Shown: positions 1 to 64,000, counted from the stretch's first letter. The stretch is 64,000 bases of DNA from an uncultured virus (IMG/VR IMGVR_UViG_3300028840_006692) (IMGVR_UViG_3300028840_006692), one strand, 5' to 3'. Translations and numbers: made by a program. Notes: a model not told the origin generated them from the sequence alone.

Positions 1-483
1 AGGAACCCTGCGTAGAAAGGTGCTATCTCTTCCAGCTCCTTGAATCTGAAAGTTGAGCAAAGCATCTGCATTCGCAGTGAAATTGATTGTGGATTCCAAC
101 CTGTAATTTCCCGGAGGGAAATACAACGTGGTGTAATTCGTCCCCGTCGCCCAATCAGCCAAAAGAGTGTCAAGAGCAAGCTGGACTGCCGGAGCGTCAT
201 CATTTACCCCATCCCCTACTGCTCCATAGGTCTTCACGTTGTATCGATTTGTGCCCACATCTAGGTCTTGTGGTAACCAACTTACTCCGCTGTAAAGCAG
301 CGTCTGTCCTACGACGGGAGGATCGGAGGACACTGGGCGCCCTTGCATCCCCACAACCGTTTGAAGAGCCTCTGTTCCAGACAGATCTCCTCCTGCAACA
401 AAAATCCCAGCATTTTTTGCAATGTAATTTAGCGCCTGCTGAATGGCCCATCTACTATTATTGCGTAATGTAAAGTTTGACAT
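1..483 (-). CDS. Beta-helix spike/depolymerase-like protein, paralog of 737..2017 (3' end outside window; not in supplied ORF track)
   Basis: Manual translation from ATG at 483 (GGAG upstream): MSNFTLRNNSRWAIQQALNYIAKNAG...YNVKTYGAVGDGVNDDAPAVQLALD...LYFPPGNY...QGAGRDST. This is the pectate_lyase_3-type N-terminal signature and is colinear with 737..2017. Confidence 0.85.
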   Translation of the reverse strand, partial: MSNFTLRNNSRWAIQQALNYIAKNAGIFVAGGDLSGTEALQTVVGMQGRPVSSDPPVVGQTLLYSGVSWLPQDLDVGTNRYNVKTYGAVGDGVNDDAPAVQLALDTLLADWATGTNYTTLYFPPGNYRLESTINFTANADALLNFQIQGAGRDSTFLRRVP

Positions 484-535
484 AGCCAGTAGGCTCCTTC
501 GTACTTGGTTGTGAGGAGAGCAAAAATTTGCATTC

Positions 536-733
536 TTAAAGAGCTATCGCTCCAAATTGTTTCCAGGTCCCCGGGGTGCCTGCAGTGGTGCATACCCAAC
601 CAATGTAACCTCCAGGAGTTGGGGTTTCGTTCCAGACGATATCCCCTACTTTGTGCGTGCCGCCTGTCGGGGCTGTAGAATCTACCGCGTCTGCACGTCG
701 ATCCAGATAGGTCTTTGTGTCTACAAGTGCCAT
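536..733 (-). CDS. Small module resembling the C-terminal domain of phage tailspikes
   Basis: APTGGTHKVGDIVWN..P..GGYIGWVCTTAGTPGTWKQFG motif. In frame with 737..2017, separated only by TAA-AAA. Confidence 0.7.
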   Translation of the reverse strand: MALVDTKTYLDRRADAVDSTAPTGGTHKVGDIVWNETPTPGGYIGWVCTTAGTPGTWKQFGAIAL

Positions 734-736
734 TTT

Positions 737-2017
737 TTACCCTGCCCTGTACACGTTGCGTCTCACAACGTTTTTGTTGTTCGCATTAAACAATGTGTTA
801 TCGACATAAAGCGTTATCCCGTCGTCTTCTTTTACTACAAATTGATTTTTTGAGCAAATGCAATTATTTATTGCATTGAGGGCAATGTCCCAAAATACTC
901 CGTCAAGATCTGCTGCATATACGACGTTACCAACAACAGAAATAGAGTAGTTGGAAAAGATCCTTCTTGACTTTAAGAACGTGCCTCCATTTAAACGCAC
1001 GGTGTTCCCTGTGATAAAAAGCCCTGCTGGAAAATCTGTTGTGAAGAAGTTGTGATTCACTTCGATTTTTCCAAAATCGTTTCCTAAAGCGGTCACCCTT
1101 GAGCCACCACCCACATGCATGAATGCTGGCCCCATGGAAAAGAACCCAGTAGGATTGTTACGATCGTAGTTGTCACCAGAAAAACTGTTGTCGACAAAAG
1201 TTAGACCCCCTTGAAAATTCATCCCCCCAGTGTTTTCAAACACTGAGTTTTCAATAGACATTATGCCAACGCCTGTGATGATATTGCCGGTGTCATACCA
1301 GTAGCAATTTTCAAATCTTATGAAGGCAACGTTTCCGGTGAGCTCGATCCCATAGACGTCTTGATTCACGTCGTTGTTGGAGAAGCCACAGTTGATAAAC
1401 TGTGAATATGTAGGGCTGGTTATGGTAAAAGCTCTCTGACAATCCTTGAAAGTCATGTCGGTTACGGTGAGCCCTGCAATGTAAAGCACACCTATATTCA
1501 AAAATTGGAACAAATCTAGCGTGCTAGGAACACCTCGAATGATCGTGCTGTCTCGCCCTGCTCCTTTTATCTGAAATTTGATAAAAGCTGGTGACCCAAC
1601 GGTAGCAGAAAACACAATTGTGCTTTCTAGGTTGTACACACCAGGAGGAAAATACAATGTGGAAAATACCGTGCCTGTTTCCCAGCCTGCCAAAAGTGCA
1701 TCTATTGCAAGCTGAATAGCAGGCGCATCATCCGCAACACCGTCTCCCACAGCGCCATAATATTTGACATTGTAAATGTCATCATCAGCGGGCAAATCTG
1801 AAGGAGTCCAAGCTGCCCCGTCCCAAATGAGAGCTTGAGACGGGGTTGCAACAACAGGAGAAATTGGACGCCCTTGAATTCCAGTTACCACTTGATCAAG
1901 CTGGGTCCCTGTCAAATCTCCTCCAGCTACAAAGTTTCCGGAATTTTTCGCGATATAGTTAAGCGCCTGCTGTACATCTAATCTTGCATTACTTTTTATG
2001 ACTGGAAGAGTACTCAT
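737..2017 (-). CDS. Right-handed beta-helix spike / polysaccharide-binding or depolymerase protein
   Basis: YNVKYYGAVGDGVADDAPAIQLAID, LYFPPGVY, KGAGRDSTII, followed by Asn/Gly/Phe-rich beta-helix-like repeats. Confidence 0.85.
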   Translation of the reverse strand: MSTLPVIKSNARLDVQQALNYIAKNSGNFVAGGDLTGTQLDQVVTGIQGRPISPVVATPSQALIWDGAAWTPSDLPADDDIYNVKYYGAVGDGVADDAPAIQLAIDALLAGWETGTVFSTLYFPPGVYNLESTIVFSATVGSPAFIKFQIKGAGRDSTIIRGVPSTLDLFQFLNIGVLYIAGLTVTDMTFKDCQRAFTITSPTYSQFINCGFSNNDVNQDVYGIELTGNVAFIRFENCYWYDTGNIITGVGIMSIENSVFENTGGMNFQGGLTFVDNSFSGDNYDRNNPTGFFSMGPAFMHVGGGSRVTALGNDFGKIEVNHNFFTTDFPAGLFITGNTVRLNGGTFLKSRRIFSNYSISVVGNVVYAADLDGVFWDIALNAINNCICSKNQFVVKEDDGITLYVDNTLFNANNKNVVRRNVYRAG

Positions 2018-2058
2018 GTTTTTTATGCCTCTCTTTTTTTATGTCTTGATTGTTGGAA

Positions 2059-3372
2059 TTACCCCATAAACTCCATGAAAAAAGCGGCATCTCGAATGGA
2101 TAAATTCGCTGGCAAATTTATCCCTGCTATTTCTACCTGTATTTGGTCTCCGAATGCTAACGTCTCCAAAAATGTGCAAGCAACAGAGCTTTCGTTTGCA
2201 GGAACCGCGCTGTTGTATTGCCTTATGGCACAACCAGTTAAAGCAGGCCCCCCAAGCTTTCTAAACTGAATATCGATCTCTTGCGCCACACTTGACAGAA
2301 AAGACATTGAAAAAGAAAGCTTCCACAGACCCGCCAAATTAGCCTGTATAGAGTAGGTGGGTCCCAATTGCGGAGCGGTGTTTAGGAAGGTTGACACACT
2401 ATCAAAAATGTTGACTAAAGTATACACGGGCGCGCCAACAACTGCTAACACCGGTACTGCGCTTGGATGAGCCAAATAAATTTGGCCGTATCCCGATATT
2501 CTACATCCATCTAATTTGGCCTTGTCTGCTCCCGACATAAAACCAGGATTTCCGCCGCTAACTGCCAAAGCATGCAGCAAAGCTGGTCCCGTGGGTTGAT
2601 TTCCGTGCGCGTGGACATGGTCTCCACGAGGAATTTCTTGCGATACACCTGCCGATGCAGCCAGCGCAATATCTTGAATAGTTCCGGCTACGGCTGTATT
2701 TACTGGATGCTGATGATCATCTCTGGAAGCATTCGTTCCAACCCCTGGAACCGCAGTATCGCCAGCGTCTATTTGCACCGGATTTGCACCAGATAGTGGC
2801 GTATTCGTGGCGCTGGGAGCTACCCCATCTAGCTTGGTTTTGTCAGCTTCATCCATGAAGCCATGAGCTCCACCGCCCACAACAAGAGCATGCAGGGCTC
2901 CCCCGCCCCGGTTGCCATGCTGCCCATCTGTTGCCAACACTCCCACCTGGACATCGTTGGCATTGATCTGAATGCTTCCGTCACCGTTGGCTACCACGTC
3001 GAGCTGATATTGCTCATTGAGCCCAGGGTTCACGATGGTTCGAATAAGTCCGTCTCCGGGGACTACCTTGTTGTCGAGGAAATCCGCAGTGGTATCAGCC
3101 CCGGTTACTTTCACCCAAACGTCAGCAGCCGCACCGGTGGCATCGATTCGAAGGGAGTCATCGCCTCCCGGATCTTGTTGTACAAGATTGATATTGGTGC
3201 CACCTACGAGTTTGGATAGTAGGTAGGCGCAAGAATTATCACTTTGGTCAACTTTGACTTTGCACGAATCCTCAGCTACCGCGGCCACCTCAGATGCAGT
3301 GTCTTCCTGCACTCTATTCAACGTTTGGCGTATTGAAAGATGTGAATTGTCTTTAGGCTGTCGAATCTTCAT
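2059..3372 (-). CDS. Fibre/spike-like virion protein
   Basis: GFMxxADKxKLDG twice, plus RDDHQHP and RGDHVHAH motifs typical of phage fibres; beta-rich C-terminal head; N-terminal motif shared with the two beta-helix proteins. Confidence 0.7.
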   Translation of the reverse strand: MKIRQPKDNSHLSIRQTLNRVQEDTASEVAAVAEDSCKVKVDQSDNSCAYLLSKLVGGTNINLVQQDPGGDDSLRIDATGAAADVWVKVTGADTTADFLDNKVVPGDGLIRTIVNPGLNEQYQLDVVANGDGSIQINANDVQVGVLATDGQHGNRGGGALHALVVGGGAHGFMDEADKTKLDGVAPSATNTPLSGANPVQIDAGDTAVPGVGTNASRDDHQHPVNTAVAGTIQDIALAASAGVSQEIPRGDHVHAHGNQPTGPALLHALAVSGGNPGFMSGADKAKLDGCRISGYGQIYLAHPSAVPVLAVVGAPVYTLVNIFDSVSTFLNTAPQLGPTYSIQANLAGLWKLSFSMSFLSSVAQEIDIQFRKLGGPALTGCAIRQYNSAVPANESSVACTFLETLAFGDQIQVEIAGINLPANLSIRDAAFFMEFMG

Positions 3373-3381
3373 GATACCCTC

Positions 3382-4353
3382 TCACTTTGCAAGCAGATAC
3401 ACCACACCTATTGCTGCGCCTGCTCCTATAAGGAGTGGCCACACTATGGATTTGGTTTTATCTGTGTCTTCTTTTTGAGCTACAGCTTGATACTTCCCCC
3501 ATCGATTCGGCGTCGATGTGGTTTGAATGGCAGGGCTGGCGTTTGCCAGAGTTTCGGCGGCGCTCCACATACAACCAGGATACGGGCGGCAAGGTTGAGG
3601 TAACCCCATTTGTTGCAGATTGTTGTCCACACACTGTGGGAAGGGCTCACAGGGTTGCATAGGGACCCCAGGGATGGAAGGGGTAGCCCCCGTTGCGAGG
3701 CTCAGGAGGGGCCAAGGTTGGGGCGCCCATGTTGGGGGTGCTGTATCATAGATTGCCTGCGCTTGGGCGCCCTGTGGGGCAGCTCCGGCCTTGGCGGCCG
3801 CGGTTTGACGCCGCCACTCGGGGGCCCAAGTGTTGTGGGCTACCTCACCCGGATGGGGGACCACAGCATACCTGGGGTCGTTCAACACGGGACCAGGACA
3901 TAGCTCTTGGAAGTGCATCGCCCAGTATGCCCACGTGTGGTAGTTGCCCGCGTAGATGTCCCGGTCGAGCTCTGCTCGGGATTCTGGTGTGAGCCACCAA
4001 TACCAGTTGCAAAAGCAAGCCCACCCCGGCCAGTTCCACGATTGGCTACACGGTTTCGAAGAGTACACCCCCGAATCGTGTTGTTTCATCATTTGAACCA
4101 GACGATCCGCAGCCTGGAAGATTTCTTCCTTGGAGGGAGGGATCCACCCCCACATACGAGCGGCTTCCCTGCTGGCGATGTTTTTTGCGATTGCTACTGA
4201 TCCAGGCCCCCAAGTGTCCATACACTGCACGCGGGGTTGTTGCCGACCGTTGGAATACTGCGTGGTCGACATGTGCATAATTTTTTCGCATAGCCCGCGG
4301 CTGCCAAGCTGACGAACGCAATTTTCAAACCCTGCTTGCATCATGCCGTTCAT
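3382..4353 (-). CDS. Tail-anchored membrane protein (putative virion)
   Basis: C-terminal TM (IVWPLLIGAGAAIGVVYLLAK). Start moved to the ATG just after the upstream stop. Contains a W-x4-C-x3-WY-x2-L-x4-R domain. Confidence 0.65.
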   Translation of the reverse strand: MNGMMQAGFENCVRQLGSRGLCEKIMHMSTTQYSNGRQQPRVQCMDTWGPGSVAIAKNIASREAARMWGWIPPSKEEIFQAADRLVQMMKQHDSGVYSSKPCSQSWNWPGWACFCNWYWWLTPESRAELDRDIYAGNYHTWAYWAMHFQELCPGPVLNDPRYAVVPHPGEVAHNTWAPEWRRQTAAAKAGAAPQGAQAQAIYDTAPPTWAPQPWPLLSLATGATPSIPGVPMQPCEPFPQCVDNNLQQMGLPQPCRPYPGCMWSAAETLANASPAIQTTSTPNRWGKYQAVAQKEDTDKTKSIVWPLLIGAGAAIGVVYLLAK

Positions 4354-4354
4354 A

Positions 4355-4579
4355 TCACTTCCCCTTCTTCGATGTATACCGTAAAACCTCAATGACTGCG
4401 CCTGTTAGGCTTGCCGCGGCCATCAGCCAAAGTGCTGGATGCGACCCAGAAGAGTGTTGCGCTGCAGCGGATTGCTGTGCAAGCTGTTGCTCGTCTACGC
4501 CGTTTCCCGCCACTGTCCCATAATGCGCACGTCCACATTGAGCACAGCGTCCACAGTTTGGGCATATTGTGGTGTACAT
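4355..4579 (-). CDS. Small tail-anchored protein with CxxC motifs
   Basis: CPNCGRCAQC; C-terminal hydrophobic helix followed by KKGK; GAGG SD; tightly packed between neighbours. Confidence 0.6.
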   Translation of the reverse strand: MYTTICPNCGRCAQCGRAHYGTVAGNGVDEQQLAQQSAAAQHSSGSHPALWLMAAASLTGAVIEVLRYTSKKGK

Positions 4580-4582
4580 GTT

Positions 4583-5494
4583 TTACCTCTTAGAACCAGA
4601 AGCAAGAATGGCTACACCAACAAGGATCGCAGTTACAGCACCAGCACCCACCAAAAAGGGTACCAAATTGGATTTGTCTTCCTTTGGAATCCAGGGGAAC
4701 TCTTGGGTGTACTGCGGATCACCATACACCTGCGGGGGGCAGCACCAACCTACTTGTTGGGGCGTTGGTGTTTCAGGGCACGGATCAGGTGGAGGTGGGT
4801 AGGGATACTCGGTAGGTTGCGTCCAAGGCCATGGGTTGCCCTGGGTGAGTTCGAACAACACCTCATCCCGTCCTACCCCATCCAGACGACTGTACCATCG
4901 AGCAAAACACGCAAGCTGCGACCAATCCATTGAGCATGGTTGCCCTGGCCCTGCTCTGAAGTAACCAGGCACAACCTGCCCTATCTTGAAGGCTTCAACG
5001 AGCATCCCAACATGTTCTCTGTCGGATGAGGTAAGCTCAAATACCCCAGCAGCACGTTTGATTTCGTGTTCGATTGTGGTGCGCACGTTAGCAAAAAACG
5101 TTTCCTGCTGTTGGTGTTCGTAGCATCGAACATCTGCCAGCGGGTCAGCTTGCGGAGTTTCCCCCGGTTGGGCACTGGGGACTTGCCCAGTGGGCGGCGG
5201 TGGTCGGCCTGGAAGACTGGGTTGCTGCTGGAAGCCATTTGATGGAAGCATTGGAGTCATCGGAGTTGCAGGATGCGAGGGAAGTATTGGGGTCAACGGG
5301 GTCAACGGGGTCAACGGGGTCAACGGGGTCAAACTGGGCATGGGTTGCCCCGATCGAGAACCTCTGGACCCGCCGTTGGTAGTGCTGTAACCACTAACGT
5401 TGAGGAAGGTTGGTGCTGTAGGTGTTGATCCCAAGGGATTGAGTGGCGTGCGCCCCAGAAGCCCGCTGTATCGATGAGGTTTTTTGCGCCGCAT
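4583..5494 (-). CDS. Pro-rich tail-anchored membrane protein
   Basis: (PLT)n repeat, domain shared with 3382..4353, C-terminal TM followed by SKR; GAGGAG SD. Confidence 0.7.
   Translation of the reverse strand: MRRKKPHRYSGLLGRTPLNPLGSTPTAPTFLNVSGYSTTNGGSRGSRSGQPMPSLTPLTPLTPLTPLTPILPSHPATPMTPMLPSNGFQQQPSLPGRPPPPTGQVPSAQPGETPQADPLADVRCYEHQQQETFFANVRTTIEHEIKRAAGVFELTSSDREHVGMLVEAFKIGQVVPGYFRAGPGQPCSMDWSQLACFARWYSRLDGVGRDEVLFELTQGNPWPWTQPTEYPYPPPPDPCPETPTPQQVGWCCPPQVYGDPQYTQEFPWIPKEDKSNLVPFLVGAGAVTAILVGVAILASGSKR
5289..5332. repeat. 9-bp tandem repeat (GGGGTCAAC) ~5x, encoding PLT repeats
   Basis: Directly visible. Confidence 0.9.
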
Positions 5495-5542
5495 GCTTTG
5501 TGCTCCTCAAAGGAGTATACCAAGCTTTTGCGCACAAATCAC

Positions 5543-5878
5543 TCAGCGATCGTGTTCGTGTAGCCAAACACCAGCGACGTATGAAAGGATCGATCCGGCA
5601 AACGCGATCATGATCACAGTCCCCAATCGAAATCCGATTGGATCGTCTGCGCCGAGCTTTGCGTCCGAGTAGACCCCATGCGCTAACCCCACCCAAAACC
5701 CAGTGCACAAGGGGCACGTGAGCAACGACGGGCGATGCTCACCTTCTTGCACACCACGCGATCCGATTGGTGGCGGAAACAGATTTCGGAAAGGTGTTGC
5801 AATATGGCTTCCGGTGATGGTTACGGTGAGCCCAACACAGCTGAGCAAAAGAAGCCACAGCTCCATTGTTGGAGTCAC
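5543..5878 (-). CDS. DUF1360-like small membrane protein
   Basis: Three hydrophobic segments and the LLTCPLCTGFWVG motif. Confidence 0.65.
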   Translation of the reverse strand: MTPTMELWLLLLSCVGLTVTITGSHIATPFRNLFPPPIGSRGVQEGEHRPSLLTCPLCTGFWVGLAHGVYSDAKLGADDPIGFRLGTVIMIAFAGSILSYVAGVWLHEHDR

Positions 5879-6069
5879 TTTGGGTCACCAAACCCCAAGT
5901 ATCGCAAGTCTTTCAGCATGAGCAGGGTTTGCTCTTTGGTGAGTGCTATTTCTTTCCCATCGTCATCAATGATGGAGACACTTTCGTCGGTATGCACCCG
6001 CACACGCGGGCATCCTCCCTTGTTTGAACAGCACAAACTCAACTCGCATTTGATAACTTTCCCAGCCAT
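5875..6069 (-). CDS. Small hypothetical protein
   Basis: GGAGG SD before MAGKVIK; CC-x5-CP motif; 4-nt overlap with the next gene. Confidence 0.6.
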   Translation of the reverse strand: MAGKVIKCELSLCCSNKGGCPRVRVHTDESVSIIDDDGKEIALTKEQTLLMLKDLRYLGFGDPK

Positions 6070-6100
6070 TTTTACCTCCAAGACGTTAGCCTACCACAAC

Positions 6101-6553
6101 CTATACACCACGCGTTAGCAGCACGCTTGCGCATTGCCCACGCAGCTTGAATTTTGTCACATCAGCCAAAATTCCAACTCTGGATCCAGAGTGGAGTAGT
6201 GCACACGTTGCCAACCCGGGAGTTTGAGAGATGTACACGGGCGACCCCTCCGCGGGAGGGGTACTCTCTTCAAATCGCATACACGAAAGTCCTGTATGCT
6301 GGCACAACGCGGTTAGACCGGGGGGGCACTCTTCGGTCAAAACCCCACACCAATTCACATCATTGCAGAGTGCAGGTTCGCATCGACGAGGGCCCCCAGC
6401 AACGAGCTTGACTATCGATCCCGATGGGATCACCAGATTGGTAGAATTCGTTACCCGAATCACCTCTAGCGTGGTCTCGAGGCGTCGCATGAAGCCTTGC
6501 CAGGCTTTCTTTAGGGCGTGATCTGAGGTATTTATTCGGACAGCGCGAAACAT
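6101..6553 (-). CDS. Hypothetical protein, DUF2190/decoration-protein-like
   Basis: G..VKL...GV..E....G...G.PVYIS..PG.AT pattern recalls DUF2190-like beta-clip proteins; weak resemblance. Confidence 0.4.
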   Translation of the reverse strand: MFRAVRINTSDHALKKAWQGFMRRLETTLEVIRVTNSTNLVIPSGSIVKLVAGGPRRCEPALCNDVNWCGVLTEECPPGLTALCQHTGLSCMRFEESTPPAEGSPVYISQTPGLATCALLHSGSRVGILADVTKFKLRGQCASVLLTRGV

Positions 6554-6567
6554 TCAGATAGGGTAAC

Positions 6568-8652
6568 CTATCTGCGGGGTTTTTTCGATTTTCTTGTCGT
6601 TTTGCGCGGCTTGCGGCGTTTCCTGGTGGGTTTGCCCAGTTTCTGGTAGGCCAACGCGCCCACACCTACAGCCCCCGCACCAAGAAGAGCCCAAGCCCAC
6701 ATGGGCCAACCTTCTTCTTTCGTTTCTCGAACCCCAACTGGGGTGACACCGGGCACTCCCCCGGGAACTGTTCCGGGAACTGTTCCGGGCAGCATGCACA
6801 CATTGCCCGCAAGCGTCAATCCAGGGGGACATCGCCCCCCAACGGCAGGAATACCAGACGGAGTGACGCACCCCACTCCTGGCACCCATTGTGATCCTGT
6901 GGGCGCATCTACTGGGCACTGCCCGGATATTGGCCCCGTGCCCCCACCTCCCGGCGTACCTCCACCGGGAACGGTGGTGCCAGGCACGCACAAGCCTTGA
7001 ATCGTGGGATGTGGGACTGTTCCCGGTGGGCACTGCCCCCCAGTAACAGGAAGACTGCCTCGAACGTAGGGAATCGTCCACTGGCCGGCCGCATCTCGGA
7101 AGTACAGCTGATTGTAGACCGCGGGGCTCCAAAATTCCTCCCCAGGCCCAAACCAATCGAGCGGAAGCTTGATTTTGATGCCTGGCTTCCAGCCCTTGAG
7201 AACACAAACGTTTTGGTTGTTTCGCCAACACCCCATAGGCCAATCGAAGTTGGCCGCACGGATTTGACCATGATCGCTTGAATCGCGACCAAATTTCACT
7301 GCAACCGCGCCCGGGTACTCGTCCCCGACGATATAGCGCACATCTTCTCGAGGCGTCACGCTGCCACAATCGCACTTATCCCCTGCAGCCCCAACATGGC
7401 CTCCCCATCCGGGGGGCTGGGGCGTCACAGCACACGACCCCCCGCATCGGCACTGACACGCGTTGTCTGAGCACTCCCCGATTTGTCCATTTTCTGGAAA
7501 TGGATCATAGCCTCCTAAGGAGTGCAGCCCATTGGGCCCTCGAAGGACAGGTTGTTGCGGTCCCCATGCTGTGGGATCATGCAGCCCATTGGGCCCTCGA
7601 AGGACAGGTTGTTGCGGTCCCCATGCTGTGGGATCATGCAGCCCATTGGGCCCTCGAAGGACAGGTTGTTGCGAATACCCAATAGTACTCGGGACATAAT
7701 CCGGATCCTGCGCTCTCCAGGGGCCCGGAACGTAATCCGGATCCTGCGCTCTCCAGGGGCCCGGAACGTAATCCGGATCCTGCGCTCTCCATGGACCACC
7801 AATAGAGGGCTGAACCCGGCGTGTGATTGGGATAAACACGCCCATTCCGACCCGAAAGTCTTTCGGGTGCCACGTCTTCCATCCGGTGCGATCATCCTGG
7901 ACCACCCTCAAGTGCGGGTTGACCGCAAATAGGTCCTCAAGATCAATACCATACTTTTCCGCGATCATTCGCGGTGTTTCATTTCCAACGATGTGCGTGT
8001 GCATCATTTCACCTCTTCTTGTCGGTGGTCCGGCAATCGAGCCAGAGGATACCACCTCGATATTTTGCCACACCTTGCTCCCTTGGGGTGGGTCATTCCA
8101 CGCCAAGGGAATTTTCAGGCGCTTTCCCGGACCCCATTGTTTCCAGGTGCACACTGATACGTCTTTTGACTGCGTTTCGAAATTATCCTCGAGATTTGCC
8201 CCGCGCAGCTTGATCCAGCTCTTTGCAGGCTCACCAAACTTGCGAGCGACCCCCCAAGGAGTGTCATCAGCACCAACCACGTACACGTATTGAGATTTGG
8301 CCTCCACAGGAAGCCCCGGGTTGCAAGGCTCTGGGTTGGGGTAGTACGGCACTACATGCAACCAGATGTCGCCAGACTTAGGTTCGGGCCAATCACCAGG
8401 AATTCGAATAAATCCTTCGAAATTTCGAAATCGACACCGACCCCCATCCAGATAAAAGCCCCCCACGTGGTCCGCGTTGGCTGAAATGAGCTCTTGCAGC
8501 TTGGAATCTTCGAATTCGTCGAAGAACCACGACATAAACGCCAACTCATCCCGGTTAGGCAGACCATCACGGGCTACGTATCGGGTAACCTGTACCCAAT
8601 ACGGTTGCACTTTATCGGATAGAGGCCCAGGGCAAGCTTGGTTGTAGGTCAT
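6568..8652 (-). CDS. Multi-LysM tail-anchored membrane protein
   Basis: Three LysM-like units (YVVGADDTPWGVARKFG..LRGAN; HIVGNETPRMIAEKYGIDLEDLFAVNP; YIVGDEYPGAVAVKFG..IRAAN), Cys/Pro/Gly-rich stalk, TM, very basic tail. Confidence 0.75.
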   Translation of the reverse strand: MTYNQACPGPLSDKVQPYWVQVTRYVARDGLPNRDELAFMSWFFDEFEDSKLQELISANADHVGGFYLDGGRCRFRNFEGFIRIPGDWPEPKSGDIWLHVVPYYPNPEPCNPGLPVEAKSQYVYVVGADDTPWGVARKFGEPAKSWIKLRGANLEDNFETQSKDVSVCTWKQWGPGKRLKIPLAWNDPPQGSKVWQNIEVVSSGSIAGPPTRRGEMMHTHIVGNETPRMIAEKYGIDLEDLFAVNPHLRVVQDDRTGWKTWHPKDFRVGMGVFIPITRRVQPSIGGPWRAQDPDYVPGPWRAQDPDYVPGPWRAQDPDYVPSTIGYSQQPVLRGPNGLHDPTAWGPQQPVLRGPNGLHDPTAWGPQQPVLRGPNGLHSLGGYDPFPENGQIGECSDNACQCRCGGSCAVTPQPPGWGGHVGAAGDKCDCGSVTPREDVRYIVGDEYPGAVAVKFGRDSSDHGQIRAANFDWPMGCWRNNQNVCVLKGWKPGIKIKLPLDWFGPGEEFWSPAVYNQLYFRDAAGQWTIPYVRGSLPVTGGQCPPGTVPHPTIQGLCVPGTTVPGGGTPGGGGTGPISGQCPVDAPTGSQWVPGVGCVTPSGIPAVGGRCPPGLTLAGNVCMLPGTVPGTVPGGVPGVTPVGVRETKEEGWPMWAWALLGAGAVGVGALAYQKLGKPTRKRRKPRKTTRKSKKPRR
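7523..7792. repeat. 57-bp (~3x) and 36-bp (3x) tandem coding repeats
   Basis: Encode QQPVLRGPNGLHDPTAWGP and GPWRAQDPDYVP; no spacers between units. Confidence 0.9.
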
Positions 8653-10034
8653 TTCTTCATTTTGGCCGCAGCAAACAGCCCAACAAGCACCAAAGCACCG
8701 GCGCCCAGTGCCACATACAGGCCGGTATTGTCAGGTTTTGCTTCCTCGACGCCCGTCGGCACCACTCCCGGAGTGGGCGTGGTTCCTGGGGGGAGTTGGG
8801 TAGGCCCCACGACAGCGGGGGGCAGCGTGTACGAAACACACTGCCCGGTGGCCGGGTCCAGGTATTGTCCGGGAGGGCATTGATACCGAATGCACCGACC
8901 GGTGGCAGTATCCCAAAATTCACCTTCCCGGCAAACACCCTGTTGCGGTACCGGTGCCTCACAGGCGCCGGTGGTGGGGTTGTACTCCATGGGAGGCAGG
9001 CAGGCGCCGGTAGGAGGTACGGGCCCGGCGCTGCATGCCTCCAAGTCTCGATAGGTCCCATCGGGTTGTTTGCAGAGATATGCCGCAAACTTGGCGGGGC
9101 CTTGCCCAACGAAGCACTCTTTGTGATCCATCATTTGGGCAAGACGCGCTCTTGCTGCGGCTTCATCTTGCACGAAGCACGCGTGCACCCTGGTATCCGT
9201 GAACAAATCCGGGTCTATGGTTTCCCAAGCGATTGCTTCCCAGGGCACATTTGACACGTTGCCGCTCGTCCAGTCGGTCTCAAAGAAATTAGGCGTGTGG
9301 TTCTTTGCGGACCACGTCATGGGCCGCATTACGTTCGGCATGTTCATCGAGTTGACGAAGAAAGACCACACCTGCGGAAGCATTTGGGGAGGTACAGCAC
9401 CGTTGATCACGTGCCATGGAAACGACTGCCAGGGCACCGCATCCCACGGGATACTGCGAAAGACCGTTGTGTTTGCCTGTGGAACCTGTGCTTGGCGAAG
9501 CAAATCCGATGCGGACCGGTAAGCGTTGGCAAGCGTCCCAAAATCCCATTGGGTCAAATCCGTTGGCCATGATGTTTGCGTGGGGGGAGGATTGGGCATC
9601 CTCGACAGGTACGGCAGCCACCCCACGATCACGTTGCCCACGTTTTGGGGAGAGTAAGGCACCCCATTGGGTCCATTAGGCATTTGCCAACCGGGAAGCT
9701 GGCTCTGAATCTGGGTTTGCAACCCAGGCGCCATGGCTCCCAGGGTAGCACCCAGCACACCAGCCAGCTGGTCGTAAGCAGGTTCGCCAAGCTGCCCCCA
9801 TTTGGCAGGTACGAAGAGATGCTCTCCCGGGGATAGGTTCTCAAACGTGGCGTAGCGGGCTTTAGGATGGTCTACAATGGGCTTATGATGCTGGTTAGCA
9901 CCTACAAGTCCAGGCCATAGGTCGTCGCGTCCTGTGAGCTTGTGAGAGATAAGCTCGGGGGTATCTCCAGGCTGCACCACGTATGTGTAGCGCTGCACAC
10001 CCCCACTTGGGCATGGATGGATGTAGGTTTTCAT
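8649..10034 (-). CDS. LysM-containing tail-anchored membrane protein
   Basis: YVVQPGDTPELISHKLTG..LVGAN LysM; Cys-rich (CxxG.Y.DP.TG.C) repeats; C-terminal TM followed by KMKK; GGAGG SD before ATG 10034. Confidence 0.75.
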   Translation of the reverse strand: MKTYIHPCPSGGVQRYTYVVQPGDTPELISHKLTGRDDLWPGLVGANQHHKPIVDHPKARYATFENLSPGEHLFVPAKWGQLGEPAYDQLAGVLGATLGAMAPGLQTQIQSQLPGWQMPNGPNGVPYSPQNVGNVIVGWLPYLSRMPNPPPTQTSWPTDLTQWDFGTLANAYRSASDLLRQAQVPQANTTVFRSIPWDAVPWQSFPWHVINGAVPPQMLPQVWSFFVNSMNMPNVMRPMTWSAKNHTPNFFETDWTSGNVSNVPWEAIAWETIDPDLFTDTRVHACFVQDEAAARARLAQMMDHKECFVGQGPAKFAAYLCKQPDGTYRDLEACSAGPVPPTGACLPPMEYNPTTGACEAPVPQQGVCREGEFWDTATGRCIRYQCPPGQYLDPATGQCVSYTLPPAVVGPTQLPPGTTPTPGVVPTGVEEAKPDNTGLYVALGAGALVLVGLFAAAKMKK

Positions 10035-10035
10035 G

Positions 10036-10812
10036 TTACCTCCGTTTTTTGCCAAATGCCCACCACGCCAAACCAGCCACCGCAAGCCCTCCGACGACCC
10101 ATGCCGCGGTGGAGTAATCTGTTTTCTCAGCCAATCCCGTGGAGGTCAGAGCCAACCCAGAAGCACCACAAGCTTGGTCCTCAGGAAGCCACACCTCACC
10201 CGGGGGGCAATCTTTCGGCATACCCGTGGGGGATACAATCACCCACCCATACTGAGCGCACTCCTGAGGAACAGGCGCGTTGACAAATATCGAATCAAAC
10301 GCTTGGACACCAAACGTAGCAGAATCGAATTCTTTATCGTTCTGCCGCAATGCTTCTTCTCGAACAGCCCACTGCAGGAGCATCGAATTATCGAGCAAAT
10401 ACTTCAAGCTTGGACTGTCCAAAGGCATCATAGCAACAACTGCACCATCGTTGGTGGGGTCAGTGCCACTAATACCTGGTTGCAGCATAGCCAATGCCCA
10501 AGCATCCATGCACTTCCAGTTACCATCTGTAGCAACCGCCAAACGGCCAGCATAAATTCGATGCATAGCTTCTTGCGCCAAGGCTATCAAAGACTTGGCT
10601 TTGGCAATGACTCGCCCCATGCCTAGTTTGCTTTGCCCGGTAGCAATCTTAGGCACCTTGGCAAAATAGATCAAGCACTCCGCTTCTGGGCGTGACAAAT
10701 CGACATAGAGGCTTTGCAGCATTTGCCGATATACTGGATCATTTTCTGTTACCTCGATCCCCAAGTCCTCTACGATGACATAGGAATCAAGTACCTGTAG
10801 TTCACTAGCCAC
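10036..10812 (-). CDS. Tail-anchored membrane protein
   Basis: C-terminal TM (AAWVVGGLAVAGLAWWAFG) followed by KKRR; GGAGG SD. Confidence 0.7.
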   Translation of the reverse strand: MASELQVLDSYVIVEDLGIEVTENDPVYRQMLQSLYVDLSRPEAECLIYFAKVPKIATGQSKLGMGRVIAKAKSLIALAQEAMHRIYAGRLAVATDGNWKCMDAWALAMLQPGISGTDPTNDGAVVAMMPLDSPSLKYLLDNSMLLQWAVREEALRQNDKEFDSATFGVQAFDSIFVNAPVPQECAQYGWVIVSPTGMPKDCPPGEVWLPEDQACGASGLALTSTGLAEKTDYSTAAWVVGGLAVAGLAWWAFGKKRR

Positions 10813-10845
10813 CTTTACACCTCCTGCATTCTGGCAACCTATGCA

Positions 10846-11622
10846 TCATCTAGGCTCCGGATTGCAAACATCCAAAAGCATTTCTGCACCGATCCGCCAG
10901 TAGCGCGATTCTGGATATTGCAGCACAAATCTGTCTTCTGGTCTGAGCGCTGACGTGTTCCCTGGATCGGGGGGATTGGGGCGTGTTTCCGGATCCGTCT
11001 GCCAAACTGATGCGAAGAAAATCACATCGGCGGGCCCAACCACCTCAAGATTGAGATCGTTGGGCAAAACACCGTTGGCGTACGGATACCGCATATCACG
11101 CATATTTCCAAGCCCACCAATATCCTCACCAGGGGGAATTCCGCCATTTAGCGGGATGTATGGGGTCACCTGACGGGTGAGAATGCCAGAAAGCTGACCT
11201 TCTTGCAAAGCAGTGTAAGGCGGAAATGCGACAACATCCGACGGTTGTCGAATGTATGTACCACGCTTTACAGCAAGCTTTCGAAGGTGCCAACTAACAT
11301 TTCCGTCTATAAACCGCCAAGTTGGGCTGATCACCTCTTGTTCGACGGGAATCACAGCTCCGCCTTGTTCGGTCGGTAATTCGGTTCCGATCGTCAGCAG
11401 TTGACGCACCCACCGAACAACACAGCGGACATACGGCCCCAAGCGCAAGCCGCAAAGGCGCACCAGGTAGCGCAGTTCGCTCGATGTGGTGGGTGCTACG
11501 GGCAGCACAAGACCAGAAGCGCTCAAATCCCCCGGCCAAGGTGACCCGCCCACAAATTGCAGCGTCGGGTCATACTGCACTGTGGATTTGACTACGCGTT
11601 GGTACCTTGCACATTCCGCCAT
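10846..11622 (-). CDS. Soluble beta-rich protein, candidate minor capsid/penton
   Basis: No TM; alternating hydrophobic strands; third gene of the candidate shell cluster. Function is inference only. Confidence 0.4.
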   Translation of the reverse strand: MAECARYQRVVKSTVQYDPTLQFVGGSPWPGDLSASGLVLPVAPTTSSELRYLVRLCGLRLGPYVRCVVRWVRQLLTIGTELPTEQGGAVIPVEQEVISPTWRFIDGNVSWHLRKLAVKRGTYIRQPSDVVAFPPYTALQEGQLSGILTRQVTPYIPLNGGIPPGEDIGGLGNMRDMRYPYANGVLPNDLNLEVVGPADVIFFASVWQTDPETRPNPPDPGNTSALRPEDRFVLQYPESRYWRIGAEMLLDVCNPEPR

Positions 11623-11629
11623 TTGGGCC

Positions 11630-12241
11630 TCACTTTGCTTGGAATTGTGGATACAGGCCCATTTCCTTCAAAGCGCAAACGGCTTCCTGGTACCCCACCT
11701 GTCGAAGATTGCACCCGCTTAGTTCCAATCCCGTCATCGTCATTTGTAGAACATAGGGGATTTCATCTTCTGCCAGGTTACGATCCAGAATCGCATCCAC
11801 GAAAAGATTTTGGTCTTGATCAATCACCCACGCGTTGTTGAGCAGATCACGATCGTTGCCGCGAGTTGTCGCGATGTTTTCGAGCGCGATATAGCCTTCC
11901 GTCAGCTGGAATCGATCCGGGCCCTCGATTCTAAGGCTCACATTGATCCAAGGAGTTTCGTTTCGGTACGCGTCGATGATTGGCTTGAAAAGTGATCCGT
12001 TGTTGGCCTGAGGTGCGCGGATGTTGTAGACAAATTGTTGAATCCAGACCGGTTGGTAAAACCGCTCTTGGAATGCAGTCGTGACGATTGACCCCACAGT
12101 CCCGGCATCATCCCAATTGATATTGAGTTGATACGAACGCGGGGCCATTGGTTGGCCCTTTGCCATCATGAGGGCAAGGCGCGGATTGAGTAGGGCGATG
12201 GTACGAAGATTGTCTGCGAGATTTGCCCAGCCGCCGATCAT
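11630..12241 (-). CDS. Soluble beta-rich protein, candidate single jelly-roll capsid protein
   Basis: About eight predicted strands (YQLNINW, VWIQQFVYNI, INVSLRI, LFVDAIL, LQMTMTG); GGAGG SD; follows the 429-aa candidate. Confidence 0.45.
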   Translation of the reverse strand: MIGGWANLADNLRTIALLNPRLALMMAKGQPMAPRSYQLNINWDDAGTVGSIVTTAFQERFYQPVWIQQFVYNIRAPQANNGSLFKPIIDAYRNETPWINVSLRIEGPDRFQLTEGYIALENIATTRGNDRDLLNNAWVIDQDQNLFVDAILDRNLAEDEIPYVLQMTMTGLELSGCNLRQVGYQEAVCALKEMGLYPQFQAK

Positions 12242-12353
12242 TTTGTATCCTCCGTGCGGTAGGTCTCCCCTGCGAAAGATGGGGACCGCACGGGGAAACC
12301 TGGGTTCTAGTTAGCGGTCATTCTCGGATGAGTCAGTGCAAGACGAACTGAGA

Positions 12354-13643
12354 TCAGCGGTTTCCTTGGTCTTTGGGGCCCATCACGCCAACAGGAACGC
12401 ACATGGTGCCGCCGTGCGGTGATTGCACCAATCGTCCTTGTTGTGTCATGAGCTTTGCAGTATCACCGGAGATCGCGCGATACATCTCTTCGCAAACACT
12501 CTCGCGCGCCTCGAATCCCTTGAAGCCAATTCCAAGGCGGAAGGGCCCCGCGGGGATTCTGGTCATGCCACCATAACCACCGTCAGCAACTGCGACGATA
12601 TCGTCAGGCTCATTGATCGGGAAGTTTGCGGAAGCTATACCAGGAACAGGATTCAGGCACTGATCGATTGACATCTCTTCCAGCATGCGCTGCAAGTAGT
12701 ATTCATCGCCGGCTGCGCGATAGAGCACCACCTTCAGTTTGGGTTGTGGGATCGAGGGGAAGGGGATGGGGCAGGGCAACCGGTACCATTGCTCAACCGC
12801 GGGGTACGCTTGCGGGCGGCCGTAAGCGGTGTTGTCGGCCACGTATCTCTGAGGTGTGATTTCGCCATCGGCGCCCTGCGCGCTGTTGATCGGTACGAAG
12901 AATCCAGGATCAACACCACCGGGGAATCCAGCAGCATTTGCAAGCAGATAGTCGTTTACATCGCGTGTTCGGCGAATATGAGACGCTTTGCTATCGCCAA
13001 AGCCGCTCCAATCAACCTGCGAGCAGCAGTTGCCCAGATCGGCCAAAGATTCGTCAAGCAGCACCTCATAAGTGTTGTTGTAGCAGTACATCTTGAGGCG
13101 ATAAGCATGCAGAAATGCCCACATCGCTCGCCATACAGGACCGCCCCACTCAATCTGTGACGGGCACACAATCAAGCCTTCGGGGGGTTCCTGCGCGTTG
13201 AACAACCCACCAAGAAGGCCAGGAGTGTTGCGCAGGCTCATCGGAGATGCTGGCAATTGATTGAATTGTCCCGCACCAGCGCCAAACAGGTTTTGAGGGC
13301 CAAATTGGTTACCTTCGATCACCAGCGAGTGTGGATCGGCGTACGCGTACACACAAATGCCCAGCATCACAAAAGGAATGTCGAATGTGATCGTGGGATC
13401 CGACAGCGCTTTGGAATACGCCATCGTATTTCGAGCGCTGGCTTGTGCCGTCTGCTCACGAATGGAAAACAGGTTGATCTCAGGCGCCGACAAAAAGTCG
13501 ATGTCGTCTTGCACCAAGGGTGCGTGGAAGTTACGCACGCTGAACTCGACAGTGGGCACGCAATGCGTATCCGCGTCGAGGCACATTTGCAAATCATTCA
13601 TCGTTCGGCAGGGAATATTCAGTTTGTTTTGCGCTGGCATCAT
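12354..13643 (-). CDS. Candidate major capsid protein
   Basis: 429 aa, no TM, beta-rich, GGAGA SD, directly downstream of the basic core-like protein; no HK97 features recognised. The CDS is secure, the function is inferred. Confidence 0.45.
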   Translation of the reverse strand: MMPAQNKLNIPCRTMNDLQMCLDADTHCVPTVEFSVRNFHAPLVQDDIDFLSAPEINLFSIREQTAQASARNTMAYSKALSDPTITFDIPFVMLGICVYAYADPHSLVIEGNQFGPQNLFGAGAGQFNQLPASPMSLRNTPGLLGGLFNAQEPPEGLIVCPSQIEWGGPVWRAMWAFLHAYRLKMYCYNNTYEVLLDESLADLGNCCSQVDWSGFGDSKASHIRRTRDVNDYLLANAAGFPGGVDPGFFVPINSAQGADGEITPQRYVADNTAYGRPQAYPAVEQWYRLPCPIPFPSIPQPKLKVVLYRAAGDEYYLQRMLEEMSIDQCLNPVPGIASANFPINEPDDIVAVADGGYGGMTRIPAGPFRLGIGFKGFEARESVCEEMYRAISGDTAKLMTQQGRLVQSPHGGTMCVPVGVMGPKDQGNR

Positions 13644-13658
13644 TCAATCTCCTGTAAT

Positions 13659-13714
13659 TTTGCTAGATACGTTGAAAGCCGCCGAATTTGCTAGCTACGT
13701 TGAAAGCCTCCGAA
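13659..13714. promoter_or_regulatory. Tandem 28-bp direct repeat upstream of the candidate MCP
   Basis: TTTGCTAG[A/C]TACGTTGAAAGCC[G/T]CCGAA twice, head-to-tail, intergenic. Confidence 0.6.
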
Positions 13715-13724
13715 ATCGATCAGC

Positions 13725-15401
13725 TTACCGTCTGGCGTGTCTCCGTCGTTGGGCCACCGCCAACATGTCGTTGATCGGGGCGGGTTGTGCTGTTTGAGGA
13801 GCCTCGGCTTGAGGAGCCTCGGCTTGAGGAGCCGCGGCTTGGGGGGCCTCGACTTGGGGCTCACCGACACCAGGGCGAGCTAACACTGCATTTGCAGGAG
13901 CACCTCCTTGTGGGAGTGCATCACTGGGCCAAGATGTCGGAACGTGCAAGCCTTGATTTGCGACTACAGGCACCTGCATTTGTTGCGGTGTCGGTACAAG
14001 ATGGTACCCAGGCGTGGGCAGCTGGGGAGACACCAATTTTGGGATCTCGATTGCACATGATGAGCATGTTACCGGAGGAGTTACTCCGGGGACAGCCGCA
14101 CCACATTTGCACGTGCCTTGGCAACCTGCTGTGCAAAGCGGGAAAGTCTTTGCAAGGTCATACCCAGCAGCCTGGCCATAGTTCTGGCCGCAGCCACAAC
14201 CACCTACGGCGCCCTGAGCTCCGGCAACCGCGCCATTATTGGTTGCTGCCGGAGTTCCCAGAAAAGGGTGGTGGTGTCCCTGTACATAAAGTGCTTGTTG
14301 TTGTGCTTGCGGAGCATGCACGGCACCAGGCAGTCCGTATCGAGGAATCTGTGGTCCGGCCGTGCCAAAAGTAGCCACGGTACCCTCTGGCGGCAGCGCC
14401 GAGGCTGCGGGTGCATCCTGCTTGTCGGGGAACAAGCGGTTTGCATAGCTGTCCTCAGTGGGGCTCTTGACCTTCCAAACCGCTGGCGCAATCACATCGA
14501 ACAGCAACTGGTCGAGGAATTTGACCCCGAACCCAGCCGCGGCACCACCCAGAGACCAAGCCGCCACCGGGCTCTTTTTCTTCGCCATGTAAGAGCCGAG
14601 AGCCAAGACCGCGGTGCCCAAACCGGAAACCGCCATTCTGGTCCCGTCAGCTTTCTTGGCGATGGCTGCACTGGCTTGGGGGCCGTACAGTGCCTTGTTG
14701 GCATTCTTGGGCGCACGCGTAGCTACCGCACGATCCACCACCTCAGCCAACCCGTAACCTACGGCCAGCCCGATGGCTCCCGCAGCCATGTGCTTGTACA
14801 TGACGGTGGGGTTACTCAGAGAATACCTGCGTCGAACCGAAATGACCGCCTTGCGTCCGGCGTAGTTCCCAGTGGGAACAGTACGCTTCTGCTTGCGAGT
14901 TGGCTTGCGTCGACGCGCACGCACAACACTCTGTTGCATTTTGTAAAGCGGGGTGGTGCGCCGGCGCCGCCGCCGAGTAGTCCGCTTTCGAGCGGTCGTG
15001 GTGCCGGTCTTCTTGGTCGTCCGGCGTCTGGTCTTGCGGCGTTTTCGTCCAGCAAGTCTTTTCTTCTCCGCTTCAACTTGTGCGGCCGCTCCTGCTACTG
15101 CCATGGGATTTGCCTCCTTATATTTCAACTCTATCGGAACACATCGAGCCGGACAGGTTTTCCTCGGTTGCGTTGCCCGCGATGTCTTCCGTTTGCTCGG
15201 ATTTGTGCGACTTGCGGAAAGTCGCCCGCGCGTTGCCCGTTTGGTGTGCTTTCTGGGCTGCGTTTTTTTGGCGCGCTCTAAGGAGGTTTTGCGCCCAGCA
15301 GTTTTTGCTTTACGAGAAACTGCGCTTGCATAAGAAGCTTGTTTCTTCGCGAGCAACCCTTGTGCTTTGCTGACCTGTTTCGCTTTAGATGTCTGGGGCA
15401 T
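13725..15401 (-). CDS. Lys/Arg-rich protein with hydrophobic helices (candidate DNA-condensing core/membrane protein)
   Basis: Protamine-like RKRRKTRRRTTKK/RRRRRR tracts, NP motifs, 2-3 hydrophobic helices, Ala/Pro/Gln-rich tail; start probably MPQTSK. Confidence 0.65.
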   Translation of the reverse strand: MPQTSKAKQVSKAQGLLAKKQASYASAVSRKAKTAGRKTSLERAKKTQPRKHTKRATRGRLSASRTNPSKRKTSRATQPRKTCPARCVPIELKYKEANPMAVAGAAAQVEAEKKRLAGRKRRKTRRRTTKKTGTTTARKRTTRRRRRRTTPLYKMQQSVVRARRRKPTRKQKRTVPTGNYAGRKAVISVRRRYSLSNPTVMYKHMAAGAIGLAVGYGLAEVVDRAVATRAPKNANKALYGPQASAAIAKKADGTRMAVSGLGTAVLALGSYMAKKKSPVAAWSLGGAAAGFGVKFLDQLLFDVIAPAVWKVKSPTEDSYANRLFPDKQDAPAASALPPEGTVATFGTAGPQIPRYGLPGAVHAPQAQQQALYVQGHHHPFLGTPAATNNGAVAGAQGAVGGCGCGQNYGQAAGYDLAKTFPLCTAGCQGTCKCGAAVPGVTPPVTCSSCAIEIPKLVSPQLPTPGYHLVPTPQQMQVPVVANQGLHVPTSWPSDALPQGGAPANAVLARPGVGEPQVEAPQAAAPQAEAPQAEAPQTAQPAPINDMLAVAQRRRHARR

Positions 15402-15572
15402 CGCTAGGCCAACCGAGTTGTGGGGCGCTCCCCAACACCAATGGGAGATGGCTCGTGGGGTGTGTTGAAGAGCGCCCAAACATGCAAAAACCTAAACCAA
15501 TTGACACTACAAGGCTATCATCAGCTTGGGGCTAACTCAAGCTGCATCAAATTTTATCCGTATATTGGGGGG

Positions 15573-16064
15573 CTACGGCCAAACAAAACCGTGGCTATCC
15601 ACGACACAACCACGAGGGAGTACAACCATGTAGCTCGTGCTTTTTTGTGTTGTCATCAGGCGCACAGGAGGCGCTTCTAACTTGAAATCATGATGATATT
15701 TGCCGCAATACTCACCGCTGCGAGCATAGTAAATTCGTGCAACACGTCCTAGTTCAGACCAATCGCCTTGTGGCAGCTTTACTTTACCAAGTTTGATACG
15801 TACATCATGACCAAAATAAGCGTTTACTATAGACCCAAATGCGGGATCTTCTATGTGGACAAACCCATTACGTAGTGCATACGGTGCGATCATAACTGTG
15901 CACACCGGTAGCACGCCACCAAGAACGTCCTGATACATCATCCAGTTGTTTGGAATATCTACAAGGCGACCATCTTCAAGATCAAATTTGACGTGATCAC
16001 CACGTGTCAAAAAGAAGTGCCCAGATTCATCTTGGAGGATCAAACCGTGCGATTTACGCCCCAT
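15573..16064 (-). CDS. Hypothetical protein (LGxVxxIYY...YxHDF motif)
   Basis: GGAGG SD before MGRKSHG; globular composition. Confidence 0.6.
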   Translation of the reverse strand: MGRKSHGLILQDESGHFFLTRGDHVKFDLEDGRLVDIPNNWMMYQDVLGGVLPVCTVMIAPYALRNGFVHIEDPAFGSIVNAYFGHDVRIKLGKVKLPQGDWSELGRVARIYYARSGEYCGKYHHDFKLEAPPVRLMTTQKSTSYMVVLPRGCVVDSHGFVWP

Positions 16065-16897
16065 AGGATGCCTCCAAGTAGCGCAGCACCAGCAAACGCA
16101 CCAAGTATCCAACACGGTTGGGGGAGCTCTGGCAGATCTCTGGTCCATTCTGTTTGAACATGGCCAAGCAGAATAGGATCTTTGGTGCGCACAAGACACG
16201 CGCGGTTTTGATTCTGAGCAATCGCGTACGCATGGCGCGTGATGAGCTCAGCATCGATGGCAGCTTGCCGATCGGTGGTGGTCTTGAAAATACTTCGTGC
16301 AATCAAAGATGCATCGCCGTCTTCAAGCATTGCGTAGTTTGCAGCAGGCGCACTACCTAGCAACACTTCAATAAATCTTTTTGCTCCCGCATCATTGTTG
16401 TTTGCATGCTCGAAACACGCAGAAATCTCGCGAACGGATCCTCCTTCACGTACTTCGATCATATCAACAAACGCAGGCGCAAAACACGTGTTGGTCTCAA
16501 CACACGTTTCACAAATCACCGCGCCCCAGTTGTGATGCCCCCACCATTTGCTCATATCGCGAGAACCCCTCACTGCACGAGGAAACCCGGGCCATCCATA
16601 GTTCGCAAGCATACGTGAGATTGCTTGCGAAGATTGGATCACGGTTTCACTTGGGTTGTACCCAAGCGCTTTCCAAGCCGCCTCAAGCACTAGCCGCGCC
16701 CAAATATCCAAACACGCCTGATCTGGGCACCCAGGCACATCAGCCAGATTTCTTGATTGTCGTTCGGCTTCTCCCGGATCCGGCCCAGACCCCGGGTAAG
16801 CATCCCCCCAAGAAAGCGGAGCGTCCGGGCCATCACCACCCAGCCAACCCCTCGGGACAACTGCTCCCCCATCTCCTAGACACCGTCGAACTGTCAT
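16040..16897 (-). CDS. Tail-anchored glucosaminidase/lysozyme-fold-like protein, probably degenerate
   Basis: QAISRMLANYG...HHNWGAV...FEHANNNDAGAKRFIEVL resembles GH73-type motifs but lacks the usual catalytic Glu; C-terminal TM. Confidence 0.45.
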   Translation of the reverse strand: MTVRRCLGDGGAVVPRGWLGGDGPDAPLSWGDAYPGSGPDPGEAERQSRNLADVPGCPDQACLDIWARLVLEAAWKALGYNPSETVIQSSQAISRMLANYGWPGFPRAVRGSRDMSKWWGHHNWGAVICETCVETNTCFAPAFVDMIEVREGGSVREISACFEHANNNDAGAKRFIEVLLGSAPAANYAMLEDGDASLIARSIFKTTTDRQAAIDAELITRHAYAIAQNQNRACLVRTKDPILLGHVQTEWTRDLPELPQPCWILGAFAGAALLGGILWGVNRTV

Positions 16898-17742
16898 GCG
16901 CCCACCATGCAAACACCCCCCTCGGGGGGAATAATAGACCAACGGTTAGCCGCAAGCGCTCCCACAACTGCCGGCAAAACAACAGCGGCTTGATAGCGGT
17001 GATCGCCTATCGAGGTAGGATCTACCTTTCGATAGGAAAGCGCGTAAAAGCCTCCAACATTCACGGCCCATTCGATGGGGGGATCTTCGTATGTGTGGCG
17101 CCCCCACTGAGTGACGTTGCCGTCCGGCCACCTTTGCCGTCCAGCTGGATTGGTCCAAGGGTGTCTGGACGGGTCGTGATAGAGCACTTCGGGCAGAGTG
17201 TTCGAAATGTATGGGTACCCCGCAAGAATGCCCTCTGTTATCTCTTGTGTGGTCACGCTTGTTGGGTCTTGCCCAGGCGGGCCGTCTGCCTGGGAATTGG
17301 TGATTGCAAGTAACCTGTTACCCGCGACCACATTCGAAAATGGTGGCACACCATAAGCGGCAAGTTTACCAAAAGCCACATACGGCCCAAGATATCCCCC
17401 TCGGACCGCAGGATACGAAACAGACTGGCAATGAATACCGTCTATGCAAATCACCGTGTCCACATAACCCCCATCTGCGGAAGATAAAAACGTACGGACA
17501 CCAGAGCAAGACGCAGAAAAACCAAGAAGGCCTATGCGTAGGGGTTGGACACCAGGAAGCTTGGTCCGTATGGCCTCACGGATTGGTCTATGACCAAGTG
17601 CAAGGACAGAACCCCGAAAGTCTGGGTGTCTTCCGGGGGGACTCCCCATGTTCAGAAACGCGGTTGGCCGTCTGAACATCGGGCGCGCATCATTGGGAAT
17701 CGGCCCGTGGTTCCAAAATATAAAAACGTCCTTGTAGGACAT
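16894..17742 (-). CDS. Alpha/beta-hydrolase-fold protein
   Basis: IGLLGFSAS nucleophile elbow, VICIDGIH strand-Asp, late GDH His; paralog at 62880. Confidence 0.6.
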   Translation of the reverse strand: MSYKDVFIFWNHGPIPNDARPMFRRPTAFLNMGSPPGRHPDFRGSVLALGHRPIREAIRTKLPGVQPLRIGLLGFSASCSGVRTFLSSADGGYVDTVICIDGIHCQSVSYPAVRGGYLGPYVAFGKLAAYGVPPFSNVVAGNRLLAITNSQADGPPGQDPTSVTTQEITEGILAGYPYISNTLPEVLYHDPSRHPWTNPAGRQRWPDGNVTQWGRHTYEDPPIEWAVNVGGFYALSYRKVDPTSIGDHRYQAAVVLPAVVGALAANRWSIIPPEGGVCMVGA

Positions 17743-17745
17743 GGC

Positions 17746-19278
17746 TCAGCCTCGCTTGGGTACCTGTGCGAAAGCACCACCCCGACGGCGCGGCGTACCT
17801 TTCAGGTACCTATAGAGCTCCACCCCGCCGTAGACACCCAACCCTATTGCTGCGGTGCCCACAATCGCCATCGTGCCGATCTTGATCAGATCAGTGACCT
17901 CCGATATGGTCGAAGGTCGCGTGGCTGCTGCTGCTTGTGCTCTAGCCTGTGCTACCCTTATCCGTTGCTCGCGCTCTGCGGCTGCCCGGCGTGCTCCCTC
18001 ATCTGGCCCGTGTTCGCGTTCAAGCTCACGTGCGCGCACAACTTCGTCTGTCTGAAGTATCACCTTTTGAGCTGCTTTTTCCTTGTCGCACCAAAAGTAC
18101 ATGCCTCCAAGTCCGGACAACGCGACAACCATCACGGCGACTGCCCAGATTCCAGCCAGCGGAGCCCCCACCAGACCAGCCGGAGGAGACATCGCCGATG
18201 GGATTTGACCGGGCTGCACAACGTAAACAGTGCCTTGGTTGTCGATTCCAAGACGCACGTCTCTACTCTGCTCACCACCAATGACCACTGTGTTCAGCTC
18301 AGTGTCCCAAGCGATAGGCCGCAAACCTGACGCCCCCTCGTGGCCGTACTCTACAGCAAGCCTCGATGCGGAGATCAACGTCCGAAAGTAATCTTCGTCT
18401 GCTTGTGTCCAGACACCAGGACCAGGATCGCGGGCTTGATCCACAATCGATCGGTTCTCCAAGTCTTCACGCAGAAATCTAAGCTCTTCGTGCACTCGAA
18501 CAGCCTCCACAACCATAGCATCCAGCTTGTTGGCGGCATTTCTGGCGTCCTCAGCCATGCGCACTTGATCTACTTGATCGAAACCGGCGTAGGCACCAAT
18601 CAATCCCGACGAAGGACGCCCAATCAATCCCGACGAAGAACGCCCAATCAATCCGGACGGACGCCCTACTCCCACGAAATCGCCGTGTTCTCTCATAGTC
18701 GTTAGCCCGCTTCCCATGGTGTGCAAGTCACAAGGCTTGCCGTTTACGTTATCACACATAACTTGGCCGCCAGGTACAGCAATCCAGCGCTCCCGAACCG
18801 GGCGGTCTACCTGTCCGAAAGGTTGGGCTGTGCTTGGATCACATAGCGTCCAGACACCCCCATCAAACACCGCGGCGAGCACATGAGACAGCTGCCCATC
18901 TTCTGAATACCCGTGACCCACGACCGCGCCCTCAATGCCAATCGCACCACAAGCCGCAAGGTAGCTCACAAGCAACCCATCGCAGTCTTCACCAAGAAAT
19001 TTCAACCCTTCGCACCCTTCCAAGGTGCACGCCGCAGAAGGTATAAATTCTGCATCGACAGGGTCCGGCACATAGATGCGTTCGCGTCTGAGCGCATCTA
19101 GGAGGATGGCTGCTTTGTCTTTTGGTGCTCTTGGGTTTCCACCTTGAACAAGCTTTTCGATAGCCCAAGCCCTCACTCTCGGATCAAGCCGCCCTTCCGC
19201 TGCTCTTTTGGCTACTTCTGACAGGCTGATCCGTGTCCCTGGTTCCCCCCTTGGGTGTGGGCGTCTGATGATGTCCAT
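17746..19278 (-). CDS. Transglutaminase-like (Cys-His-Asp) protein with two C-terminal TM helices
   Basis: YVPDP...EDCDG...SHV...CDPS triad order; SSGLIGRP repeats; two TMs and a basic tail. Confidence 0.8.
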   Translation of the reverse strand: MDIIRRPHPRGEPGTRISLSEVAKRAAEGRLDPRVRAWAIEKLVQGGNPRAPKDKAAILLDALRRERIYVPDPVDAEFIPSAACTLEGCEGLKFLGEDCDGLLVSYLAACGAIGIEGAVVGHGYSEDGQLSHVLAAVFDGGVWTLCDPSTAQPFGQVDRPVRERWIAVPGGQVMCDNVNGKPCDLHTMGSGLTTMREHGDFVGVGRPSGLIGRSSSGLIGRPSSGLIGAYAGFDQVDQVRMAEDARNAANKLDAMVVEAVRVHEELRFLREDLENRSIVDQARDPGPGVWTQADEDYFRTLISASRLAVEYGHEGASGLRPIAWDTELNTVVIGGEQSRDVRLGIDNQGTVYVVQPGQIPSAMSPPAGLVGAPLAGIWAVAVMVVALSGLGGMYFWCDKEKAAQKVILQTDEVVRARELEREHGPDEGARRAAAEREQRIRVAQARAQAAAATRPSTISEVTDLIKIGTMAIVGTAAIGLGVYGGVELYRYLKGTPRRRGGAFAQVPKRG

Positions 19279-19290
19279 GTGCATATTGTA

Positions 19291-20349
19291 CTACTTAAAA
19301 GCTTTCGAGGCAGCATACAGGCCAACCCCACCAGCAACAACCAACGCAACAATTGCCAAACCAGACAACCCTTCGTCTTTTTCATTTGTTTTTTGGGCTG
19401 CTTGATCGACGTCTTTAGGGAAATAAACATCCCGATCTATTGTCATCGCGGGTAAGGTCGGAAGCCTAGTTAGGTGCTGTGTCTCGCCCAACCCCTCTTC
19501 GAATGTCTGTGAAAGCTGCCCATTTGGTGCACGCCCAGCAAACATCCCAGATATCACAGGATGCGCACAATGAGCTTGAGTGCTCGTGAGGCGCGCCATC
19601 GCTCGCGAATATGCCCAATCGTGGTACTGTCTTCGAAGAGTGTTGCGCAAACTGCGGTACCTTGGAGAATATGCCGGATTGCACTTTTTTCGCACACCAC
19701 AACCAAGCGTGCCAAGCAAAGTAGGGGTGTCTCCGTTCGCTTGTGCAGATGGATCACTGCCAGGGTAAACGTTGCTGGGCGGAGCACCACCGTAGGGAGT
19801 ACCGCCCCAAGGATCGCTCCCTGGGTAAACATGGCTGGGCGGAGTACCACCGAAGGGGGCACCGCCGAAGGGGTCACTGCCTGGGTACACTTTGCCGGGA
19901 GGAGCACCACCAGACGGATCCCGCCCCGGGGTAGCATTTTGCACTGGTGACAACCCAAACGGATCGCTACCTGGCATGGTGGTTTGCACTGGTGACAACC
20001 CAAACGGATCACCACCCGGGACGACCACTCCAACAGCTTGCCCGCCATAAGACCTCCCAGGCGGGACATCTTTGGGCGTCACCATATCACGCGGAGTTGG
20101 AGGGCACACATACTTAGCATAGTCTGGATGATGGCGATATGGAATGTTCCCACTCTGCCCTCTTGGGGGTGGTGGTGCCCAAGGGCGGTAGTTCCACCCA
20201 GGACACGCACCATGAGGCAAATCGACCAGTGCCTCACAATACCCGGGGCGATAAACCCGATCTATTGGGTATTCGCCGCGGTGTATCATGTCGTATGGAT
20301 AAAACCGGCTTGTTGCCAAAAGAGCCGGTGAGCACGCAAAATCTACCAT
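19291..20349 (-). CDS. Pro/Gly-repeat tail-anchored protein
   Basis: PGSDPFG/YPGSDP repeats; C-terminal TM followed by KAFK. Confidence 0.7.
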   Translation of the reverse strand: MVDFACSPALLATSRFYPYDMIHRGEYPIDRVYRPGYCEALVDLPHGACPGWNYRPWAPPPPRGQSGNIPYRHHPDYAKYVCPPTPRDMVTPKDVPPGRSYGGQAVGVVVPGGDPFGLSPVQTTMPGSDPFGLSPVQNATPGRDPSGGAPPGKVYPGSDPFGGAPFGGTPPSHVYPGSDPWGGTPYGGAPPSNVYPGSDPSAQANGDTPTLLGTLGCGVRKKCNPAYSPRYRSLRNTLRRQYHDWAYSRAMARLTSTQAHCAHPVISGMFAGRAPNGQLSQTFEEGLGETQHLTRLPTLPAMTIDRDVYFPKDVDQAAQKTNEKDEGLSGLAIVALVVAGGVGLYAASKAFK

Positions 20350-20361
20350 CGGACACCTCGT

Positions 20362-20381
20362 TTATCGTTACATAACGATAA
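20362..20381. promoter_or_regulatory. Perfect inverted repeat TTATCGTTA-CA-TAACGATAA (candidate operator)
   Basis: Intergenic, 12 nt upstream of the 20349 start codon. Confidence 0.55.
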
Positions 20382-20404
20382 CGCAAATTGCCCGAATAAT
20401 CTAG

Positions 20405-22864
20405 CTACAACAAGCTTGATCCCACGTCTTCAGCTTCGCGCATATCTGCGGAAACAAGTACTTCAGGATCATGCGATGGTTGCATAGGTGCTGGTTGAAC
20501 AGGAGGCATCGGTGCTGGTTGAACAGGAGGCATCGGTGCTGGTTGAACAGGAGGCATCGGTGCTGGTTGAACAGGAGGCATCGGTGCTGGTTGTATCGGT
20601 GCTGGCGGCATCGGTGCTGGTTGTATCGGTGCTGGCGGCATCGGTGCTGGTTGCATCGGTGCTGGCGGCATCGGTGCTGGTTGCATCGGCGCTGGCGGCA
20701 TCGGTGCTGGTTGCATCGGCGGCTTACCAGAAGCTTGGAGCAAACCCTCAAGATGAGCAATATACCCAAGCATCGATTGTTGCTCAGATTGCGAATGATT
20801 TTGCATTTGGTTCATCGCACGTCGCATATTGATCAATTCGTTTTCCAGTGCGTCTGTTTTTTGCCGTTCGACGTTGTTCTTCGCCGCCTCTACCCTTTGC
20901 AAAAATCCTTTGCCAAGCTCTTGGATGTTATCCGCGTTGAACATAGCTTGTTCAAGCGGCCCCAACATTTTACCCTCAGGCCCAAATGCAAATCTCCAAG
21001 GACCCGCTTCTTGTATTCGAATAGGCGGATTGTTGTCGGGGTGGTGCGGTTGTGTTGCTTGTTCTGGGAGATCCATAGTGGTCCCATCCAGCAAAGATCC
21101 ACTCCCGTTACTCGCGGCAGGACCTAGATGCACAGATTGTGATGCTGATGGGGTACCTTGCACTGGTGATTGGGGCGGCCGTAAACCAAAGGTGTTCGCA
21201 AGCTTGACGAAGCTGCGATAGCTTTGCTCTAGTTCGCCCATTTGTTGCTGCAGAGACGAAAGCGCGCTTGCTGGTGGCGCGGCAGAAATTGGTTGGGGTT
21301 GCGGAAGTTGCGCAGGCATTGAGTACCCGCTGGGCATTACTGGTGCGGCTGTAGTTTGCTGCACCGAAACAAGAGAATCCAGCTGTTGTTTGCTGGCATT
21401 CATGTGACGCATAAATTCACGCATCAACTGTTGCATGCCATGCACTTGCCCTTGCACGAGCGCCATATCGCGGCTTACTTCCTGGATCAATTTGTTATCC
21501 GTAGGTGCTACCTGTTGTTGTATGGGCATCGGATAACTTGCACCATAGGAATACATTGGATCCGAGGGTTGCAACTTTGACATCAATTGCTCCATCCGGT
21601 CGTTCATGCGCTCAAGCTGTGCCCGCATCCAAACCATTTGGGGATCTTCTGCTTCTTCATCAGAGTCTTCCCTGGTTGCGGATTTTGGTGTTTGGACTGG
21701 AGACTGGGCCGGGGCCGGCTGGACCGGAGCCGACTCCGGGGCTGGGGCCGGCTGGACCGGAGCCGGAGCCGGAGCCGGAGCTGGCACACCAAGCGAGTAA
21801 CCTGGATCATATTGGGGCATCGAAGCACCATAGGGGTACCCCGGGTCATGTTGGGGCATCGAAGCACCATAGGGGTACCCCGGGTCATGTTGGGGCATCG
21901 GAGCACCAGGAGGGTGCCCACCGTTTCCACCCCGGGGCATGTTCCAAGACGGGGGCGGTAACCTGCGCTGTAGATGCGGTGGGATCCCTGCCGTCCCCGG
22001 TGGTCCGGGGGGGTGCGGCGGGATTTGTTGCTGGTGTTGGATGTAGGGGATATTGTGTATTCGTCGAGCCGACTCAAAATCGGCGCGCGTGGGCGCTAAC
22101 CCAGGTTGTGGCAGCACCGAAGCCGCCGCACTTTCAGGGTAGCCGGGAATTTGCCCGAACACCCCATCGCCCAAAGCACGCTGTCGCCAAGCAGCCGATA
22201 CCATAGGATCCGCCGCGAACGCAACGAGATCGCGCCCGCGAATGCGGCGCCCGTCTGTTACGATCATCCACTTGAATTCCGCGTCGTCACCGTGCCAGAA
22301 GCGTTGTTTGAGATACCGAATCATATCCGAGTACTCAGGAATATCCTGCAAGTTGACAACATCCAGCTCGGCCGCTCGAGGTTTGGTCTGATACAAATAA
22401 ACCTTTGCTCTGTCGCCGGCGCGCGGAAGCCAGAGCTCCGTGCAACTGTTGTACAAGACGGGGCCCCGAGCGTTCCACGCTACTTTTTCACCCATAGCTT
22501 TTTTCCTGAACGTTTGATCGAGCATCTCGTTACTCAGTGCCGATTCAGAATCCAAGGCTCCTTTCTGGATGGCTTCCTCCGGAGAAATTTCCGTCGGGTC
22601 TGCCGGGTCGCTGAAATGGTGTGCCTCCCCGGTAAACTGGCGCTCGTCCTGCACACGCGCGCGATCGAGTGCTGGAGAGTGCGGCATCGATAAATCAGGG
22701 GAGCGATCTTCGTCCTCGTCTGCTTCTTCTTCCTCACCTCCACGCTGGGCGCGATCGAGATCCATCTGTCGTTGGCGCGCCGCACGGTTTGCCATTCTTG
22801 CCGCTTGCGCTTTAGCAATCGCGGCTTGTTGTGCTGGGGATCTTGGCTTGTTGCTCATGGGCAA
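20405..22864 (-). CDS. Large Pro/Gln-rich coiled-coil protein
   Basis: 819-aa ORF with QPAPMPP and MPQHDPGYPYGAS repeats and coiled-coil segments; no recognisable enzyme motif. Confidence 0.7.
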   Translation of the reverse strand: MPMSNKPRSPAQQAAIAKAQAARMANRAARQRQMDLDRAQRGGEEEEADEDEDRSPDLSMPHSPALDRARVQDERQFTGEAHHFSDPADPTEISPEEAIQKGALDSESALSNEMLDQTFRKKAMGEKVAWNARGPVLYNSCTELWLPRAGDRAKVYLYQTKPRAAELDVVNLQDIPEYSDMIRYLKQRFWHGDDAEFKWMIVTDGRRIRGRDLVAFAADPMVSAAWRQRALGDGVFGQIPGYPESAAASVLPQPGLAPTRADFESARRIHNIPYIQHQQQIPPHPPGPPGTAGIPPHLQRRLPPPSWNMPRGGNGGHPPGAPMPQHDPGYPYGASMPQHDPGYPYGASMPQYDPGYSLGVPAPAPAPAPVQPAPAPESAPVQPAPAQSPVQTPKSATREDSDEEAEDPQMVWMRAQLERMNDRMEQLMSKLQPSDPMYSYGASYPMPIQQQVAPTDNKLIQEVSRDMALVQGQVHGMQQLMREFMRHMNASKQQLDSLVSVQQTTAAPVMPSGYSMPAQLPQPQPISAAPPASALSSLQQQMGELEQSYRSFVKLANTFGLRPPQSPVQGTPSASQSVHLGPAASNGSGSLLDGTTMDLPEQATQPHHPDNNPPIRIQEAGPWRFAFGPEGKMLGPLEQAMFNADNIQELGKGFLQRVEAAKNNVERQKTDALENELINMRRAMNQMQNHSQSEQQSMLGYIAHLEGLLQASGKPPMQPAPMPPAPMQPAPMPPAPMQPAPMPPAPIQPAPMPPAPIQPAPMPPVQPAPMPPVQPAPMPPVQPAPMPPVQPAPMQPSHDPEVLVSADMREAEDVGSSLL
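20487..20720. repeat. 15/21-bp tandem coding repeats (QPAPMPP)
   Basis: Core GGCATCGGTGCTGG reiterated about 12 times. Confidence 0.9.
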
Positions 22865-23181
22865 TCATTCAACTCGTATTGCGCCGCGATTACGTCCACC
22901 CTTGCCGGGAGCTTATTCGCGATGATGTTTTTACCAACGCCCTTTAGGGCCGCTTCCTTGAGGTCTACCGTTGGATACGCGTCTTCGAATTCCGCACTGT
23001 AAAGGTATTTTACAGTACGCTCGATAAAACGGCCGTTGATTGCTGTTATGTCCTCGCATATCGAAATTGGTGGTTGTATGCCTTCAACATCCGGAGAAAT
23101 ATCGATGTTCTCCATAACAGTCGCCACCTTGTCTATGTCTTGGTATAAGACCTCCACAACGTATGTTAGGGATGCGTTCAT
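22855..23181 (-). CDS. Hypothetical protein
   Basis: GAGG SD; overlaps both neighbours. Confidence 0.6.
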   Translation of the reverse strand: MNASLTYVVEVLYQDIDKVATVMENIDISPDVEGIQPPISICEDITAINGRFIERTVKYLYSAEFEDAYPTVDLKEAALKGVGKNIIANKLPARVDVIAAQYELNDCP

Positions 23182-23507
23182 TATCTACCTCTACCTCTAA
23201 TTCGATTTAGGATTTCATCCATCAGGTTTGCCCCCACATCGGTAGCAACCTTGCCGGCAACCTGCCCCATGTTACGCGTCACGCTTTCGCCCACAAGCGC
23301 TTTCGCGACGGCGTAAGGCACACCGTCGGGTAATCCATCCCCGTCATAATCTACCCAACTTTTGGATAAATACTGAACATCCCAAGTTTCGTCCTGTGGG
23401 TCCAAGAAGCACTGGAACACCACAACACAATCAGCAGGCCCGCGCCCAGTGCGACGAAATGCACGCAACGCCGCCGACTTTGGGGTGCGCTTGGGTGTAT
23501 CAGTCAT
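23181..23507 (-). CDS. Hypothetical protein
   Basis: GAGG SD before MTDTPK; coupled to the upstream RHH gene. Confidence 0.55.
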   Translation of the reverse strand: MTDTPKRTPKSAALRAFRRTGRGPADCVVVFQCFLDPQDETWDVQYLSKSWVDYDGDGLPDGVPYAVAKALVGESVTRNMGQVAGKVATDVGANLMDEILNRIRGRGR

Positions 23508-23745
23508 CTGTATTTCCTCTGTAGGCAGACGTTGCGCGCGCCCTAGATGGGCGGGCTGCTGGGCGTACCCGATGAACGGGGATCTTTTGCAGCTGCTCAT
23601 ACCAGGTACGTATTGCTTCCTCGATGGCATGCGAGACGCAGCCACCCCCGCGGAGCTCAATGACATTGTATATGAGCTCCAAGGTCTCATCGGTGAGCGT
23701 GATGGTTACACGTGATTTAGGGCGTTTGGGGGGCACTCGTGCCAT
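23500..23745 (-). CDS. Ribbon-helix-helix DNA-binding protein
   Basis: RVTITLTDETLELI...VSHAIEEAIRTW fits the CopG/Arc RHH pattern. Confidence 0.7.
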   Translation of the reverse strand: MARVPPKRPKSRVTITLTDETLELIYNVIELRGGGCVSHAIEEAIRTWYEQLQKIPVHRVRPAARPSRARATSAYRGNTDD

Positions 23746-24247
23746 ACTCTGGCCCTCCCAGGTGTAGTTTCTCGCCAGAAAAATCCGGCATCATCTGAGC
23801 CGCGTTTTCGGCCGCTTCCTTTTCGTTGGCTTCCTGAATGCGTTGACGGAACTCTTCGATAGTTTTGCTTGCCAGGACGCGCACATCTCGACGCACAACG
23901 TCTTCTGCAGAAATGGTCGTGATAAACCCAACATCATGGTCTGCGGGAACAGACCCCGGCTCCCCAACCGAAAACACATCATAGTACACCGATCCGTCAT
24001 CCACCGTGTACATGACGATCTCTTTGATGAGCAGAGGATCAGGAGTTTTCCCAGATGGATCAGGTAACCGCTTTCCACGCTTGTAGACAATGGGTTCTTT
24101 CACAACCTTGTATATTGGTTGCGCCCGAAAAGGTGTTTGCAGATGGGGCGTAGGGATGTATTCCTCTCCAATCTGCACAAGTTTTTGTTCAGTTTGCGCT
24201 ACTACTAGACGTTCGATGACTTCATCCATGTGTTGGCATCTAACCAC
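23717..24247 (-). CDS. Hypothetical protein
   Basis: 176-aa ORF with globular composition, co-oriented with neighbours. Confidence 0.6.
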   Translation of the reverse strand: MVRCQHMDEVIERLVVAQTEQKLVQIGEEYIPTPHLQTPFRAQPIYKVVKEPIVYKRGKRLPDPSGKTPDPLLIKEIVMYTVDDGSVYYDVFSVGEPGSVPADHDVGFITTISAEDVVRRDVRVLASKTIEEFRQRIQEANEKEAAENAAQMMPDFSGEKLHLGGPEYGTSAPQTP

Positions 24248-24418
24248 GATCTAAGAAGCGTCAACAAATCCGTGCACACGATACGCAAAAAAGTGCACGT
24301 GGTTCAGACTAGAATATGATGGGATGCAAAAAAAGACGCTCGCAATGGTTAGATGAAAATAGCGAAGACCGACAGGCCCACTGCGAGCGTCGAGCGCAAT
24401 CTAACATCCTGGCAAAAA

Positions 24419-25123
24419 TCAATCAACCAAAACAATCCCCCTATTCACCCCTGGTGCGATGCTCAAGTATTCCTTTTTCACCAAAGCATCCACCACGTCC
24501 TTAGCCGCATTGGCCGACGCGCACCCAAACCGCTGTGCGAGCTCCCTATATGTTGGCGGGCGGTTGTGGTCCTTTATATGTAACCGTATGTGCGCCAAAT
24601 ACCTCGCCTGTAGCTTGGTTAGCACAGGTTGGGTTTTTTTCGAAGTAGTCTCCGGCACCAGCTCCTCTCCACATTTCGCGGCCATAGCTAAAATTGTGTA
24701 CTGCAGCATGCTGCACTGCTTGGTGTTGTATTTTGCCCCAACCATTTCCCGTATGGGCACCCAACGAGCGGACGCATAGGGGGGATTACATCGAGCTGTG
24801 CGCTTTACAGGATCCGGTCTAAGTTTCCCTTCCAACTTAGGCGTACTGCACAAAAGGTACACTGTAGGGGATGCTACCTTACACTCTAGCGCTTGCGAAG
24901 CGGCGATTCCGTAGGTCATGTACACGCCCATAGGTTGCTCAAAGACCCGACGGTACGCGCTGGTGATATATGTCTCAAACGTATATCCTTCAAGGAGCAC
25001 ACCCCCCACAACCAGATCCTGGTCTGAATCGGGTCTCCGAACCAAAAGTGCATGCGTTTCCTCAGCCCAACGGGCTAGGCAAACCCCATACACCCACACC
25101 TTTGCATGATTTTCGTTAGGCAT
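24419..25123 (-). CDS. Regulator: degenerate Nudix-like N-domain plus LexA-type winged HTH
   Basis: C-terminal LTKLQARYL..I......PPTYRELAQRFG..S.NAA...VDALVKKEYL......RGI matches the LexA DNA-binding domain. N-terminal LLVRR...VGG..LEG..F...ARWVPI is Nudix-like without the REUXEE box. Confidence 0.65.
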   Translation of the reverse strand: MPNENHAKVWVYGVCLARWAEETHALLVRRPDSDQDLVVGGVLLEGYTFETYITSAYRRVFEQPMGVYMTYGIAASQALECKVASPTVYLLCSTPKLEGKLRPDPVKRTARCNPPYASARWVPIREMVGAKYNTKQCSMLQYTILAMAAKCGEELVPETTSKKTQPVLTKLQARYLAHIRLHIKDHNRPPTYRELAQRFGCASANAAKDVVDALVKKEYLSIAPGVNRGIVLVD

Positions 25124-25308
25124 ACCCCACCTTATCCGCAGGCTTACACATAGACAAAAATCCTGACGATACCACCCGCTTGGGCTACAACAAGGAATGA
25201 TCGTTCCGTGTTGATCAAGCCTAAAATTGCCAAGCATGCACCTGTGCAAATGCCGCATGTAAGCCGCTGTGCCTGCATCAGCTCAAAAATCGCTTGGCTA
25301 TTGGGGGT

Positions 25309-25761
25309 TCAGTGAGATTCCGGGTATTTCCAGGTGATATCTTCGATGGGGTGGATCACGCACTCTCCAACCACACCGCAGTAGCTGCAGCTGAAGTCCA
25401 ACTGCAGAGCGTCAGGTTCGGGATTCATGCCAAGACGTGCCAAAGCATGATGCCATCCCGTGGGAGAACCAGGACACCGCGAGTGTCCATAGGCCCGCTC
25501 GAAATCTCTCGAGCGAACCTCGCCTTTCCAGCCACAATGCCAACAGTAGGCATTTGGGCAAGGGGACCGCCGCCAGCCACGGCCCCCAGATTTCGAATAG
25601 CACACCCCATCCCCACACCGACACACCAACCCATCGCAGATGGGTCCCCGATTGTGCCCCCGACATCTGCGGGCCCCCCCACGCCCGTGGCGGCCCCCAA
25701 CCTGGCCGCAGTTTGGACACACCCACCCAGAAAGCAGAGGATTACTACGACAGCGTTTCAT
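25309..25761 (-). CDS. Cys-rich zinc-finger-like hypothetical protein
   Basis: Multiple CxxC motifs (CPNC, CWHC, CSYC); ATGA overlap with the upstream gene. Confidence 0.5.
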   Translation of the reverse strand: MKRCRSNPLLSGWVCPNCGQVGGRHGRGGARRCRGHNRGPICDGLVCRCGDGVCYSKSGGRGWRRSPCPNAYCWHCGWKGEVRSRDFERAYGHSRCPGSPTGWHHALARLGMNPEPDALQLDFSCSYCGVVGECVIHPIEDITWKYPESH

Positions 25762-26384
25762 GTTGACGGTACCGATCTGGGGGGCGGTACCGATCCGGGG
25801 GGCACCACCTCGTTCCCCGATGTGTCGATTTGTTTTTTCGGGGGATCCGGCGGGTGTTCCGGCGGGTGTTCCGATTCAGTATCAGACATCACCTTTTGCA
25901 CCGATTCGGCGATCTGATCATCGGTGGGCTCCGGTGGGATCTCTGCAAATTCAAAGTTCTTGGGGGTTTCTGAATCAACATCGACATCAGGATCAGCAAT
26001 GGGACGAAACCCCGCGCGTGCTCTTTGATCTACTGGAAACCCCCGTGGATGCATCAAAGCCACGCAACCAGCTCCTGGTTTGAGGCGCTTTGCTACTTCT
26101 TCGTACACCGCACGGCATTGATCTTGTGTGCCTCGACAAAGTACCGTGGTCCTGGCCCCGTGGGATCGCTCCACATACCAAGAGCGAATCAGCATGCCTG
26201 CTTTCGCCGCCTCGATCATCGGATGCTCTCTGCCTTCAGGATCGCGCACTTTGGTAAAAGCATGCCCCCAACGAACGCGTAGATATTCCGGGGTTCCTGT
26301 CTCAAGCAATTTGCCCGCTTCGTCGAACACCTGCCAATCTTCACGCAGATAGAAGTCATCATCTCGGTCTTGCTCGTACTCCAT
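25758..26384 (-). CDS. Hypothetical protein
   Basis: GGAGG SD; 208 aa. Confidence 0.6.
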   Translation of the reverse strand: MEYEQDRDDDFYLREDWQVFDEAGKLLETGTPEYLRVRWGHAFTKVRDPEGREHPMIEAAKAGMLIRSWYVERSHGARTTVLCRGTQDQCRAVYEEVAKRLKPGAGCVALMHPRGFPVDQRARAGFRPIADPDVDVDSETPKNFEFAEIPPEPTDDQIAESVQKVMSDTESEHPPEHPPDPPKKQIDTSGNEVVPPGSVPPPRSVPST

Positions 26385-26393
26385 TTTTACCTC

Positions 26394-27197
26394 CTACAAT
26401 TTCTCAAGATGCCTATAAATGCTTGATATGGCACGCCAACGCCCTTGTGCAGCCGCATACACCTTGCCGCTGCGCGCCGCGGCCTCCACACCCCACCCAG
26501 CACGTAAACTACCAGCGCTGTATCCCGCAGGATCTATACCCAAACTCTTTAGCGCACGCTTCAGAGCACGATCCACGATTTTACCCCCATCTTTCGCAGG
26601 CCCCAAGACGGGGCCTAACTTGCTAGACCAGTGCACAGTGCGGAAGAGCGCACCTGTTTTGATCTGCGCAGCATGTACCCATGCTTGGTAGGCCTCCACC
26701 GAACACACTACCGGAGATTCGCCGCGTGGAATCTTGATTGAGTCTCCTTCCGAAATCAGAAGCACCAAGCCATCCGGTTCAACGCGCACCTGCTCCACCG
26801 TCAATGCTACGATTTCACTACGTCGCAGCGCACCAGAAAATCCTAACAGCAAAAGCAAACGATCACGTTTTCCCGCGACGGTATCCGGAAGTGCAGTCAG
26901 CAACCGGAACAACAAATTCGAATCAATCACCTTACGTGATGATTTCTTTCTGGGTATTGCAGCGAGAAACTCAAAAACCTCAGAGTTCTTGCATGGAGTC
27001 TCGAAGCTGTGATGTGTGTGCATTTTGGTGATTGTTGAAAGAATTTGCCTGCACCTAGGCAATCCGACCCCAAGCACCTCAAGATACGCCACAACCGTGG
27101 CTGGCTCTGAGGGCAGACTAGGCAAATCCCAATCTGCACACCACGCTACAAAATGCGCCCAATCCTTCGCGTACGCTCTACGTGTTGTTGATTTCAT
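26394..27197 (-). CDS. Cre-like tyrosine recombinase, catalytically degenerate
   Basis: TRRAYAKDW..F..WC SAM-like domain, RDRLLLLLGFSGALRRSE; HxxR box reads GSLR and the terminal box reads GRW..SSIYRHL. Confidence 0.8.
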   Translation of the reverse strand: MKSTTRRAYAKDWAHFVAWCADWDLPSLPSEPATVVAYLEVLGVGLPRCRQILSTITKMHTHHSFETPCKNSEVFEFLAAIPRKKSSRKVIDSNLLFRLLTALPDTVAGKRDRLLLLLGFSGALRRSEIVALTVEQVRVEPDGLVLLISEGDSIKIPRGESPVVCSVEAYQAWVHAAQIKTGALFRTVHWSSKLGPVLGPAKDGGKIVDRALKRALKSLGIDPAGYSAGSLRAGWGVEAAARSGKVYAAAQGRWRAISSIYRHLEKL

Positions 27198-27531
27198 TGG
27201 TCGTGTACTGTTTTACATCATCTTCTACACGTTTCACGATTTGAAAAGCTTGATTTGCGCACACGGTTGCAGCAAGCGGTGCAGATGTGCCAAGACTTTG
27301 CACCATCAAATCCCGAAAGGCTTTCCGAATCTCACCAAATGCCATGAGACTATCTTCTTCACTGGATCCAGTCACGTGCATCATAACTTCCACCCAAATC
27401 CGTTGAGCTTGATCCAAATGATAACTCATCACCAAAAATCGCCAAATCAGCACCGTATGCTGGCTGACGTGGTGGGGATGAGTCTGAGCCTTCAACAACT
27501 CAGAAAGCTCTTGAAAAGTCGACACCATCAC
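27178..27531 (-). CDS. Hypothetical protein
   Basis: Overlaps both neighbours in an operon-like run. Confidence 0.55.
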   Translation of the reverse strand: MMVSTFQELSELLKAQTHPHHVSQHTVLIWRFLVMSYHLDQAQRIWVEVMMHVTGSSEEDSLMAFGEIRKAFRDLMVQSLGTSAPLAATVCANQAFQIVKRVEDDVKQYTTNEINNT

Positions 27532-27980
27532 GCCACCTGTTGCTTTGGCTCGTCCGCGTCAAAATCTTCCGGTGCGTAATCTATAAACTGGTCTGCAATC
27601 TTGGCAAGAATATCACGCTCAATTTGGCGGATACGCTCTTTTTGCAAATTCATGTATTGCGCAATCATTGACAAGCTCATGCACTCATTGTAAACACAAA
27701 GAATTTCCGATTCTACGATATCCAAAACGCAACTACGATCCGGGGGGATCTTATCCACCGGAGTGGAAGGAAAATTCAGCACAAGTGATCCTTTCTCAGT
27801 TACGTCCAGATACAAGTTGTATTTACAGCCGACATACGGGCACGGTCTGGGTATGTCGGAGCAATCCTCGCGAGTGCTAGGCCGGTCGCTTGGATCAAGT
27901 AACTCGTTTCTAGGGTTTTGCTCCCAACTTCTATTTGCACGGGCCAAATACCTTTTGCTGATCGTTTTACGCGTCGTCAT
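27528..27980 (-). CDS. Cys-rich protein with C-terminal sigma70 region-4 HTH
   Basis: RPSTREDC...RPCPYVGCKYNLYLDV...GSLVLNFP...SCVLD followed by MSLSMIAQYMNLQKERIRQIE. Confidence 0.75.
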   Translation of the reverse strand: MTTRKTISKRYLARANRSWEQNPRNELLDPSDRPSTREDCSDIPRPCPYVGCKYNLYLDVTEKGSLVLNFPSTPVDKIPPDRSCVLDIVESEILCVYNECMSLSMIAQYMNLQKERIRQIERDILAKIADQFIDYAPEDFDADEPKQQVA

Positions 27981-27991
27981 GCTACACCCCC

Positions 27992-28651
27992 CTAACACGT
28001 GCGAGACAGAAACCCGAAAGACAAATCCCGTCCAGGCCCAGGGCCATCCTGTTGCACACTCGGAATCACAACTAGTGCTTCATCTCCCGGCAGCAAATCG
28101 GCGCCGCCCTCCTCAAACAACGGATAACGAAAGTTGCTAAGCGCCCAAACAACTTCTACAGCTGATTCCTTGGTCAACCTAGCCTTGATTTTGCCCGCAT
28201 TTGCTGCAAGCCAATCTGTCGCCTCCGTTCGGGTAGCATACCTGTAAACATAGGTACCTGAAGTGTAGACCGACGGGAAGTCGATCAAATATTTGTTGTT
28301 CCACATTCGTTCCTCCTTCACCGTAATCCGTACACCGTAGACTTTATCCGTAAACTGTGCATAAGTCCATCTAAGCTGTGCATCACCGTCATCTATACCA
28401 AGCCAATCCGCCACCCCATCGCGCACGGCTTTGCACGCACGCACGAGGTTATCGTCATCAAGCTTCCGAGGCCCGTACCTTACGATCAGAATAGACACCG
28501 GAAGCCCCCCCTTCCAGGGAGGCCCTAACGCCATGCACACCACCGAGCGGTAGCTTTTGGCGCGTTTGGCCTTACGACTCCAATGCTGGCGAACGTTGGC
28601 CTCACTAACAAGACGCATCCCCGGAAGCTCTACCGTGTGCAGCATTCTCAA
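27992..28651 (-). CDS. RusA-like Holliday junction resolvase fused to a STIV B116/DUF1874-like domain
   Basis: LDDDNL..ACKAVRDGVA..LGIDD (RusA acidic motif). C-half GTYVYR.AT..EA..WL...PGDEALV...FGFLSR. Internal AAGGAGG-ATG at 28306. Confidence 0.7.
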   Translation of the reverse strand: MRMLHTVELPGMRLVSEANVRQHWSRKAKRAKSYRSVVCMALGPPWKGGLPVSILIVRYGPRKLDDDNLVRACKAVRDGVADWLGIDDGDAQLRWTYAQFTDKVYGVRITVKEERMWNNKYLIDFPSVYTSGTYVYRYATRTEATDWLAANAGKIKARLTKESAVEVVWALSNFRYPLFEEGGADLLPGDEALVVIPSVQQDGPGPGRDLSFGFLSRTC

Positions 28652-29064
28652 TCCCCCAAAGCCATGTCACTCTGATCCCGAATGTCTGCAAGCGTGTCGG
28701 TCAACCGAACCACAGCGCGGTTGTGCTTGTTTTGAATCGCTCTTAGACGAGATCTGATCTGTTTGATCTCCGCAGCCCATGCCATCCAATCCTCAAACAC
28801 ATTTTCCGCCAGACCAGACACATCACCAATCTGCCGTAGCAACTGTTTGTTCGTGTTAGGCTCATCATAAAGCCTATCGGCTAATCGGGAACACACAGTC
28901 AACATCTGGATATGTACCTTTTTCGCCTGATCCAGAGTGTACCCTTCCACTGGGTGGTTGAGCTCTGAAATCGCATCATCTATGTTCATCCGAAAGCCCT
29001 CACCAACTTTGCCGACGATACTATCTAGATCGTCCAAATCACGATCATCAAACCCCACCGTCAT
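28648..29064 (-). CDS. Hypothetical coiled-coil protein
   Basis: ATG directly after the methylase stop; helical composition. Confidence 0.55.
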   Translation of the reverse strand: MTVGFDDRDLDDLDSIVGKVGEGFRMNIDDAISELNHPVEGYTLDQAKKVHIQMLTVCSRLADRLYDEPNTNKQLLRQIGDVSGLAENVFEDWMAWAAEIKQIRSRLRAIQNKHNRAVVRLTDTLADIRDQSDMALGD

Positions 29065-29065
29065 T

Positions 29066-30364
29066 TTACACTTCCTTTCCGTGGATTTCCCACCAGGCAA
29101 TTCTGTTTCGAGCAGTCTTTGCATTATCCTGTTTGAGCTCAATTCCGAAAAACCCCATATCCTCAACCATGCACGCGCACCCTGTAGTCCCCGACCCGGC
29201 CCATGGATCGAGGACCGTCTGTCCAGGTGGCGTGATCAGGCGCACCAACCAGCGCATGAGGTGGATCGGCTTCACTGTAGCATGCTTGTTTGCTTTCACT
29301 CCCTGCCTCCTCTCCTGTGAGGATGCTTTCGAGCAGAAATAAAACCGTGACGCCAGTCCGGAAGATGCATCGATACCAGGACCTCCATCCCCCATGCCTC
29401 CACCATAACCCATGCCTTTCCGAACTCCTGGCTTTCGGGCGCCACTCCTGCGCTCCCCCGCCATAGCGTCCAGAAGCCTCACAGGGCACGCATCCTCGCA
29501 ACCCTGGTCTGTGCACCCTTCGAGGTGCGAAAACGTGACGTTGGCCGGCCAGCGCCCCGCAGTGTGGCAATTGATCCCAGTGCCAGGGGGAGCAGCAATC
29601 TTTTGGGCTTCTGGCTTGTGGGTGTGTCCGCTGCGCTTCCAGCTGTTGGGTCTATCGGGTTCACCCCAATCGGTGGGGATTCGACAACCATCGACGTTGA
29701 TCGCCCCTGTCCCGTGCGCAAGTACGTTGCCGGTGACCGTGCCGCCAAACGGTTTGCGCACCAGCAAGATCGGCTCCCAAGCCGGCTTGAGGGCAGTACC
29801 CCAACCGTCCCACCGGGCAGCTTCCGAGGTCGCCGGCGCCGTGATGGCAAGATCTCCAGCTGGACTTGGGGGTGCACCCGTCGCATAGGTGCCCCCTTTG
29901 ACCTTGGTGGGGGTGAGAGCATTACCCCCCACCCGATAGGACCCCACCACGGGGCGCTCAGCCCCAGCAAGTGCGTCAATGGATTTGCTGATGTTGCGGC
30001 TCTTCGGAAATCCCCGCCCGTGTAGCCACATCAGAGTGTCCCGCACCTCAAACCCAGCAATCCGGAGCCCAAGAGAAACAAGATCCCACGTGCGGGTACC
30101 GCCAAAAACCAACATGTGCGCTCCGGGCTGCATCACCCGGTAAATCGCCTGCCAGTGCGCAATGCGCGGAAACTCCCATTCAGCACCCATGAAATCCCCA
30201 CCCATATCGAGGCGCCCTCCTTTCAGGTAGGCCGCAATCTCAGCTGGGTTTGGCGTACGACTACCCAAACCATAGGGCGGATCCGTCACCACCGAAGCAA
30301 CACTAGACGCCTGAAAAGTACTAAGCACCTCCAAGCAATCACCACATCGAACCGTCCAACGCAT
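29066..30364 (-). CDS. N6-adenine/N4-cytosine DNA methyltransferase (beta class)
   Basis: GDCLEVL, VTDPPY, HATVKP..LMRWL, VLDPWAGSGTTG. Confidence 0.9.
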   Translation of the reverse strand: MRWTVRCGDCLEVLSTFQASSVASVVTDPPYGLGSRTPNPAEIAAYLKGGRLDMGGDFMGAEWEFPRIAHWQAIYRVMQPGAHMLVFGGTRTWDLVSLGLRIAGFEVRDTLMWLHGRGFPKSRNISKSIDALAGAERPVVGSYRVGGNALTPTKVKGGTYATGAPPSPAGDLAITAPATSEAARWDGWGTALKPAWEPILLVRKPFGGTVTGNVLAHGTGAINVDGCRIPTDWGEPDRPNSWKRSGHTHKPEAQKIAAPPGTGINCHTAGRWPANVTFSHLEGCTDQGCEDACPVRLLDAMAGERRSGARKPGVRKGMGYGGGMGDGGPGIDASSGLASRFYFCSKASSQERRQGVKANKHATVKPIHLMRWLVRLITPPGQTVLDPWAGSGTTGCACMVEDMGFFGIELKQDNAKTARNRIAWWEIHGKEV

Positions 30365-30375
30365 CCCCACACCCC

Positions 30376-30816
30376 TCAATTCGGCAAAGCACAAGCAAAA
30401 GAGCGTGCGTGGTCCTCTGTGGGCACGTACACCTGCGACGATATAGTGCCCTCAAGAAATCCTACCAAAGTTATCAACAAGGCTGCTTTTTGCTTGCTAA
30501 GAACGCCCATAACACTGTCTATGATAGACGACACATTACCAATCGAGTCTTCGCACATAACTGTGTACAGACCAAATGCCTCAGTTAGATGATCAGCAGC
30601 ATCAGAGGCATAAAATACCGCAACCGTTACGTTATACTTGGGTGACGCATTTACCACAAATGCATGCAGCAATATGCTTGCACCTCCCACAGCTTCTAAT
30701 GATTTTCTAACTAGATCGCGCTCTTCTATACCATCGCGTATATACTCGTACACAGTGTCCAGCTCTTCGGGTGTGTAAACTTCGCTTGAAACGGTACGAT
30801 TCTTTTTGCTTGGCAT
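30376..30816 (-). CDS. Hypothetical protein
   Basis: GGAGG SD; 146 aa. Confidence 0.55.
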   Translation of the reverse strand: MPSKKNRTVSSEVYTPEELDTVYEYIRDGIEERDLVRKSLEAVGGASILLHAFVVNASPKYNVTVAVFYASDAADHLTEAFGLYTVMCEDSIGNVSSIIDSVMGVLSKQKAALLITLVGFLEGTISSQVYVPTEDHARSFACALPN

Positions 30817-30826
30817 GCCATACCTC

Positions 30827-31303
30827 CTATTTTATTCTGCCTGTTGGATTATGCGGTGATTTTCGAAACTCTGGACTGCGCGCCACCGGCTTGTGCACTT
30901 CCGGATCTTCGGCGTAGAAGAGGACGGTAGCTTGAGCGTCGATTCGATCGGTCACCGGGACACCGCACCGCCGCACCACTGCCATTTGTGCTTCGAGAAA
31001 CTTGAGCTTGCGTAGCGTTTTTTGGTACGCCGACGCATCCGTAAATCCAATGTCGAGATCTTGCCGCACCTGCTCTGTGATGCGCCGCCGGCGCTCGAGG
31101 ACCTCTGTCATTTTTGCGATTGCCAACTTGTAGGCACTCTCTGGATAACCAAACACAGTTTCTGCAAGCACACCCACCACGGGGTCCTCCCCGTATGATA
31201 AAGCCTCATCCGATCGCACCTCACGCACAACACCCTCTTCGCAAAGCTCACCGAGAAACCGGATGACCGTACCCACCTTTGACACCTTATAGTACACCCC
31301 CAT
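30827..31303 (-). CDS. Hypothetical protein
   Basis: Co-oriented ORF in an operon-like run. Confidence 0.55.
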   Translation of the reverse strand: MGVYYKVSKVGTVIRFLGELCEEGVVREVRSDEALSYGEDPVVGVLAETVFGYPESAYKLAIAKMTEVLERRRRITEQVRQDLDIGFTDASAYQKTLRKLKFLEAQMAVVRRCGVPVTDRIDAQATVLFYAEDPEVHKPVARSPEFRKSPHNPTGRIK

Positions 31304-31314
31304 TTATTCCCCCA

Positions 31315-31527
31315 TCACCAAATTCCAAGCCGTAGCGCCTCATCCAGCTGGTTTTTCTCCACGTCTTCACACCGCACCCAAACTTTTCGCCCTTCCGTAG
31401 TCGTAGCCGAAAACCCCTGACAGTGCTTGTCGGGTATCGGGCTGGTACGACCACAAACCAAACAAATAAAGAGTTGTTTTCCGCTGCTCGTGGTTCGAGC
31501 AATTGGACGCCATCTGGATCGACTCAT
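31315..31527 (-). CDS. Small zinc-finger protein
   Basis: FICLVCGR...C...C; ATGA overlap. Confidence 0.55.
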   Translation of the reverse strand: MSRSRWRPIARTTSSGKQLFICLVCGRTSPIPDKHCQGFSATTTEGRKVWVRCEDVEKNQLDEALRLGIW

Positions 31528-31907
31528 AGGATTTTGGTCTCCATCTCGGGATGATGCTCTGCGCTGGCCAAATGCCTTAGAGGATGGACCCCCTCCACAA
31601 ATTCAAGCAAAGCCGCGTTGGCGATGTCAAAGAGCATATCCACGTTACCGGTGCGCCGATAAACTCCCACACGCCGAAGAATATCATCCATACGGTCATA
31701 CTGAGGCTTTCCCGATGCCCCAAGAAGCCCGTATCGAAACGCCCCCACCAAAAGGCGTACTCGCATCCCCTGCTCAAACGCAGCGGACCATTCTGACCGT
31801 TTCAAATCGTCTAGGTCAAGATTAGGAGGGTGCGCTGGGAGCTCCGGAACCCCAGCAGACCAACGCCACAGGTTGAGCATAAACCAGTCACGCGTCATTT
31901 TGCACAA
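31524..31907 (-). CDS. Hypothetical protein, possibly all-alpha dNTP pyrophosphohydrolase-like
   Basis: G.FRYG...Y...TGN.D.L.DIAN.A.LEF pattern; adjacent to thyX. Confidence 0.45.
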   Translation of the reverse strand: MCKMTRDWFMLNLWRWSAGVPELPAHPPNLDLDDLKRSEWSAAFEQGMRVRLLVGAFRYGLLGASGKPQYDRMDDILRRVGVYRRTGNVDMLFDIANAALLEFVEGVHPLRHLASAEHHPEMETKIL

Positions 31908-32088
31908 CCTCCAACTCTTGAGGGCAAATCCCCATAAGCCTGGAAGCTTCCGCTCGAGCTTCGAACCATAACCGCGCTACCACCCGCACGGGCGGAGCGG
32001 TCGGATTGTGCTTGTGACGAAACCACCATTCCACCGGTTCCGCTGGTAGGGTAGATAGGGAGGACATTTTTTCGCGCTTTCCCATCAC
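31888..32088 (-). CDS. Small hypothetical protein
   Basis: Overlaps the thyX stop and the next gene. Confidence 0.45.
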   Translation of the reverse strand: MMGKREKMSSLSTLPAEPVEWWFRHKHNPTAPPVRVVARLWFEARAEASRLMGICPQELEVVQNDA

Positions 32089-32846
32089 TCGCTCCCACCC
32101 AGACCATCAAAAACAAGCGGCAACAGCTTCGAAAGCTCTCGCCAAAGCGGCCGCATCACCTCCCGCATTTGAGGATGCGCCGCCTTATCACACCGCATCT
32201 TGAAGATGTGCCGCCACTCACGCAGGTTTGCTGTGACCACAATCTCAGTCTTGAGACTGTTGGGCAAAACAGACCTGGCCTCCTGAGCAGAAGCACCCTT
32301 TTCGATAAGACTTAGATAGGCATTTTCCGTATTCGCCATAGCCTCCAACCAAATCTTGTAGCGTGCGGTATCCTCATTCCAAAAAAACGGCCTGATAAAC
32401 GTCACCTCGCCGCCAAATTTCTCCTTCGTATAGTTGCAATATCTAGTACTTTCCTGCGTGTAGCTTGCTAACCTATGCCTAACGAGTTCATGGGTAACAC
32501 CACGGTCACAGATAATCTTGACCGTCAAAAATGCATGCTCAATCACGCTTACGTGCGGGGGATCTCTTGACAATAGCTTTCTAAGCAGCGTTAGGTACGA
32601 CGGTTCGCGCACCTGAAAGCCCCCCACACCTTCGCAATCCGAGCACTTATGGACGCCAGCAAGCTCGTTATGAGGGTACTTGTGTAACAGCCAGCCTGAA
32701 CCAACACACTTCGCGCAAGGTTCTCTCCCTAAGTCTATCCGGTCTTCGCTCTTGTATGCCACCCGTGCAGCTCGTTCGATTCTTGGAAGGGCATCACGCA
32801 AAATATCCGCGTTCCAAATCTCATAAGATGGTTTGATCACTCGCAT
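32085..32846 (-). CDS. thyX: FAD-dependent thymidylate synthase with inserted CxxCxGxG zinc finger
   Basis: IERAARVAYKSE, H.SVIEH, RGVTHELVRHR.ASYTQESTRY, EARSVLP, N.REWRH, AHPQMR. Confidence 0.95.
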   Translation of the reverse strand: MRVIKPSYEIWNADILRDALPRIERAARVAYKSEDRIDLGREPCAKCVGSGWLLHKYPHNELAGVHKCSDCEGVGGFQVREPSYLTLLRKLLSRDPPHVSVIEHAFLTVKIICDRGVTHELVRHRLASYTQESTRYCNYTKEKFGGEVTFIRPFFWNEDTARYKIWLEAMANTENAYLSLIEKGASAQEARSVLPNSLKTEIVVTANLREWRHIFKMRCDKAAHPQMREVMRPLWRELSKLLPLVFDGLGGSE

Positions 32847-33139
32847 CTTTTACCTCCTAAATACTCAGGCAACGCATCATCCAAATGCCAATCTTTGTCC
32901 TCCAACTCCGGGTACCAAGGGTGCAGATAGCGGCCCCGATTATGCGGGTCCAAATCCTCAACCAGCCACCAAAGAGCACCGCAAAATCGACAACTATAGT
33001 GTGTGTTCACGCAATCTGGGTTGAGTCCATCGGGTAAACATGCCCTGGCGATCACGACCAACCCATCCACCCAGCAACTACGCGCCATAGAGCTAGGCTC
33101 AGAGTACCGCAAATCGCAGTCTTTACAAATTCCCGTCAT
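32837..33139 (-). CDS. Hypothetical Cys-rich protein
   Basis: CKDC and CRFC motifs; overlaps neighbours. Confidence 0.5.
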   Translation of the reverse strand: MTGICKDCDLRYSEPSSMARSCWVDGLVVIARACLPDGLNPDCVNTHYSCRFCGALWWLVEDLDPHNRGRYLHPWYPELEDKDWHLDDALPEYLGGKRCE

Positions 33140-33525
33140 GCTGAACCCCCCACATCATCAATCATGCACTCATCGTGCACACACCCATACCCGTGTTTCC
33201 ACCAAACCTTTTGCTCCAACAAAATCACACCCATGCACACCTTACATCTGCCTGTGTACTTCGCCTTGATTCGCACAAATAACCCGGAAGAGTCCCGCTT
33301 GACCGGTTCCCGCTTGACCGGTTCCCGCTTGACCGGTTCCCGCTTGACCGGTTCCCGCTTGACCGGTTCCCGCTTGACCGGTTCCCGCTTGACCGGATCG
33401 ACCACCTGCAAGCCGTACTGAGCGATCAACCGCGCCGCCAGCAAAGCCGCAGTACGCGCTTCTTCTTCGAAAGGAGACGTTGCCTGTGCAAGTAGCCGAC
33501 GCACCTTCTCTTCCGGAGTACTCAT
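33136..33525 (-). CDS. DUF2786-like N-terminus, (PVKRE)n linker and Zn-ribbon
   Basis: EKVRRLLA.A.SP.EEEA.TA...A.RLI..YGL; AKYTGRCKVC...CVH..C. Confidence 0.65.
   Translation of the reverse strand: MSTPEEKVRRLLAQATSPFEEEARTAALLAARLIAQYGLQVVDPVKREPVKREPVKREPVKREPVKREPVKREPVKRDSSGLFVRIKAKYTGRCKVCMGVILLEQKVWWKHGYGCVHDECMIDDVGGSA
33293..33396. repeat. 15-bp tandem repeat (TCCCGCTTGACCGGT) ~7x
   Basis: Directly visible; in-frame coding VNTR. Confidence 0.95.
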
Positions 33526-34478
33526 CCCTCACCCTTCCCAAAAGGAACATGGAGCATGCCTGCAGCACGTTTTTTTGCGCGCTCCCCTCGCCGGTCGTAG
33601 CCAGCAGTGGTGGTGACCGAAGCGTGGCCAGCCAACCCCTGGATCGCCACCAAGTCCACCCCCGCGTCCAGCAAATCGCCGATATAGGTCCGTCGGAAGT
33701 CATGCGCCGAGAACGGACGCACCCCAGCTTGTCCTGCGAGACCCTTCAAGCGCTTCAACACCCCATTGAAGGACATGTGCCGATCTCGAATGCGTCCACC
33801 CTTGGCCACGGGTTTGAGAAATGCCCCCGCCTCCGTCCCTCGGTGCTCAATCCACGCCTGGATTGCAGCCAGTGCTCCAGGCGACATGTACACCACGCGT
33901 TCCTTACCTCCCTTTCCCAGCACCTTGATCGTTTCCGCCTCGAGATCCACATCGGACATACGGAGCCCCACCGCTTCGGCCCGGCGGAGCCCCCCTCCAT
34001 ATAGTAGAGAAAGAAGCGCGGCATCGCGCGCTCCAACAGGAGTGCTAGGATCGCAAGAAGCAAAGAGCGCTCGAATCTCCGCCATCCCAAGCGCACGCCC
34101 AGACGGCACCTTGGCGCCTGGAATCTTCCCCACGTCCACAGCTCGGTGGTATTCCTCAACAGGCATGAGGCCGAGACGCCAGGCTTCCTTGAGCACCCCC
34201 CGAAGAAAGTACAGCATCTTGTTGGCTGTCGATGGAGCGTAGCGGGTTTGGGCGAGCTTGGATTTGATCGCTTGCGTGTGCTGGTACCTGAGCGAGTGCC
34301 AAGGCACCCGGTAAATCGAAACCCCCGGCATCAGGATCTCTCCGATTACGTGCAAGGCCCCCCGAACTGCCGGGCGGCTTCCAGGCGATAGCTTCGCCAG
34401 GTACACCGCCACCGGATTTTGATCCAGTTGTCCCTCCAAGACGGGCACAAGCCCAGCTGCTTTTGATATTTCGGACAT
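33522..34478 (-). CDS. XerC/D-like tyrosine recombinase/integrase, intact
   Basis: RDAALL.LLY.GGLRRAE, GKGGKER, HDFRRT, LAGH, TTAGYD: complete R-K-H-R-H-Y set. Confidence 0.92.
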   Translation of the reverse strand: MSEISKAAGLVPVLEGQLDQNPVAVYLAKLSPGSRPAVRGALHVIGEILMPGVSIYRVPWHSLRYQHTQAIKSKLAQTRYAPSTANKMLYFLRGVLKEAWRLGLMPVEEYHRAVDVGKIPGAKVPSGRALGMAEIRALFASCDPSTPVGARDAALLSLLYGGGLRRAEAVGLRMSDVDLEAETIKVLGKGGKERVVYMSPGALAAIQAWIEHRGTEAGAFLKPVAKGGRIRDRHMSFNGVLKRLKGLAGQAGVRPFSAHDFRRTYIGDLLDAGVDLVAIQGLAGHASVTTTAGYDRRGERAKKRAAGMLHVPFGKGEG

Positions 34479-34632
34479 TTAGACCTAGCTTGTTCTAGTA
34501 CTGAGCTTCTAGCAACCAAACGTGTACCACAAGGCAGCACCTGCCACCAACTTTTTTTGGACACGATGGGCAAAAATTCTTGGAAGCCCAGCCCACCCAC
34601 ATGATACCCTTTAAGACAAAGGAGAGCACCCG

Positions 34633-35268
34633 ATGACATTTATCAATTTCAAGAGTTGGTTGATCAGCCTGCACGCCTGCAATGACGCCGTTCGGTGGGT
34701 TGGCGTTGCCAGCCTGGACTATGCCTGGCACAACTGCGAGCGCGGTGATTGGATGCTGTGGCTAACCCAAAACCTGAAAGTGCCCCCCGAGTTGGAAGTC
34801 GCAGCGCTTGCACAATGCCTGATCAAAGTCCTGCCCCAACACATAGACCATCTAAGAGAGCACAGACAAATAGATGTGCTTAGAGAAATTGCCTGGATCG
34901 CTGCAAACATCACGCATAGAAACTCCATCTATGACATGCATGAAGCGATAAAAAATCGCTCGTCCGAAACAGCATTTCGGGCTTTGGCTATGTATCGAAA
35001 AATCGATTTCACCAAGCCCGACAACTGGGGCTACCCAGAGCTAACTATAGAGGCATTCTATCATTACGTTCTAAAATCTCCCAAAAATGACAGCGCATAC
35101 CCGCTCCTATGCCTAGCTAGAGCAGTGCAAGAAAAAATGGTTGTCCTGGAACAATGCAACCCACAGCGGGAAAAAGCAGTGCTCGAGACTCTACACGATT
35201 GCGCTTGGATCCTTCGAGAAGAAATCCCATTTTCGATCATCAAAGCCGCACACAAAAAAGTCGCCTAA
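34633..35268 (+). CDS. Hypothetical protein, divergent from the integrase
   Basis: AAGGAG SD; N-terminal L..L.AC.DAV.W...AW..C.RGDWMLWL motif of a type common in phage proteins. Confidence 0.65.
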   Translation: MTFINFKSWLISLHACNDAVRWVGVASLDYAWHNCERGDWMLWLTQNLKVPPELEVAALAQCLIKVLPQHIDHLREHRQIDVLREIAWIAANITHRNSIYDMHEAIKNRSSETAFRALAMYRKIDFTKPDNWGYPELTIEAFYHYVLKSPKNDSAYPLLCLARAVQEKMVVLEQCNPQREKAVLETLHDCAWILREEIPFSIIKAAHKKVA

Positions 35269-35522
35269 TCCACCTCGAAAATCTCCCAATCATCCGCCTT
35301 GTCATCGTCCGAAGTGAACACCTCGGTGTTGTCACCCAAAGGACACAACTCGAACAGGAAAGGAAAGGTGATGTTTGCTGGAGCAACTTTCGGCGCCTGC
35401 GGAAATACCTTTCGCACGTCATCCCAAGACTCCGCAAAACGCACCTGCCGCCCAGGTTCCCACGCACGACGTCGCACAATAGCCCCCTTCGACATAGCCC
35501 GCACTGCCCACTCAAAATTCAT
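35265..35522 (-). CDS. DUF2829 / Tad2-like protein
   Basis: MNFEWAVRAMSKGAIVRRRAW ... D.KADDWEI matches the family N- and C-terminal motifs; GGAGG SD. Confidence 0.7.
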   Translation of the reverse strand: MNFEWAVRAMSKGAIVRRRAWEPGRQVRFAESWDDVRKVFPQAPKVAPANITFPFLFELCPLGDNTEVFTSDDDKADDWEIFEVD

Positions 35523-35526
35523 TTTG

Positions 35527-36474
35527 CTACCTCCGCTTTTTGAGCATCGGCCAAGCATATTTCCAGCCGAGATACCCAACCCCCGCAACAGCACCCACCC
35601 CAAGAACCCAACCAATCGAAGAACTCTCGCTATCGGCGGGTTGAAAATTTTTCGAGAACACTCCCCCTGGCGGCTGCACCTTCAAATCGTATAAGCGCAC
35701 CCCAGAAAGTAGATTATCCAGCACGTGATTGGTGTTTGCAAGTGCTTCCTTCAAGGCTGCTTTCAAATGCCTTAGCCTGTACATGTCGTACGCTTCCGCA
35801 AGCTGAAGTGCCGTAATTTGAGCGTTGGCTGCCTGGTCCAACCTTCTAGGTACACCTCGCATCGAGGTGCAATAAGCAAGATCCTTGACCCTACCACCTT
35901 GCATGTTCATGCATGTCTTCCAATCAAAAAACGTGCAGCTAACATTTTCAAGGCCCATAGGAAAATCAACGCGGCTGTCATATCCGTTAGATCTTGCTAT
36001 CTCATCGACATAAAGCTCGAACGCGTCGTGATCCGCGCGTGGGTCCATTTCTACAACCAACGGCCTTATGTTGCTCCAAAGCAAATAATCCGGGGTTCGC
36101 TCTGTGATTGGCACCAAATCCTTGTGCTCCAAAAGCCTGCGGTAAGACTCTTTGGCCGCGCGTCTGATCACAGTATCGATCTTGATTGCCTCCGCGCGCA
36201 CCGGTTCGATGACGTAGGACACCCAATCAAACACTCCTTGCGCCACCCAGCCCGAGGGCAACGCCGAAATGATCTGTTCACCGACCCATTTGCCACCACC
36301 AGTCACCCACCAATCGGTCAAACCTGCTGCTGCAGGCCCAAAAAGCGCACCAGCTGCAGACGTGAAAACAACCAGAGCTACTTTTTCGTCATCCTTCAGC
36401 TCTTCCTGCTCAGATTTGGGCAAACTTCCCATGTACTCATTCAGGAACTCTTCATATTCCGTTGGAAGCGGCAT
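35527..36474 (-). CDS. Tail-anchored membrane protein
   Basis: C-terminal IGWVLGVGAVAGVGYLGW followed by KKRR; additional N-proximal hydrophobic segment. Confidence 0.7.
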   Translation of the reverse strand: MPLPTEYEEFLNEYMGSLPKSEQEELKDDEKVALVVFTSAAGALFGPAAAGLTDWWVTGGGKWVGEQIISALPSGWVAQGVFDWVSYVIEPVRAEAIKIDTVIRRAAKESYRRLLEHKDLVPITERTPDYLLWSNIRPLVVEMDPRADHDAFELYVDEIARSNGYDSRVDFPMGLENVSCTFFDWKTCMNMQGGRVKDLAYCTSMRGVPRRLDQAANAQITALQLAEAYDMYRLRHLKAALKEALANTNHVLDNLLSGVRLYDLKVQPPGGVFSKNFQPADSESSSIGWVLGVGAVAGVGYLGWKYAWPMLKKRR

Positions 36475-36611
36475 GTCGAACCTCTGCTTTCCAGCAAATC
36501 ATACCACACCCAACGCACAAAAGAGCCGAAAAATTTGCAGAATAGTACTGGATGATGGTAGACAAATATAGACACCGCTACGGGCATCCTAAACGCCCCC
36601 TAGGAGGTACA

Positions 36612-37184
36612 ATGACAAAAGCAAAACCGAGCGCACCCAAATCAATCAACCCAAACATAGACTTGAATGCCGTATGGGAAAAATTCATCCAGAAGTCGCA
36701 CTGGGACGAAGTCTCCGAAGAAGCGCAGAAGATCTTATTGCAGAGCAAAAGAGAACGCATAGGTGCAAGCATTGAGGCGTTACGCGCTCAGTACGATCTG
36801 ATCACAGAACAAATAGACTCTGTTGAAGACCGAGAATCAAACGCCAAAGTGCATCTAACAAACCTAGCTACGGCACTTGGTCCATTGGCGACAGAGAAGG
36901 TTTTGATAACCGCCATGCTTGAACACTACGGAACGATCCGTACTCAATCAAGCACCGAAAAGAAGCCAAAAACAACCACAATCATCAGCGAAGATGCTGT
37001 GCTCAATGTGCTCGACTACGATGGCAAATTCATCCATGCGATCGTAGATGATTTGAAAGACGAATACCCAGAAGCATCAGTTGCAACAACACGCCTTGTG
37101 ATCCAAAACCTCATTGCAAAGGGCGCCGTGATCAAGACAGGAGAAAGACGCTCTTCCCAGTACAGAAGAGCGCAAGAAGTCTAA
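36612..37184 (+). CDS. Coiled-coil protein with C-terminal winged-helix-like domain
   Basis: AGGAGG SD; IQNLIAKGAVIKTGERRSSQY wing motif. Confidence 0.6.
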   Translation: MTKAKPSAPKSINPNIDLNAVWEKFIQKSHWDEVSEEAQKILLQSKRERIGASIEALRAQYDLITEQIDSVEDRESNAKVHLTNLATALGPLATEKVLITAMLEHYGTIRTQSSTEKKPKTTTIISEDAVLNVLDYDGKFIHAIVDDLKDEYPEASVATTRLVIQNLIAKGAVIKTGERRSSQYRRAQEV

Positions 37185-37810
37185 ACCGGCACACCCTCCC
37201 GCATCCAAGACCACACCCCCTTTGCCCAATCTTCATACCCCTTTGGGGATGCATGAATCCGATCACTCGACATGGCGACCGGCGGCTGCATGCTCATTGC
37301 CTCGTGAAAGAACACACCAGCTTCTGCGGCAGCTGGACTGGATCGGATCATCGAAAGCGCCTTGTCCAGATTGCGGACCGGGCTCCAAGGCGGAAGCATC
37401 CAGACAATCTTGGCACCACTGGCAGCAATCTTCCGAACGAATTTTTCGAGCATGGGGGTCTCCCAGTCAATCTGATCTTCGGTGGCGTTGCCGTCGTTGG
37501 TTCCAAGCGTCACCAAGACCACCGATGGAGACCGATCCAGGATCGGCCCAATCCCCACGGGGCGTCCCCCCACACGAGACCGATCCCGAGCCCATTGGAA
37601 GATAGCTGTTCCCCCAACGGCAATAGATTCGAAATCTATGCCGTCCTTTGCCGTCAGTGCCCTGAAATGCCTCCCCAACCCCAAACCGTGGCTGTCGCCT
37701 ACGAGCAATAGCCTATCGCCAGGAACAGGGCGCCACGTGACACCACGCGCCATCATTGATCCGATCAAGATTACCCCACCCGTGATGCCGAGTGCCAGAG
37801 CAAGATTCAT
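37181..37810 (-). CDS. SGNH/GDSL esterase with N-terminal membrane anchor
   Basis: Blocks VGDS, GGT, LGTND, DRIH; hydrophobic N-terminus MNLALALGITGGVILIG. Confidence 0.85.
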   Translation of the reverse strand: MNLALALGITGGVILIGSMMARGVTWRPVPGDRLLLVGDSHGLGLGRHFRALTAKDGIDFESIAVGGTAIFQWARDRSRVGGRPVGIGPILDRSPSVVLVTLGTNDGNATEDQIDWETPMLEKFVRKIAASGAKIVWMLPPWSPVRNLDKALSMIRSSPAAAEAGVFFHEAMSMQPPVAMSSDRIHASPKGYEDWAKGVWSWMREGVPV

Positions 37811-37873
37811 GGCCGCATAATACCACAAAAAGATCAAACCCGGAGATGTGCGAGTGCTCCGGGTTTGAATGCC

Positions 37874-38006
37874 CTTCTCCCGGGTTCGCGGCACCCGTAC
37901 TTCCAACCTACCACCAAACCCCAAACGGCACAAAAAAACCGAAACCCGGGAGACCTGCACTTCTCCCGGGTTCGCGGCACCCGTACTTCCAACCTACCAC
38001 CAAACC
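37874..38006. repeat. 47-bp direct repeat x2 (37874-37920, 37960-38006)
   Basis: CTTCTCCCGGGTTCGCGGCACCCGTACTTCCAACCTACCACCAAACC appears twice, intergenic. Confidence 0.9.
37931..37972 (-). terminator. Probable intrinsic terminator
   Basis: 11-bp stem AACCCGGGAGA/TCTCCCGGGTT followed on the minus strand by TCGGTTTTTTT; a second 10-bp stem lies at 37836-37866. Confidence 0.6.
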
Positions 38007-38067
38007 TCACAGGGGCAACAATTTTTTGAAAAGAAAATCGCCACCCCCAAAAAAACGCTGGAAATTC

Positions 38068-38574
38068 TCATACTTCCACGTTCGCCAAATTGTTGATCCG
38101 GATGGGCAAAAACTTCCTGTACCCCGTACCATCCGGGGAAGAGTACGCCTGTCGGCAATCGACAAAAAGCGTTACTGTTTCGCTGATCGAAACCCAGAGA
38201 AAACCGTTCCAAAGCTCCAAAACTTCTGGCGATATTGCCTGATCGCAGGTGTACGCCGGAGCATCCGCAAGGGAACTCCCCTCGTTGTCGGATCCAAGCA
38301 CCACGGGATGACGCACGCGCAAAACCACCGGTGTGTACCCTTCTTGGTAAGAATCACCCTCCATTGAAACTGCAATCGCGGCCGCTACATCGTACCAATA
38401 TTGGATCCCTTCCGCACATGTCAGATACAGTTTTGCTCCTTTTCCACGCCCAAATCCCGACCGCCCCATCATTGCTTTACCATCATCAACAGCAACGATC
38501 GGAACCAACCCAATTTCTGAGATCTTCGAAAGGCGATTGAAGAACGTCACATGGTAGACGTATTTTTTGGTCAT
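38068..38574 (-). CDS. ADP-ribosyltransferase-fold-like protein (Tpt1/KptA-type motif)
   Basis: YVYHVT...L.KI...GL.P, LYLT, PVVLRV, ISPE.LE pattern. Confidence 0.5.
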   Translation of the reverse strand: MTKKYVYHVTFFNRLSKISEIGLVPIVAVDDGKAMMGRSGFGRGKGAKLYLTCAEGIQYWYDVAAAIAVSMEGDSYQEGYTPVVLRVRHPVVLGSDNEGSSLADAPAYTCDQAISPEVLELWNGFLWVSISETVTLFVDCRQAYSSPDGTGYRKFLPIRINNLANVEV

Positions 38575-38984
38575 GTGTCCTCCACAATAGCGCGAAACCA
38601 AGGGTTAGAAAGCGCGTGTTGGCCCCTTGCGGCCCTAACAGCACGCGAAGCATCACGACCAGACCAACCCAAATAACGCAGTGCCAACCCAGAAACCAAC
38701 CCCGATCGATTCAACCCCGCCATACACGTCACCAAACAACGCTTTCCTCGATGCAGTTCCTGTGCAACTACATAAGCCGCAAGCATTGCAATTTCAATCT
38801 CTTTTTGCGTAGGCACATCGTCTCTAATGCCCGCACGAACGACACGCACACCAGGAAACAAACAAGCTGGGGGCTGATACTGGCTCGCGCAAAGCACGAG
38901 CACATCAGCCGTTTTGGAGATTTTTTGAAGGGGAGAGGGAGCAGATCCTTGGATGAGGTTTTTCGCTACCATAGAGGCGTCCAT
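38571..38984 (-). CDS. Dual-specificity / tyrosine protein phosphatase
   Basis: P-loop VTCMAGLNRSG (CX5R), upstream IRDD acid loop, AL.N..F. Confidence 0.85.
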   Translation of the reverse strand: MDASMVAKNLIQGSAPSPLQKISKTADVLVLCASQYQPPACLFPGVRVVRAGIRDDVPTQKEIEIAMLAAYVVAQELHRGKRCLVTCMAGLNRSGLVSGLALRYLGWSGRDASRAVRAARGQHALSNPWFRAIVEDT

Positions 38985-39007
38985 CCCCCTATGATATCAC
39001 GCAAATT

Positions 39008-39811
39008 TCAAAATGGCGCGTCTTCCTGAGACAGATCGTCACCTTGGGAAACATCGGTTGACTGCACAACCTGCGCTGCAAGCTCAGGACGCCTTGCGTC
39101 TCTGCGTCTTGCAAGCTTTCGAATAAATGCCGCAGCAGGCGCTAATGCTTCATCGATGTCTTCGTCTTCAGGAATTCTTGCGTAGCGGTACAAATCTGGT
39201 TGGTCCTCGATCCAAGACATATTGCCTAACTCTGAGAGCTTCTTTGCGCTCATCACCTCGTATTTCGTGTCATTCTTACCAGTACCTTGCCGAGTGATGA
39301 TGATATCAAACCCTTCGAATGGGTGCGTGTAGTCTCCTCCAGCATCAGGATCGCGACGCAACGCACGCAAGCGCTCATAGATTTTAGGGCCAAATTGTAA
39401 AGGCTGCGGCCCATCCGCAGCGCTCACGGCGGCAGTAGGGCCACTACGCACGATCACGTTGCCGTATCCGTTGAGTTTCGCAAGGTTTTGATAGGCCAGC
39501 TCTTCATCAGAGCTCGTGCCCAGAGCATAAATCGCCTCCACGATCTTGCAGACCTTGCATGGGCGCTTGCGCATAATTCTAGGACAACACAGAGTTTTCA
39601 TGCGCTCCATACCCGGAAGCTGCAAAAAATGCTTGTGTGTGATCACAAATGGACTTTTGCCGCCTGCTGGCGGCGGAAGAAATCTTAGCACCCACCGCCC
39701 CGGAGTCAGCTTCAAGACAGATCCCGAAGCTTCGGCCACGTACTTGTCTTCCTCATCCAGCGCAGAAAGCTCGTACGATCCCCATTGCACTTGTTCCATG
39801 TCCGTTGTCAT
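39008..39811 (-). CDS. Single-stranded DNA-binding protein (gp32-like)
   Basis: LRFLPP, H..C..C..C zinc site, GFDIIITR.G.G..TKY, acidic tail ending DAPF; adjacent to the polymerase. Confidence 0.75.
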   Translation of the reverse strand: MTTDMEQVQWGSYELSALDEEDKYVAEASGSVLKLTPGRWVLRFLPPPAGGKSPFVITHKHFLQLPGMERMKTLCCPRIMRKRPCKVCKIVEAIYALGTSSDEELAYQNLAKLNGYGNVIVRSGPTAAVSAADGPQPLQFGPKIYERLRALRRDPDAGGDYTHPFEGFDIIITRQGTGKNDTKYEVMSAKKLSELGNMSWIEDQPDLYRYARIPEDEDIDEALAPAAAFIRKLARRRDARRPELAAQVVQSTDVSQGDDLSQEDAPF

Positions 39812-39845
39812 TGTTTGTTCTCCGTTATACGTAAACGTTTTTTTG

Positions 39846-42446
39846 CTAAGCGCTAAGCTGATACGGCTTCATACCCCCCCATCCGATGCCATACTCAAAA
39901 TCCACAGGTAGAGGAACACCAAAAGAGGGCCAACTGGTCATGATCTTGTGACATTCACCAGCGACTTCATCCAAGCAAGATTCGTGGACCTCCAACACGA
40001 TAGAATCGTGCACTTGTGCCACAACCTTGGCATCGATCTTCGAAGAAAGAATCCAATCCACCACAGCAGAAAGAGACGCTAAGCAATAATCCGCCGCGGT
40101 GCCCTGTATCGCTGAGTTCCAAGATCCATGTTCCGCTTGGCTACGCCGAGATCCATCCTGAGACGCGATATCAAGCAAGTATCGCCGCCGCGCGCGCATG
40201 CCGTCCCAGTACGTCCAAACGATCCCATGCGTTCGTGCGTAGGAAAGCTGCCGATTGAGCCAAGCGTTGAACTTACCAAAAGCACTAAGTATCGCTTCCT
40301 TTACCGCGGCGGCCTCCGGCACAGTGCACCCCATCTGCGCAGCCAAAGAATTGTCACCCATGCCGTACATCACCCCAAAGTTTATGCCTTTTGCAAGAGA
40401 TCTGTATTTGCTCTTGCCGGTTCTGGCGTAATCTTCAGCGATCGACTCAGGTTCCACGTTCCAAGCCAGTTTCGAGACAAGCTGCGCTGTTCGTAGATGA
40501 AAATCCACGCCCTCTTGAAAGATCTTGATCATCTCTGGATCTTGAGAAAGCATTGCTGCAACCCTAAGCTCCACTTGGCTGTAATCCGCAGAAAGCAACA
40601 CATATCCCGGCGGAGCGCACATGATGTTGCGCGCCATGATGCCAAGCTCATCAACCGGTCGAGGAAAGTTTTGCATATCCGGATCTGCGCAGGAGATCCG
40701 CCCAGACTTAGCTCCGGAGATGCGGTAATCTGCATGGATACGATCATCAGGACGAATGAATTTTAAGACTCCCTGAGCGTAGGTTCCCCTCAGCTTCTGA
40801 ATCTGTCTAAGCTTTAGTACCAAGGCAGGAACCTCGTGAGAATCACTAATCTTTTTCAGAGAAGTCTTGTCAGTTTTTATCTGACCCGAAGCAGTGCGCT
40901 CTAGGTACTCTTCAGCCAAAGCGCAGGTTTTCGCTATATAGCCTCCAAGCTGCTTTGGAGAGCTCCAATTTACGGTAGAATCAAAAGCCTTCAGCTGCAC
41001 CAAAAGATCCGATTCTCTTCCCTCCAAAAGCCGATCAAAGAGCATCGCATTTTCTCTCGAAGCATGCATACCCCACGCTTCCATCCAAGCTATAGAATAA
41101 GCAGCGCCCTGCACAAGCTTGCGCCAAACATTGTCTAGCCGCTGGACCTTTTTGATTTCAGATCCGAGATACTCTCCAAGCATAACAGTTGTGACCGCAT
41201 CGCGTGCGTTGTACTTGTGCAAAATATTCTTTGGTATCGCACCGTACACCCAACCGCCAACATCCCCAGGGGACTCTCGGATGATTGCATCCAATTCCGG
41301 ATCTTCGGTAAGACCAGCTTCTTCCTGGAAGAGCACACCAGATCTTTGCTTTGCGATCTCAGTCAATCGAGAATTGACGTGCTTTTGCGCGGATGCCATA
41401 GCTTCCTTGGCGTCGTCTTTCATACCGCCCATCCCAACCAGAATCGCAAGTTGGTCAAGGCCCCCCTCAGCATCGGGATCCAAGATCTTACGCCACAGCA
41501 AAGTATCGCCCACGGGGGCTGAAGCCATCACACCATCGGAGGTGTACACGCTGAGCATATCAAATTTGACGTTTTGGCCGATCTTAGGAATCTTGCTATC
41601 GCACAAGAAATCCATCAACACCTTTCGTGTTTCTGGATTATCCAAAGCAGCCTTGCCCCAGACGTAAGCACGCCGTGTGCCTTCACGGCACAAGGCCACC
41701 GACAGCAACTTGAAGCTTTTGGTAAAATGCCTCCCCGCGGTCTCCACGTCCCACGCCACCCAACCCCCTTGGGATAGTCCCTTCACCGCATTGGTAGCCT
41801 CTGACAAGGATGTCACCACCTCGAACGACGCTTCCCACGGTACCTCAGACAGATCATAGGTCGTGAGCGCCCATTTCAAGTCTGCCTCAAACATACGATC
41901 AACAAAGCGATTGCGTAGCGCTGCAGCCGGGTGGATAAGAAAAAACACCGGAATTGGCACATCATGACAAGTAAGAAATCCAAATCCTCGCCTGCAGCTC
42001 ATAGGTGCCACCCTGAAACCCATTATGGCCTTGGCAGCTATCGCGCCCAAGGCAAGGATTCTGGTGGGGCTACACACCTCTATAGTATGGGCTAGATGCG
42101 ATCGGCACGCTTCTATGCATCGATTATCTATTTCTTGGCGCTTATTGGTCTTGGGCGTATAACAACGAGTTGCGTTATCATACATCACGGGTCCGCTGTA
42201 GTGCGTCTTCACGCACATCTTGAGCCTTTCCCCGCTTTTGCCCACGAAGGGCATCCCTTCAATATCCTCCGTTTTGCCTGGGCCTTCACCCACAATCAGC
42301 ACGCCACCAGGTTGCCCCGATGGGGGCACCCCGGCGGTGCGCGCTGTTCGAAAGAGTTTGCACCGAGAACACTTCTGTGGGACAGAAACAGGAGCCTCCC
42401 TTTCGACAGCTGCGGTAGGCAACTCATCGAACAGCGGAAGCATCAC
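39846..42446 (-). CDS. polA: Family A DNA polymerase with N-terminal family-4 uracil-DNA-glycosylase domain
   Basis: UDG: CSRC, GEGPG..ED..G.PFVG.SG, HPAA.LRN. Exonuclease: DVET, NVKFD, YNARD. Polymerase: DYSQVELR, R..AK.INFG.MYG, VHDS. Confidence 0.93.
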   Translation of the reverse strand: MMLPLFDELPTAAVEREAPVSVPQKCSRCKLFRTARTAGVPPSGQPGGVLIVGEGPGKTEDIEGMPFVGKSGERLKMCVKTHYSGPVMYDNATRCYTPKTNKRQEIDNRCIEACRSHLAHTIEVCSPTRILALGAIAAKAIMGFRVAPMSCRRGFGFLTCHDVPIPVFFLIHPAAALRNRFVDRMFEADLKWALTTYDLSEVPWEASFEVVTSLSEATNAVKGLSQGGWVAWDVETAGRHFTKSFKLLSVALCREGTRRAYVWGKAALDNPETRKVLMDFLCDSKIPKIGQNVKFDMLSVYTSDGVMASAPVGDTLLWRKILDPDAEGGLDQLAILVGMGGMKDDAKEAMASAQKHVNSRLTEIAKQRSGVLFQEEAGLTEDPELDAIIRESPGDVGGWVYGAIPKNILHKYNARDAVTTVMLGEYLGSEIKKVQRLDNVWRKLVQGAAYSIAWMEAWGMHASRENAMLFDRLLEGRESDLLVQLKAFDSTVNWSSPKQLGGYIAKTCALAEEYLERTASGQIKTDKTSLKKISDSHEVPALVLKLRQIQKLRGTYAQGVLKFIRPDDRIHADYRISGAKSGRISCADPDMQNFPRPVDELGIMARNIMCAPPGYVLLSADYSQVELRVAAMLSQDPEMIKIFQEGVDFHLRTAQLVSKLAWNVEPESIAEDYARTGKSKYRSLAKGINFGVMYGMGDNSLAAQMGCTVPEAAAVKEAILSAFGKFNAWLNRQLSYARTHGIVWTYWDGMRARRRYLLDIASQDGSRRSQAEHGSWNSAIQGTAADYCLASLSAVVDWILSSKIDAKVVAQVHDSIVLEVHESCLDEVAGECHKIMTSWPSFGVPLPVDFEYGIGWGGMKPYQLSA

Positions 42447-43117
42447 ATAAGCCCCATGGTGACCAAAGTCTTGGGAACCTTAGCTGAAATGTCCTCAATT
42501 TTTCCAAGCACCGGCACTGTTGGCTTCAATGCTTCGCAATATTCCACCAGTTTTTTGGGTTCTTGGACACCTGCGGTCATAAGCAGCCGAATCACATCAC
42601 CGATTCGAGCTGCGCGTTGAAGCGCCCCCATATCGAGCACTATTCCCTTGACCTCCACTTTTTCTGTCGGGTCATGCTTTTGATAGGGCCCAACGGCGAC
42701 CAATGGGGGTTGTGCCGGCTTTTGGGGTTGTGCCGGCTTTTGGGGTTGCGCCGGTGTGCCAGTATCCGGATCCTGACCGGGGGGCACAAGTTGCCACGGA
42801 TCTTTTGGGCCAGGGGACTGCTGGACCGGAGCAGGGGTTTGCTGGGCCGGAGCCGGGGACTGCTGGGCCGGGGCCGGAGCAGGGGTTTGCTGGGCCGGAG
42901 CAGGGGTTTGCTGGGCCGGAGCAGGAGATTCTGCGTAGCCCATCATGTCGCTGAACCCAACAAGACTTCCGGTGCGCAATGCCCGCAGCACTTCGTGTGC
43001 TTCGACACGGGTCAACCCGTACAGAGTGAGCTTACCATTGCGATGATAACGAATACGGCGCAGATGCCCAAGAATTTCCGCCTCACCTCCAAATTCAGTG
43101 ATTCTTGCCATAGACAC
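42443..43117 (-). CDS. Hypothetical protein with Pro/Gln/Ala repeat linker
   Basis: PAPAQQT and QKPAQP repeats between two small domains; GGAGG SD. Confidence 0.6.
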   Translation of the reverse strand: MSMARITEFGGEAEILGHLRRIRYHRNGKLTLYGLTRVEAHEVLRALRTGSLVGFSDMMGYAESPAPAQQTPAPAQQTPAPAPAQQSPAPAQQTPAPVQQSPGPKDPWQLVPPGQDPDTGTPAQPQKPAQPQKPAQPPLVAVGPYQKHDPTEKVEVKGIVLDMGALQRAARIGDVIRLLMTAGVQEPKKLVEYCEALKPTVPVLGKIEDISAKVPKTLVTMGLM

Positions 43118-43127
43118 GGGTACCTCC

Positions 43128-44009
43128 TTACGAAAAATTCACACACTCTCCATCCCTCGACAGGGAGTATCGAGCCGCCTCCAGCAGATCCGGGGCCTGT
43201 ATTTCTGCTGGGTCCGACTTAGGAGGAAGCCTAACACACCCGGCCTCGACCCCCAAAATTTTTAGACGCATGCATGAAGCCCATCCGGTTTCCCACGCGT
43301 CCCCATCGAGCACAACAACAAGGGGCCGCTGCGCTTCCCGCGAAATCCAATCAAGTTGGCCTGCGGTGGGCTTGCCCAAGAACGCCGAAGCATGGGGCCA
43401 ATGCGCCAGCGCATCAAACACCCCTTCCACGAGGAGCAGCGGGGTCATGGTGGGAGTTTTGACTGCCCACCCACGGTACAGGGTACCCCCGCGAGAACCG
43501 GCCGGATAAAGGTACCTGAGGCGCGCTGTGGCCACCCATGCTCTGGCCACGTACCAGAGCCAATTTTGATCTTCGTCGAGGACCGGAACAATCACACGGT
43601 AAGCATATTTGCCGCGCATGCAGCCACCAATTGCTTCCCTGGCGATCACCTCCGCCCCAATGCCTCGAGATTCAAGGTATTCAATCGCGTCCGAAAAAAC
43701 TAGCGATCGGGCGATGTACTTGCCAGAAAGTTGCGTGTAGCCCGATGGCGGCATGAGGCAAGAAGGGCGCTGCTCTTGGGTTTGAGGATTTCTCGGCTCG
43801 TAAGAGCCACATCTAGGGCCTGTACTGCCAACAGATCCACACCGAAAGCAGTGATATCGCCCAGTAAGCAAGCACACGCCAAGGGAGGACCGTTTGTCAA
43901 CAACACCAGCTTTTTCCTCGCAAAACGGGCAATTTCCGCGAACCCACCCGCTTGTAGATGGGTGTTTGCCAGAAATAGCATCCATCACCAAGTCTGATGA
44001 CGCACTCAT
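43128..44009 (-). CDS. DnaG-type DNA primase (Zn finger plus TOPRIM)
   Basis: CPFC...HCFRC, YLESRGI, LVEGVFDAL, VLDGDA, SDP. Confidence 0.88.
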   Translation of the reverse strand: MSASSDLVMDAISGKHPSTSGWVRGNCPFCEEKAGVVDKRSSLGVCLLTGRYHCFRCGSVGSTGPRCGSYEPRNPQTQEQRPSCLMPPSGYTQLSGKYIARSLVFSDAIEYLESRGIGAEVIAREAIGGCMRGKYAYRVIVPVLDEDQNWLWYVARAWVATARLRYLYPAGSRGGTLYRGWAVKTPTMTPLLLVEGVFDALAHWPHASAFLGKPTAGQLDWISREAQRPLVVVLDGDAWETGWASCMRLKILGVEAGCVRLPPKSDPAEIQAPDLLEAARYSLSRDGECVNFS

Positions 44010-44019
44010 GATGGCCTCC

Positions 44020-45339
44020 TCAAACCTTGATCAAACGTCCTGTCGCGAAGTCCTGCTCGTAGGGGCCAACTTTGAACCGCCCCTTACCGCGTCGCACCTT
44101 GGCGGCAAAAAGCGTCATCAAATGGTTCAAAAGATTCAAAGTGATCACCAAATCCGCAACCCGGATTTTGTGAATTGAATCTGCAACATCCGTGAGATCA
44201 AGTATTTTGTTGCTCTTTTGTTGCCCTCGTACAACTTGGCTGGCGGTCCACCCCCACCGATCTGTTTCGTGCATGTAATGCCGAAACCCCTCATAAACAA
44301 CACGTCCCGTGTCGTATTCTTTTCTTTCGGAAGAGAGATCAGCAGCTAGTTTGTCGGCATAGTCGACAACCACAACCTCAAATCGTGTGCCTATTTCATG
44401 CTCAGCATCTTTCACCCAATCACGAAGGTGCCCCACTGTCGTTACGTATGGCTCGAACTCTTTGACCAGAATGTTCCCGAAATTGTAGCTTGTACTCAGA
44501 TCATCTAACGCCGTCTGCACCGCTTTGCATGATGGATCATCATTGATTGCATCTATGGTAAATCCTGTTAGGTTTGCAATAATTCTGATAAGTTGCTCAC
44601 CGGTCGGCAGTTCCAGCGTAGCAAATGCCACGCTTTTCCCTTGCAAGGCAGCAGCACAAGCAACCTGAACCAAAGCCATAGATTTGCCATCACCCGACCC
44701 ACCCATCCACATCGATAGGGTACCCTGTTTTGCTCCACCCCCCAACAACGTGTCGAGATCCACAATTCCCGTGGCCAGTTTGGGCACGTTGTGCGACGCC
44801 TTTATAACGGTGTGCACGTTTTTGTCCAAGCAATCACCGACATTTGCGGTGTGAAGCCCTATTTTGGACACTCTGCTAATATCTTCAGCTACCGGAATCA
44901 GGCTTTCGCGTTTTTGCCATGCTGAAAGTCCTCTTTCGAGGGCACCCCGTTCTCCTCGGCGTCGGAGGATAGGCGCCATTTCTGTTATGATTTCATCGAT
45001 TGGTGGAATTCCGGCGTCATCAGCATCCTCGAACATTTCGTTGACTTGCTCGATTTCTTGCTGTGTCACTGTGCCTGATGAAATCCAACGACGAATTCTT
45101 TGTAGTACTACGAGTTGGCTATTTGGTCCTTTTCCTGTCTCGGAGGCGATGGATTTACATGCTCGTAGGGCCAATCTGGCCTTTGGGGTAGGGAGCAATT
45201 CGTGGTCAATCCAGGCTCCAAGGAGGTCGTAGAGTTTTGAGTTTTCGCAAATGGCTGAGACCATGAGCGTTTCAAATCCTCGGTGAATTTCGTACAACTC
45301 CTGTTGGTTTCGTGCCGCATGATTCATCCCCACACCCAT
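44020..45339 (-). CDS. DnaB-like replicative helicase
   Basis: TGI.DLD.LLGGG, Walker A GGSGDGKS, TLEL, VVVDYAD, WTASQ, ADS..K..VAD, KVR. Confidence 0.9.
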   Translation of the reverse strand: MGVGMNHAARNQQELYEIHRGFETLMVSAICENSKLYDLLGAWIDHELLPTPKARLALRACKSIASETGKGPNSQLVVLQRIRRWISSGTVTQQEIEQVNEMFEDADDAGIPPIDEIITEMAPILRRRGERGALERGLSAWQKRESLIPVAEDISRVSKIGLHTANVGDCLDKNVHTVIKASHNVPKLATGIVDLDTLLGGGAKQGTLSMWMGGSGDGKSMALVQVACAAALQGKSVAFATLELPTGEQLIRIIANLTGFTIDAINDDPSCKAVQTALDDLSTSYNFGNILVKEFEPYVTTVGHLRDWVKDAEHEIGTRFEVVVVDYADKLAADLSSERKEYDTGRVVYEGFRHYMHETDRWGWTASQVVRGQQKSNKILDLTDVADSIHKIRVADLVITLNLLNHLMTLFAAKVRRGKGRFKVGPYEQDFATGRLIKV

Positions 45340-47519
45340 TTCCCTTCGGCAAGCTTTTGGTTGATTTCTGCTTTGCGGAGACGCCCATCTTCCGCGATTT
45401 GTTGCAGCAATCGAAGATGCATACCTTCTGGGAAATGCTGTTCTAGTAAGGTTTTCACCTGGTCATCGTTTGGATTGCCACCGCTTCGGTTGACAGCAGC
45501 CATAAATAAATTGCGTTTTTCTAGGTATAGCCTCTCAGTATTCGTGATTGTGCAGGTTGGCACACAGTAGCTGGCATCTTGGTTTTCACGTTCGAACCAA
45601 TCCCAACGGGTTCGAACTCTCTTTGGGGAGAGCACCCACACCGCACGCATTGGGTTTTCCGTGTTTGGGTTGGTACGTTCCCAGATTTCGAACGACCACA
45701 TACACCACTCCACCGGCGAAATCTTGTGTGCAATCAACTCCTTGGCACATTCGACAAGGAGGGCGTACCATCGCGAAGTCGTAATCTTTTTGGGGCGCGT
45801 GAAAGACCAGCACTTTTGCCCAAAGTGCTTTTCGTAAGCAGATCGATACCACGCAGCAAGCATTTCTGCGAGGTGTTCATCCGAATCGGTAGCATCGAGG
45901 TAGGGTGCTCCTGGTGTTAGCAGATCTGCAATGCGTGTTAGTTCTGGAAGGAAACTGAATGTACGCGTGCTTCGAGGGGTTGGTTTTGCTTGGGTTGATC
46001 CAAGGCCCATTCCGATTGGCTTGGATGCTGTGATTTGGATTTTTGATATTGGAGCTGCTTGGAGAGATAGGGATTGTGGGGGAGGCACAACCTCCAAAGC
46101 CGATGGTTCGGTTGGTTGAGGATATTTGGCCTTGCATTTGGTTCTTAGTTCAAAAACCTCTTGCTCGGCGTGTTTCGGGTAGCTTCCGGTTTCGGGGTTC
46201 CACCAATCGCAATGCTGAGCCCAGTCATACTTCCAATCTTTGAGGATTACTCTTTTTCGCCCAATGCGGCGTCTTCCGTTTCTTTTACGTGTTTCAGATT
46301 TTTTTTGAGTCTGGTGATGCGTTACTTTTGCAGAAGACGCAACATCGGATGCAGAAGCGGATCCGGATGGAAAAAAAGAAGACGCGCGACCCGGGCCCGG
46401 GTCGCCGTCCCTCTGGGACTCTCTCCGGATCTTCTTTTTGTTTAACTCTTCTTCTCTTAATAGATCCGGTGGCCCGGTTTGGTTTTCGGGGGGGTCAGCC
46501 CGGTTTGGTTTTTCGTCAACAAAAACAATAGGATTGTAGGGGGTCGGCCCGGTTTGGTTTTCGGGGGGGTCAGCCCGGTTTGGTTTTGGGTCCTGCACGC
46601 CCAAGACGCTCGAAAAAGTATACCTTGATGTTTGGGGGGTATTGTGGTTGTTTGTAGGTGTAGGTGCATAAGGATCGTTTGCTTGGTCGTACTCTTTTAC
46701 CGGTCTTGGTGGTCGTGTTTCGATTCGTACCTCTTGGCCGGTCTCTTCCATTTTTCTTCGGAGGTACTCTTCGATACTGATTTTTGGTTCGCCTCTTTTG
46801 TAGATGTCTTCTGGTTTTGGTGCGGGAATGGCCTGCTCGAAAGCGCGTTTCCCGACGGTGTATAGGGGTGGATCTCCGATCGCTTCGCAGTGAGGCAGCA
46901 CCGCGGCCACAGGTGTGGGCTTGTGATCCGGGTTGAAGCGTTCGTTGATTTCTTCGGGTGTTAACCCGCCCGTTGCCCCCAAGTCGGTGGGGTTACAGCG
47001 CAGTGGTCGGTGAAAGAGGGTGCTCTTCTGTGGTTTTGAGGGTCTGCCCCCACCGCGTTTGCCCCCGCGCTTGTTGGCTGTTTTGAGCCAGCGCGCGGTG
47101 GTTATCGGAACGGTTGCCAGCTCGGACAAGCACGCTCCTGCGAGCGTGTGGATGTAGCAAGGCACCTGGATGTATGCATCGATTTTGGTATATTTTACGA
47201 GTCGTATCTGCCAAGGCTTGCGTGCTGATTTGATAAGGTCGGCTTTCGACAGCTTGGTCAGTGCACGTTTTATTTGCGGTACGCTTAGCTTATTTTTGAG
47301 GCGAACCCCCTCGTAGTCGTGCTCTGGTGCCACAAATTGAGCGATACCTTCGATTGTGATGTGCACCGTTCCGGCGGAGTCTCGAAGCGGAAGGAGCGCT
47401 ACCCAGATAGCCCATGCGTTTGGGCCGAGCGCGCCTCTCAGTTCGTTGACTGGGACCTGCGTGTGGTTTTGGGGTGTTTGATCGGGTGCTTCGATGAGAA
47501 TGTGTGCAGGGATGCTCAT
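45324..47519 (-). CDS. Putative replication initiator (N-terminal HTH, internal iteron-like repeats)
   Basis: LG.NAWAIW..L...ITIEGIA...SVPQIKRALTKL.KADLI wHTH-like region; lies directly upstream of helicase and primase; start uncertain (47519 or 47615). Confidence 0.55.
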   Translation of the reverse strand: MSIPAHILIEAPDQTPQNHTQVPVNELRGALGPNAWAIWVALLPLRDSAGTVHITIEGIAQFVAPEHDYEGVRLKNKLSVPQIKRALTKLSKADLIKSARKPWQIRLVKYTKIDAYIQVPCYIHTLAGACLSELATVPITTARWLKTANKRGGKRGGGRPSKPQKSTLFHRPLRCNPTDLGATGGLTPEEINERFNPDHKPTPVAAVLPHCEAIGDPPLYTVGKRAFEQAIPAPKPEDIYKRGEPKISIEEYLRRKMEETGQEVRIETRPPRPVKEYDQANDPYAPTPTNNHNTPQTSRYTFSSVLGVQDPKPNRADPPENQTGPTPYNPIVFVDEKPNRADPPENQTGPPDLLREEELNKKKIRRESQRDGDPGPGRASSFFPSGSASASDVASSAKVTHHQTQKKSETRKRNGRRRIGRKRVILKDWKYDWAQHCDWWNPETGSYPKHAEQEVFELRTKCKAKYPQPTEPSALEVVPPPQSLSLQAAPISKIQITASKPIGMGLGSTQAKPTPRSTRTFSFLPELTRIADLLTPGAPYLDATDSDEHLAEMLAAWYRSAYEKHFGQKCWSFTRPKKITTSRWYALLVECAKELIAHKISPVEWCMWSFEIWERTNPNTENPMRAVWVLSPKRVRTRWDWFERENQDASYCVPTCTITNTERLYLEKRNLFMAAVNRSGGNPNDDQVKTLLEQHFPEGMHLRLLQQIAEDGRLRKAEINQKLAEGKWVWG
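46472..46587. repeat. Four iteron-like copies of GCCCGGTTTGGTTTT (candidate origin)
   Basis: Copies start at 46472, 46498, 46547 and 46573; AT-rich tract at ~46431-46462. Confidence 0.7.
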
Positions 47520-47584
47520 TTTTTCCCTTTGTGTTGTGGCATCGGATGCCGTTGTTGGTTGTTTAGACCGTTTTGCCCGTCCAG

Positions 47585-48967
47585 CTAGCTTGCACGGGTT
47601 GCCGTTTGAACGCAAGCATTTATTCCAGTTTCTCTTTTTCTGCTGGAAATATCAATGGTTGTGGTATGGTATCCTCGGTGTTTGTATGCACGCACACGAT
47701 TGGAGGCTTTTTGAGCCAATAGGCGCGTTTGCGTGTCGAGGAAGTCGAACACTTGGATCTCGGGATCGTTGTCGGTGTGGGTTACTTCTTGCCTGAGAAT
47801 ATCAAGGCAATCGGTTTGCGTTTGCGCTCCACCCGCCAGGATGACGGAGCGAACAGTATTTAGGCCGAGAGTCTCGAGAGTGCTGTTGGTCACGATCGCT
47901 GCTTTCAGAGTGCCCTCTCCGAGCTGTTTGAGGATGCGCATGCGATCGTCTCCGGATAGTCTTCCGGATATGTTTGTTGTGGCGATACCCTCCCGAGTCA
48001 TTGCGGCGGCAAGCGCGTGTCCGTGGGTGGGGTTCGTGACACACACAAGTATGGGCTTGCGAGCCGACTGACACACATGGCACATTGCGCGGATTCTTTC
48101 TTGGCACATCATGACGCATTGTTGGTATGCGCTATCCCAGTTGTAGTCCAGGTGCGGCAACCGCGCGTCCGAGTATCTTACGAGCGTGACTCTGAAGGTA
48201 GTGCTGCTTGTGGTTTTCACTAAGCTTAGCGGGGACAGCTTGTGCATTTGGGGTCCGACCACCCCAATCATCATCGCGTGTCTGTTGTTGCTGTTGTTTA
48301 TGCTTCGAGGTGATATGCCTACCCGATAATAGGCGTGTTTGGCGTGCTTCAAAACGGCAGCAAATGTTTTTGCGGATGCCATTGTGATATCATCCAGGAT
48401 GATGCCTTCCGCAGTGGATAGCAGGTAGCGCTTGAGTGCAGGCTTGTTTCTAATCGCTTGATAGGTTGTGTATGTGATGTTCGTACTAGCCGATCTTATC
48501 GTTGCGTCTGTCACTGTGTAGGTCGTTCCAGTAGCGTCTTTACCCGCTTCTGCTACGTGCCTAGCTGTGCTTGCTGCGTGGGATATGTACACCCAACGAC
48601 AAGGGACGGCTATGGATAATGCTATTGGTAACTGCAGTTTGCCTGCGCTTGAGCAGGCGTGTATGATCCCTCTTTTATTGAGGACTATGGTGTCCACCGT
48701 GTTCTTTTGGTATGGCCGGAGGAACATTAGGTTAGCGTTGGGGTTGGGGGCACATGTGATTTTCCTTGTGTCTATAAATCCTAAATGCACACCCTCTTTC
48801 TTTGCAAACTCTTGTATGATAGGGATAAATCCAGACGGGAATTCACCTGTGGACGTGTCGTACAATGACTCCATGTATCCTGTTTGGAGCTGCCCGTGGA
48901 GCCACCTTTGCTCTTCAGTTGTTGATCGCCGCACTATTGCATACGAATTGTTTACCTCTAAAATCAT
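47585..48967 (-). CDS. SF2 (UvsW/XPB-like) helicase with degenerate motifs
   Basis: LRPYQ Q-motif; Walker A reads ACSSAGKL, Walker B reads ILDDI; no QxxGRxxR; VFDFLD present. Confidence 0.75.
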   Translation of the reverse strand: MILEVNNSYAIVRRSTTEEQRWLHGQLQTGYMESLYDTSTGEFPSGFIPIIQEFAKKEGVHLGFIDTRKITCAPNPNANLMFLRPYQKNTVDTIVLNKRGIIHACSSAGKLQLPIALSIAVPCRWVYISHAASTARHVAEAGKDATGTTYTVTDATIRSASTNITYTTYQAIRNKPALKRYLLSTAEGIILDDITMASAKTFAAVLKHAKHAYYRVGISPRSINNSNNRHAMMIGVVGPQMHKLSPLSLVKTTSSTTFRVTLVRYSDARLPHLDYNWDSAYQQCVMMCQERIRAMCHVCQSARKPILVCVTNPTHGHALAAAMTREGIATTNISGRLSGDDRMRILKQLGEGTLKAAIVTNSTLETLGLNTVRSVILAGGAQTQTDCLDILRQEVTHTDNDPEIQVFDFLDTQTRLLAQKASNRVRAYKHRGYHTTTIDISSRKRETGINACVQTATRAS

Positions 48968-49266
48968 TTTGCTACGCCCTTTATTATATTGTCTAGCTCT
49001 TCTCGGATGCTTTTTACGACGTTGCTTCTAGTTGCCCACAGAAAGAAATTCGGTTCTATTGTTAGGCGTATTCCTGTTGTACTAGCGTCCAACCTGCCTT
49101 TGGTTCCCTTGGCAACGCCCTCTGTGCACACGAATACCACGGAACCGTTTTGGTATCTGTGCACAAGCCCGAACTCTTCTTTGAGGTTGGCTATCACCTG
49201 CTCGACGACTTGGATGATAGTCTTGTTATCTGCTTGGATAGCTTGCTGGATCGTGATTGTCCGCAT
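48964..49266 (-). CDS. PHA_gran_rgn-like small protein
   Basis: I.I.......V....L.EEFGL......V.F.....G..G.L......I.L.I...F.L.A....V...I.EELD pattern across ~95 aa. Confidence 0.55.
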   Translation of the reverse strand: MRTITIQQAIQADNKTIIQVVEQVIANLKEEFGLVHRYQNGSVVFVCTEGVAKGTKGRLDASTTGIRLTIEPNFFLWATRSNVVKSIREELDNIIKGVAK

Positions 49267-49318
49267 GATTGGAGTACCTCTTGGGTTACTCTACCCTACG
49301 GTTTGTTGTATCTGCAAG

Positions 49319-50461
49319 TTATTCGATCGCAATGCCAAGCTTTGAGGCTTTGGTGATTTTTGCTTTGGATGCGGTGGCCGCTACGAGCGTAATTCGTCCG
49401 TTTGAGTCCACATGGTAGGTGGTGCCCCGTGCGCCTGCGATCTTGCCGGTGCCAGGGAGCACGTCTGTTGGGTGTACTCTTCCCGATAGCCCGGATTGTT
49501 GGATTGCCTCGAAAACGTCAAAGTTGGCTTGAAATCCTTGGGGGCTGATCTTGTTTTTTTGTTGTTGGTCGAACCATCGCTTGCCCTCCAGTTGCCCCAA
49601 AATCGAAAGGGCACTGCGGTTTTTGATGTTGAGCGTTGTCACCGGGTTGGGCTGGGTTGCCGGCTTCCGGGTTGCTGGCTTCCGGGTTGCTGGCTTCCGG
49701 GTTGCTGGCTTCCGGGTTGCCGGCTTCCGGGTTGCCGGCTTCCGGGTTGCTGAAGGGTTGGGGTTGGTTGTAGTGGGTAGCGCGAGTTGTTGTGCGCTGG
49801 TGGTTGGCTCAGGTGTGAGCACCAGCGGATTTGCCTTGCTTGTGGGGGGCGCCCTCCTGGATTTCCGGCTTGGCGCTTTTTTGACCGCTTTTCGTGCGGT
49901 GCTGCGTGTGTTGCCGGGGTTTTTTGTGCTTTTGGGGTAGTCCTTGATTGGTATCAGTGGCGGTTGGCGCAAGGTGATCCCGAAGCACGAGGCCGCTTTG
50001 GCAATGTTGACGTAAGCCTGTCGATACTGGGCAGGTGTGATGGACCCATCGTTCCACATCATATTTAGGCGCCCCAGTGCTGCTTGGGTGTGTCCCTTGT
50101 CGTGGATGGGCAGAGCCTTTTTTGCTGGCAGCGCGAACATTTTTTTGGGGATTTGGCGGCGCCGTGCGGCGGTGAGTGCGCCCTTGGGGACTACGCGTTT
50201 GGTTGGGCATCGGGTGTATGTGAGTTTGGGGGCAGTTTTGGATTTCGTTGCGGCCATGGTGCGCTCCATCTGCTCGAGGTGGTCATAGTATCGAGGGTGT
50301 TCCATGAGATGGTCTGCCGCGATCTCCCGAGCGATTGCGCGGTTGGTGGTGTGCTCCATCTCGACTTTGATTCCCTTTTTGAGTTGGGCGGGATCAAATT
50401 GCCTGTAATCTGCGGTGTCTGCTAAACCGCCTTTAAGCCGGTCTTTGGGTTTTCGTGTCAT
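49319..50461 (-). CDS. Modular protein: DUF5661-like, DUF6582-like, basic (PATRK)n linker and shared C-terminal domain
   Basis: QLKKGIKVEMEHT....AREIA.DHL.E.P.YY; LT...R..IP...FALP....PIHD..H...AL.R; C-terminus aligns by eye with those of 50466 and 55026. Confidence 0.7.
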   Translation of the reverse strand: MTRKPKDRLKGGLADTADYRQFDPAQLKKGIKVEMEHTTNRAIAREIAADHLMEHPRYYDHLEQMERTMAATKSKTAPKLTYTRCPTKRVVPKGALTAARRRQIPKKMFALPAKKALPIHDKGHTQAALGRLNMMWNDGSITPAQYRQAYVNIAKAASCFGITLRQPPLIPIKDYPKSTKNPGNTRSTARKAVKKAPSRKSRRAPPTSKANPLVLTPEPTTSAQQLALPTTTNPNPSATRKPATRKPATRKPATRKPATRKPATRKPATQPNPVTTLNIKNRSALSILGQLEGKRWFDQQQKNKISPQGFQANFDVFEAIQQSGLSGRVHPTDVLPGTGKIAGARGTTYHVDSNGRITLVAATASKAKITKASKLGIAIE

Positions 50462-50465
50462 CTTG

Positions 50466-53400
50466 TTACGCTTTCGCTACTCGGAGGATGCCATTCGCTC
50501 GTTGGCGCTTCTCCGGGGTGGAGTATTGTTCCAGCATGAGGACTTCTCCGTCTGCTGCGATCGCGTACCAGGTACCCCGTGTTCCCCGGATCACGCCCCC
50601 GCGGGGCATCACCTCAGCAATGGTTTTCCCTGCTGCGGCTTCACCGGTTTTCACCATGGCCTCGTAGGCAAATCGGTTCATGTGGATGCCGTAGGGTGAC
50701 GGGTTCGGCTTGGTCTGGCGTTCGGCCCATCGGGTTCCTTCGATGATGCCCATCCTTTCCACCACGTTGGGATCGGTGAGGTAGAGCCGCGTTTCGACCA
50801 CCCGCAGCTTCGGGGGGGCTTTGGGTTTGCGTTTTCTTGGAGGCGCTTTTGGCGCTACGGCGGCGAATTGCTTTTTGAGCTCGGAGATCTCCCTCGGGCT
50901 CAGCCGCTCGGGGATGGGGCGTTTCTTGCCCTTGATCAGTTTGGGTTTTGCTGGTGCTGGCTTGGGTGCTGGTGGGAGAGTGTCTTTGGGCAACACCGGT
51001 TCGTCGGGGGAGTAGATCTCGATCAGAGATTGCAACCGATCGATGATTTCTTGCATGCTCACTTCAAAGAGTTTTGCTCCGGTGTCGTCCGGCCCGGTTT
51101 CAAATTGGATCGGTGTGTCTGGATAGGCGATTTCGTAAGCGATTGCGTTATCTAGGGTGCCTTCCCATATTGATAGCTGGGTTTTGTAGTACTTGGTTAT
51201 GGCTGCTCGCGTGCGGCTGTCCTCTATTGGAAATGCAAGTATATCTAGCTCAGCATTCGGATCGAAAATCACACCTCTAATGAGCGCATTGTTCGCCGCT
51301 AGATTTTCGACAATACTGATGGGGCTGTTTACCCAGACCTTATTTGCAGCTGCTAGGTTTTCGAAAACACTCGAAATTGCGGCGATTATGAACTGTTCGC
51401 TGTGATGGCTATAAATGCTTGGGTTTCTGTTTATGTCTTCAAGTAGCTCTTTATGGCCTCCGGTAGCTCCGAGAGAGTATGTGTTGTTTATTGCTGTGTA
51501 TATTTTGTTTACGACTTCTTCGCTGCTATCCATAAGCCAGGACTCAAGCACGTGTGCTATGAGTGCGGTGACATTTTGACTTTTGACTGGCTTGGGTTGA
51601 GGTATAGGATCGCAGGTGAATAGCAGGAGCTTGTAGTCTTTGGGGTTGTAGGCAGATTCTACCCAGATGTACCCATCTTGCCACGTAACAGAGGTTTCCG
51701 TGATGTCGAGATGCGGCTCTAGGTTGATTTTGAGCGTGACCATCTCTCGGACGCTCTTCCACCAATCGCGCATGGCTTTGGTGGAGGCGAAGGCTGCAAA
51801 TTGCTTGTCGATGATTTCTTCCGCCAGCGCGTCGATCTTGGTGGAGGCCACCACGCGAAGGCGTTGTGCCAGATCGGACAATGCTTCAGCGAGCGATTCG
51901 ATGAGGGCGTCAATCGTGTTTGCTGTCACACCGCTTGGTGTGGGGACGTAGCCGGCTCCGTCGGTGAGTGCTTGAGCTGCTTGTTTTGGTGTGAGGCATA
52001 CTCGAGGTTTGGGCGCTTCCAGCGCGAAGGGGACGAATTTGACCTTCGACCCTTCCAGCACCACCGGCTTTGCTGGGGCCTTGGGCTTTGCTGGGGCCTT
52101 GGGCTTTGCTGGGGCTTTGGGCTTTGCTGGGGCCTTGGGGGGTGGTGTTGCTTCGCGTTCGCGTTCTTCTGCTGCTTCTCTCCATGCTCTCCAGGCGGCT
52201 TGTGAGTTTTCGCGAACCTTGGCAGCTACTGCTCGATCTGTTTGTTTGAGTTTTTCGGCTTGGTCGGCCAGGCCGTCTGCGCGGCGTGCAGCGATGTCGA
52301 ACGCTTGGGGTTTGCCCGCGCGTGCGGCTCGCCTGGCGGCTTCCAGGTATTTTTCAGATTCGGCTGCTATGCTTTGGAGCTCTTCTAGCCTTTGTGTATG
52401 CAGAGCTTTGGGATATTCGGGTGTTGGTGTTGGTGTTGGCGCCTTGGGAGCCTCGGGGGCCTTGGGGGCCTTGGGGGCCTTGGGGGCCTTGGGGGCTGCT
52501 TGGTTTGGTATGGGCATGGGTTTTTGATTGGGGAGCGGTTTACCGTATGGCTTTAGTTCGGTTAGCCCGGATCGCATCGGCATCAAAATTCCACACAAGC
52601 GGACGTACTCACCATGATTTGCATAGGTTCTTAGCGGGTTTAGTAGTGTTGATTGAGCAAATGTGACTTGCTCGTCTGTGATGACGTTGCATAGATCCAG
52701 CGTATATTTGGGGGCTAGCCCGATGTGGGGTGGGTTTCCAAGGTACTTAACAGGTATTTGTTGCACTATCGCCTCGTCTGATGAGGCCACACGCATTTTG
52801 CCCTCGTTGTCAGTAAGCATCATGCCCTCTGCTTTTGCGGCAACAAGGGCCGCACAAGCTTTTTTCAGATCTTCCGTGCGACAAGTCCAAATGCTATCGG
52901 GTTTTCCGGTGCTGCTTGTGCCGGTTACAAAATCTTCAATGTTTGGAAACTGTGCGTCTACTTCTTTGTAGATGATCCATCTTTCGATCTGATTGCTGCT
53001 TGTTTTTGGCATGTAAAACCATTTATTGGGTTTTTTGCCCCCATATCTGATTGGCCGCACGTCGCCGGTAAGCTTGCTTGTGAGGGAGGGTAGCAGCCGG
53101 AACGCCTCTCGAGGCATGAGGCTTGTGCTGTTGGTGCTTCCTGGGGGTGCCTCTGCTTCGGCGACGGTCAGACGGTGGCCATCGGTTGCTGATACGCGAA
53201 CCGTGGTTGATTGAGGGGAGTTTTCTGTTTCGATGTAGGCGCTGTTGAGGATTACTCTGGTGGTGTCTGTCGAAATGAAGGGCTCTGTTGTTGCCGCCAG
53301 AGCCGACAAGGCTGCACTCGAGATGGTCATCGTCACGTCGTCGAGGTTTGGTTGAGGGATGCCCGGCCAGTCTCCTGTGTAATGCCCGTTTAGGGACACA

Positions 53401-55016
53401 TTGAAGCCTGTGTGTTGTTCATAAACGTTTATTTGGTATTGGTAGTCATAGCCTGTAACTTCTTGTCGCGATAGGCGGATTACAGAATCACTATCAAAGA
53501 TCGATAGCACTTTTTTCAAGGCTTTGGCGTCGACAAGGGCGGATATGTTGCCAGGTGCGCCTACTGGGATCGTTGTGCGCCCCTCCATGTACATATCGCT
53601 ACCTTCGAGTAGCACCATGTTTTCGTGCGAGTCAATTTTGATGTTTGCCAATACTGCCATAGTCGATTTGGCGTATGTAAACTGTGCGATAAACTTGACA
53701 GCGTCTTGCCAGATTTCTGCGGGCGCCGGCGAAGTGTCACCCGAATGTGGGCCACGCTTACTCAAAAATGAGTGAGGGTCGTCTTCTTTCGAGTCCTTTG
53801 AACCTTCTGTAGATGCTGGCATAACAACTGTAGACACACGTACGTTTGCGATTGTGTCGCGTATTGCGACGTATTCGAGGTAGTCTCTAAACTCTAGTTC
53901 GATGGCCTGGGGGGAGTCTTGGATCTTGACGAACATGTCGATCGCGGCCTTTAGGTATTTTGCGTTGATCCCCACTGATCTATACCAAAATTTCCCTCTT
54001 TTTGGTGCGCTTGCCAGGTTGTACCCAATTCGTAGGCCGTCCACCTCTGCGGCTATAGCGCTTTGCCCCTCATCGTCGATGAAGAACTGCACAATCCCCC
54101 TATTGTCTCCTGTGATGTCGACGGAGCTGGTAGCATCCATCACACCTGCAAGTTTGATGACTCTTTCGACTTTGGGTAGGTCAGTTGTGAGGTTGATTTC
54201 TGTGGTCCAGCCGTAGTCTCTAGGCGCCAGGAAGCTGGCGTGATCGGGAAAGTTCATGTTGCCCAGAAGCACGTCAAAGCGTATTTGGGCCCCGGCTACC
54301 TCCACGGTGAAGGTTGCTGCATCTGGATTGGTTGCAATTGAGGTTTTGCCTACTTTTTTATGCTTGGCGCAATATAAGATGCTATCGACTATCAACGCTG
54401 GGATTAGTATTTGGGTCTTTCCTAGTCCTTTGGCTGCTTTGGTTGCTTTGGTTGTAGCAGCCACCAGTCTATGTCCATCTGTGGCGACCAAACTAAGGTC
54501 TTGTGTGGTTACGTCTAGTAGGACCGCGTTTAGGGTTTCGCGCATGGTGTCACGCGACATAATGGGAGCTGTTGCCGCAAAAAGCGCGTTGAATGTGGTG
54601 TTTGGGTATACTACAGCTTCGGTTGACCTTGGTAGGTCTTTGGGTGTGCCTCCGAGCTTGGCGTCTTTGATTTCGTAGGTTGCCTGCCCGCTTGTAAATG
54701 TGAGCCCTATTTTGGCTTTTGGGGCTTTCCAGTATACTTGGGCTTCTTGGGTTTTCGCCAGCACCTTTTTGACGGTTTGCAGCTCTTTGCTCTCGATTGA
54801 TATGGGTTCGTCCTTAGGAGTAATGTGGTCTTTGCTGATGGTCAATACTTTGGCTTCTACTCTATGCGTTTTGTCGAATTGCCTCATGTATTTGGTGAGC
54901 ACCAGCTCGCCGTCTACGGTTGATATGAAGACTTCGTCGCGTGCGTATGTTTTTTCTTTGATCTTAGCTAATATGTCTATGGCTGCAATTAGCGAATTTG
55001 TGTCTACTACCAACAT
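50466..55016 (-). CDS. 1516-aa polyvalent protein with two tandem DNA pol III beta-clamp-like units and a shared C-terminal domain
   Basis: Unit 1: SRD.MRETLNAV, VATDGHRL, FPD, GINAKYL, VVMP. Unit 2: STD.TRVILN, SATDGHRL, QFPN, LAPKY.LD, ILMPMR. Confidence 0.75.
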   Translation of the reverse strand: MLVVDTNSLIAAIDILAKIKEKTYARDEVFISTVDGELVLTKYMRQFDKTHRVEAKVLTISKDHITPKDEPISIESKELQTVKKVLAKTQEAQVYWKAPKAKIGLTFTSGQATYEIKDAKLGGTPKDLPRSTEAVVYPNTTFNALFAATAPIMSRDTMRETLNAVLLDVTTQDLSLVATDGHRLVAATTKATKAAKGLGKTQILIPALIVDSILYCAKHKKVGKTSIATNPDAATFTVEVAGAQIRFDVLLGNMNFPDHASFLAPRDYGWTTEINLTTDLPKVERVIKLAGVMDATSSVDITGDNRGIVQFFIDDEGQSAIAAEVDGLRIGYNLASAPKRGKFWYRSVGINAKYLKAAIDMFVKIQDSPQAIELEFRDYLEYVAIRDTIANVRVSTVVMPASTEGSKDSKEDDPHSFLSKRGPHSGDTSPAPAEIWQDAVKFIAQFTYAKSTMAVLANIKIDSHENMVLLEGSDMYMEGRTTIPVGAPGNISALVDAKALKKVLSIFDSDSVIRLSRQEVTGYDYQYQINVYEQHTGFNVSLNGHYTGDWPGIPQPNLDDVTMTISSAALSALAATTEPFISTDTTRVILNSAYIETENSPQSTTVRVSATDGHRLTVAEAEAPPGSTNSTSLMPREAFRLLPSLTSKLTGDVRPIRYGGKKPNKWFYMPKTSSNQIERWIIYKEVDAQFPNIEDFVTGTSSTGKPDSIWTCRTEDLKKACAALVAAKAEGMMLTDNEGKMRVASSDEAIVQQIPVKYLGNPPHIGLAPKYTLDLCNVITDEQVTFAQSTLLNPLRTYANHGEYVRLCGILMPMRSGLTELKPYGKPLPNQKPMPIPNQAAPKAPKAPKAPKAPEAPKAPTPTPTPEYPKALHTQRLEELQSIAAESEKYLEAARRAARAGKPQAFDIAARRADGLADQAEKLKQTDRAVAAKVRENSQAAWRAWREAAEEREREATPPPKAPAKPKAPAKPKAPAKPKAPAKPVVLEGSKVKFVPFALEAPKPRVCLTPKQAAQALTDGAGYVPTPSGVTANTIDALIESLAEALSDLAQRLRVVASTKIDALAEEIIDKQFAAFASTKAMRDWWKSVREMVTLKINLEPHLDITETSVTWQDGYIWVESAYNPKDYKLLLFTCDPIPQPKPVKSQNVTALIAHVLESWLMDSSEEVVNKIYTAINNTYSLGATGGHKELLEDINRNPSIYSHHSEQFIIAAISSVFENLAAANKVWVNSPISIVENLAANNALIRGVIFDPNAELDILAFPIEDSRTRAAITKYYKTQLSIWEGTLDNAIAYEIAYPDTPIQFETGPDDTGAKLFEVSMQEIIDRLQSLIEIYSPDEPVLPKDTLPPAPKPAPAKPKLIKGKKRPIPERLSPREISELKKQFAAVAPKAPPRKRKPKAPPKLRVVETRLYLTDPNVVERMGIIEGTRWAERQTKPNPSPYGIHMNRFAYEAMVKTGEAAAGKTIAEVMPRGGVIRGTRGTWYAIAADGEVLMLEQYSTPEKRQRANGILRVAKA

Positions 55017-55025
55017 CTTGTCCTC

Positions 55026-56855
55026 TTATCCTACCCGTAGGATGCCTCGGGCCAGTTGTCGTTTTTCTGGGGTTGAGAATTGCCGCATCATGAGCACTTC
55101 GCCGTCTGATGCGATTGCGTACCAGGTACCCCGGGTGCCTTTGATCACGCCCCCTCTGGGCATCACCTCAGCGATCGTTTTGCCTTGCTGGGCCTCGCCG
55201 GTGCGCTGGAGGGCCTCAAAGGCAAACCGGTTCATGTGCACCCCAAATGGCGAATCGTTGGGTTTGGCTTGTTTGGCTTTCCACGATTCGCCTTCGATCA
55301 GGCCCAGATGGAAGAGTACGTCGGGATCGGTGATGTACACCTTTGCCACTGAGGGAGTTGGTGGTGGTGGGACACGCGTTGTCTTGGGGACTTCTGCGGC
55401 GTACATGCGCTTGGGTTTTGCCGGCTTGGGGGGTGGTGGTGCTGGCTTGGGGGGTGGTGGTGCCGGCTTGGGGGGCGGTGTTTTTGGTTTTTCTCCCATG
55501 GCTATGGGTGCCAGCTGGGGGTCCACCAGGTAGTTTGCGATGCGGTTACCCTGATTTTCGTAGCTCAGTGTGGCGAAGGTCCCAGCTTTGAGCGCCAGCC
55601 CGAGATTTTCCAGCTGTTGCCATTGTGATGGCGTGATGCTGCCCTTTTTGCGCTCGCTCATGCGTAGATACTCTGAAGCGGTGCCCTTACCTCGGGTGAC
55701 GCTGATTCCAGGCGCGACTGAGCTGGCCACGCGGCGGATCATCGCGGCGCGTTCGTTTAAATCCGTTGGGATTTGCTTTCTTGTCAGGGCGATGTTTTGG
55801 ATTTGAATCCCGAAGCGTTCCATTTCCTCGCGGGGGAGCAGTTTTTCGGGAGATACTGCTTGCTGGATGGTTTTGACATAGTCGGTGGTATCCTGCACAT
55901 TTGCTTGAAACCCAGGGATTCCGAAGTTGCGACTTACTTCGTAGGTGTTGGCCCAGCTTTCACCGGGTTTGCCCGCAACGTAGCGCCACTTGATCTTGAT
56001 CGATGCGCTTCCGCCGTTGACTCTGGTGAAAAATAACGTCTCGACCGCAGATCCAAAAATCCGATACTGTGGATCTTTTGGATCTGGGTTGTACCCCGCC
56101 CACTCGATCCCAGTCGTTTCGTTGATCCAAGCGTGATATTCGGGAATCGCGGCGATGGCTGCTTGTTGGATGGCCTCGTTCGGGTTTTTTGGTTTGGTTG
56201 CGGCACTTATGGGTTGACCTAGAAACTTGCGGCCAAGGTCTGTAAATTGAAGCTTGTTTCCATTTACTTCCGCCAAAATGCCTATCTTGATAAGATGGGA
56301 TATCCCGTTGGACTTGTGCAGCTCGCCTACGTCTGCAGGAAACCATGTTAGCGGTATGGCGGCATAACTGAATTTGGGCGCTTTTTGGATCTGTTCACGT
56401 GCAGCTGTAATGAACCGGTGTTTGATGTCTTGCCTGAGCAGGTGCCTATGATCTCGGAAGACCTCTTCCCAGGTGGGGGTTTTGGGTTTTGCTTGGGGCG
56501 TTTTTGTGCCCATGACAAGCGTTGCCAGCTCTGGATCTGCCAGCCATTTTTGCAGCAAGTATTTCCGATCTTCTGGGCTGATCGTTTTGAGATTCCCCCA
56601 ACGGTCTGCGACTTCGAGCTTTTCGAGCTGTTTCCATTGCAAATCGGTGATTGGTGGTTTCTCGTAGGTGGGTCGTTGCACATCGACCCATCCTGCAGCG
56701 GTGCCGCGTTCCCGCGTGACGCGGATCCCAGGGTTGACGGATCGGAGTACTCTTCGGATACTTGCGGCTTGCTCGTTTAGATCGAGCTTGTTTAGGTCGA
56801 ATGGTGCGGCTTCTGGTTTGCCGCCTTTGATCGCTTGGAGTTTTGGTGGTGCCAT
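55026..56855 (-). CDS. Polyvalent protein with a duplicated ~95-aa domain and a shared C-terminal domain
   Basis: DLNE.AA.IRRV..SV.PGI.VTR..GTA...IT..QW.QLE.L...L.DP.LA...MG appears twice; the last ~100 aa are highly similar to those of 50466..55016. Confidence 0.75.
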   Translation of the reverse strand: MAPPKLQAIKGGKPEAAPFDLNKLDLNEQAASIRRVLRSVNPGIRVTRERGTAAGWVDVQRPTYEKPPITDLQWKQLEKLEVADRWGNLKTISPEDRKYLLQKWLADPELATLVMGTKTPQAKPKTPTWEEVFRDHRHLLRQDIKHRFITAAREQIQKAPKFSYAAIPLTWFPADVGELHKSNGISHLIKIGILAEVNGNKLQFTDLGRKFLGQPISAATKPKNPNEAIQQAAIAAIPEYHAWINETTGIEWAGYNPDPKDPQYRIFGSAVETLFFTRVNGGSASIKIKWRYVAGKPGESWANTYEVSRNFGIPGFQANVQDTTDYVKTIQQAVSPEKLLPREEMERFGIQIQNIALTRKQIPTDLNERAAMIRRVASSVAPGISVTRGKGTASEYLRMSERKKGSITPSQWQQLENLGLALKAGTFATLSYENQGNRIANYLVDPQLAPIAMGEKPKTPPPKPAPPPPKPAPPPPKPAKPKRMYAAEVPKTTRVPPPPTPSVAKVYITDPDVLFHLGLIEGESWKAKQAKPNDSPFGVHMNRFAFEALQRTGEAQQGKTIAEVMPRGGVIKGTRGTWYAIASDGEVLMMRQFSTPEKRQLARGILRVG

Positions 56856-56895
56856 TGGTATATTGTACCAGATTTGGGGGTAAGGTGGGGTCGGA

Positions 56896-58980
56896 TTACT
56901 TAGTTTTGCTGACCTTGCGGGCTTTGCTTGTGGGTCTGGTGATGCCCAGTTTGGCCAGCTGGTCGTCGGTGAGCTGCCTGTGATGATACCCGGCGATCCG
57001 GATGACGAGCGCTACCTGCCGATCTGTCAGTTCGCTTTTGGCTGCCAGCCATTTGCCGGGCTTGGTCCAGAATTTCGAGAACCCGGCATTGTCTCGGGAG
57101 GCGGCGCCGTCGCAGTACCCCGCAATGGTGCGGATGGCCTCGAGTGCGGCGTCGTGCGTGTCTTTGGTGTACTGAGGTGGTCTGCGCCCCGGGCCCGTCT
57201 CGCTGTCGTCGAGGTAGATGGGATCGTTTCCGAGCTGGGCGTCCAGAGCGCCATCACAGATTGCCTGCTTTTTGATCAGCGTGGCGGCCATACGCTGATC
57301 AAGGGACCCGTCCAGCACCAAATGCTGGACCAAGACGGAGTCTTTTTGACCTATGCGGTGGCATCGATCCTCAGCCTGGCTCATGTTTGCGGGCACATAG
57401 TCCAGTTCGGCAAAAACGACGTTGCTGGAAGCTGTTAGGGTGATCCCCACCCCGGCCGCCAGGATGTTGCCCACGAAGACCCTGCACGTGGGATTTTCTT
57501 GGAACTGCTTGACGGCGTCGTTTTTGGCCTGGTCTGAGTCTTTGCCGGTGAGCCTGACGGGCCCGAACTCTGCCAATCCTTCCATGATGCCGTCCACCAC
57601 CGCGTGGTGGTGGGCGAACACCACGACTTTTTCTTGGTTATCCTCGAGCATGTCGCGCAGGTGCTCAACCGCGTGGGGGATCTTTGCAACGGCGGTGTCC
57701 CTTCGGGCCGCGGCGATTTCCTCGAAAGCCACCCGGGTGCAGGCTTGGAGGTTCTTGACTGCTTCTTCGTAGGCCGCCTTGTCGGCCTGCTCTTGGGCGA
57801 TCAAAAGTGCCGCGCGGGCCAAATCGACTTGCTCTTGGACCTTTTCCCACGCGGCTTGCTCTTTTGCGATGACGCCCGATGCCCCGTTGGGCTCAAGCAC
57901 CGTGAGCACCCGGCGCTTGGCCGGGAGCTCGGTTAGCACGTCTTTCTTGAGCCTGCGAATCATGAGACCACCGTTCTCGGTGCGGAGTCTACGCTGCAAC
58001 TCCTCGAGATTTTGGGCACCGCTGAAATCCCAAACCATCTTACGGCCGGCCCAAACTTGCTCAGCCGCACAGTACCTTTTGGCGTAGTACATAAAATTTC
58101 GCCAGGTTTGGGGGTCCAAACTGGAGATCAGCCCCCAGAGCTCCACGGGCTTGTTGGCGATTGGGGTGCCGGTCAAATAGACTTTTTTGAACGCCTTTTC
58201 GGCCAGTCCGCCGGCGCCCTGGCGGTTTCCGATGACCGCAAGGGTTCGCTGCGCCTTTGGGTTCTTTACTTTGTGCGCTTCGTCGATGATGAGCATGTCC
58301 CACTGGTGGTTTTTGAGCTCTCCGAGGAGAGCTTCCCCTCGTTTTCCCGTGAGTCTTTCGAAGTTGGTCACAACGATCAGAACCTTGCCTTTTTCGTGTG
58401 CGGGCAAGTCCCCCGCCTGCTGAACGATTCCGGCCTGCAGAGGTTTGGTGATCCATCGGGTGGCTTCTGCCACCCAATTCCGGCGAAGGGTGGCGGGGCA
58501 GACCACCAGCACCTTTCGAATTTGGGGGTCGGCGTTGATCGCACCGAGTACTTGGATCGTCTTCCCGAGGCCCATTTCGTCTCCCAAGAGGGTAGACTGT
58601 CGTTTGACGATCCACTCGATCCCCGCCTTTTGGTACGGCAGGTATTCGCGCCCGTCGGGGCAATCCACGTTGAAATTGGTGGGCACGGCCACATCTGTGG
58701 CCCTGCTTGCCGCTTCTGCAGCTTTGCTTTGGTCTACCGCTGCTTTGGCGTTGGCGTCCATGTTGGCGTAGAAGCGCCCCGCGATGCTCAGATCGCGGGT
58801 ATGCCAGCTGTAGGCGGGGAGCCCCGCCCTACAAGCTGGGCACTTCGCCCAGCATTTTCCGGAGCTGACGCCCCAGCAAAAGCGAAATCCCGCGGCCTTG
58901 AGAGCTTCGCGGGCTTTCTTTTGGTCGTAGCTGGTGTTTGCATAAAAAATACCTTTTTTAAACTGGACTACGGGTGCCAT
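56896..58980 (-). CDS. SNF2-family (SMARCAL1/HARP-like) helicase/translocase
   Basis: LPYQ, GDEMGLGKT, DEAH, LTGTP..N, RRLK..VL.ELP.K, GVGITLT, QAEDRCHRIGQ. Confidence 0.93.
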   Translation of the reverse strand: MAPVVQFKKGIFYANTSYDQKKAREALKAAGFRFCWGVSSGKCWAKCPACRAGLPAYSWHTRDLSIAGRFYANMDANAKAAVDQSKAAEAASRATDVAVPTNFNVDCPDGREYLPYQKAGIEWIVKRQSTLLGDEMGLGKTIQVLGAINADPQIRKVLVVCPATLRRNWVAEATRWITKPLQAGIVQQAGDLPAHEKGKVLIVVTNFERLTGKRGEALLGELKNHQWDMLIIDEAHKVKNPKAQRTLAVIGNRQGAGGLAEKAFKKVYLTGTPIANKPVELWGLISSLDPQTWRNFMYYAKRYCAAEQVWAGRKMVWDFSGAQNLEELQRRLRTENGGLMIRRLKKDVLTELPAKRRVLTVLEPNGASGVIAKEQAAWEKVQEQVDLARAALLIAQEQADKAAYEEAVKNLQACTRVAFEEIAAARRDTAVAKIPHAVEHLRDMLEDNQEKVVVFAHHHAVVDGIMEGLAEFGPVRLTGKDSDQAKNDAVKQFQENPTCRVFVGNILAAGVGITLTASSNVVFAELDYVPANMSQAEDRCHRIGQKDSVLVQHLVLDGSLDQRMAATLIKKQAICDGALDAQLGNDPIYLDDSETGPGRRPPQYTKDTHDAALEAIRTIAGYCDGAASRDNAGFSKFWTKPGKWLAAKSELTDRQVALVIRIAGYHHRQLTDDQLAKLGITRPTSKARKVSKTK

Positions 58981-59120
58981 TTGCTTTCTCCTTTTGCCTG
59001 AACGATAGGCACAATAATATATGCAAAGAATACGCCTATAGGCTATGTATGTGGAATTCTAGGTTTTGCTAGGTGGCTACAGGAGGCGAAACCGTGACAT
59101 CTATGTCGTGAGGCGCTACT

Positions 59121-59741
59121 TTATGCAGGGGCCCAGTGGGAGGCTACGGTAGGGCTAGGAGTATCTAGGCGGTACCAGTGGTTCCCGTTTGAGACGCCCC
59201 AGACGAACCACGCATAAGCGCTTGCATCGGTTTTGCCGTCGCTCGTGAAAGATGGTCTAGGCACAAGCACGTAGACATCTGGGGGATTTCGCGCAAGGAG
59301 CCTCGCGCGTTTTTTGCTCTCGAGAAAGCGCAATCTTAGGAGCAGGCACACCAAGGCATCGGTGCGCGCGGCGATGGCTAGACATTTTTTGACGAATTCT
59401 CCGGCTAGCGAGTAAGGCGGATTTGTGATGATCAGTTTGGGTTCTGCGCATGGAGCGTATTCGTCGCTCAAAAAGTCTCCGCAATGGGTATTCACTCCAA
59501 GCTCCTCGCAGCACTTGGCGCGGTCGCGCCAAGATTCTACAGCTTCGAGTTTGTGTTTTTGGTGTCCTCGATCGAGGAGGACTCGGAGGATTGCGCCGTC
59601 TCCAGCGGCAGGCTCAAGTACTCTATGGTCCATGGAGACCAGCGCAGACGGCAAGCGATTTAGGATCGCGTGCACTGCGCTTGCTGGCGTGGTGTAGAAA
59701 TCTTGTGGGATGCGTACGTTTGATCTGTTGGTTGCGCTCAT
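59121..59741 (-). CDS. Small N6-adenine DNA methyltransferase
   Basis: DFY.TP, LEPAAGDGAI, DFL, ITNPPY, LLRL.FLE, YAWFVW. Confidence 0.88.
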   Translation of the reverse strand: MSATNRSNVRIPQDFYTTPASAVHAILNRLPSALVSMDHRVLEPAAGDGAILRVLLDRGHQKHKLEAVESWRDRAKCCEELGVNTHCGDFLSDEYAPCAEPKLIITNPPYSLAGEFVKKCLAIAARTDALVCLLLRLRFLESKKRARLLARNPPDVYVLVPRPSFTSDGKTDASAYAWFVWGVSNGNHWYRLDTPSPTVASHWAPA

Positions 59742-59779
59742 GGGGGCATCCTATAATGTTTGTGGGCAACCTCCAAAAA

Positions 59780-60394
59780 TCACAACCTCCGGAGCACGGC
59801 CCAGCTCAGCACGCCGGCTCCGGTGAGCAGCAGCAGCCATCCAGTTGTGTTGTTGGCTCTGGTGGGGGTGGTGGCGTATCCGTTCAGGATGGCTTGGTTG
59901 TACAAGCGCAGGACCTTTTCGACGTAGCCGCGGTTTTGGACGAGGCCCCATCGGTCGGATGGGTTGCGGGTGCATCGCGCACTGCCGGCGTTGTAGCCAG
60001 CTGGAACCTTGACCAGATTGCCTGAGTACCGCTCCATAAGCTCGGCCAGGTACTTGGCACCAAGGTCGACGTTGGTGGAGGGATCGAGCACTTCCTCTCG
60101 AGTCATCCGGCGCCCTGCCAGATAGTTTGCCGTCCCGGGCATCACCTGCATCAGCCCCAGGGCCCCCGCGTAGCTCACCGCTTCCGGTCGGCCGGCAGAC
60201 TCTGCGGCCATGATGGACGCGACCAACGCTTGTGGAATTTGGTACTTGTGTGCCTTTTCTGAGATCAAGCTTCGCCAACCGTCTACCCTGGTTGGCCATC
60301 GGGTAGTGGGGAGCAGCACACCGTCAGCGTGCAGGAGTCCTCCTTCTCCGATCTCCAATCTGGCGCCACTGCATCCACTTTGCATCGCTTCCAT
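59780..60394 (-). CDS. Lytic transglycosylase (SLT/GH23) with C-terminal TM anchor
   Basis: AES, A.GLMQVMP.TA, L.DP..N...GAKYL, YNAG, YV.KV; C-terminal TM followed by RRL. Confidence 0.9.
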   Translation of the reverse strand: MEAMQSGCSGARLEIGEGGLLHADGVLLPTTRWPTRVDGWRSLISEKAHKYQIPQALVASIMAAESAGRPEAVSYAGALGLMQVMPGTANYLAGRRMTREEVLDPSTNVDLGAKYLAELMERYSGNLVKVPAGYNAGSARCTRNPSDRWGLVQNRGYVEKVLRLYNQAILNGYATTPTRANNTTGWLLLLTGAGVLSWAVLRRL

Positions 60395-60464
60395 GGTGGT
60401 ATTCTACCATATATGGTTGTGCAGATCCGCATATAGCGTTATCACCGTGGAAGGAGGCACGAAA

Positions 60465-60977
60465 ATGTCAGTAGTCGAAATAGTGGTTGCACCGGTTGGG
60501 ACGATCGCGGTATACGCTGACCCGAATTCTCGCAAGGCAAGGAGGATTAGGGTATATCCGGCGGATGTTCTGCTTTATGGGCGTTTCAAAAATGGCGAAG
60601 TGTGGCCCCTTATAGACGGGGGTAAGCAGGGGATGATCCCGGCGTACGAGTCGCCGGGATATTTGGGGGTTCTTCCTCCTGATGCGGATTTCGAAGACGA
60701 AAGTGAACGGTTTGAGGAAGATGCCATGGATAAAGCACGCCAATTTGGGCGTGCTTACGTGTTTGGGGAAGACGGTGCAGACGATGACGGGGATGAAGAG
60801 ACAGAAGATTTCGATGAGGAGTCTTCAGAATACGAAGAAGCAGAAGAGCTCGAAGATGATGGGGAAGAATCAGAAGAGCTCGAAGATGATGGGGAAGAAT
60901 CAGAAGAGCTCGAAGATGATGGGGACGATGATGATGGAGGGCGTGCTAAGACCGTGCGAAGTGGGGGCTATCGATGA
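60465..60977 (+). CDS. Hypothetical protein with long acidic tail
   Basis: AAGGAGG SD; EELEDDGEES repeats encoded by a 30-bp tandem repeat (~60842-60925). Confidence 0.65.
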   Translation: MSVVEIVVAPVGTIAVYADPNSRKARRIRVYPADVLLYGRFKNGEVWPLIDGGKQGMIPAYESPGYLGVLPPDADFEDESERFEEDAMDKARQFGRAYVFGEDGADDDGDEETEDFDEESSEYEEAEELEDDGEESEELEDDGEESEELEDDGDDDDGGRAKTVRSGGYR

Positions 60978-60989
60978 TATGATCACCGT

Positions 60990-61481
60990 ATGTCTAACGG
61001 TGAACTGCTCCCACCCCGCCAAACCCTGCTTGCGACATATCAAACCTATGAATCGTGTGCGCTCAGGTATCTCTTTGCGCGCGAACTGAATCTCCAACAC
61101 ATCATCTGGCCCGAAGCGTACGCGGAAGCTGTGGAGCTTGTGCTTGCGATCGAAACGGCCGGTCAAGCGCTTTCTCCGGGAGCACGCGCAGGGGAAGTTC
61201 AGTGGTCGAGTATGCTTTGCGTGGCCAACGTGTATGCTTCGCTGCCTGCTGATTTGCGCGTTGTGGTGCTGCAACGTGTTCGCGAAGGTGTGCCGATTTG
61301 GCAGGTGCCAGAGCTCGGCGCGGGGGCTGGGTGTGATCGTCGTGTTTTTTCTGATCCTGCTTATGATCCCGTGCCTCCTTGTGTCTCTTACAAGGCGCAA
61401 CACGGTCTTTTGACGTTTGTTGGCATGCTGTCGTGGTTGCTTGGTGCGGCTGGTGTGCTCAATGCGCTTTCTGACGATTGA
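60990..61481 (+). CDS. Tail-anchored membrane protein, paralog of 3382/4583
   Basis: WSSMLCVANVYASL....R..V domain; C-terminal TM. Confidence 0.65.
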   Translation: MSNGELLPPRQTLLATYQTYESCALRYLFARELNLQHIIWPEAYAEAVELVLAIETAGQALSPGARAGEVQWSSMLCVANVYASLPADLRVVVLQRVREGVPIWQVPELGAGAGCDRRVFSDPAYDPVPPCVSYKAQHGLLTFVGMLSWLLGAAGVLNALSDD

Positions 61482-61531
61482 CTTAGATTTTTGGTGCGTC
61501 GGGTGATTGCGTAGTATGGTGTGGGTGGATC

Positions 61532-62596
61532 ATGCTGACAAAAAGCGAAAGCAAAACCTACGATAAGGTAAGCACAGTACTTAAAGCAGGTACTGTGTGC
61601 GTGGGCAAAGCCAAGGATGGCCGTGCTCTTGCGGCTGGGGAGTATCCACCGGCGAAGGCAGTGGGCGGTTATGCTCTTTTGCTTGAGGGGTTTCCTGTCA
61701 CAATGGGAACCTGTGATGAGGTGTCGCGTGCGTTTGCTGTGATTTCGCGTAGTGCCATTGTGTACTCAGTAGATAACCCCAAAGGTATTCCTCCAAAGGT
61801 AGAACGGTACTACCAAGAAACCGTCGAAAATCAACCTGGGATGCCCCCGTCACGGGCTTGGGCGGTCGCTTGGTCACGCTATTGTGCGTACACCAACCCA
61901 AAATCCAAACATTGCAGAAAGCCTCAATCAGAGTATTTCCCTGGTAAAAACCCTACGGACAAACCAGAGAAGCGCAAGAACACACCCTTGAAGATAACAC
62001 TGCATCGAGTGGAAGGACCTCCACATTTAGTTCCAGAAATCAGAGTTGTTCAGCGTGTATCCGAGGAAACTGATCTCTACAGGAAAGCCGACGCAGTGCT
62101 CAAAGAATGGGTGTTGAGCATGCCAGGAGACACTGTCAATTTCGTGAAGTACGAAATTGATTGGGACAACGGGCAAGCAATGGGGGGTGAAATGTACTTG
62201 TCCAGAGATTGGGTGGCACGACACTCCTTTGCGGAATCGCTGAAGAGTGTTGTGGCAGTTTTGGCCGGGCGCGGAACGCTGCAGAAAATAAGTCCTGTTG
62301 TGGCAAGCGAGTTTGTTGATTGGGGAAGGGTCCTTCGTGAGTACGATTTTGGAGATACCACGGCAAAACCAGACGCCTATCGCGCTGATCGTTTGGCCGA
62401 TCGCATTACCCACATGATCGGTCGCAGGGTCAGAATCAGATACCGTGGAGAAGCCGTGAAATCGATTGGCGATGGACACGTAATCGCTTACCCCGCAAAT
62501 GGCAAGCCGTTTACGACGGCCGAGCGGCGTATTCTGTCCGATCAAGGATTTGGGGTTTCGACCTACAGCGCGGTGATTCGATTGGCCTCCGCATAA
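61532..62596 (+). CDS. Modular hypothetical protein
   Basis: 354 aa; an apparent module (AWAVAWSRYC) flanked by DNP/KNP motifs. Confidence 0.65.
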   Translation: MLTKSESKTYDKVSTVLKAGTVCVGKAKDGRALAAGEYPPAKAVGGYALLLEGFPVTMGTCDEVSRAFAVISRSAIVYSVDNPKGIPPKVERYYQETVENQPGMPPSRAWAVAWSRYCAYTNPKSKHCRKPQSEYFPGKNPTDKPEKRKNTPLKITLHRVEGPPHLVPEIRVVQRVSEETDLYRKADAVLKEWVLSMPGDTVNFVKYEIDWDNGQAMGGEMYLSRDWVARHSFAESLKSVVAVLAGRGTLQKISPVVASEFVDWGRVLREYDFGDTTAKPDAYRADRLADRITHMIGRRVRIRYRGEAVKSIGDGHVIAYPANGKPFTTAERRILSDQGFGVSTYSAVIRLASA

Positions 62597-62608
62597 AGGA
62601 AATACCCA

Positions 62609-62896
62609 ATGCTTTGTGCATCTCACGAAGAAACAGCCGAAAATGATGAAACGTGCCCGTATTGTGAGTTACAATACCGCGCAACATTGCAAACTGTGTT
62701 TGACGCAGGAATGAGTGTTCTCGAAAAGATGACCTCGGTGGAATTTCTTGCTACTGATGTGGTCAACGCACGGAATAGCGGGTTGGACGAGCTGTTTGCA
62801 GCGATCGACAAGTTGGAGGCTGCTCTGAAAGAGCTCGAGGTGGAGCTTTCGGCACTTGATACCTTGTCGGATTTGCCGGTCAAGGTGTCCGAGTAA
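62609..62896 (+). CDS. Small Zn-finger/coiled-coil protein
   Basis: AAGGA SD; C..H...CPYC followed by a coiled coil. Confidence 0.55.
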   Translation: MLCASHEETAENDETCPYCELQYRATLQTVFDAGMSVLEKMTSVEFLATDVVNARNSGLDELFAAIDKLEAALKELEVELSALDTLSDLPVKVSE

Positions 62897-64000
62897 GTCT
62901 TGATTTTGCTGGGCTGTAGGCCCACATGATGAGAGCTAAGTGCCTACGGGTGGGAAGGCCATCTTGGAAAAGCGGTTCTCCGCGTTGCTGCACCTGCGCA
63001 AGATGTCTGGCCACGAAGGCTTCTCGCTTTTGCACCCATGTCTCTGATAGACTACCAGGAACCCCCGATCGTCGATAGGCTGTCAGAAACCCTCTGGGAC
63101 TTCTGGCGACCTGGGACACTCCAAGCTCTGCGGCGAGCGGTTCCCATCGTTCGACCTCTCGCAATGTCAGCCACGGATATGGATTTGGTGTGCTGCGTGT
63201 ATAGCGTTGCTTTGGCGCAAATTTCCATTTCCAAAGGCTGTAGGCTCCGAGGGCTGCAGCCCCGGTCAAAAGTGCCACCATGGGTCCGCTGAGGCCCCCA
63301 TGCGCCTTTTCTTCGCCGGGATAGGTCCTTGCAGCCATCCATGGAGCACCGTAGAAGCTCATGTAGGGCGTGGCAATCTTTAGCACGTGGTACCCGTGGG
63401 GATCTTGCCCTGGTGGGTCTTCGTAGTGGAACCACAGGAAATTACCCTTGGCTTTGGCAAATGTCGGTGGGGCGACACCAGGGGGAACCACCGGCGTCCA
63501 TTCTGTGCCCCCCACTGCGTCCCAAACGTGTTGGAGGCACAGCGCACCCGAGGTGAGAAAATACTCGGTGCGTTGGCCTGTGCTGGGGGACGGTCCCCAG
63601 TATCGGATGGTTTGCCCGTAGGGTCCGTTGGTGGTGGCCACTAGGAGCTTTCCGCTTTCTGGGTTAACTGCTTCCCGGGCGTATTCGAGAAACCCCTGCT
63701 TGGGCTCCGTAGCTGTGCCCCCCTGGAAGCATGCATCGGCAAGGTGCACGTAGCTTACCCTCGCGCGGTCTTGGGGATTTTTGAGAAACGCATTGGCAAA
63801 TCCGTGAAACGCGGAGAAGCCACCGATGCCAAGACTGCCGAGCTGGGTGGGATCGATGCCGGCGGTCTCCGCCATCGTCGGCCAGGCGTACCCAAGCGGG
63901 GCCTCAAACTGTTTGTAGATCTGGAAATTGGCGCTTGAGCCGTTGGCTCCCCTCGTCAACACCTTGGTGGGTGTTTGCCATGTGATCTCTCGAGCTTGCT
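62880..64000 (-). CDS. Alpha/beta-hydrolase-fold protein with TM helix and appended C-terminal domain (5' end outside window)
   Basis: LGIGGFSAF, VHLADAC, DPH; TM MVALLTGAAALGAYSLW; the frame stays open to the window end. Confidence 0.6.
   Translation of the reverse strand, partial: QAREITWQTPTKVLTRGANGSSANFQIYKQFEAPLGYAWPTMAETAGIDPTQLGSLGIGGFSAFHGFANAFLKNPQDRARVSYVHLADACFQGGTATEPKQGFLEYAREAVNPESGKLLVATTNGPYGQTIRYWGPSPSTGQRTEYFLTSGALCLQHVWDAVGGTEWTPVVPPGVAPPTFAKAKGNFLWFHYEDPPGQDPHGYHVLKIATPYMSFYGAPWMAARTYPGEEKAHGGLSGPMVALLTGAAALGAYSLWKWKFAPKQRYTRSTPNPYPWLTLREVERWEPLAAELGVSQVARSPRGFLTAYRRSGVPGSLSETWVQKREAFVARHLAQVQQRGEPLFQDGLPTRRHLALIMWAYSPAKSRLTRTP

What the first reader, a model, noticed from the sequence alone, without database searches (positions are those of the whole stretch)
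52570..55016. Two complete beta-clamp-like protomers fused head-to-tail: a possible single-chain sliding clamp
Seen: two ~380-400-aa units, each with the DnaN motifs (S.D..R..LN, ATDGHRL, FP, N/PKY, terminal MP). Known: DnaN works as a head-to-tail homodimer of three-domain protomers. Inference: one polypeptide could close a six-domain ring, tethered to ~700 aa of extra domains. No clamp loader or Pol III is visible, so it may be a self-loading DNA ring, a decoy for host clamp partners, or a co-ejected DNA-protection factor.
Basis: partly seen in the sequence, partly recalled or inferred. Interest (0 to 1): 0.75.

Follow-up and report, generated by a model that had tools for sequence, protein, structure and literature searches.

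The report
Natural single-chain tandem sliding clamp
An uncultured phage encodes one long protein holding two complete copies of the bacterial DNA sliding-clamp subunit joined end to end, enough for a whole DNA-encircling ring from one chain, and it ends in a small unknown domain that its neighbouring genes also carry.

Summary
Observation confirmed. ORF 50466-55016 (-) encodes 1,516 aa. Residues 1-402 and 435-816 are each a full three-domain DnaN-type clamp protomer, joined by a ~32-aa Pro-rich linker. Unit 2 aligns end to end with ordinary DnaN (198 bits). Unit 1 is more diverged (65 bits), but its AlphaFold2 model (pLDDT 84.7, pTM 0.85) superposes on whole solved beta clamps (TM 0.75/0.85).

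The fusion is not an artefact. A second assembly is identical over residues 1-839. Two distant relatives (~22-25% identical, P0152 and P0112) have the same unit1-linker-unit2 order, with unit 1 grouping with unit 1 and unit 2 with unit 2.

Ring closure was not modelled. It is inferred from DnaN biology and from engineered single-chain beta clamps that work with an 11-aa linker (PMC3763527).

New here: the last ~105 aa are a confidently modelled domain with no known fold. The two flanking gene products carry it too, and so do five consecutive proteins, including an SNF2 ATPase, in the relative's locus. The conserved neighbourhood is methylase, SNF2, clamp and DUF5661, at the head of the replication operon.

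Best reading: a single-chain clamp acting as the DNA-riding platform of this module.

The parts
50466..55016 (-). Whole ORF, 1,516 aa (P0001): unit 1, linker, unit 2, ~590-aa lineage-specific insert with its linkers, shared C-terminal domain
   Evidence: GAGG lies 5 nt before the ATG at 55016.
53811..55016 (-). Clamp unit 1 (aa 1-402): a diverged but complete three-domain DnaN-type protomer. It keeps ATDGHRL (178-184) and the terminal VVMP (397-400).
   Evidence: DnaN profile aa 85-401, 65.2 bits. Alignment A3 invariant columns P125, D180, R183, M399, P400. AF2 pLDDT 84.7, pTM 0.85. Foldseek to full-length beta clamps, TMt up to 0.85.
53715..53810 (-). Inter-unit linker (aa 403-434), rich in Pro, Ser and charged residues. 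The motif S-[KR]-x-G-P...P-x-P is shared with P0152 and P0112.
   Evidence: pLDDT <50 for aa 405-415 at the end of the unit-1 model. Alignment A1. BLASTP with P0112 runs straight across it.
52569..53714 (-). Clamp unit 2 (aa 435-816): the more canonical DnaN protomer. It keeps ATDGHRL (610-616) and the terminal LMPMR (811-815).
   Evidence: DnaN profile positions 9-366 of 367, 198.2 bits. PDB 5wce_A E 1.4e-13, aa 447-791 on residues 28-356 of 379. TIGR00663 aa 438-815. All three Pfam DnaN domains.
50784..52568 (-). Insert found only in this lineage (aa ~817-1411): PKA repeats (DNA repeats at 52441-52496 and 52066-52139), an Ala/Arg/Glu-rich stretch that I read as helical, a ~350-aa probably globular part (aa ~985-1340), and a Pro/Lys-rich linker. 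No relatives were found.
   Evidence: Absent from P0152 and P0112. No Pfam hit better than E 0.17. No usable Atlas hit. Tandem repeats. The helical and globular readings are by eye from the sequence; no predictor was run.
50469..50783 (-). Shared C-terminal domain (CTD, aa ~1412-1516), fold unknown
   Evidence: My profile of 8 copies: E 1e-39 to 1e-53 on each copy, which match by construction, and no further copy in the window. AF2 pLDDT 86.6, pTM 0.76. No fold match.
55026..56855 (-). Upstream neighbour, 609 aa. Its N-terminal ~465 aa have no known family. A P-rich repeat (55419-55480) precedes the same CTD (aa ~505-609; 71% identical to the clamp's copy).
49319..50461 (-). Downstream neighbour, 380 aa: N-terminal DUF5661 (aa 18-67), a RKPAT-type repeat (49654-49750), and a divergent subtype of the CTD (aa ~274-380)
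56896..58980 (-). SNF2-family ATPase, 694 aa. It has no CTD here. Its 1,142-aa counterpart in locus L004 carries the CTD.
   Evidence: PF00176 E 1.3e-37. 40% identity to L004 13326-16754. CTD on the L004 copy.
59121..59741 (-). DNA methyltransferase-like gene, first recognisable gene of the module
   Evidence: phrog_799 E 1.4e-48

Best explanation
The gene encodes a natural single-chain beta sliding clamp.

Shown:
- Two full DnaN-type protomers, only about 14% identical to each other, are joined head to tail by a ~32-residue flexible linker.
- The arrangement arose once, before this phage lineage and the P0152/P0112 lineage separated. Both units have stayed under similar constraint since.

Inferred:
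- The two units pair with each other as DnaN protomers do. This gives a six-domain pseudo-dimeric ring with two non-identical partner-binding clefts.
- Unit 1's domain III is tied by the linker to unit 2's domain I. So only the other interface (unit 2 domain III against unit 1 domain I) can act as a gate for DNA. Otherwise the ring must thread over a free DNA end.

Also shown:
- The clamp is followed by long Pro/Lys-rich tethers and ends in a ~105-aa domain of unknown fold.
- The same domain ends the two flanking proteins here. In a distant relative's locus it ends five consecutive proteins, including the SNF2 ATPase.

Inferred function: the shared domain is a protein-docking module. It gathers the clamp, the SNF2 translocase, the DUF5661 protein and proteins of unknown family onto each other or onto one common partner. 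The clamp would then be the DNA-encircling mobile platform of a methylase/SNF2 DNA-transaction module at the head of the phage's replication operon. Serving the phage PolA as a processivity factor is possible as well, but it is not what the conserved neighbourhood points to.
For: Six clamp domains.

Cleft residues: alignments to 60 DnaNs keep the family's invariant columns in both units (D180/R183/M399/P400 and D612/R615/M812/P813), together with T-G-H-L of TDGHRL, FP and Y.

Pore charge: the six inner helices sum to +5 in each unit, against a reference median of +5 and range 0-8.

Not an artefact.

Conserved architecture:
- P0112 (904 aa) and P0152 (990 aa) each have two DnaN-profile domains.
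- They align collinearly with the query through the linker.
- phmmer gives unit 2 against their unit 2 40.4 and 31.1 bits, versus 10.7 and 9.2 bits against their unit 1. Unit 1 against the unit 1 of P0152 gives 12.2 bits versus 1.2.
- In the tree, the unit-1 rows and the unit-2 rows each form one group, SH-aLRT 93-94.
- P0152 and P0112 are 74% identical in unit 1 and 71% in unit 2.

Shared CTD.

Synteny of SNF2, clamp, DUF5661 protein and methylase in both loci.

CTD is probably not a generic DNA binder: its net charge ranges from -11 to +7 between copies.
Against:
- The unit-1 model rests on an alignment seeded with DnaNs, so its DnaN-like fold is partly built in.
- The tree groups join long branches (the tool's own warning).
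- In this window the SNF2 lacks the CTD.
- The module sits directly upstream of helicase, DnaB, primase, PolA and SSB genes. That fits a plain replisome role equally well.
- No canonical clamp-binding motif (QLxLF type) was found in any of 42 window ORFs, so no client is identified.
- In P0152 and P0112 the canonical cleft motifs survive only in unit 1, next to the linker-bridged interface. This does not fit one simple loader-gate model for the whole family.
- The family is tiny: three proteins plus near-identical copies.
Confidence: 0.55

Rival explanations
1. An ordinary replicative processivity factor. The tandem clamp simply replaces a DnaN homodimer for the phage PolA (or recruits host Pol III), loaded by the host clamp loader. 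The C-terminal parts only anchor it in the phage replisome.
For: It lies in one same-strand gene array with two helicases, DnaB, primase, PolA-UDG and SSB. PHROG 947 is annotated as a processivity factor. Both clefts look intact. An engineered single-chain beta is accepted by the E. coli loader.
Against: No clamp-binding motif was found in PolA or in any other of the 42 ORFs. The relative's 23-kb locus keeps clamp, SNF2, DUF5661 and methylase together, with no polymerase recognised among the 12 ORFs scanned. Family-A phage polymerases are not known to me to use beta clamps (recalled).
Confidence: 0.25
2. A 'polyvalent protein in pieces'. The CTD is a capsid-targeting or co-ejection tag, so that clamp, DUF5661 protein, the 609-aa protein (and SNF2 in the relative) are packed in the virion. 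They would enter the cell with the DNA and protect or modify it before host restriction acts.
For: The methylase-SNF2 dyad is the DarB-like signature of injected early-phase effectors (PMC5512222, passages). Flexible tethers followed by a common terminal domain are what a cargo tag would look like. Earlier unchecked notes of this scan report DnaN-like modules, once in tandem, inside giant virion proteins of other phages.
Against: The genes sit with replication genes, not with recognisable head genes. No portal, terminase or MuF-like gene could be recognised at all. The polyvalent-protein paper never mentions clamp, DnaN or PCNA (0 occurrences). A folded ~8-nm ring could not pass a tail tube (inference).
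Confidence: 0.15
3. A clamp mimic or decoy. The protein does not need to encircle DNA. It uses its two clefts to sequester host clamp clients (clamp loader, Pol III, Hda, repair enzymes) and shut down host replication.
For: The cleft-lining motifs are the best-conserved parts of both units. No phage clamp loader was seen.
Against: All six domains and the positive inner helices are retained, which a pure decoy would not need. Both units are equally constrained in the relatives, yet one of their two clefts has lost its motifs.
Confidence: 0.08
4. The units pair between chains rather than within a chain, for example unit 1 with the unit 2 of another molecule. That would give dimers carrying two rings, or open polymers.
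For: The ~32-aa linker would allow it. Nothing computed here excludes it.
Against: Intramolecular pairing is favoured by effective concentration (inference). Engineered tandem beta behaves as a normal clamp.
Confidence: 0.07

Closest known systems
Bacterial beta sliding clamp DnaN (Pfam PF00712/PF02767/PF02768; TIGR00663; e.g. PDB 5wce, 7ybd, 1mmi)
   Same: Each unit has the three-domain clamp fold, the TDGHRL and C-terminal MP(M) cleft motifs, and positively charged inner helices.
   Different: Two protomers sit in one chain, 14% identical to each other (53 of 373 mapped positions). They are at most ~30% identical to any of 1.84 billion representative proteins. The score is below the TIGR00663 equivalog cut-off (115.9 vs 137.65). 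About 700 further residues follow.
[quoted passage not shown]
   Same: Two DnaN protomers are fused head to tail by a short linker, leaving a single openable interface. The engineered form keeps loader-stimulating activity (passages read).
   Different: Those are laboratory constructs of two identical protomers with an 11-aa or His-tag linker. One was reported to be proteolysed in vivo. This is a natural, anciently fixed fusion of two very different units.
Phage-encoded DnaN-like processivity factors (PHROG 947)
   Same: Best PHROG match, E 9.4e-49, covering profile positions 7-365 of 368.
   Different: The profile is 368 positions long, the size of one unit. Here it matches twice in one protein. 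The only phage-record match by tblastn covers unit 2 alone at 22.7% identity.
Polyvalent proteins and the DarB-like methylase-SNF2 dyad of phages and conjugative elements (Iyer, Burroughs, Anand, de Souza, Aravind 2017, PMC5512222)
   Same: The neighbourhood contains a methylase and an SNF2 ATPase, alongside large multidomain proteins with unknown domains.
   Different: The functions are on separate polypeptides that share a terminal domain. No clamp domain is described in that paper (0 occurrences of clamp, DnaN or PCNA). No link to packaging or a type IV secretion system is visible here.
Asymmetric clamps made of non-identical subunits (Sulfolobus heterotrimeric PCNA, eukaryotic 9-1-1); recalled, no call
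   Same: A ring whose positions have diverged, so that each binds different partners. Here the units differ, and in P0152 and P0112 only unit 1 keeps the canonical cleft motifs.
   Different: Those rings are built from separate PCNA-type two-domain subunits, not from a fused DnaN-type chain.

Membership tests
Beta sliding clamp DnaN (PF00712/PF02767/PF02768; TIGR00663) | Three consecutive domains of the DNA-clamp fold per protomer | tested here: met
   Unit 1: the AF2 model has three repeats of the strand-helix-strand pattern, pTM 0.85, and matches full-length beta clamps by Foldseek with TMt 0.73-0.85 over ~405-430 columns. Unit 2: the DnaN profile covers positions 9-366 of 367 and all three Pfam domains hit; it was not folded.
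Beta sliding clamp DnaN (PF00712/PF02767/PF02768; TIGR00663) | Scores above the curated family cut-offs | tested here: not met
   TIGR00663 equivalog: 115.9 bits against a cut-off of 137.65. Pfam for the whole protein: PF02767 59.2 vs 27 and PF00712 31.3 vs 24.4 pass; PF02768 26.8 vs 27 just fails. It is therefore a homologue of the fold family, not an equivalog of bacterial DnaN.
Beta sliding clamp DnaN (PF00712/PF02767/PF02768; TIGR00663) | Conserved residues lining the partner-binding cleft (TDGHRL loop, C-terminal MPM) | tested here: met
   Both units keep them: unit 1 T179-L184 and M399/P400; unit 2 T611-L616 and M812/P813/R815. That these residues line the cleft is recalled from E. coli beta structures.
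Beta sliding clamp DnaN (PF00712/PF02767/PF02768; TIGR00663) | Free-standing ~360-400-aa subunit that forms a head-to-tail homodimer | tested here: not met
   Two different units are fused in one 1,516-aa chain.
Beta sliding clamp DnaN (PF00712/PF02767/PF02768; TIGR00663) | Closed ring that encircles duplex DNA, loaded by a clamp loader, tethering polymerases | not testable with these tools
Biochemistry is needed.
Polyvalent proteins of phages and conjugative elements (PMC5512222) | Several unrelated effector domains in one polypeptide, typically including a methylase, SNF2, peptidase or ADP-ribosyltransferase | tested here: inconclusive
   The protein has two clamp units, an unknown ~570-aa insert and the CTD. 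The methylase and SNF2 are neighbours, not fused.
Polyvalent proteins of phages and conjugative elements (PMC5512222) | Genomic link to head packaging (portal/terminase/MuF) or to a conjugative type IV secretion system | tested here: inconclusive
   No such gene was recognised among the window ORFs scanned (38 with Pfam, 42 with PHROGs) or among the 12 scanned in L004. However, 23 of 31 ORFs have no PHROG hit at all, so absence is not shown.

The most novel reading that the evidence does not exclude
The shared C-terminal domain is a private address tag that assembles a 'polyvalent protein in pieces'. A single-chain clamp threads over the free end of the linear phage genome without any loader, in the capsid or at entry. 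Through the common tag it carries the SNF2 translocase, the DUF5661 protein and other factors along the incoming DNA. That would be a loader-independent, clamp-based delivery system for DNA-protecting enzymes.
Probability: 0.12. Interest if true: 0.9.

Novelty: new variant of a known kind. Interest (0 to 1): 0.68.

Why it matters
All characterised bacterial-type clamps known to me are homodimers (recalled). Single-chain versions exist as laboratory tools, built to ask how many clefts and which interface a clamp needs.

A natural, anciently fixed single-chain beta clamp has two diverged halves and, by topology, a single possible DNA gate. It is an evolved answer to those questions. It is also an example of a symmetric ring becoming asymmetric by fusion.

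The shared C-terminal domain of unknown fold, hung on flexible tethers from the clamp and from its SNF2, DUF5661 and unknown neighbours, suggests a way of assembling clamp clients that does not use the classical short clamp-binding peptide.

Both points are directly testable with recombinant protein.

Tried and rejected
Searches for fused relatives:
- Word-indexed search for relatives of 833-2,653 aa with residues 1-830: none.
- The same search with alignment A1: none, not even P0112 or P0152, so that tool is insensitive here.
- Full HMMER search of 1.84 billion representatives: 1,008 hits at E<=1e-3, of which the best 150 were listed. Only 1 of those 150 (P0112) has two units. The other 858 were not seen.
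- tblastn of P0001 against GenBank phages: 1 weak single-unit hit.
- tblastn of P0152 against phages and against plasmids: no match.

IMG/VR, metagenome and genome scans:
- With P0001, P0112, A1, A6 and A7 they returned only other assemblies of the same phage, plus L005 and L006. I rejected L005 and L006 because my CTD profile gives no hit on them.
- The single metagenome scan returned only P0152's own contig.
- Two genome-contig scans: nothing.
- Alignment A5 was too diverse for a scan.

CTD:
- No Pfam hit (protein 28).
- No PDB hit by profile (best E 0.15, a designed propeller).
- Atlas best score 0.81, which is uninformative.
- Foldseek PDB best E 1.4. VIA-align over 48,161 chains best Z 2.9. 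BFVD best E 0.57.
- A winged-helix reading suggested by eye was not supported by any of these.

Other checks:
- Insert aa 985-1345: no usable Atlas hit.
- PADLOC: only generic SNF2 and methylase similarities. Nothing for the clamp or the CTD proteins.
- NCBIfam: nothing for the 609-aa, 380-aa or 763-aa proteins.
- Clamp-binding motifs: none in 42 ORFs. This is a crude regex.
- Promoter and terminator scan of 48.5-61.5 kb: at the level of shuffled sequence.
- Alignment A2 put unit 1 of the relatives on unit 2 of the query and was not used for folding.
- Complex prediction on unit 1 with unit 2: tool unavailable, nothing folded.
- Own assembly not held. The nearest record, G001, lacks the region.
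- Sequencing runs: no RNA holder listed.

Literature:
- Five searches for a natural tandem or fused DnaN found none. DUF5661 occurs in 0 papers.
- These searches cover only the held library.

Full report
**What is there.** The finding's span lies in one minus-strand ORF, 50466-55016, of 1,516 codons without a stop. It begins at an ATG preceded by AAGAGGA, with the GAGG 5 nt upstream, directly after the stop codon of the upstream gene. The gene sits in a long same-strand array, in this order:
- methyltransferase (59121-59741)
- SNF2 ATPase (56896-58980)
- a 609-aa protein of unknown family (55026-56855)
- this ORF
- a 380-aa DUF5661 protein (49319-50461)
- a 460-aa helicase
- a 763-aa protein of unknown family
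- DnaB-like helicase, primase, a 224-aa protein
- PolA with an N-terminal UDG-superfamily domain
- SSB

The window is phage-like. It has tail-spike-like genes, integrases and IMG/VR relatives, but it is very novel: 23 of the 31 ORFs have no PHROG hit.

**Two complete clamp units.**
- Pfam's DnaN central domain hits both halves above threshold: 34.3 bits at aa 140-213 and 35.5 bits at aa 566-647, cut-off 27.
- PHROG 947 and TIGR00663 each match in two stretches.
- Against PDB sequences, 47 of the 48 distinct sequences matched at E<=1 are beta clamps. Unit 2 aligns almost end to end (5wce_A, E 1.4e-13, aa 447-791 on residues 28-356 of 379). Unit 1 aligns over its central part (7rzm_A, E 6.3e-7).
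- A profile built from 60 ordinary DnaNs without the query gives aa 85-401 (65.2 bits) and aa 435-815 (198.2 bits, profile positions 9-366 of 367).
- When unit 1 alone is aligned with those DnaNs, the family's invariant columns fall on P125, D180, R183, M399 and P400. The same columns in unit 2 are P551, D612, R615, M812 and P813.
- AlphaFold2 on the unit 1 alignment gives pLDDT 84.7 and pTM 0.85, with three repeats of the clamp-domain strand/helix pattern. Only residues 405-415, the start of the linker, fall below pLDDT 50.
- Foldseek returns at least 500 PDB matches at E<=0.001. The listed ones are beta clamps (a few in complexes), aligned over ~405-430 columns with target-normalised TM 0.68-0.85.
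- Caveat: the alignment fed to the fold contained DnaNs.
- The six helices that should line the pore sum to +5 in each unit. That equals the median of the 60 reference DnaNs, whose range is 0-8.
- The two units are only 14% identical to each other (53 of 373 positions mapped through the DnaN alignments). Direct BLASTP finds only the central motif.

**Not an artefact, and conserved.**
- An IMG/VR contig from another sample encodes the same protein up to its contig end. 857 of 864 residues are identical, residues 1-839 have no change, and the differences lie in the PKA repeat.
- Contigs of two public runs from two studies bridge 52455-55100 and differ only at 52485-52496. Both runs may be sources of this DNA.
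- The exhaustive HMMER search found 1,008 proteins at E<=1e-3 but none at E<=1e-30. The best are ordinary 360-380-aa DnaNs, about 30% identical to unit 2.
- One listed hit, P0112 (904 aa), aligns with the query from the end of unit 1 through the linker into unit 2. Its 71%-identical relative P0152 (990 aa) was found next.
- Both have two DnaN-profile domains. Of the 152 proteins held, only these two and the query do.
- The three align collinearly: unit 1, a Pro-rich linker with a shared S-[KR]-x-G-P motif, unit 2, and a C-terminal domain that is cut off in P0112.
- Unit 2 of the query is closest to their unit 2 (40.4 and 31.1 bits, against 10.7 and 9.2 for their unit 1). Unit 1 is closest to the unit 1 of P0152 (12.2 against 1.2 bits).
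- In a maximum-likelihood tree with 40 DnaNs, the three unit-1 rows and the three unit-2 rows each form one group (SH-aLRT 93-94). The tool warns that long branches meet.
- P0152 and P0112 are 74% identical in unit 1 and 71% in unit 2, so neither half is decaying.
- The fusion is therefore old and maintained. Whether it arose by duplication or by joining two different dnaN genes is unresolved, because the two groups are not sisters and support there is weak.

**Ring closure is an inference, not a result.**
- I could not fold the whole chain. MAFFT put the relatives' unit 1 on the query's unit 2 in the combined alignment. The complex predictor was unavailable.
- In favour: DnaN protomers are obligate head-to-tail partners (established knowledge). 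All six domains, the cleft residues and the pore charge are retained.
[quoted passage not shown] A ~32-residue natural linker is more than enough.
- Sutton's laboratory also built a tandem dnaN and reported that its linker was proteolysed in vivo (PMC3022782, one passage read).
- A topological consequence, by inference: the linker bridges the interface between unit 1 domain III and unit 2 domain I. DNA can therefore enter only through the other interface, or the closed ring must thread over a DNA end.
- In the query, the unit next to the free gate (unit 2) is the more canonical one. In P0152 and P0112, unit 2 has lost TDGHR and the terminal MPMR, and only unit 1 keeps them. I cannot reconcile this with one loader-gate model.
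- One cleft is known to suffice in E. coli (PMC3022782, title and listing abstract).

**The rest of the protein and the shared domain.**
- Residues ~817-1411 are absent from P0152 and P0112. They consist of PKA-type repeats (DNA repeats at 52441-52496 and 52066-52139), an Ala/Arg/Glu-rich stretch, a ~350-aa region without any relative, and another Pro/Lys-rich linker.
- The last ~105 residues are different. BLASTP and a profile show the same domain at the C-terminus of the 609-aa upstream protein and of the DUF5661 downstream protein. It is found nowhere else in the window.
- In the metagenome locus L004 that encodes P0152, five consecutive proteins end in this domain: a 712-aa and a 336-aa protein of unknown family, the tandem clamp, a 1,142-aa SNF2 ATPase (40% identical to the window's) and a 740-aa DUF5661 protein. 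A methylase gene follows.
- Each copy is preceded by a Pro/Lys-rich, often tandem-repeated, linker.
- The AlphaFold2 model from nine copies is confident (pLDDT 86.6, pTM 0.76) but matches nothing: Foldseek PDB best E 1.4, VIA-align over 48,161 chains best Z 2.9, BFVD best E 0.57. There is no Pfam, PDB-profile or Atlas signal either.
- Copies are more alike within a genome (71% here, 50-63% in L004) than between genomes (32-40%). The copy on the DUF5661 proteins is a separate subtype, 24-32% identical to everything else.
- Net charge runs from -11 to +7. This argues against a generic DNA-binding role and for a protein-protein role that co-evolves within each genome.

**Interpretation.**
- The conserved set is methylase, SNF2, tandem clamp, DUF5661 protein and proteins of unknown family, linked by a common tethered terminal domain. 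In L004 no polymerase is recognised among the 12 ORFs scanned.
- My best reading (0.55) is a single-chain clamp that serves as the DNA-encircling platform of this module, with the shared domain as the docking device.
- A plain processivity role for the adjacent PolA is the main rival (0.25). No clamp-binding peptide was found in any of 42 ORFs, but that test is crude.
- The methylase-SNF2 dyad is the signature of injected DarB-like effectors (PMC5512222, passages). Earlier unchecked notes of this scan describe DnaN-like modules, once in tandem, inside giant virion proteins of other phages. That keeps a 'polyvalent protein in pieces, co-packaged through the shared domain' reading alive (0.15). 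The paper itself never mentions a clamp.
- Decoy and inter-chain pairing readings are less likely.

**Novelty.**
- Five searches of the held literature found no natural tandem or fused DnaN. Only engineered single-chain clamps turned up.
- I rate this a new variant of a known kind, carrying a domain of unknown fold. The family is small: three proteins plus near-identical copies, from sediment and seawater metagenomes as labelled.
- Only 150 of the 1,008 hits were inspected, so the family's true size is unknown.

Noticed in passing
window 49322-49642, 50469-50783, 55029-55343; L004 ORF ends at 9004, 10327, 13329, 16754, 18973: Copies of the shared C-terminal domain are more alike within a genome (71%; 50-63%) than between genomes (32-40%). 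This suggests gene conversion or co-evolution with a genome-specific partner. The copy on DUF5661 proteins is a separate, basic subtype in both genomes. The two close window copies are 72.5% identical at the DNA level over 313 nt.
   Followed up: partly
window 39846-42446 (-): The family-A DNA polymerase carries an N-terminal uracil-DNA-glycosylase-superfamily domain (PF03167, aa 49-186) ahead of the 3'-5' exonuclease and polymerase domains.
   Followed up: no
window 52441-52496, 52066-52139, 49654-49750, 55419-55480: In-frame tandem DNA repeats (periods 9, 18, 15 and 21 nt) encode Pro/Lys-rich linkers in all three CTD-bearing genes. The first repeat differs by a 4-aa indel between two assemblies and is the only variable spot in the laid contigs.
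   Followed up: partly
L008 (G002:C1:1-18500) against window 1-64000: A near-identical strain continues past the window's right end. L008 17820-18500 equals window 64000-63320 at 100%. Its tail-fibre/tail-spike region matches the window only in one 329-nt piece at 86% (L008 6276-6601 with window 3216-2891). This suggests a circularly permuted genome of ~72 kb with swapped host-range genes.
   Followed up: partly
window 737-23690 and 60210-63962: 23 of the 31 ORFs scanned have no PHROG hit at E<=1e-5. No portal, terminase or major capsid protein could be recognised by PHROGs or Pfam. The lineage is very poorly charted.
   Followed up: no
window 46000-58000: There is a strong negative AT skew (about -0.3) on the plus strand across the clamp/SNF2/helicase genes, much stronger than elsewhere in the window.
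   Followed up: no
window 26394-27197, 33522-34478, 24419-25258 (all -): Two tyrosine-integrase-like ORFs and an ORF with a LexA-type DNA-binding domain sit in the middle of the genome. The phage may be temperate.
   Followed up: no
P0001 aa 563-701 (window ~52914-53330): phrog_3007, labelled 'RusA-like Holliday junction resolvase', hits the central DnaN domain of unit 2 (E 2.7e-10). The PHROG label is probably wrong for this family.
   Followed up: no
L004 2501-5526 (-): Type I restriction-modification S and M subunit genes, the M subunit with an N-terminal HTH, lie upstream of and divergent from the clamp module in the relative's locus. Whether L004 is a phage, a plasmid or an island is not known.
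   Followed up: no
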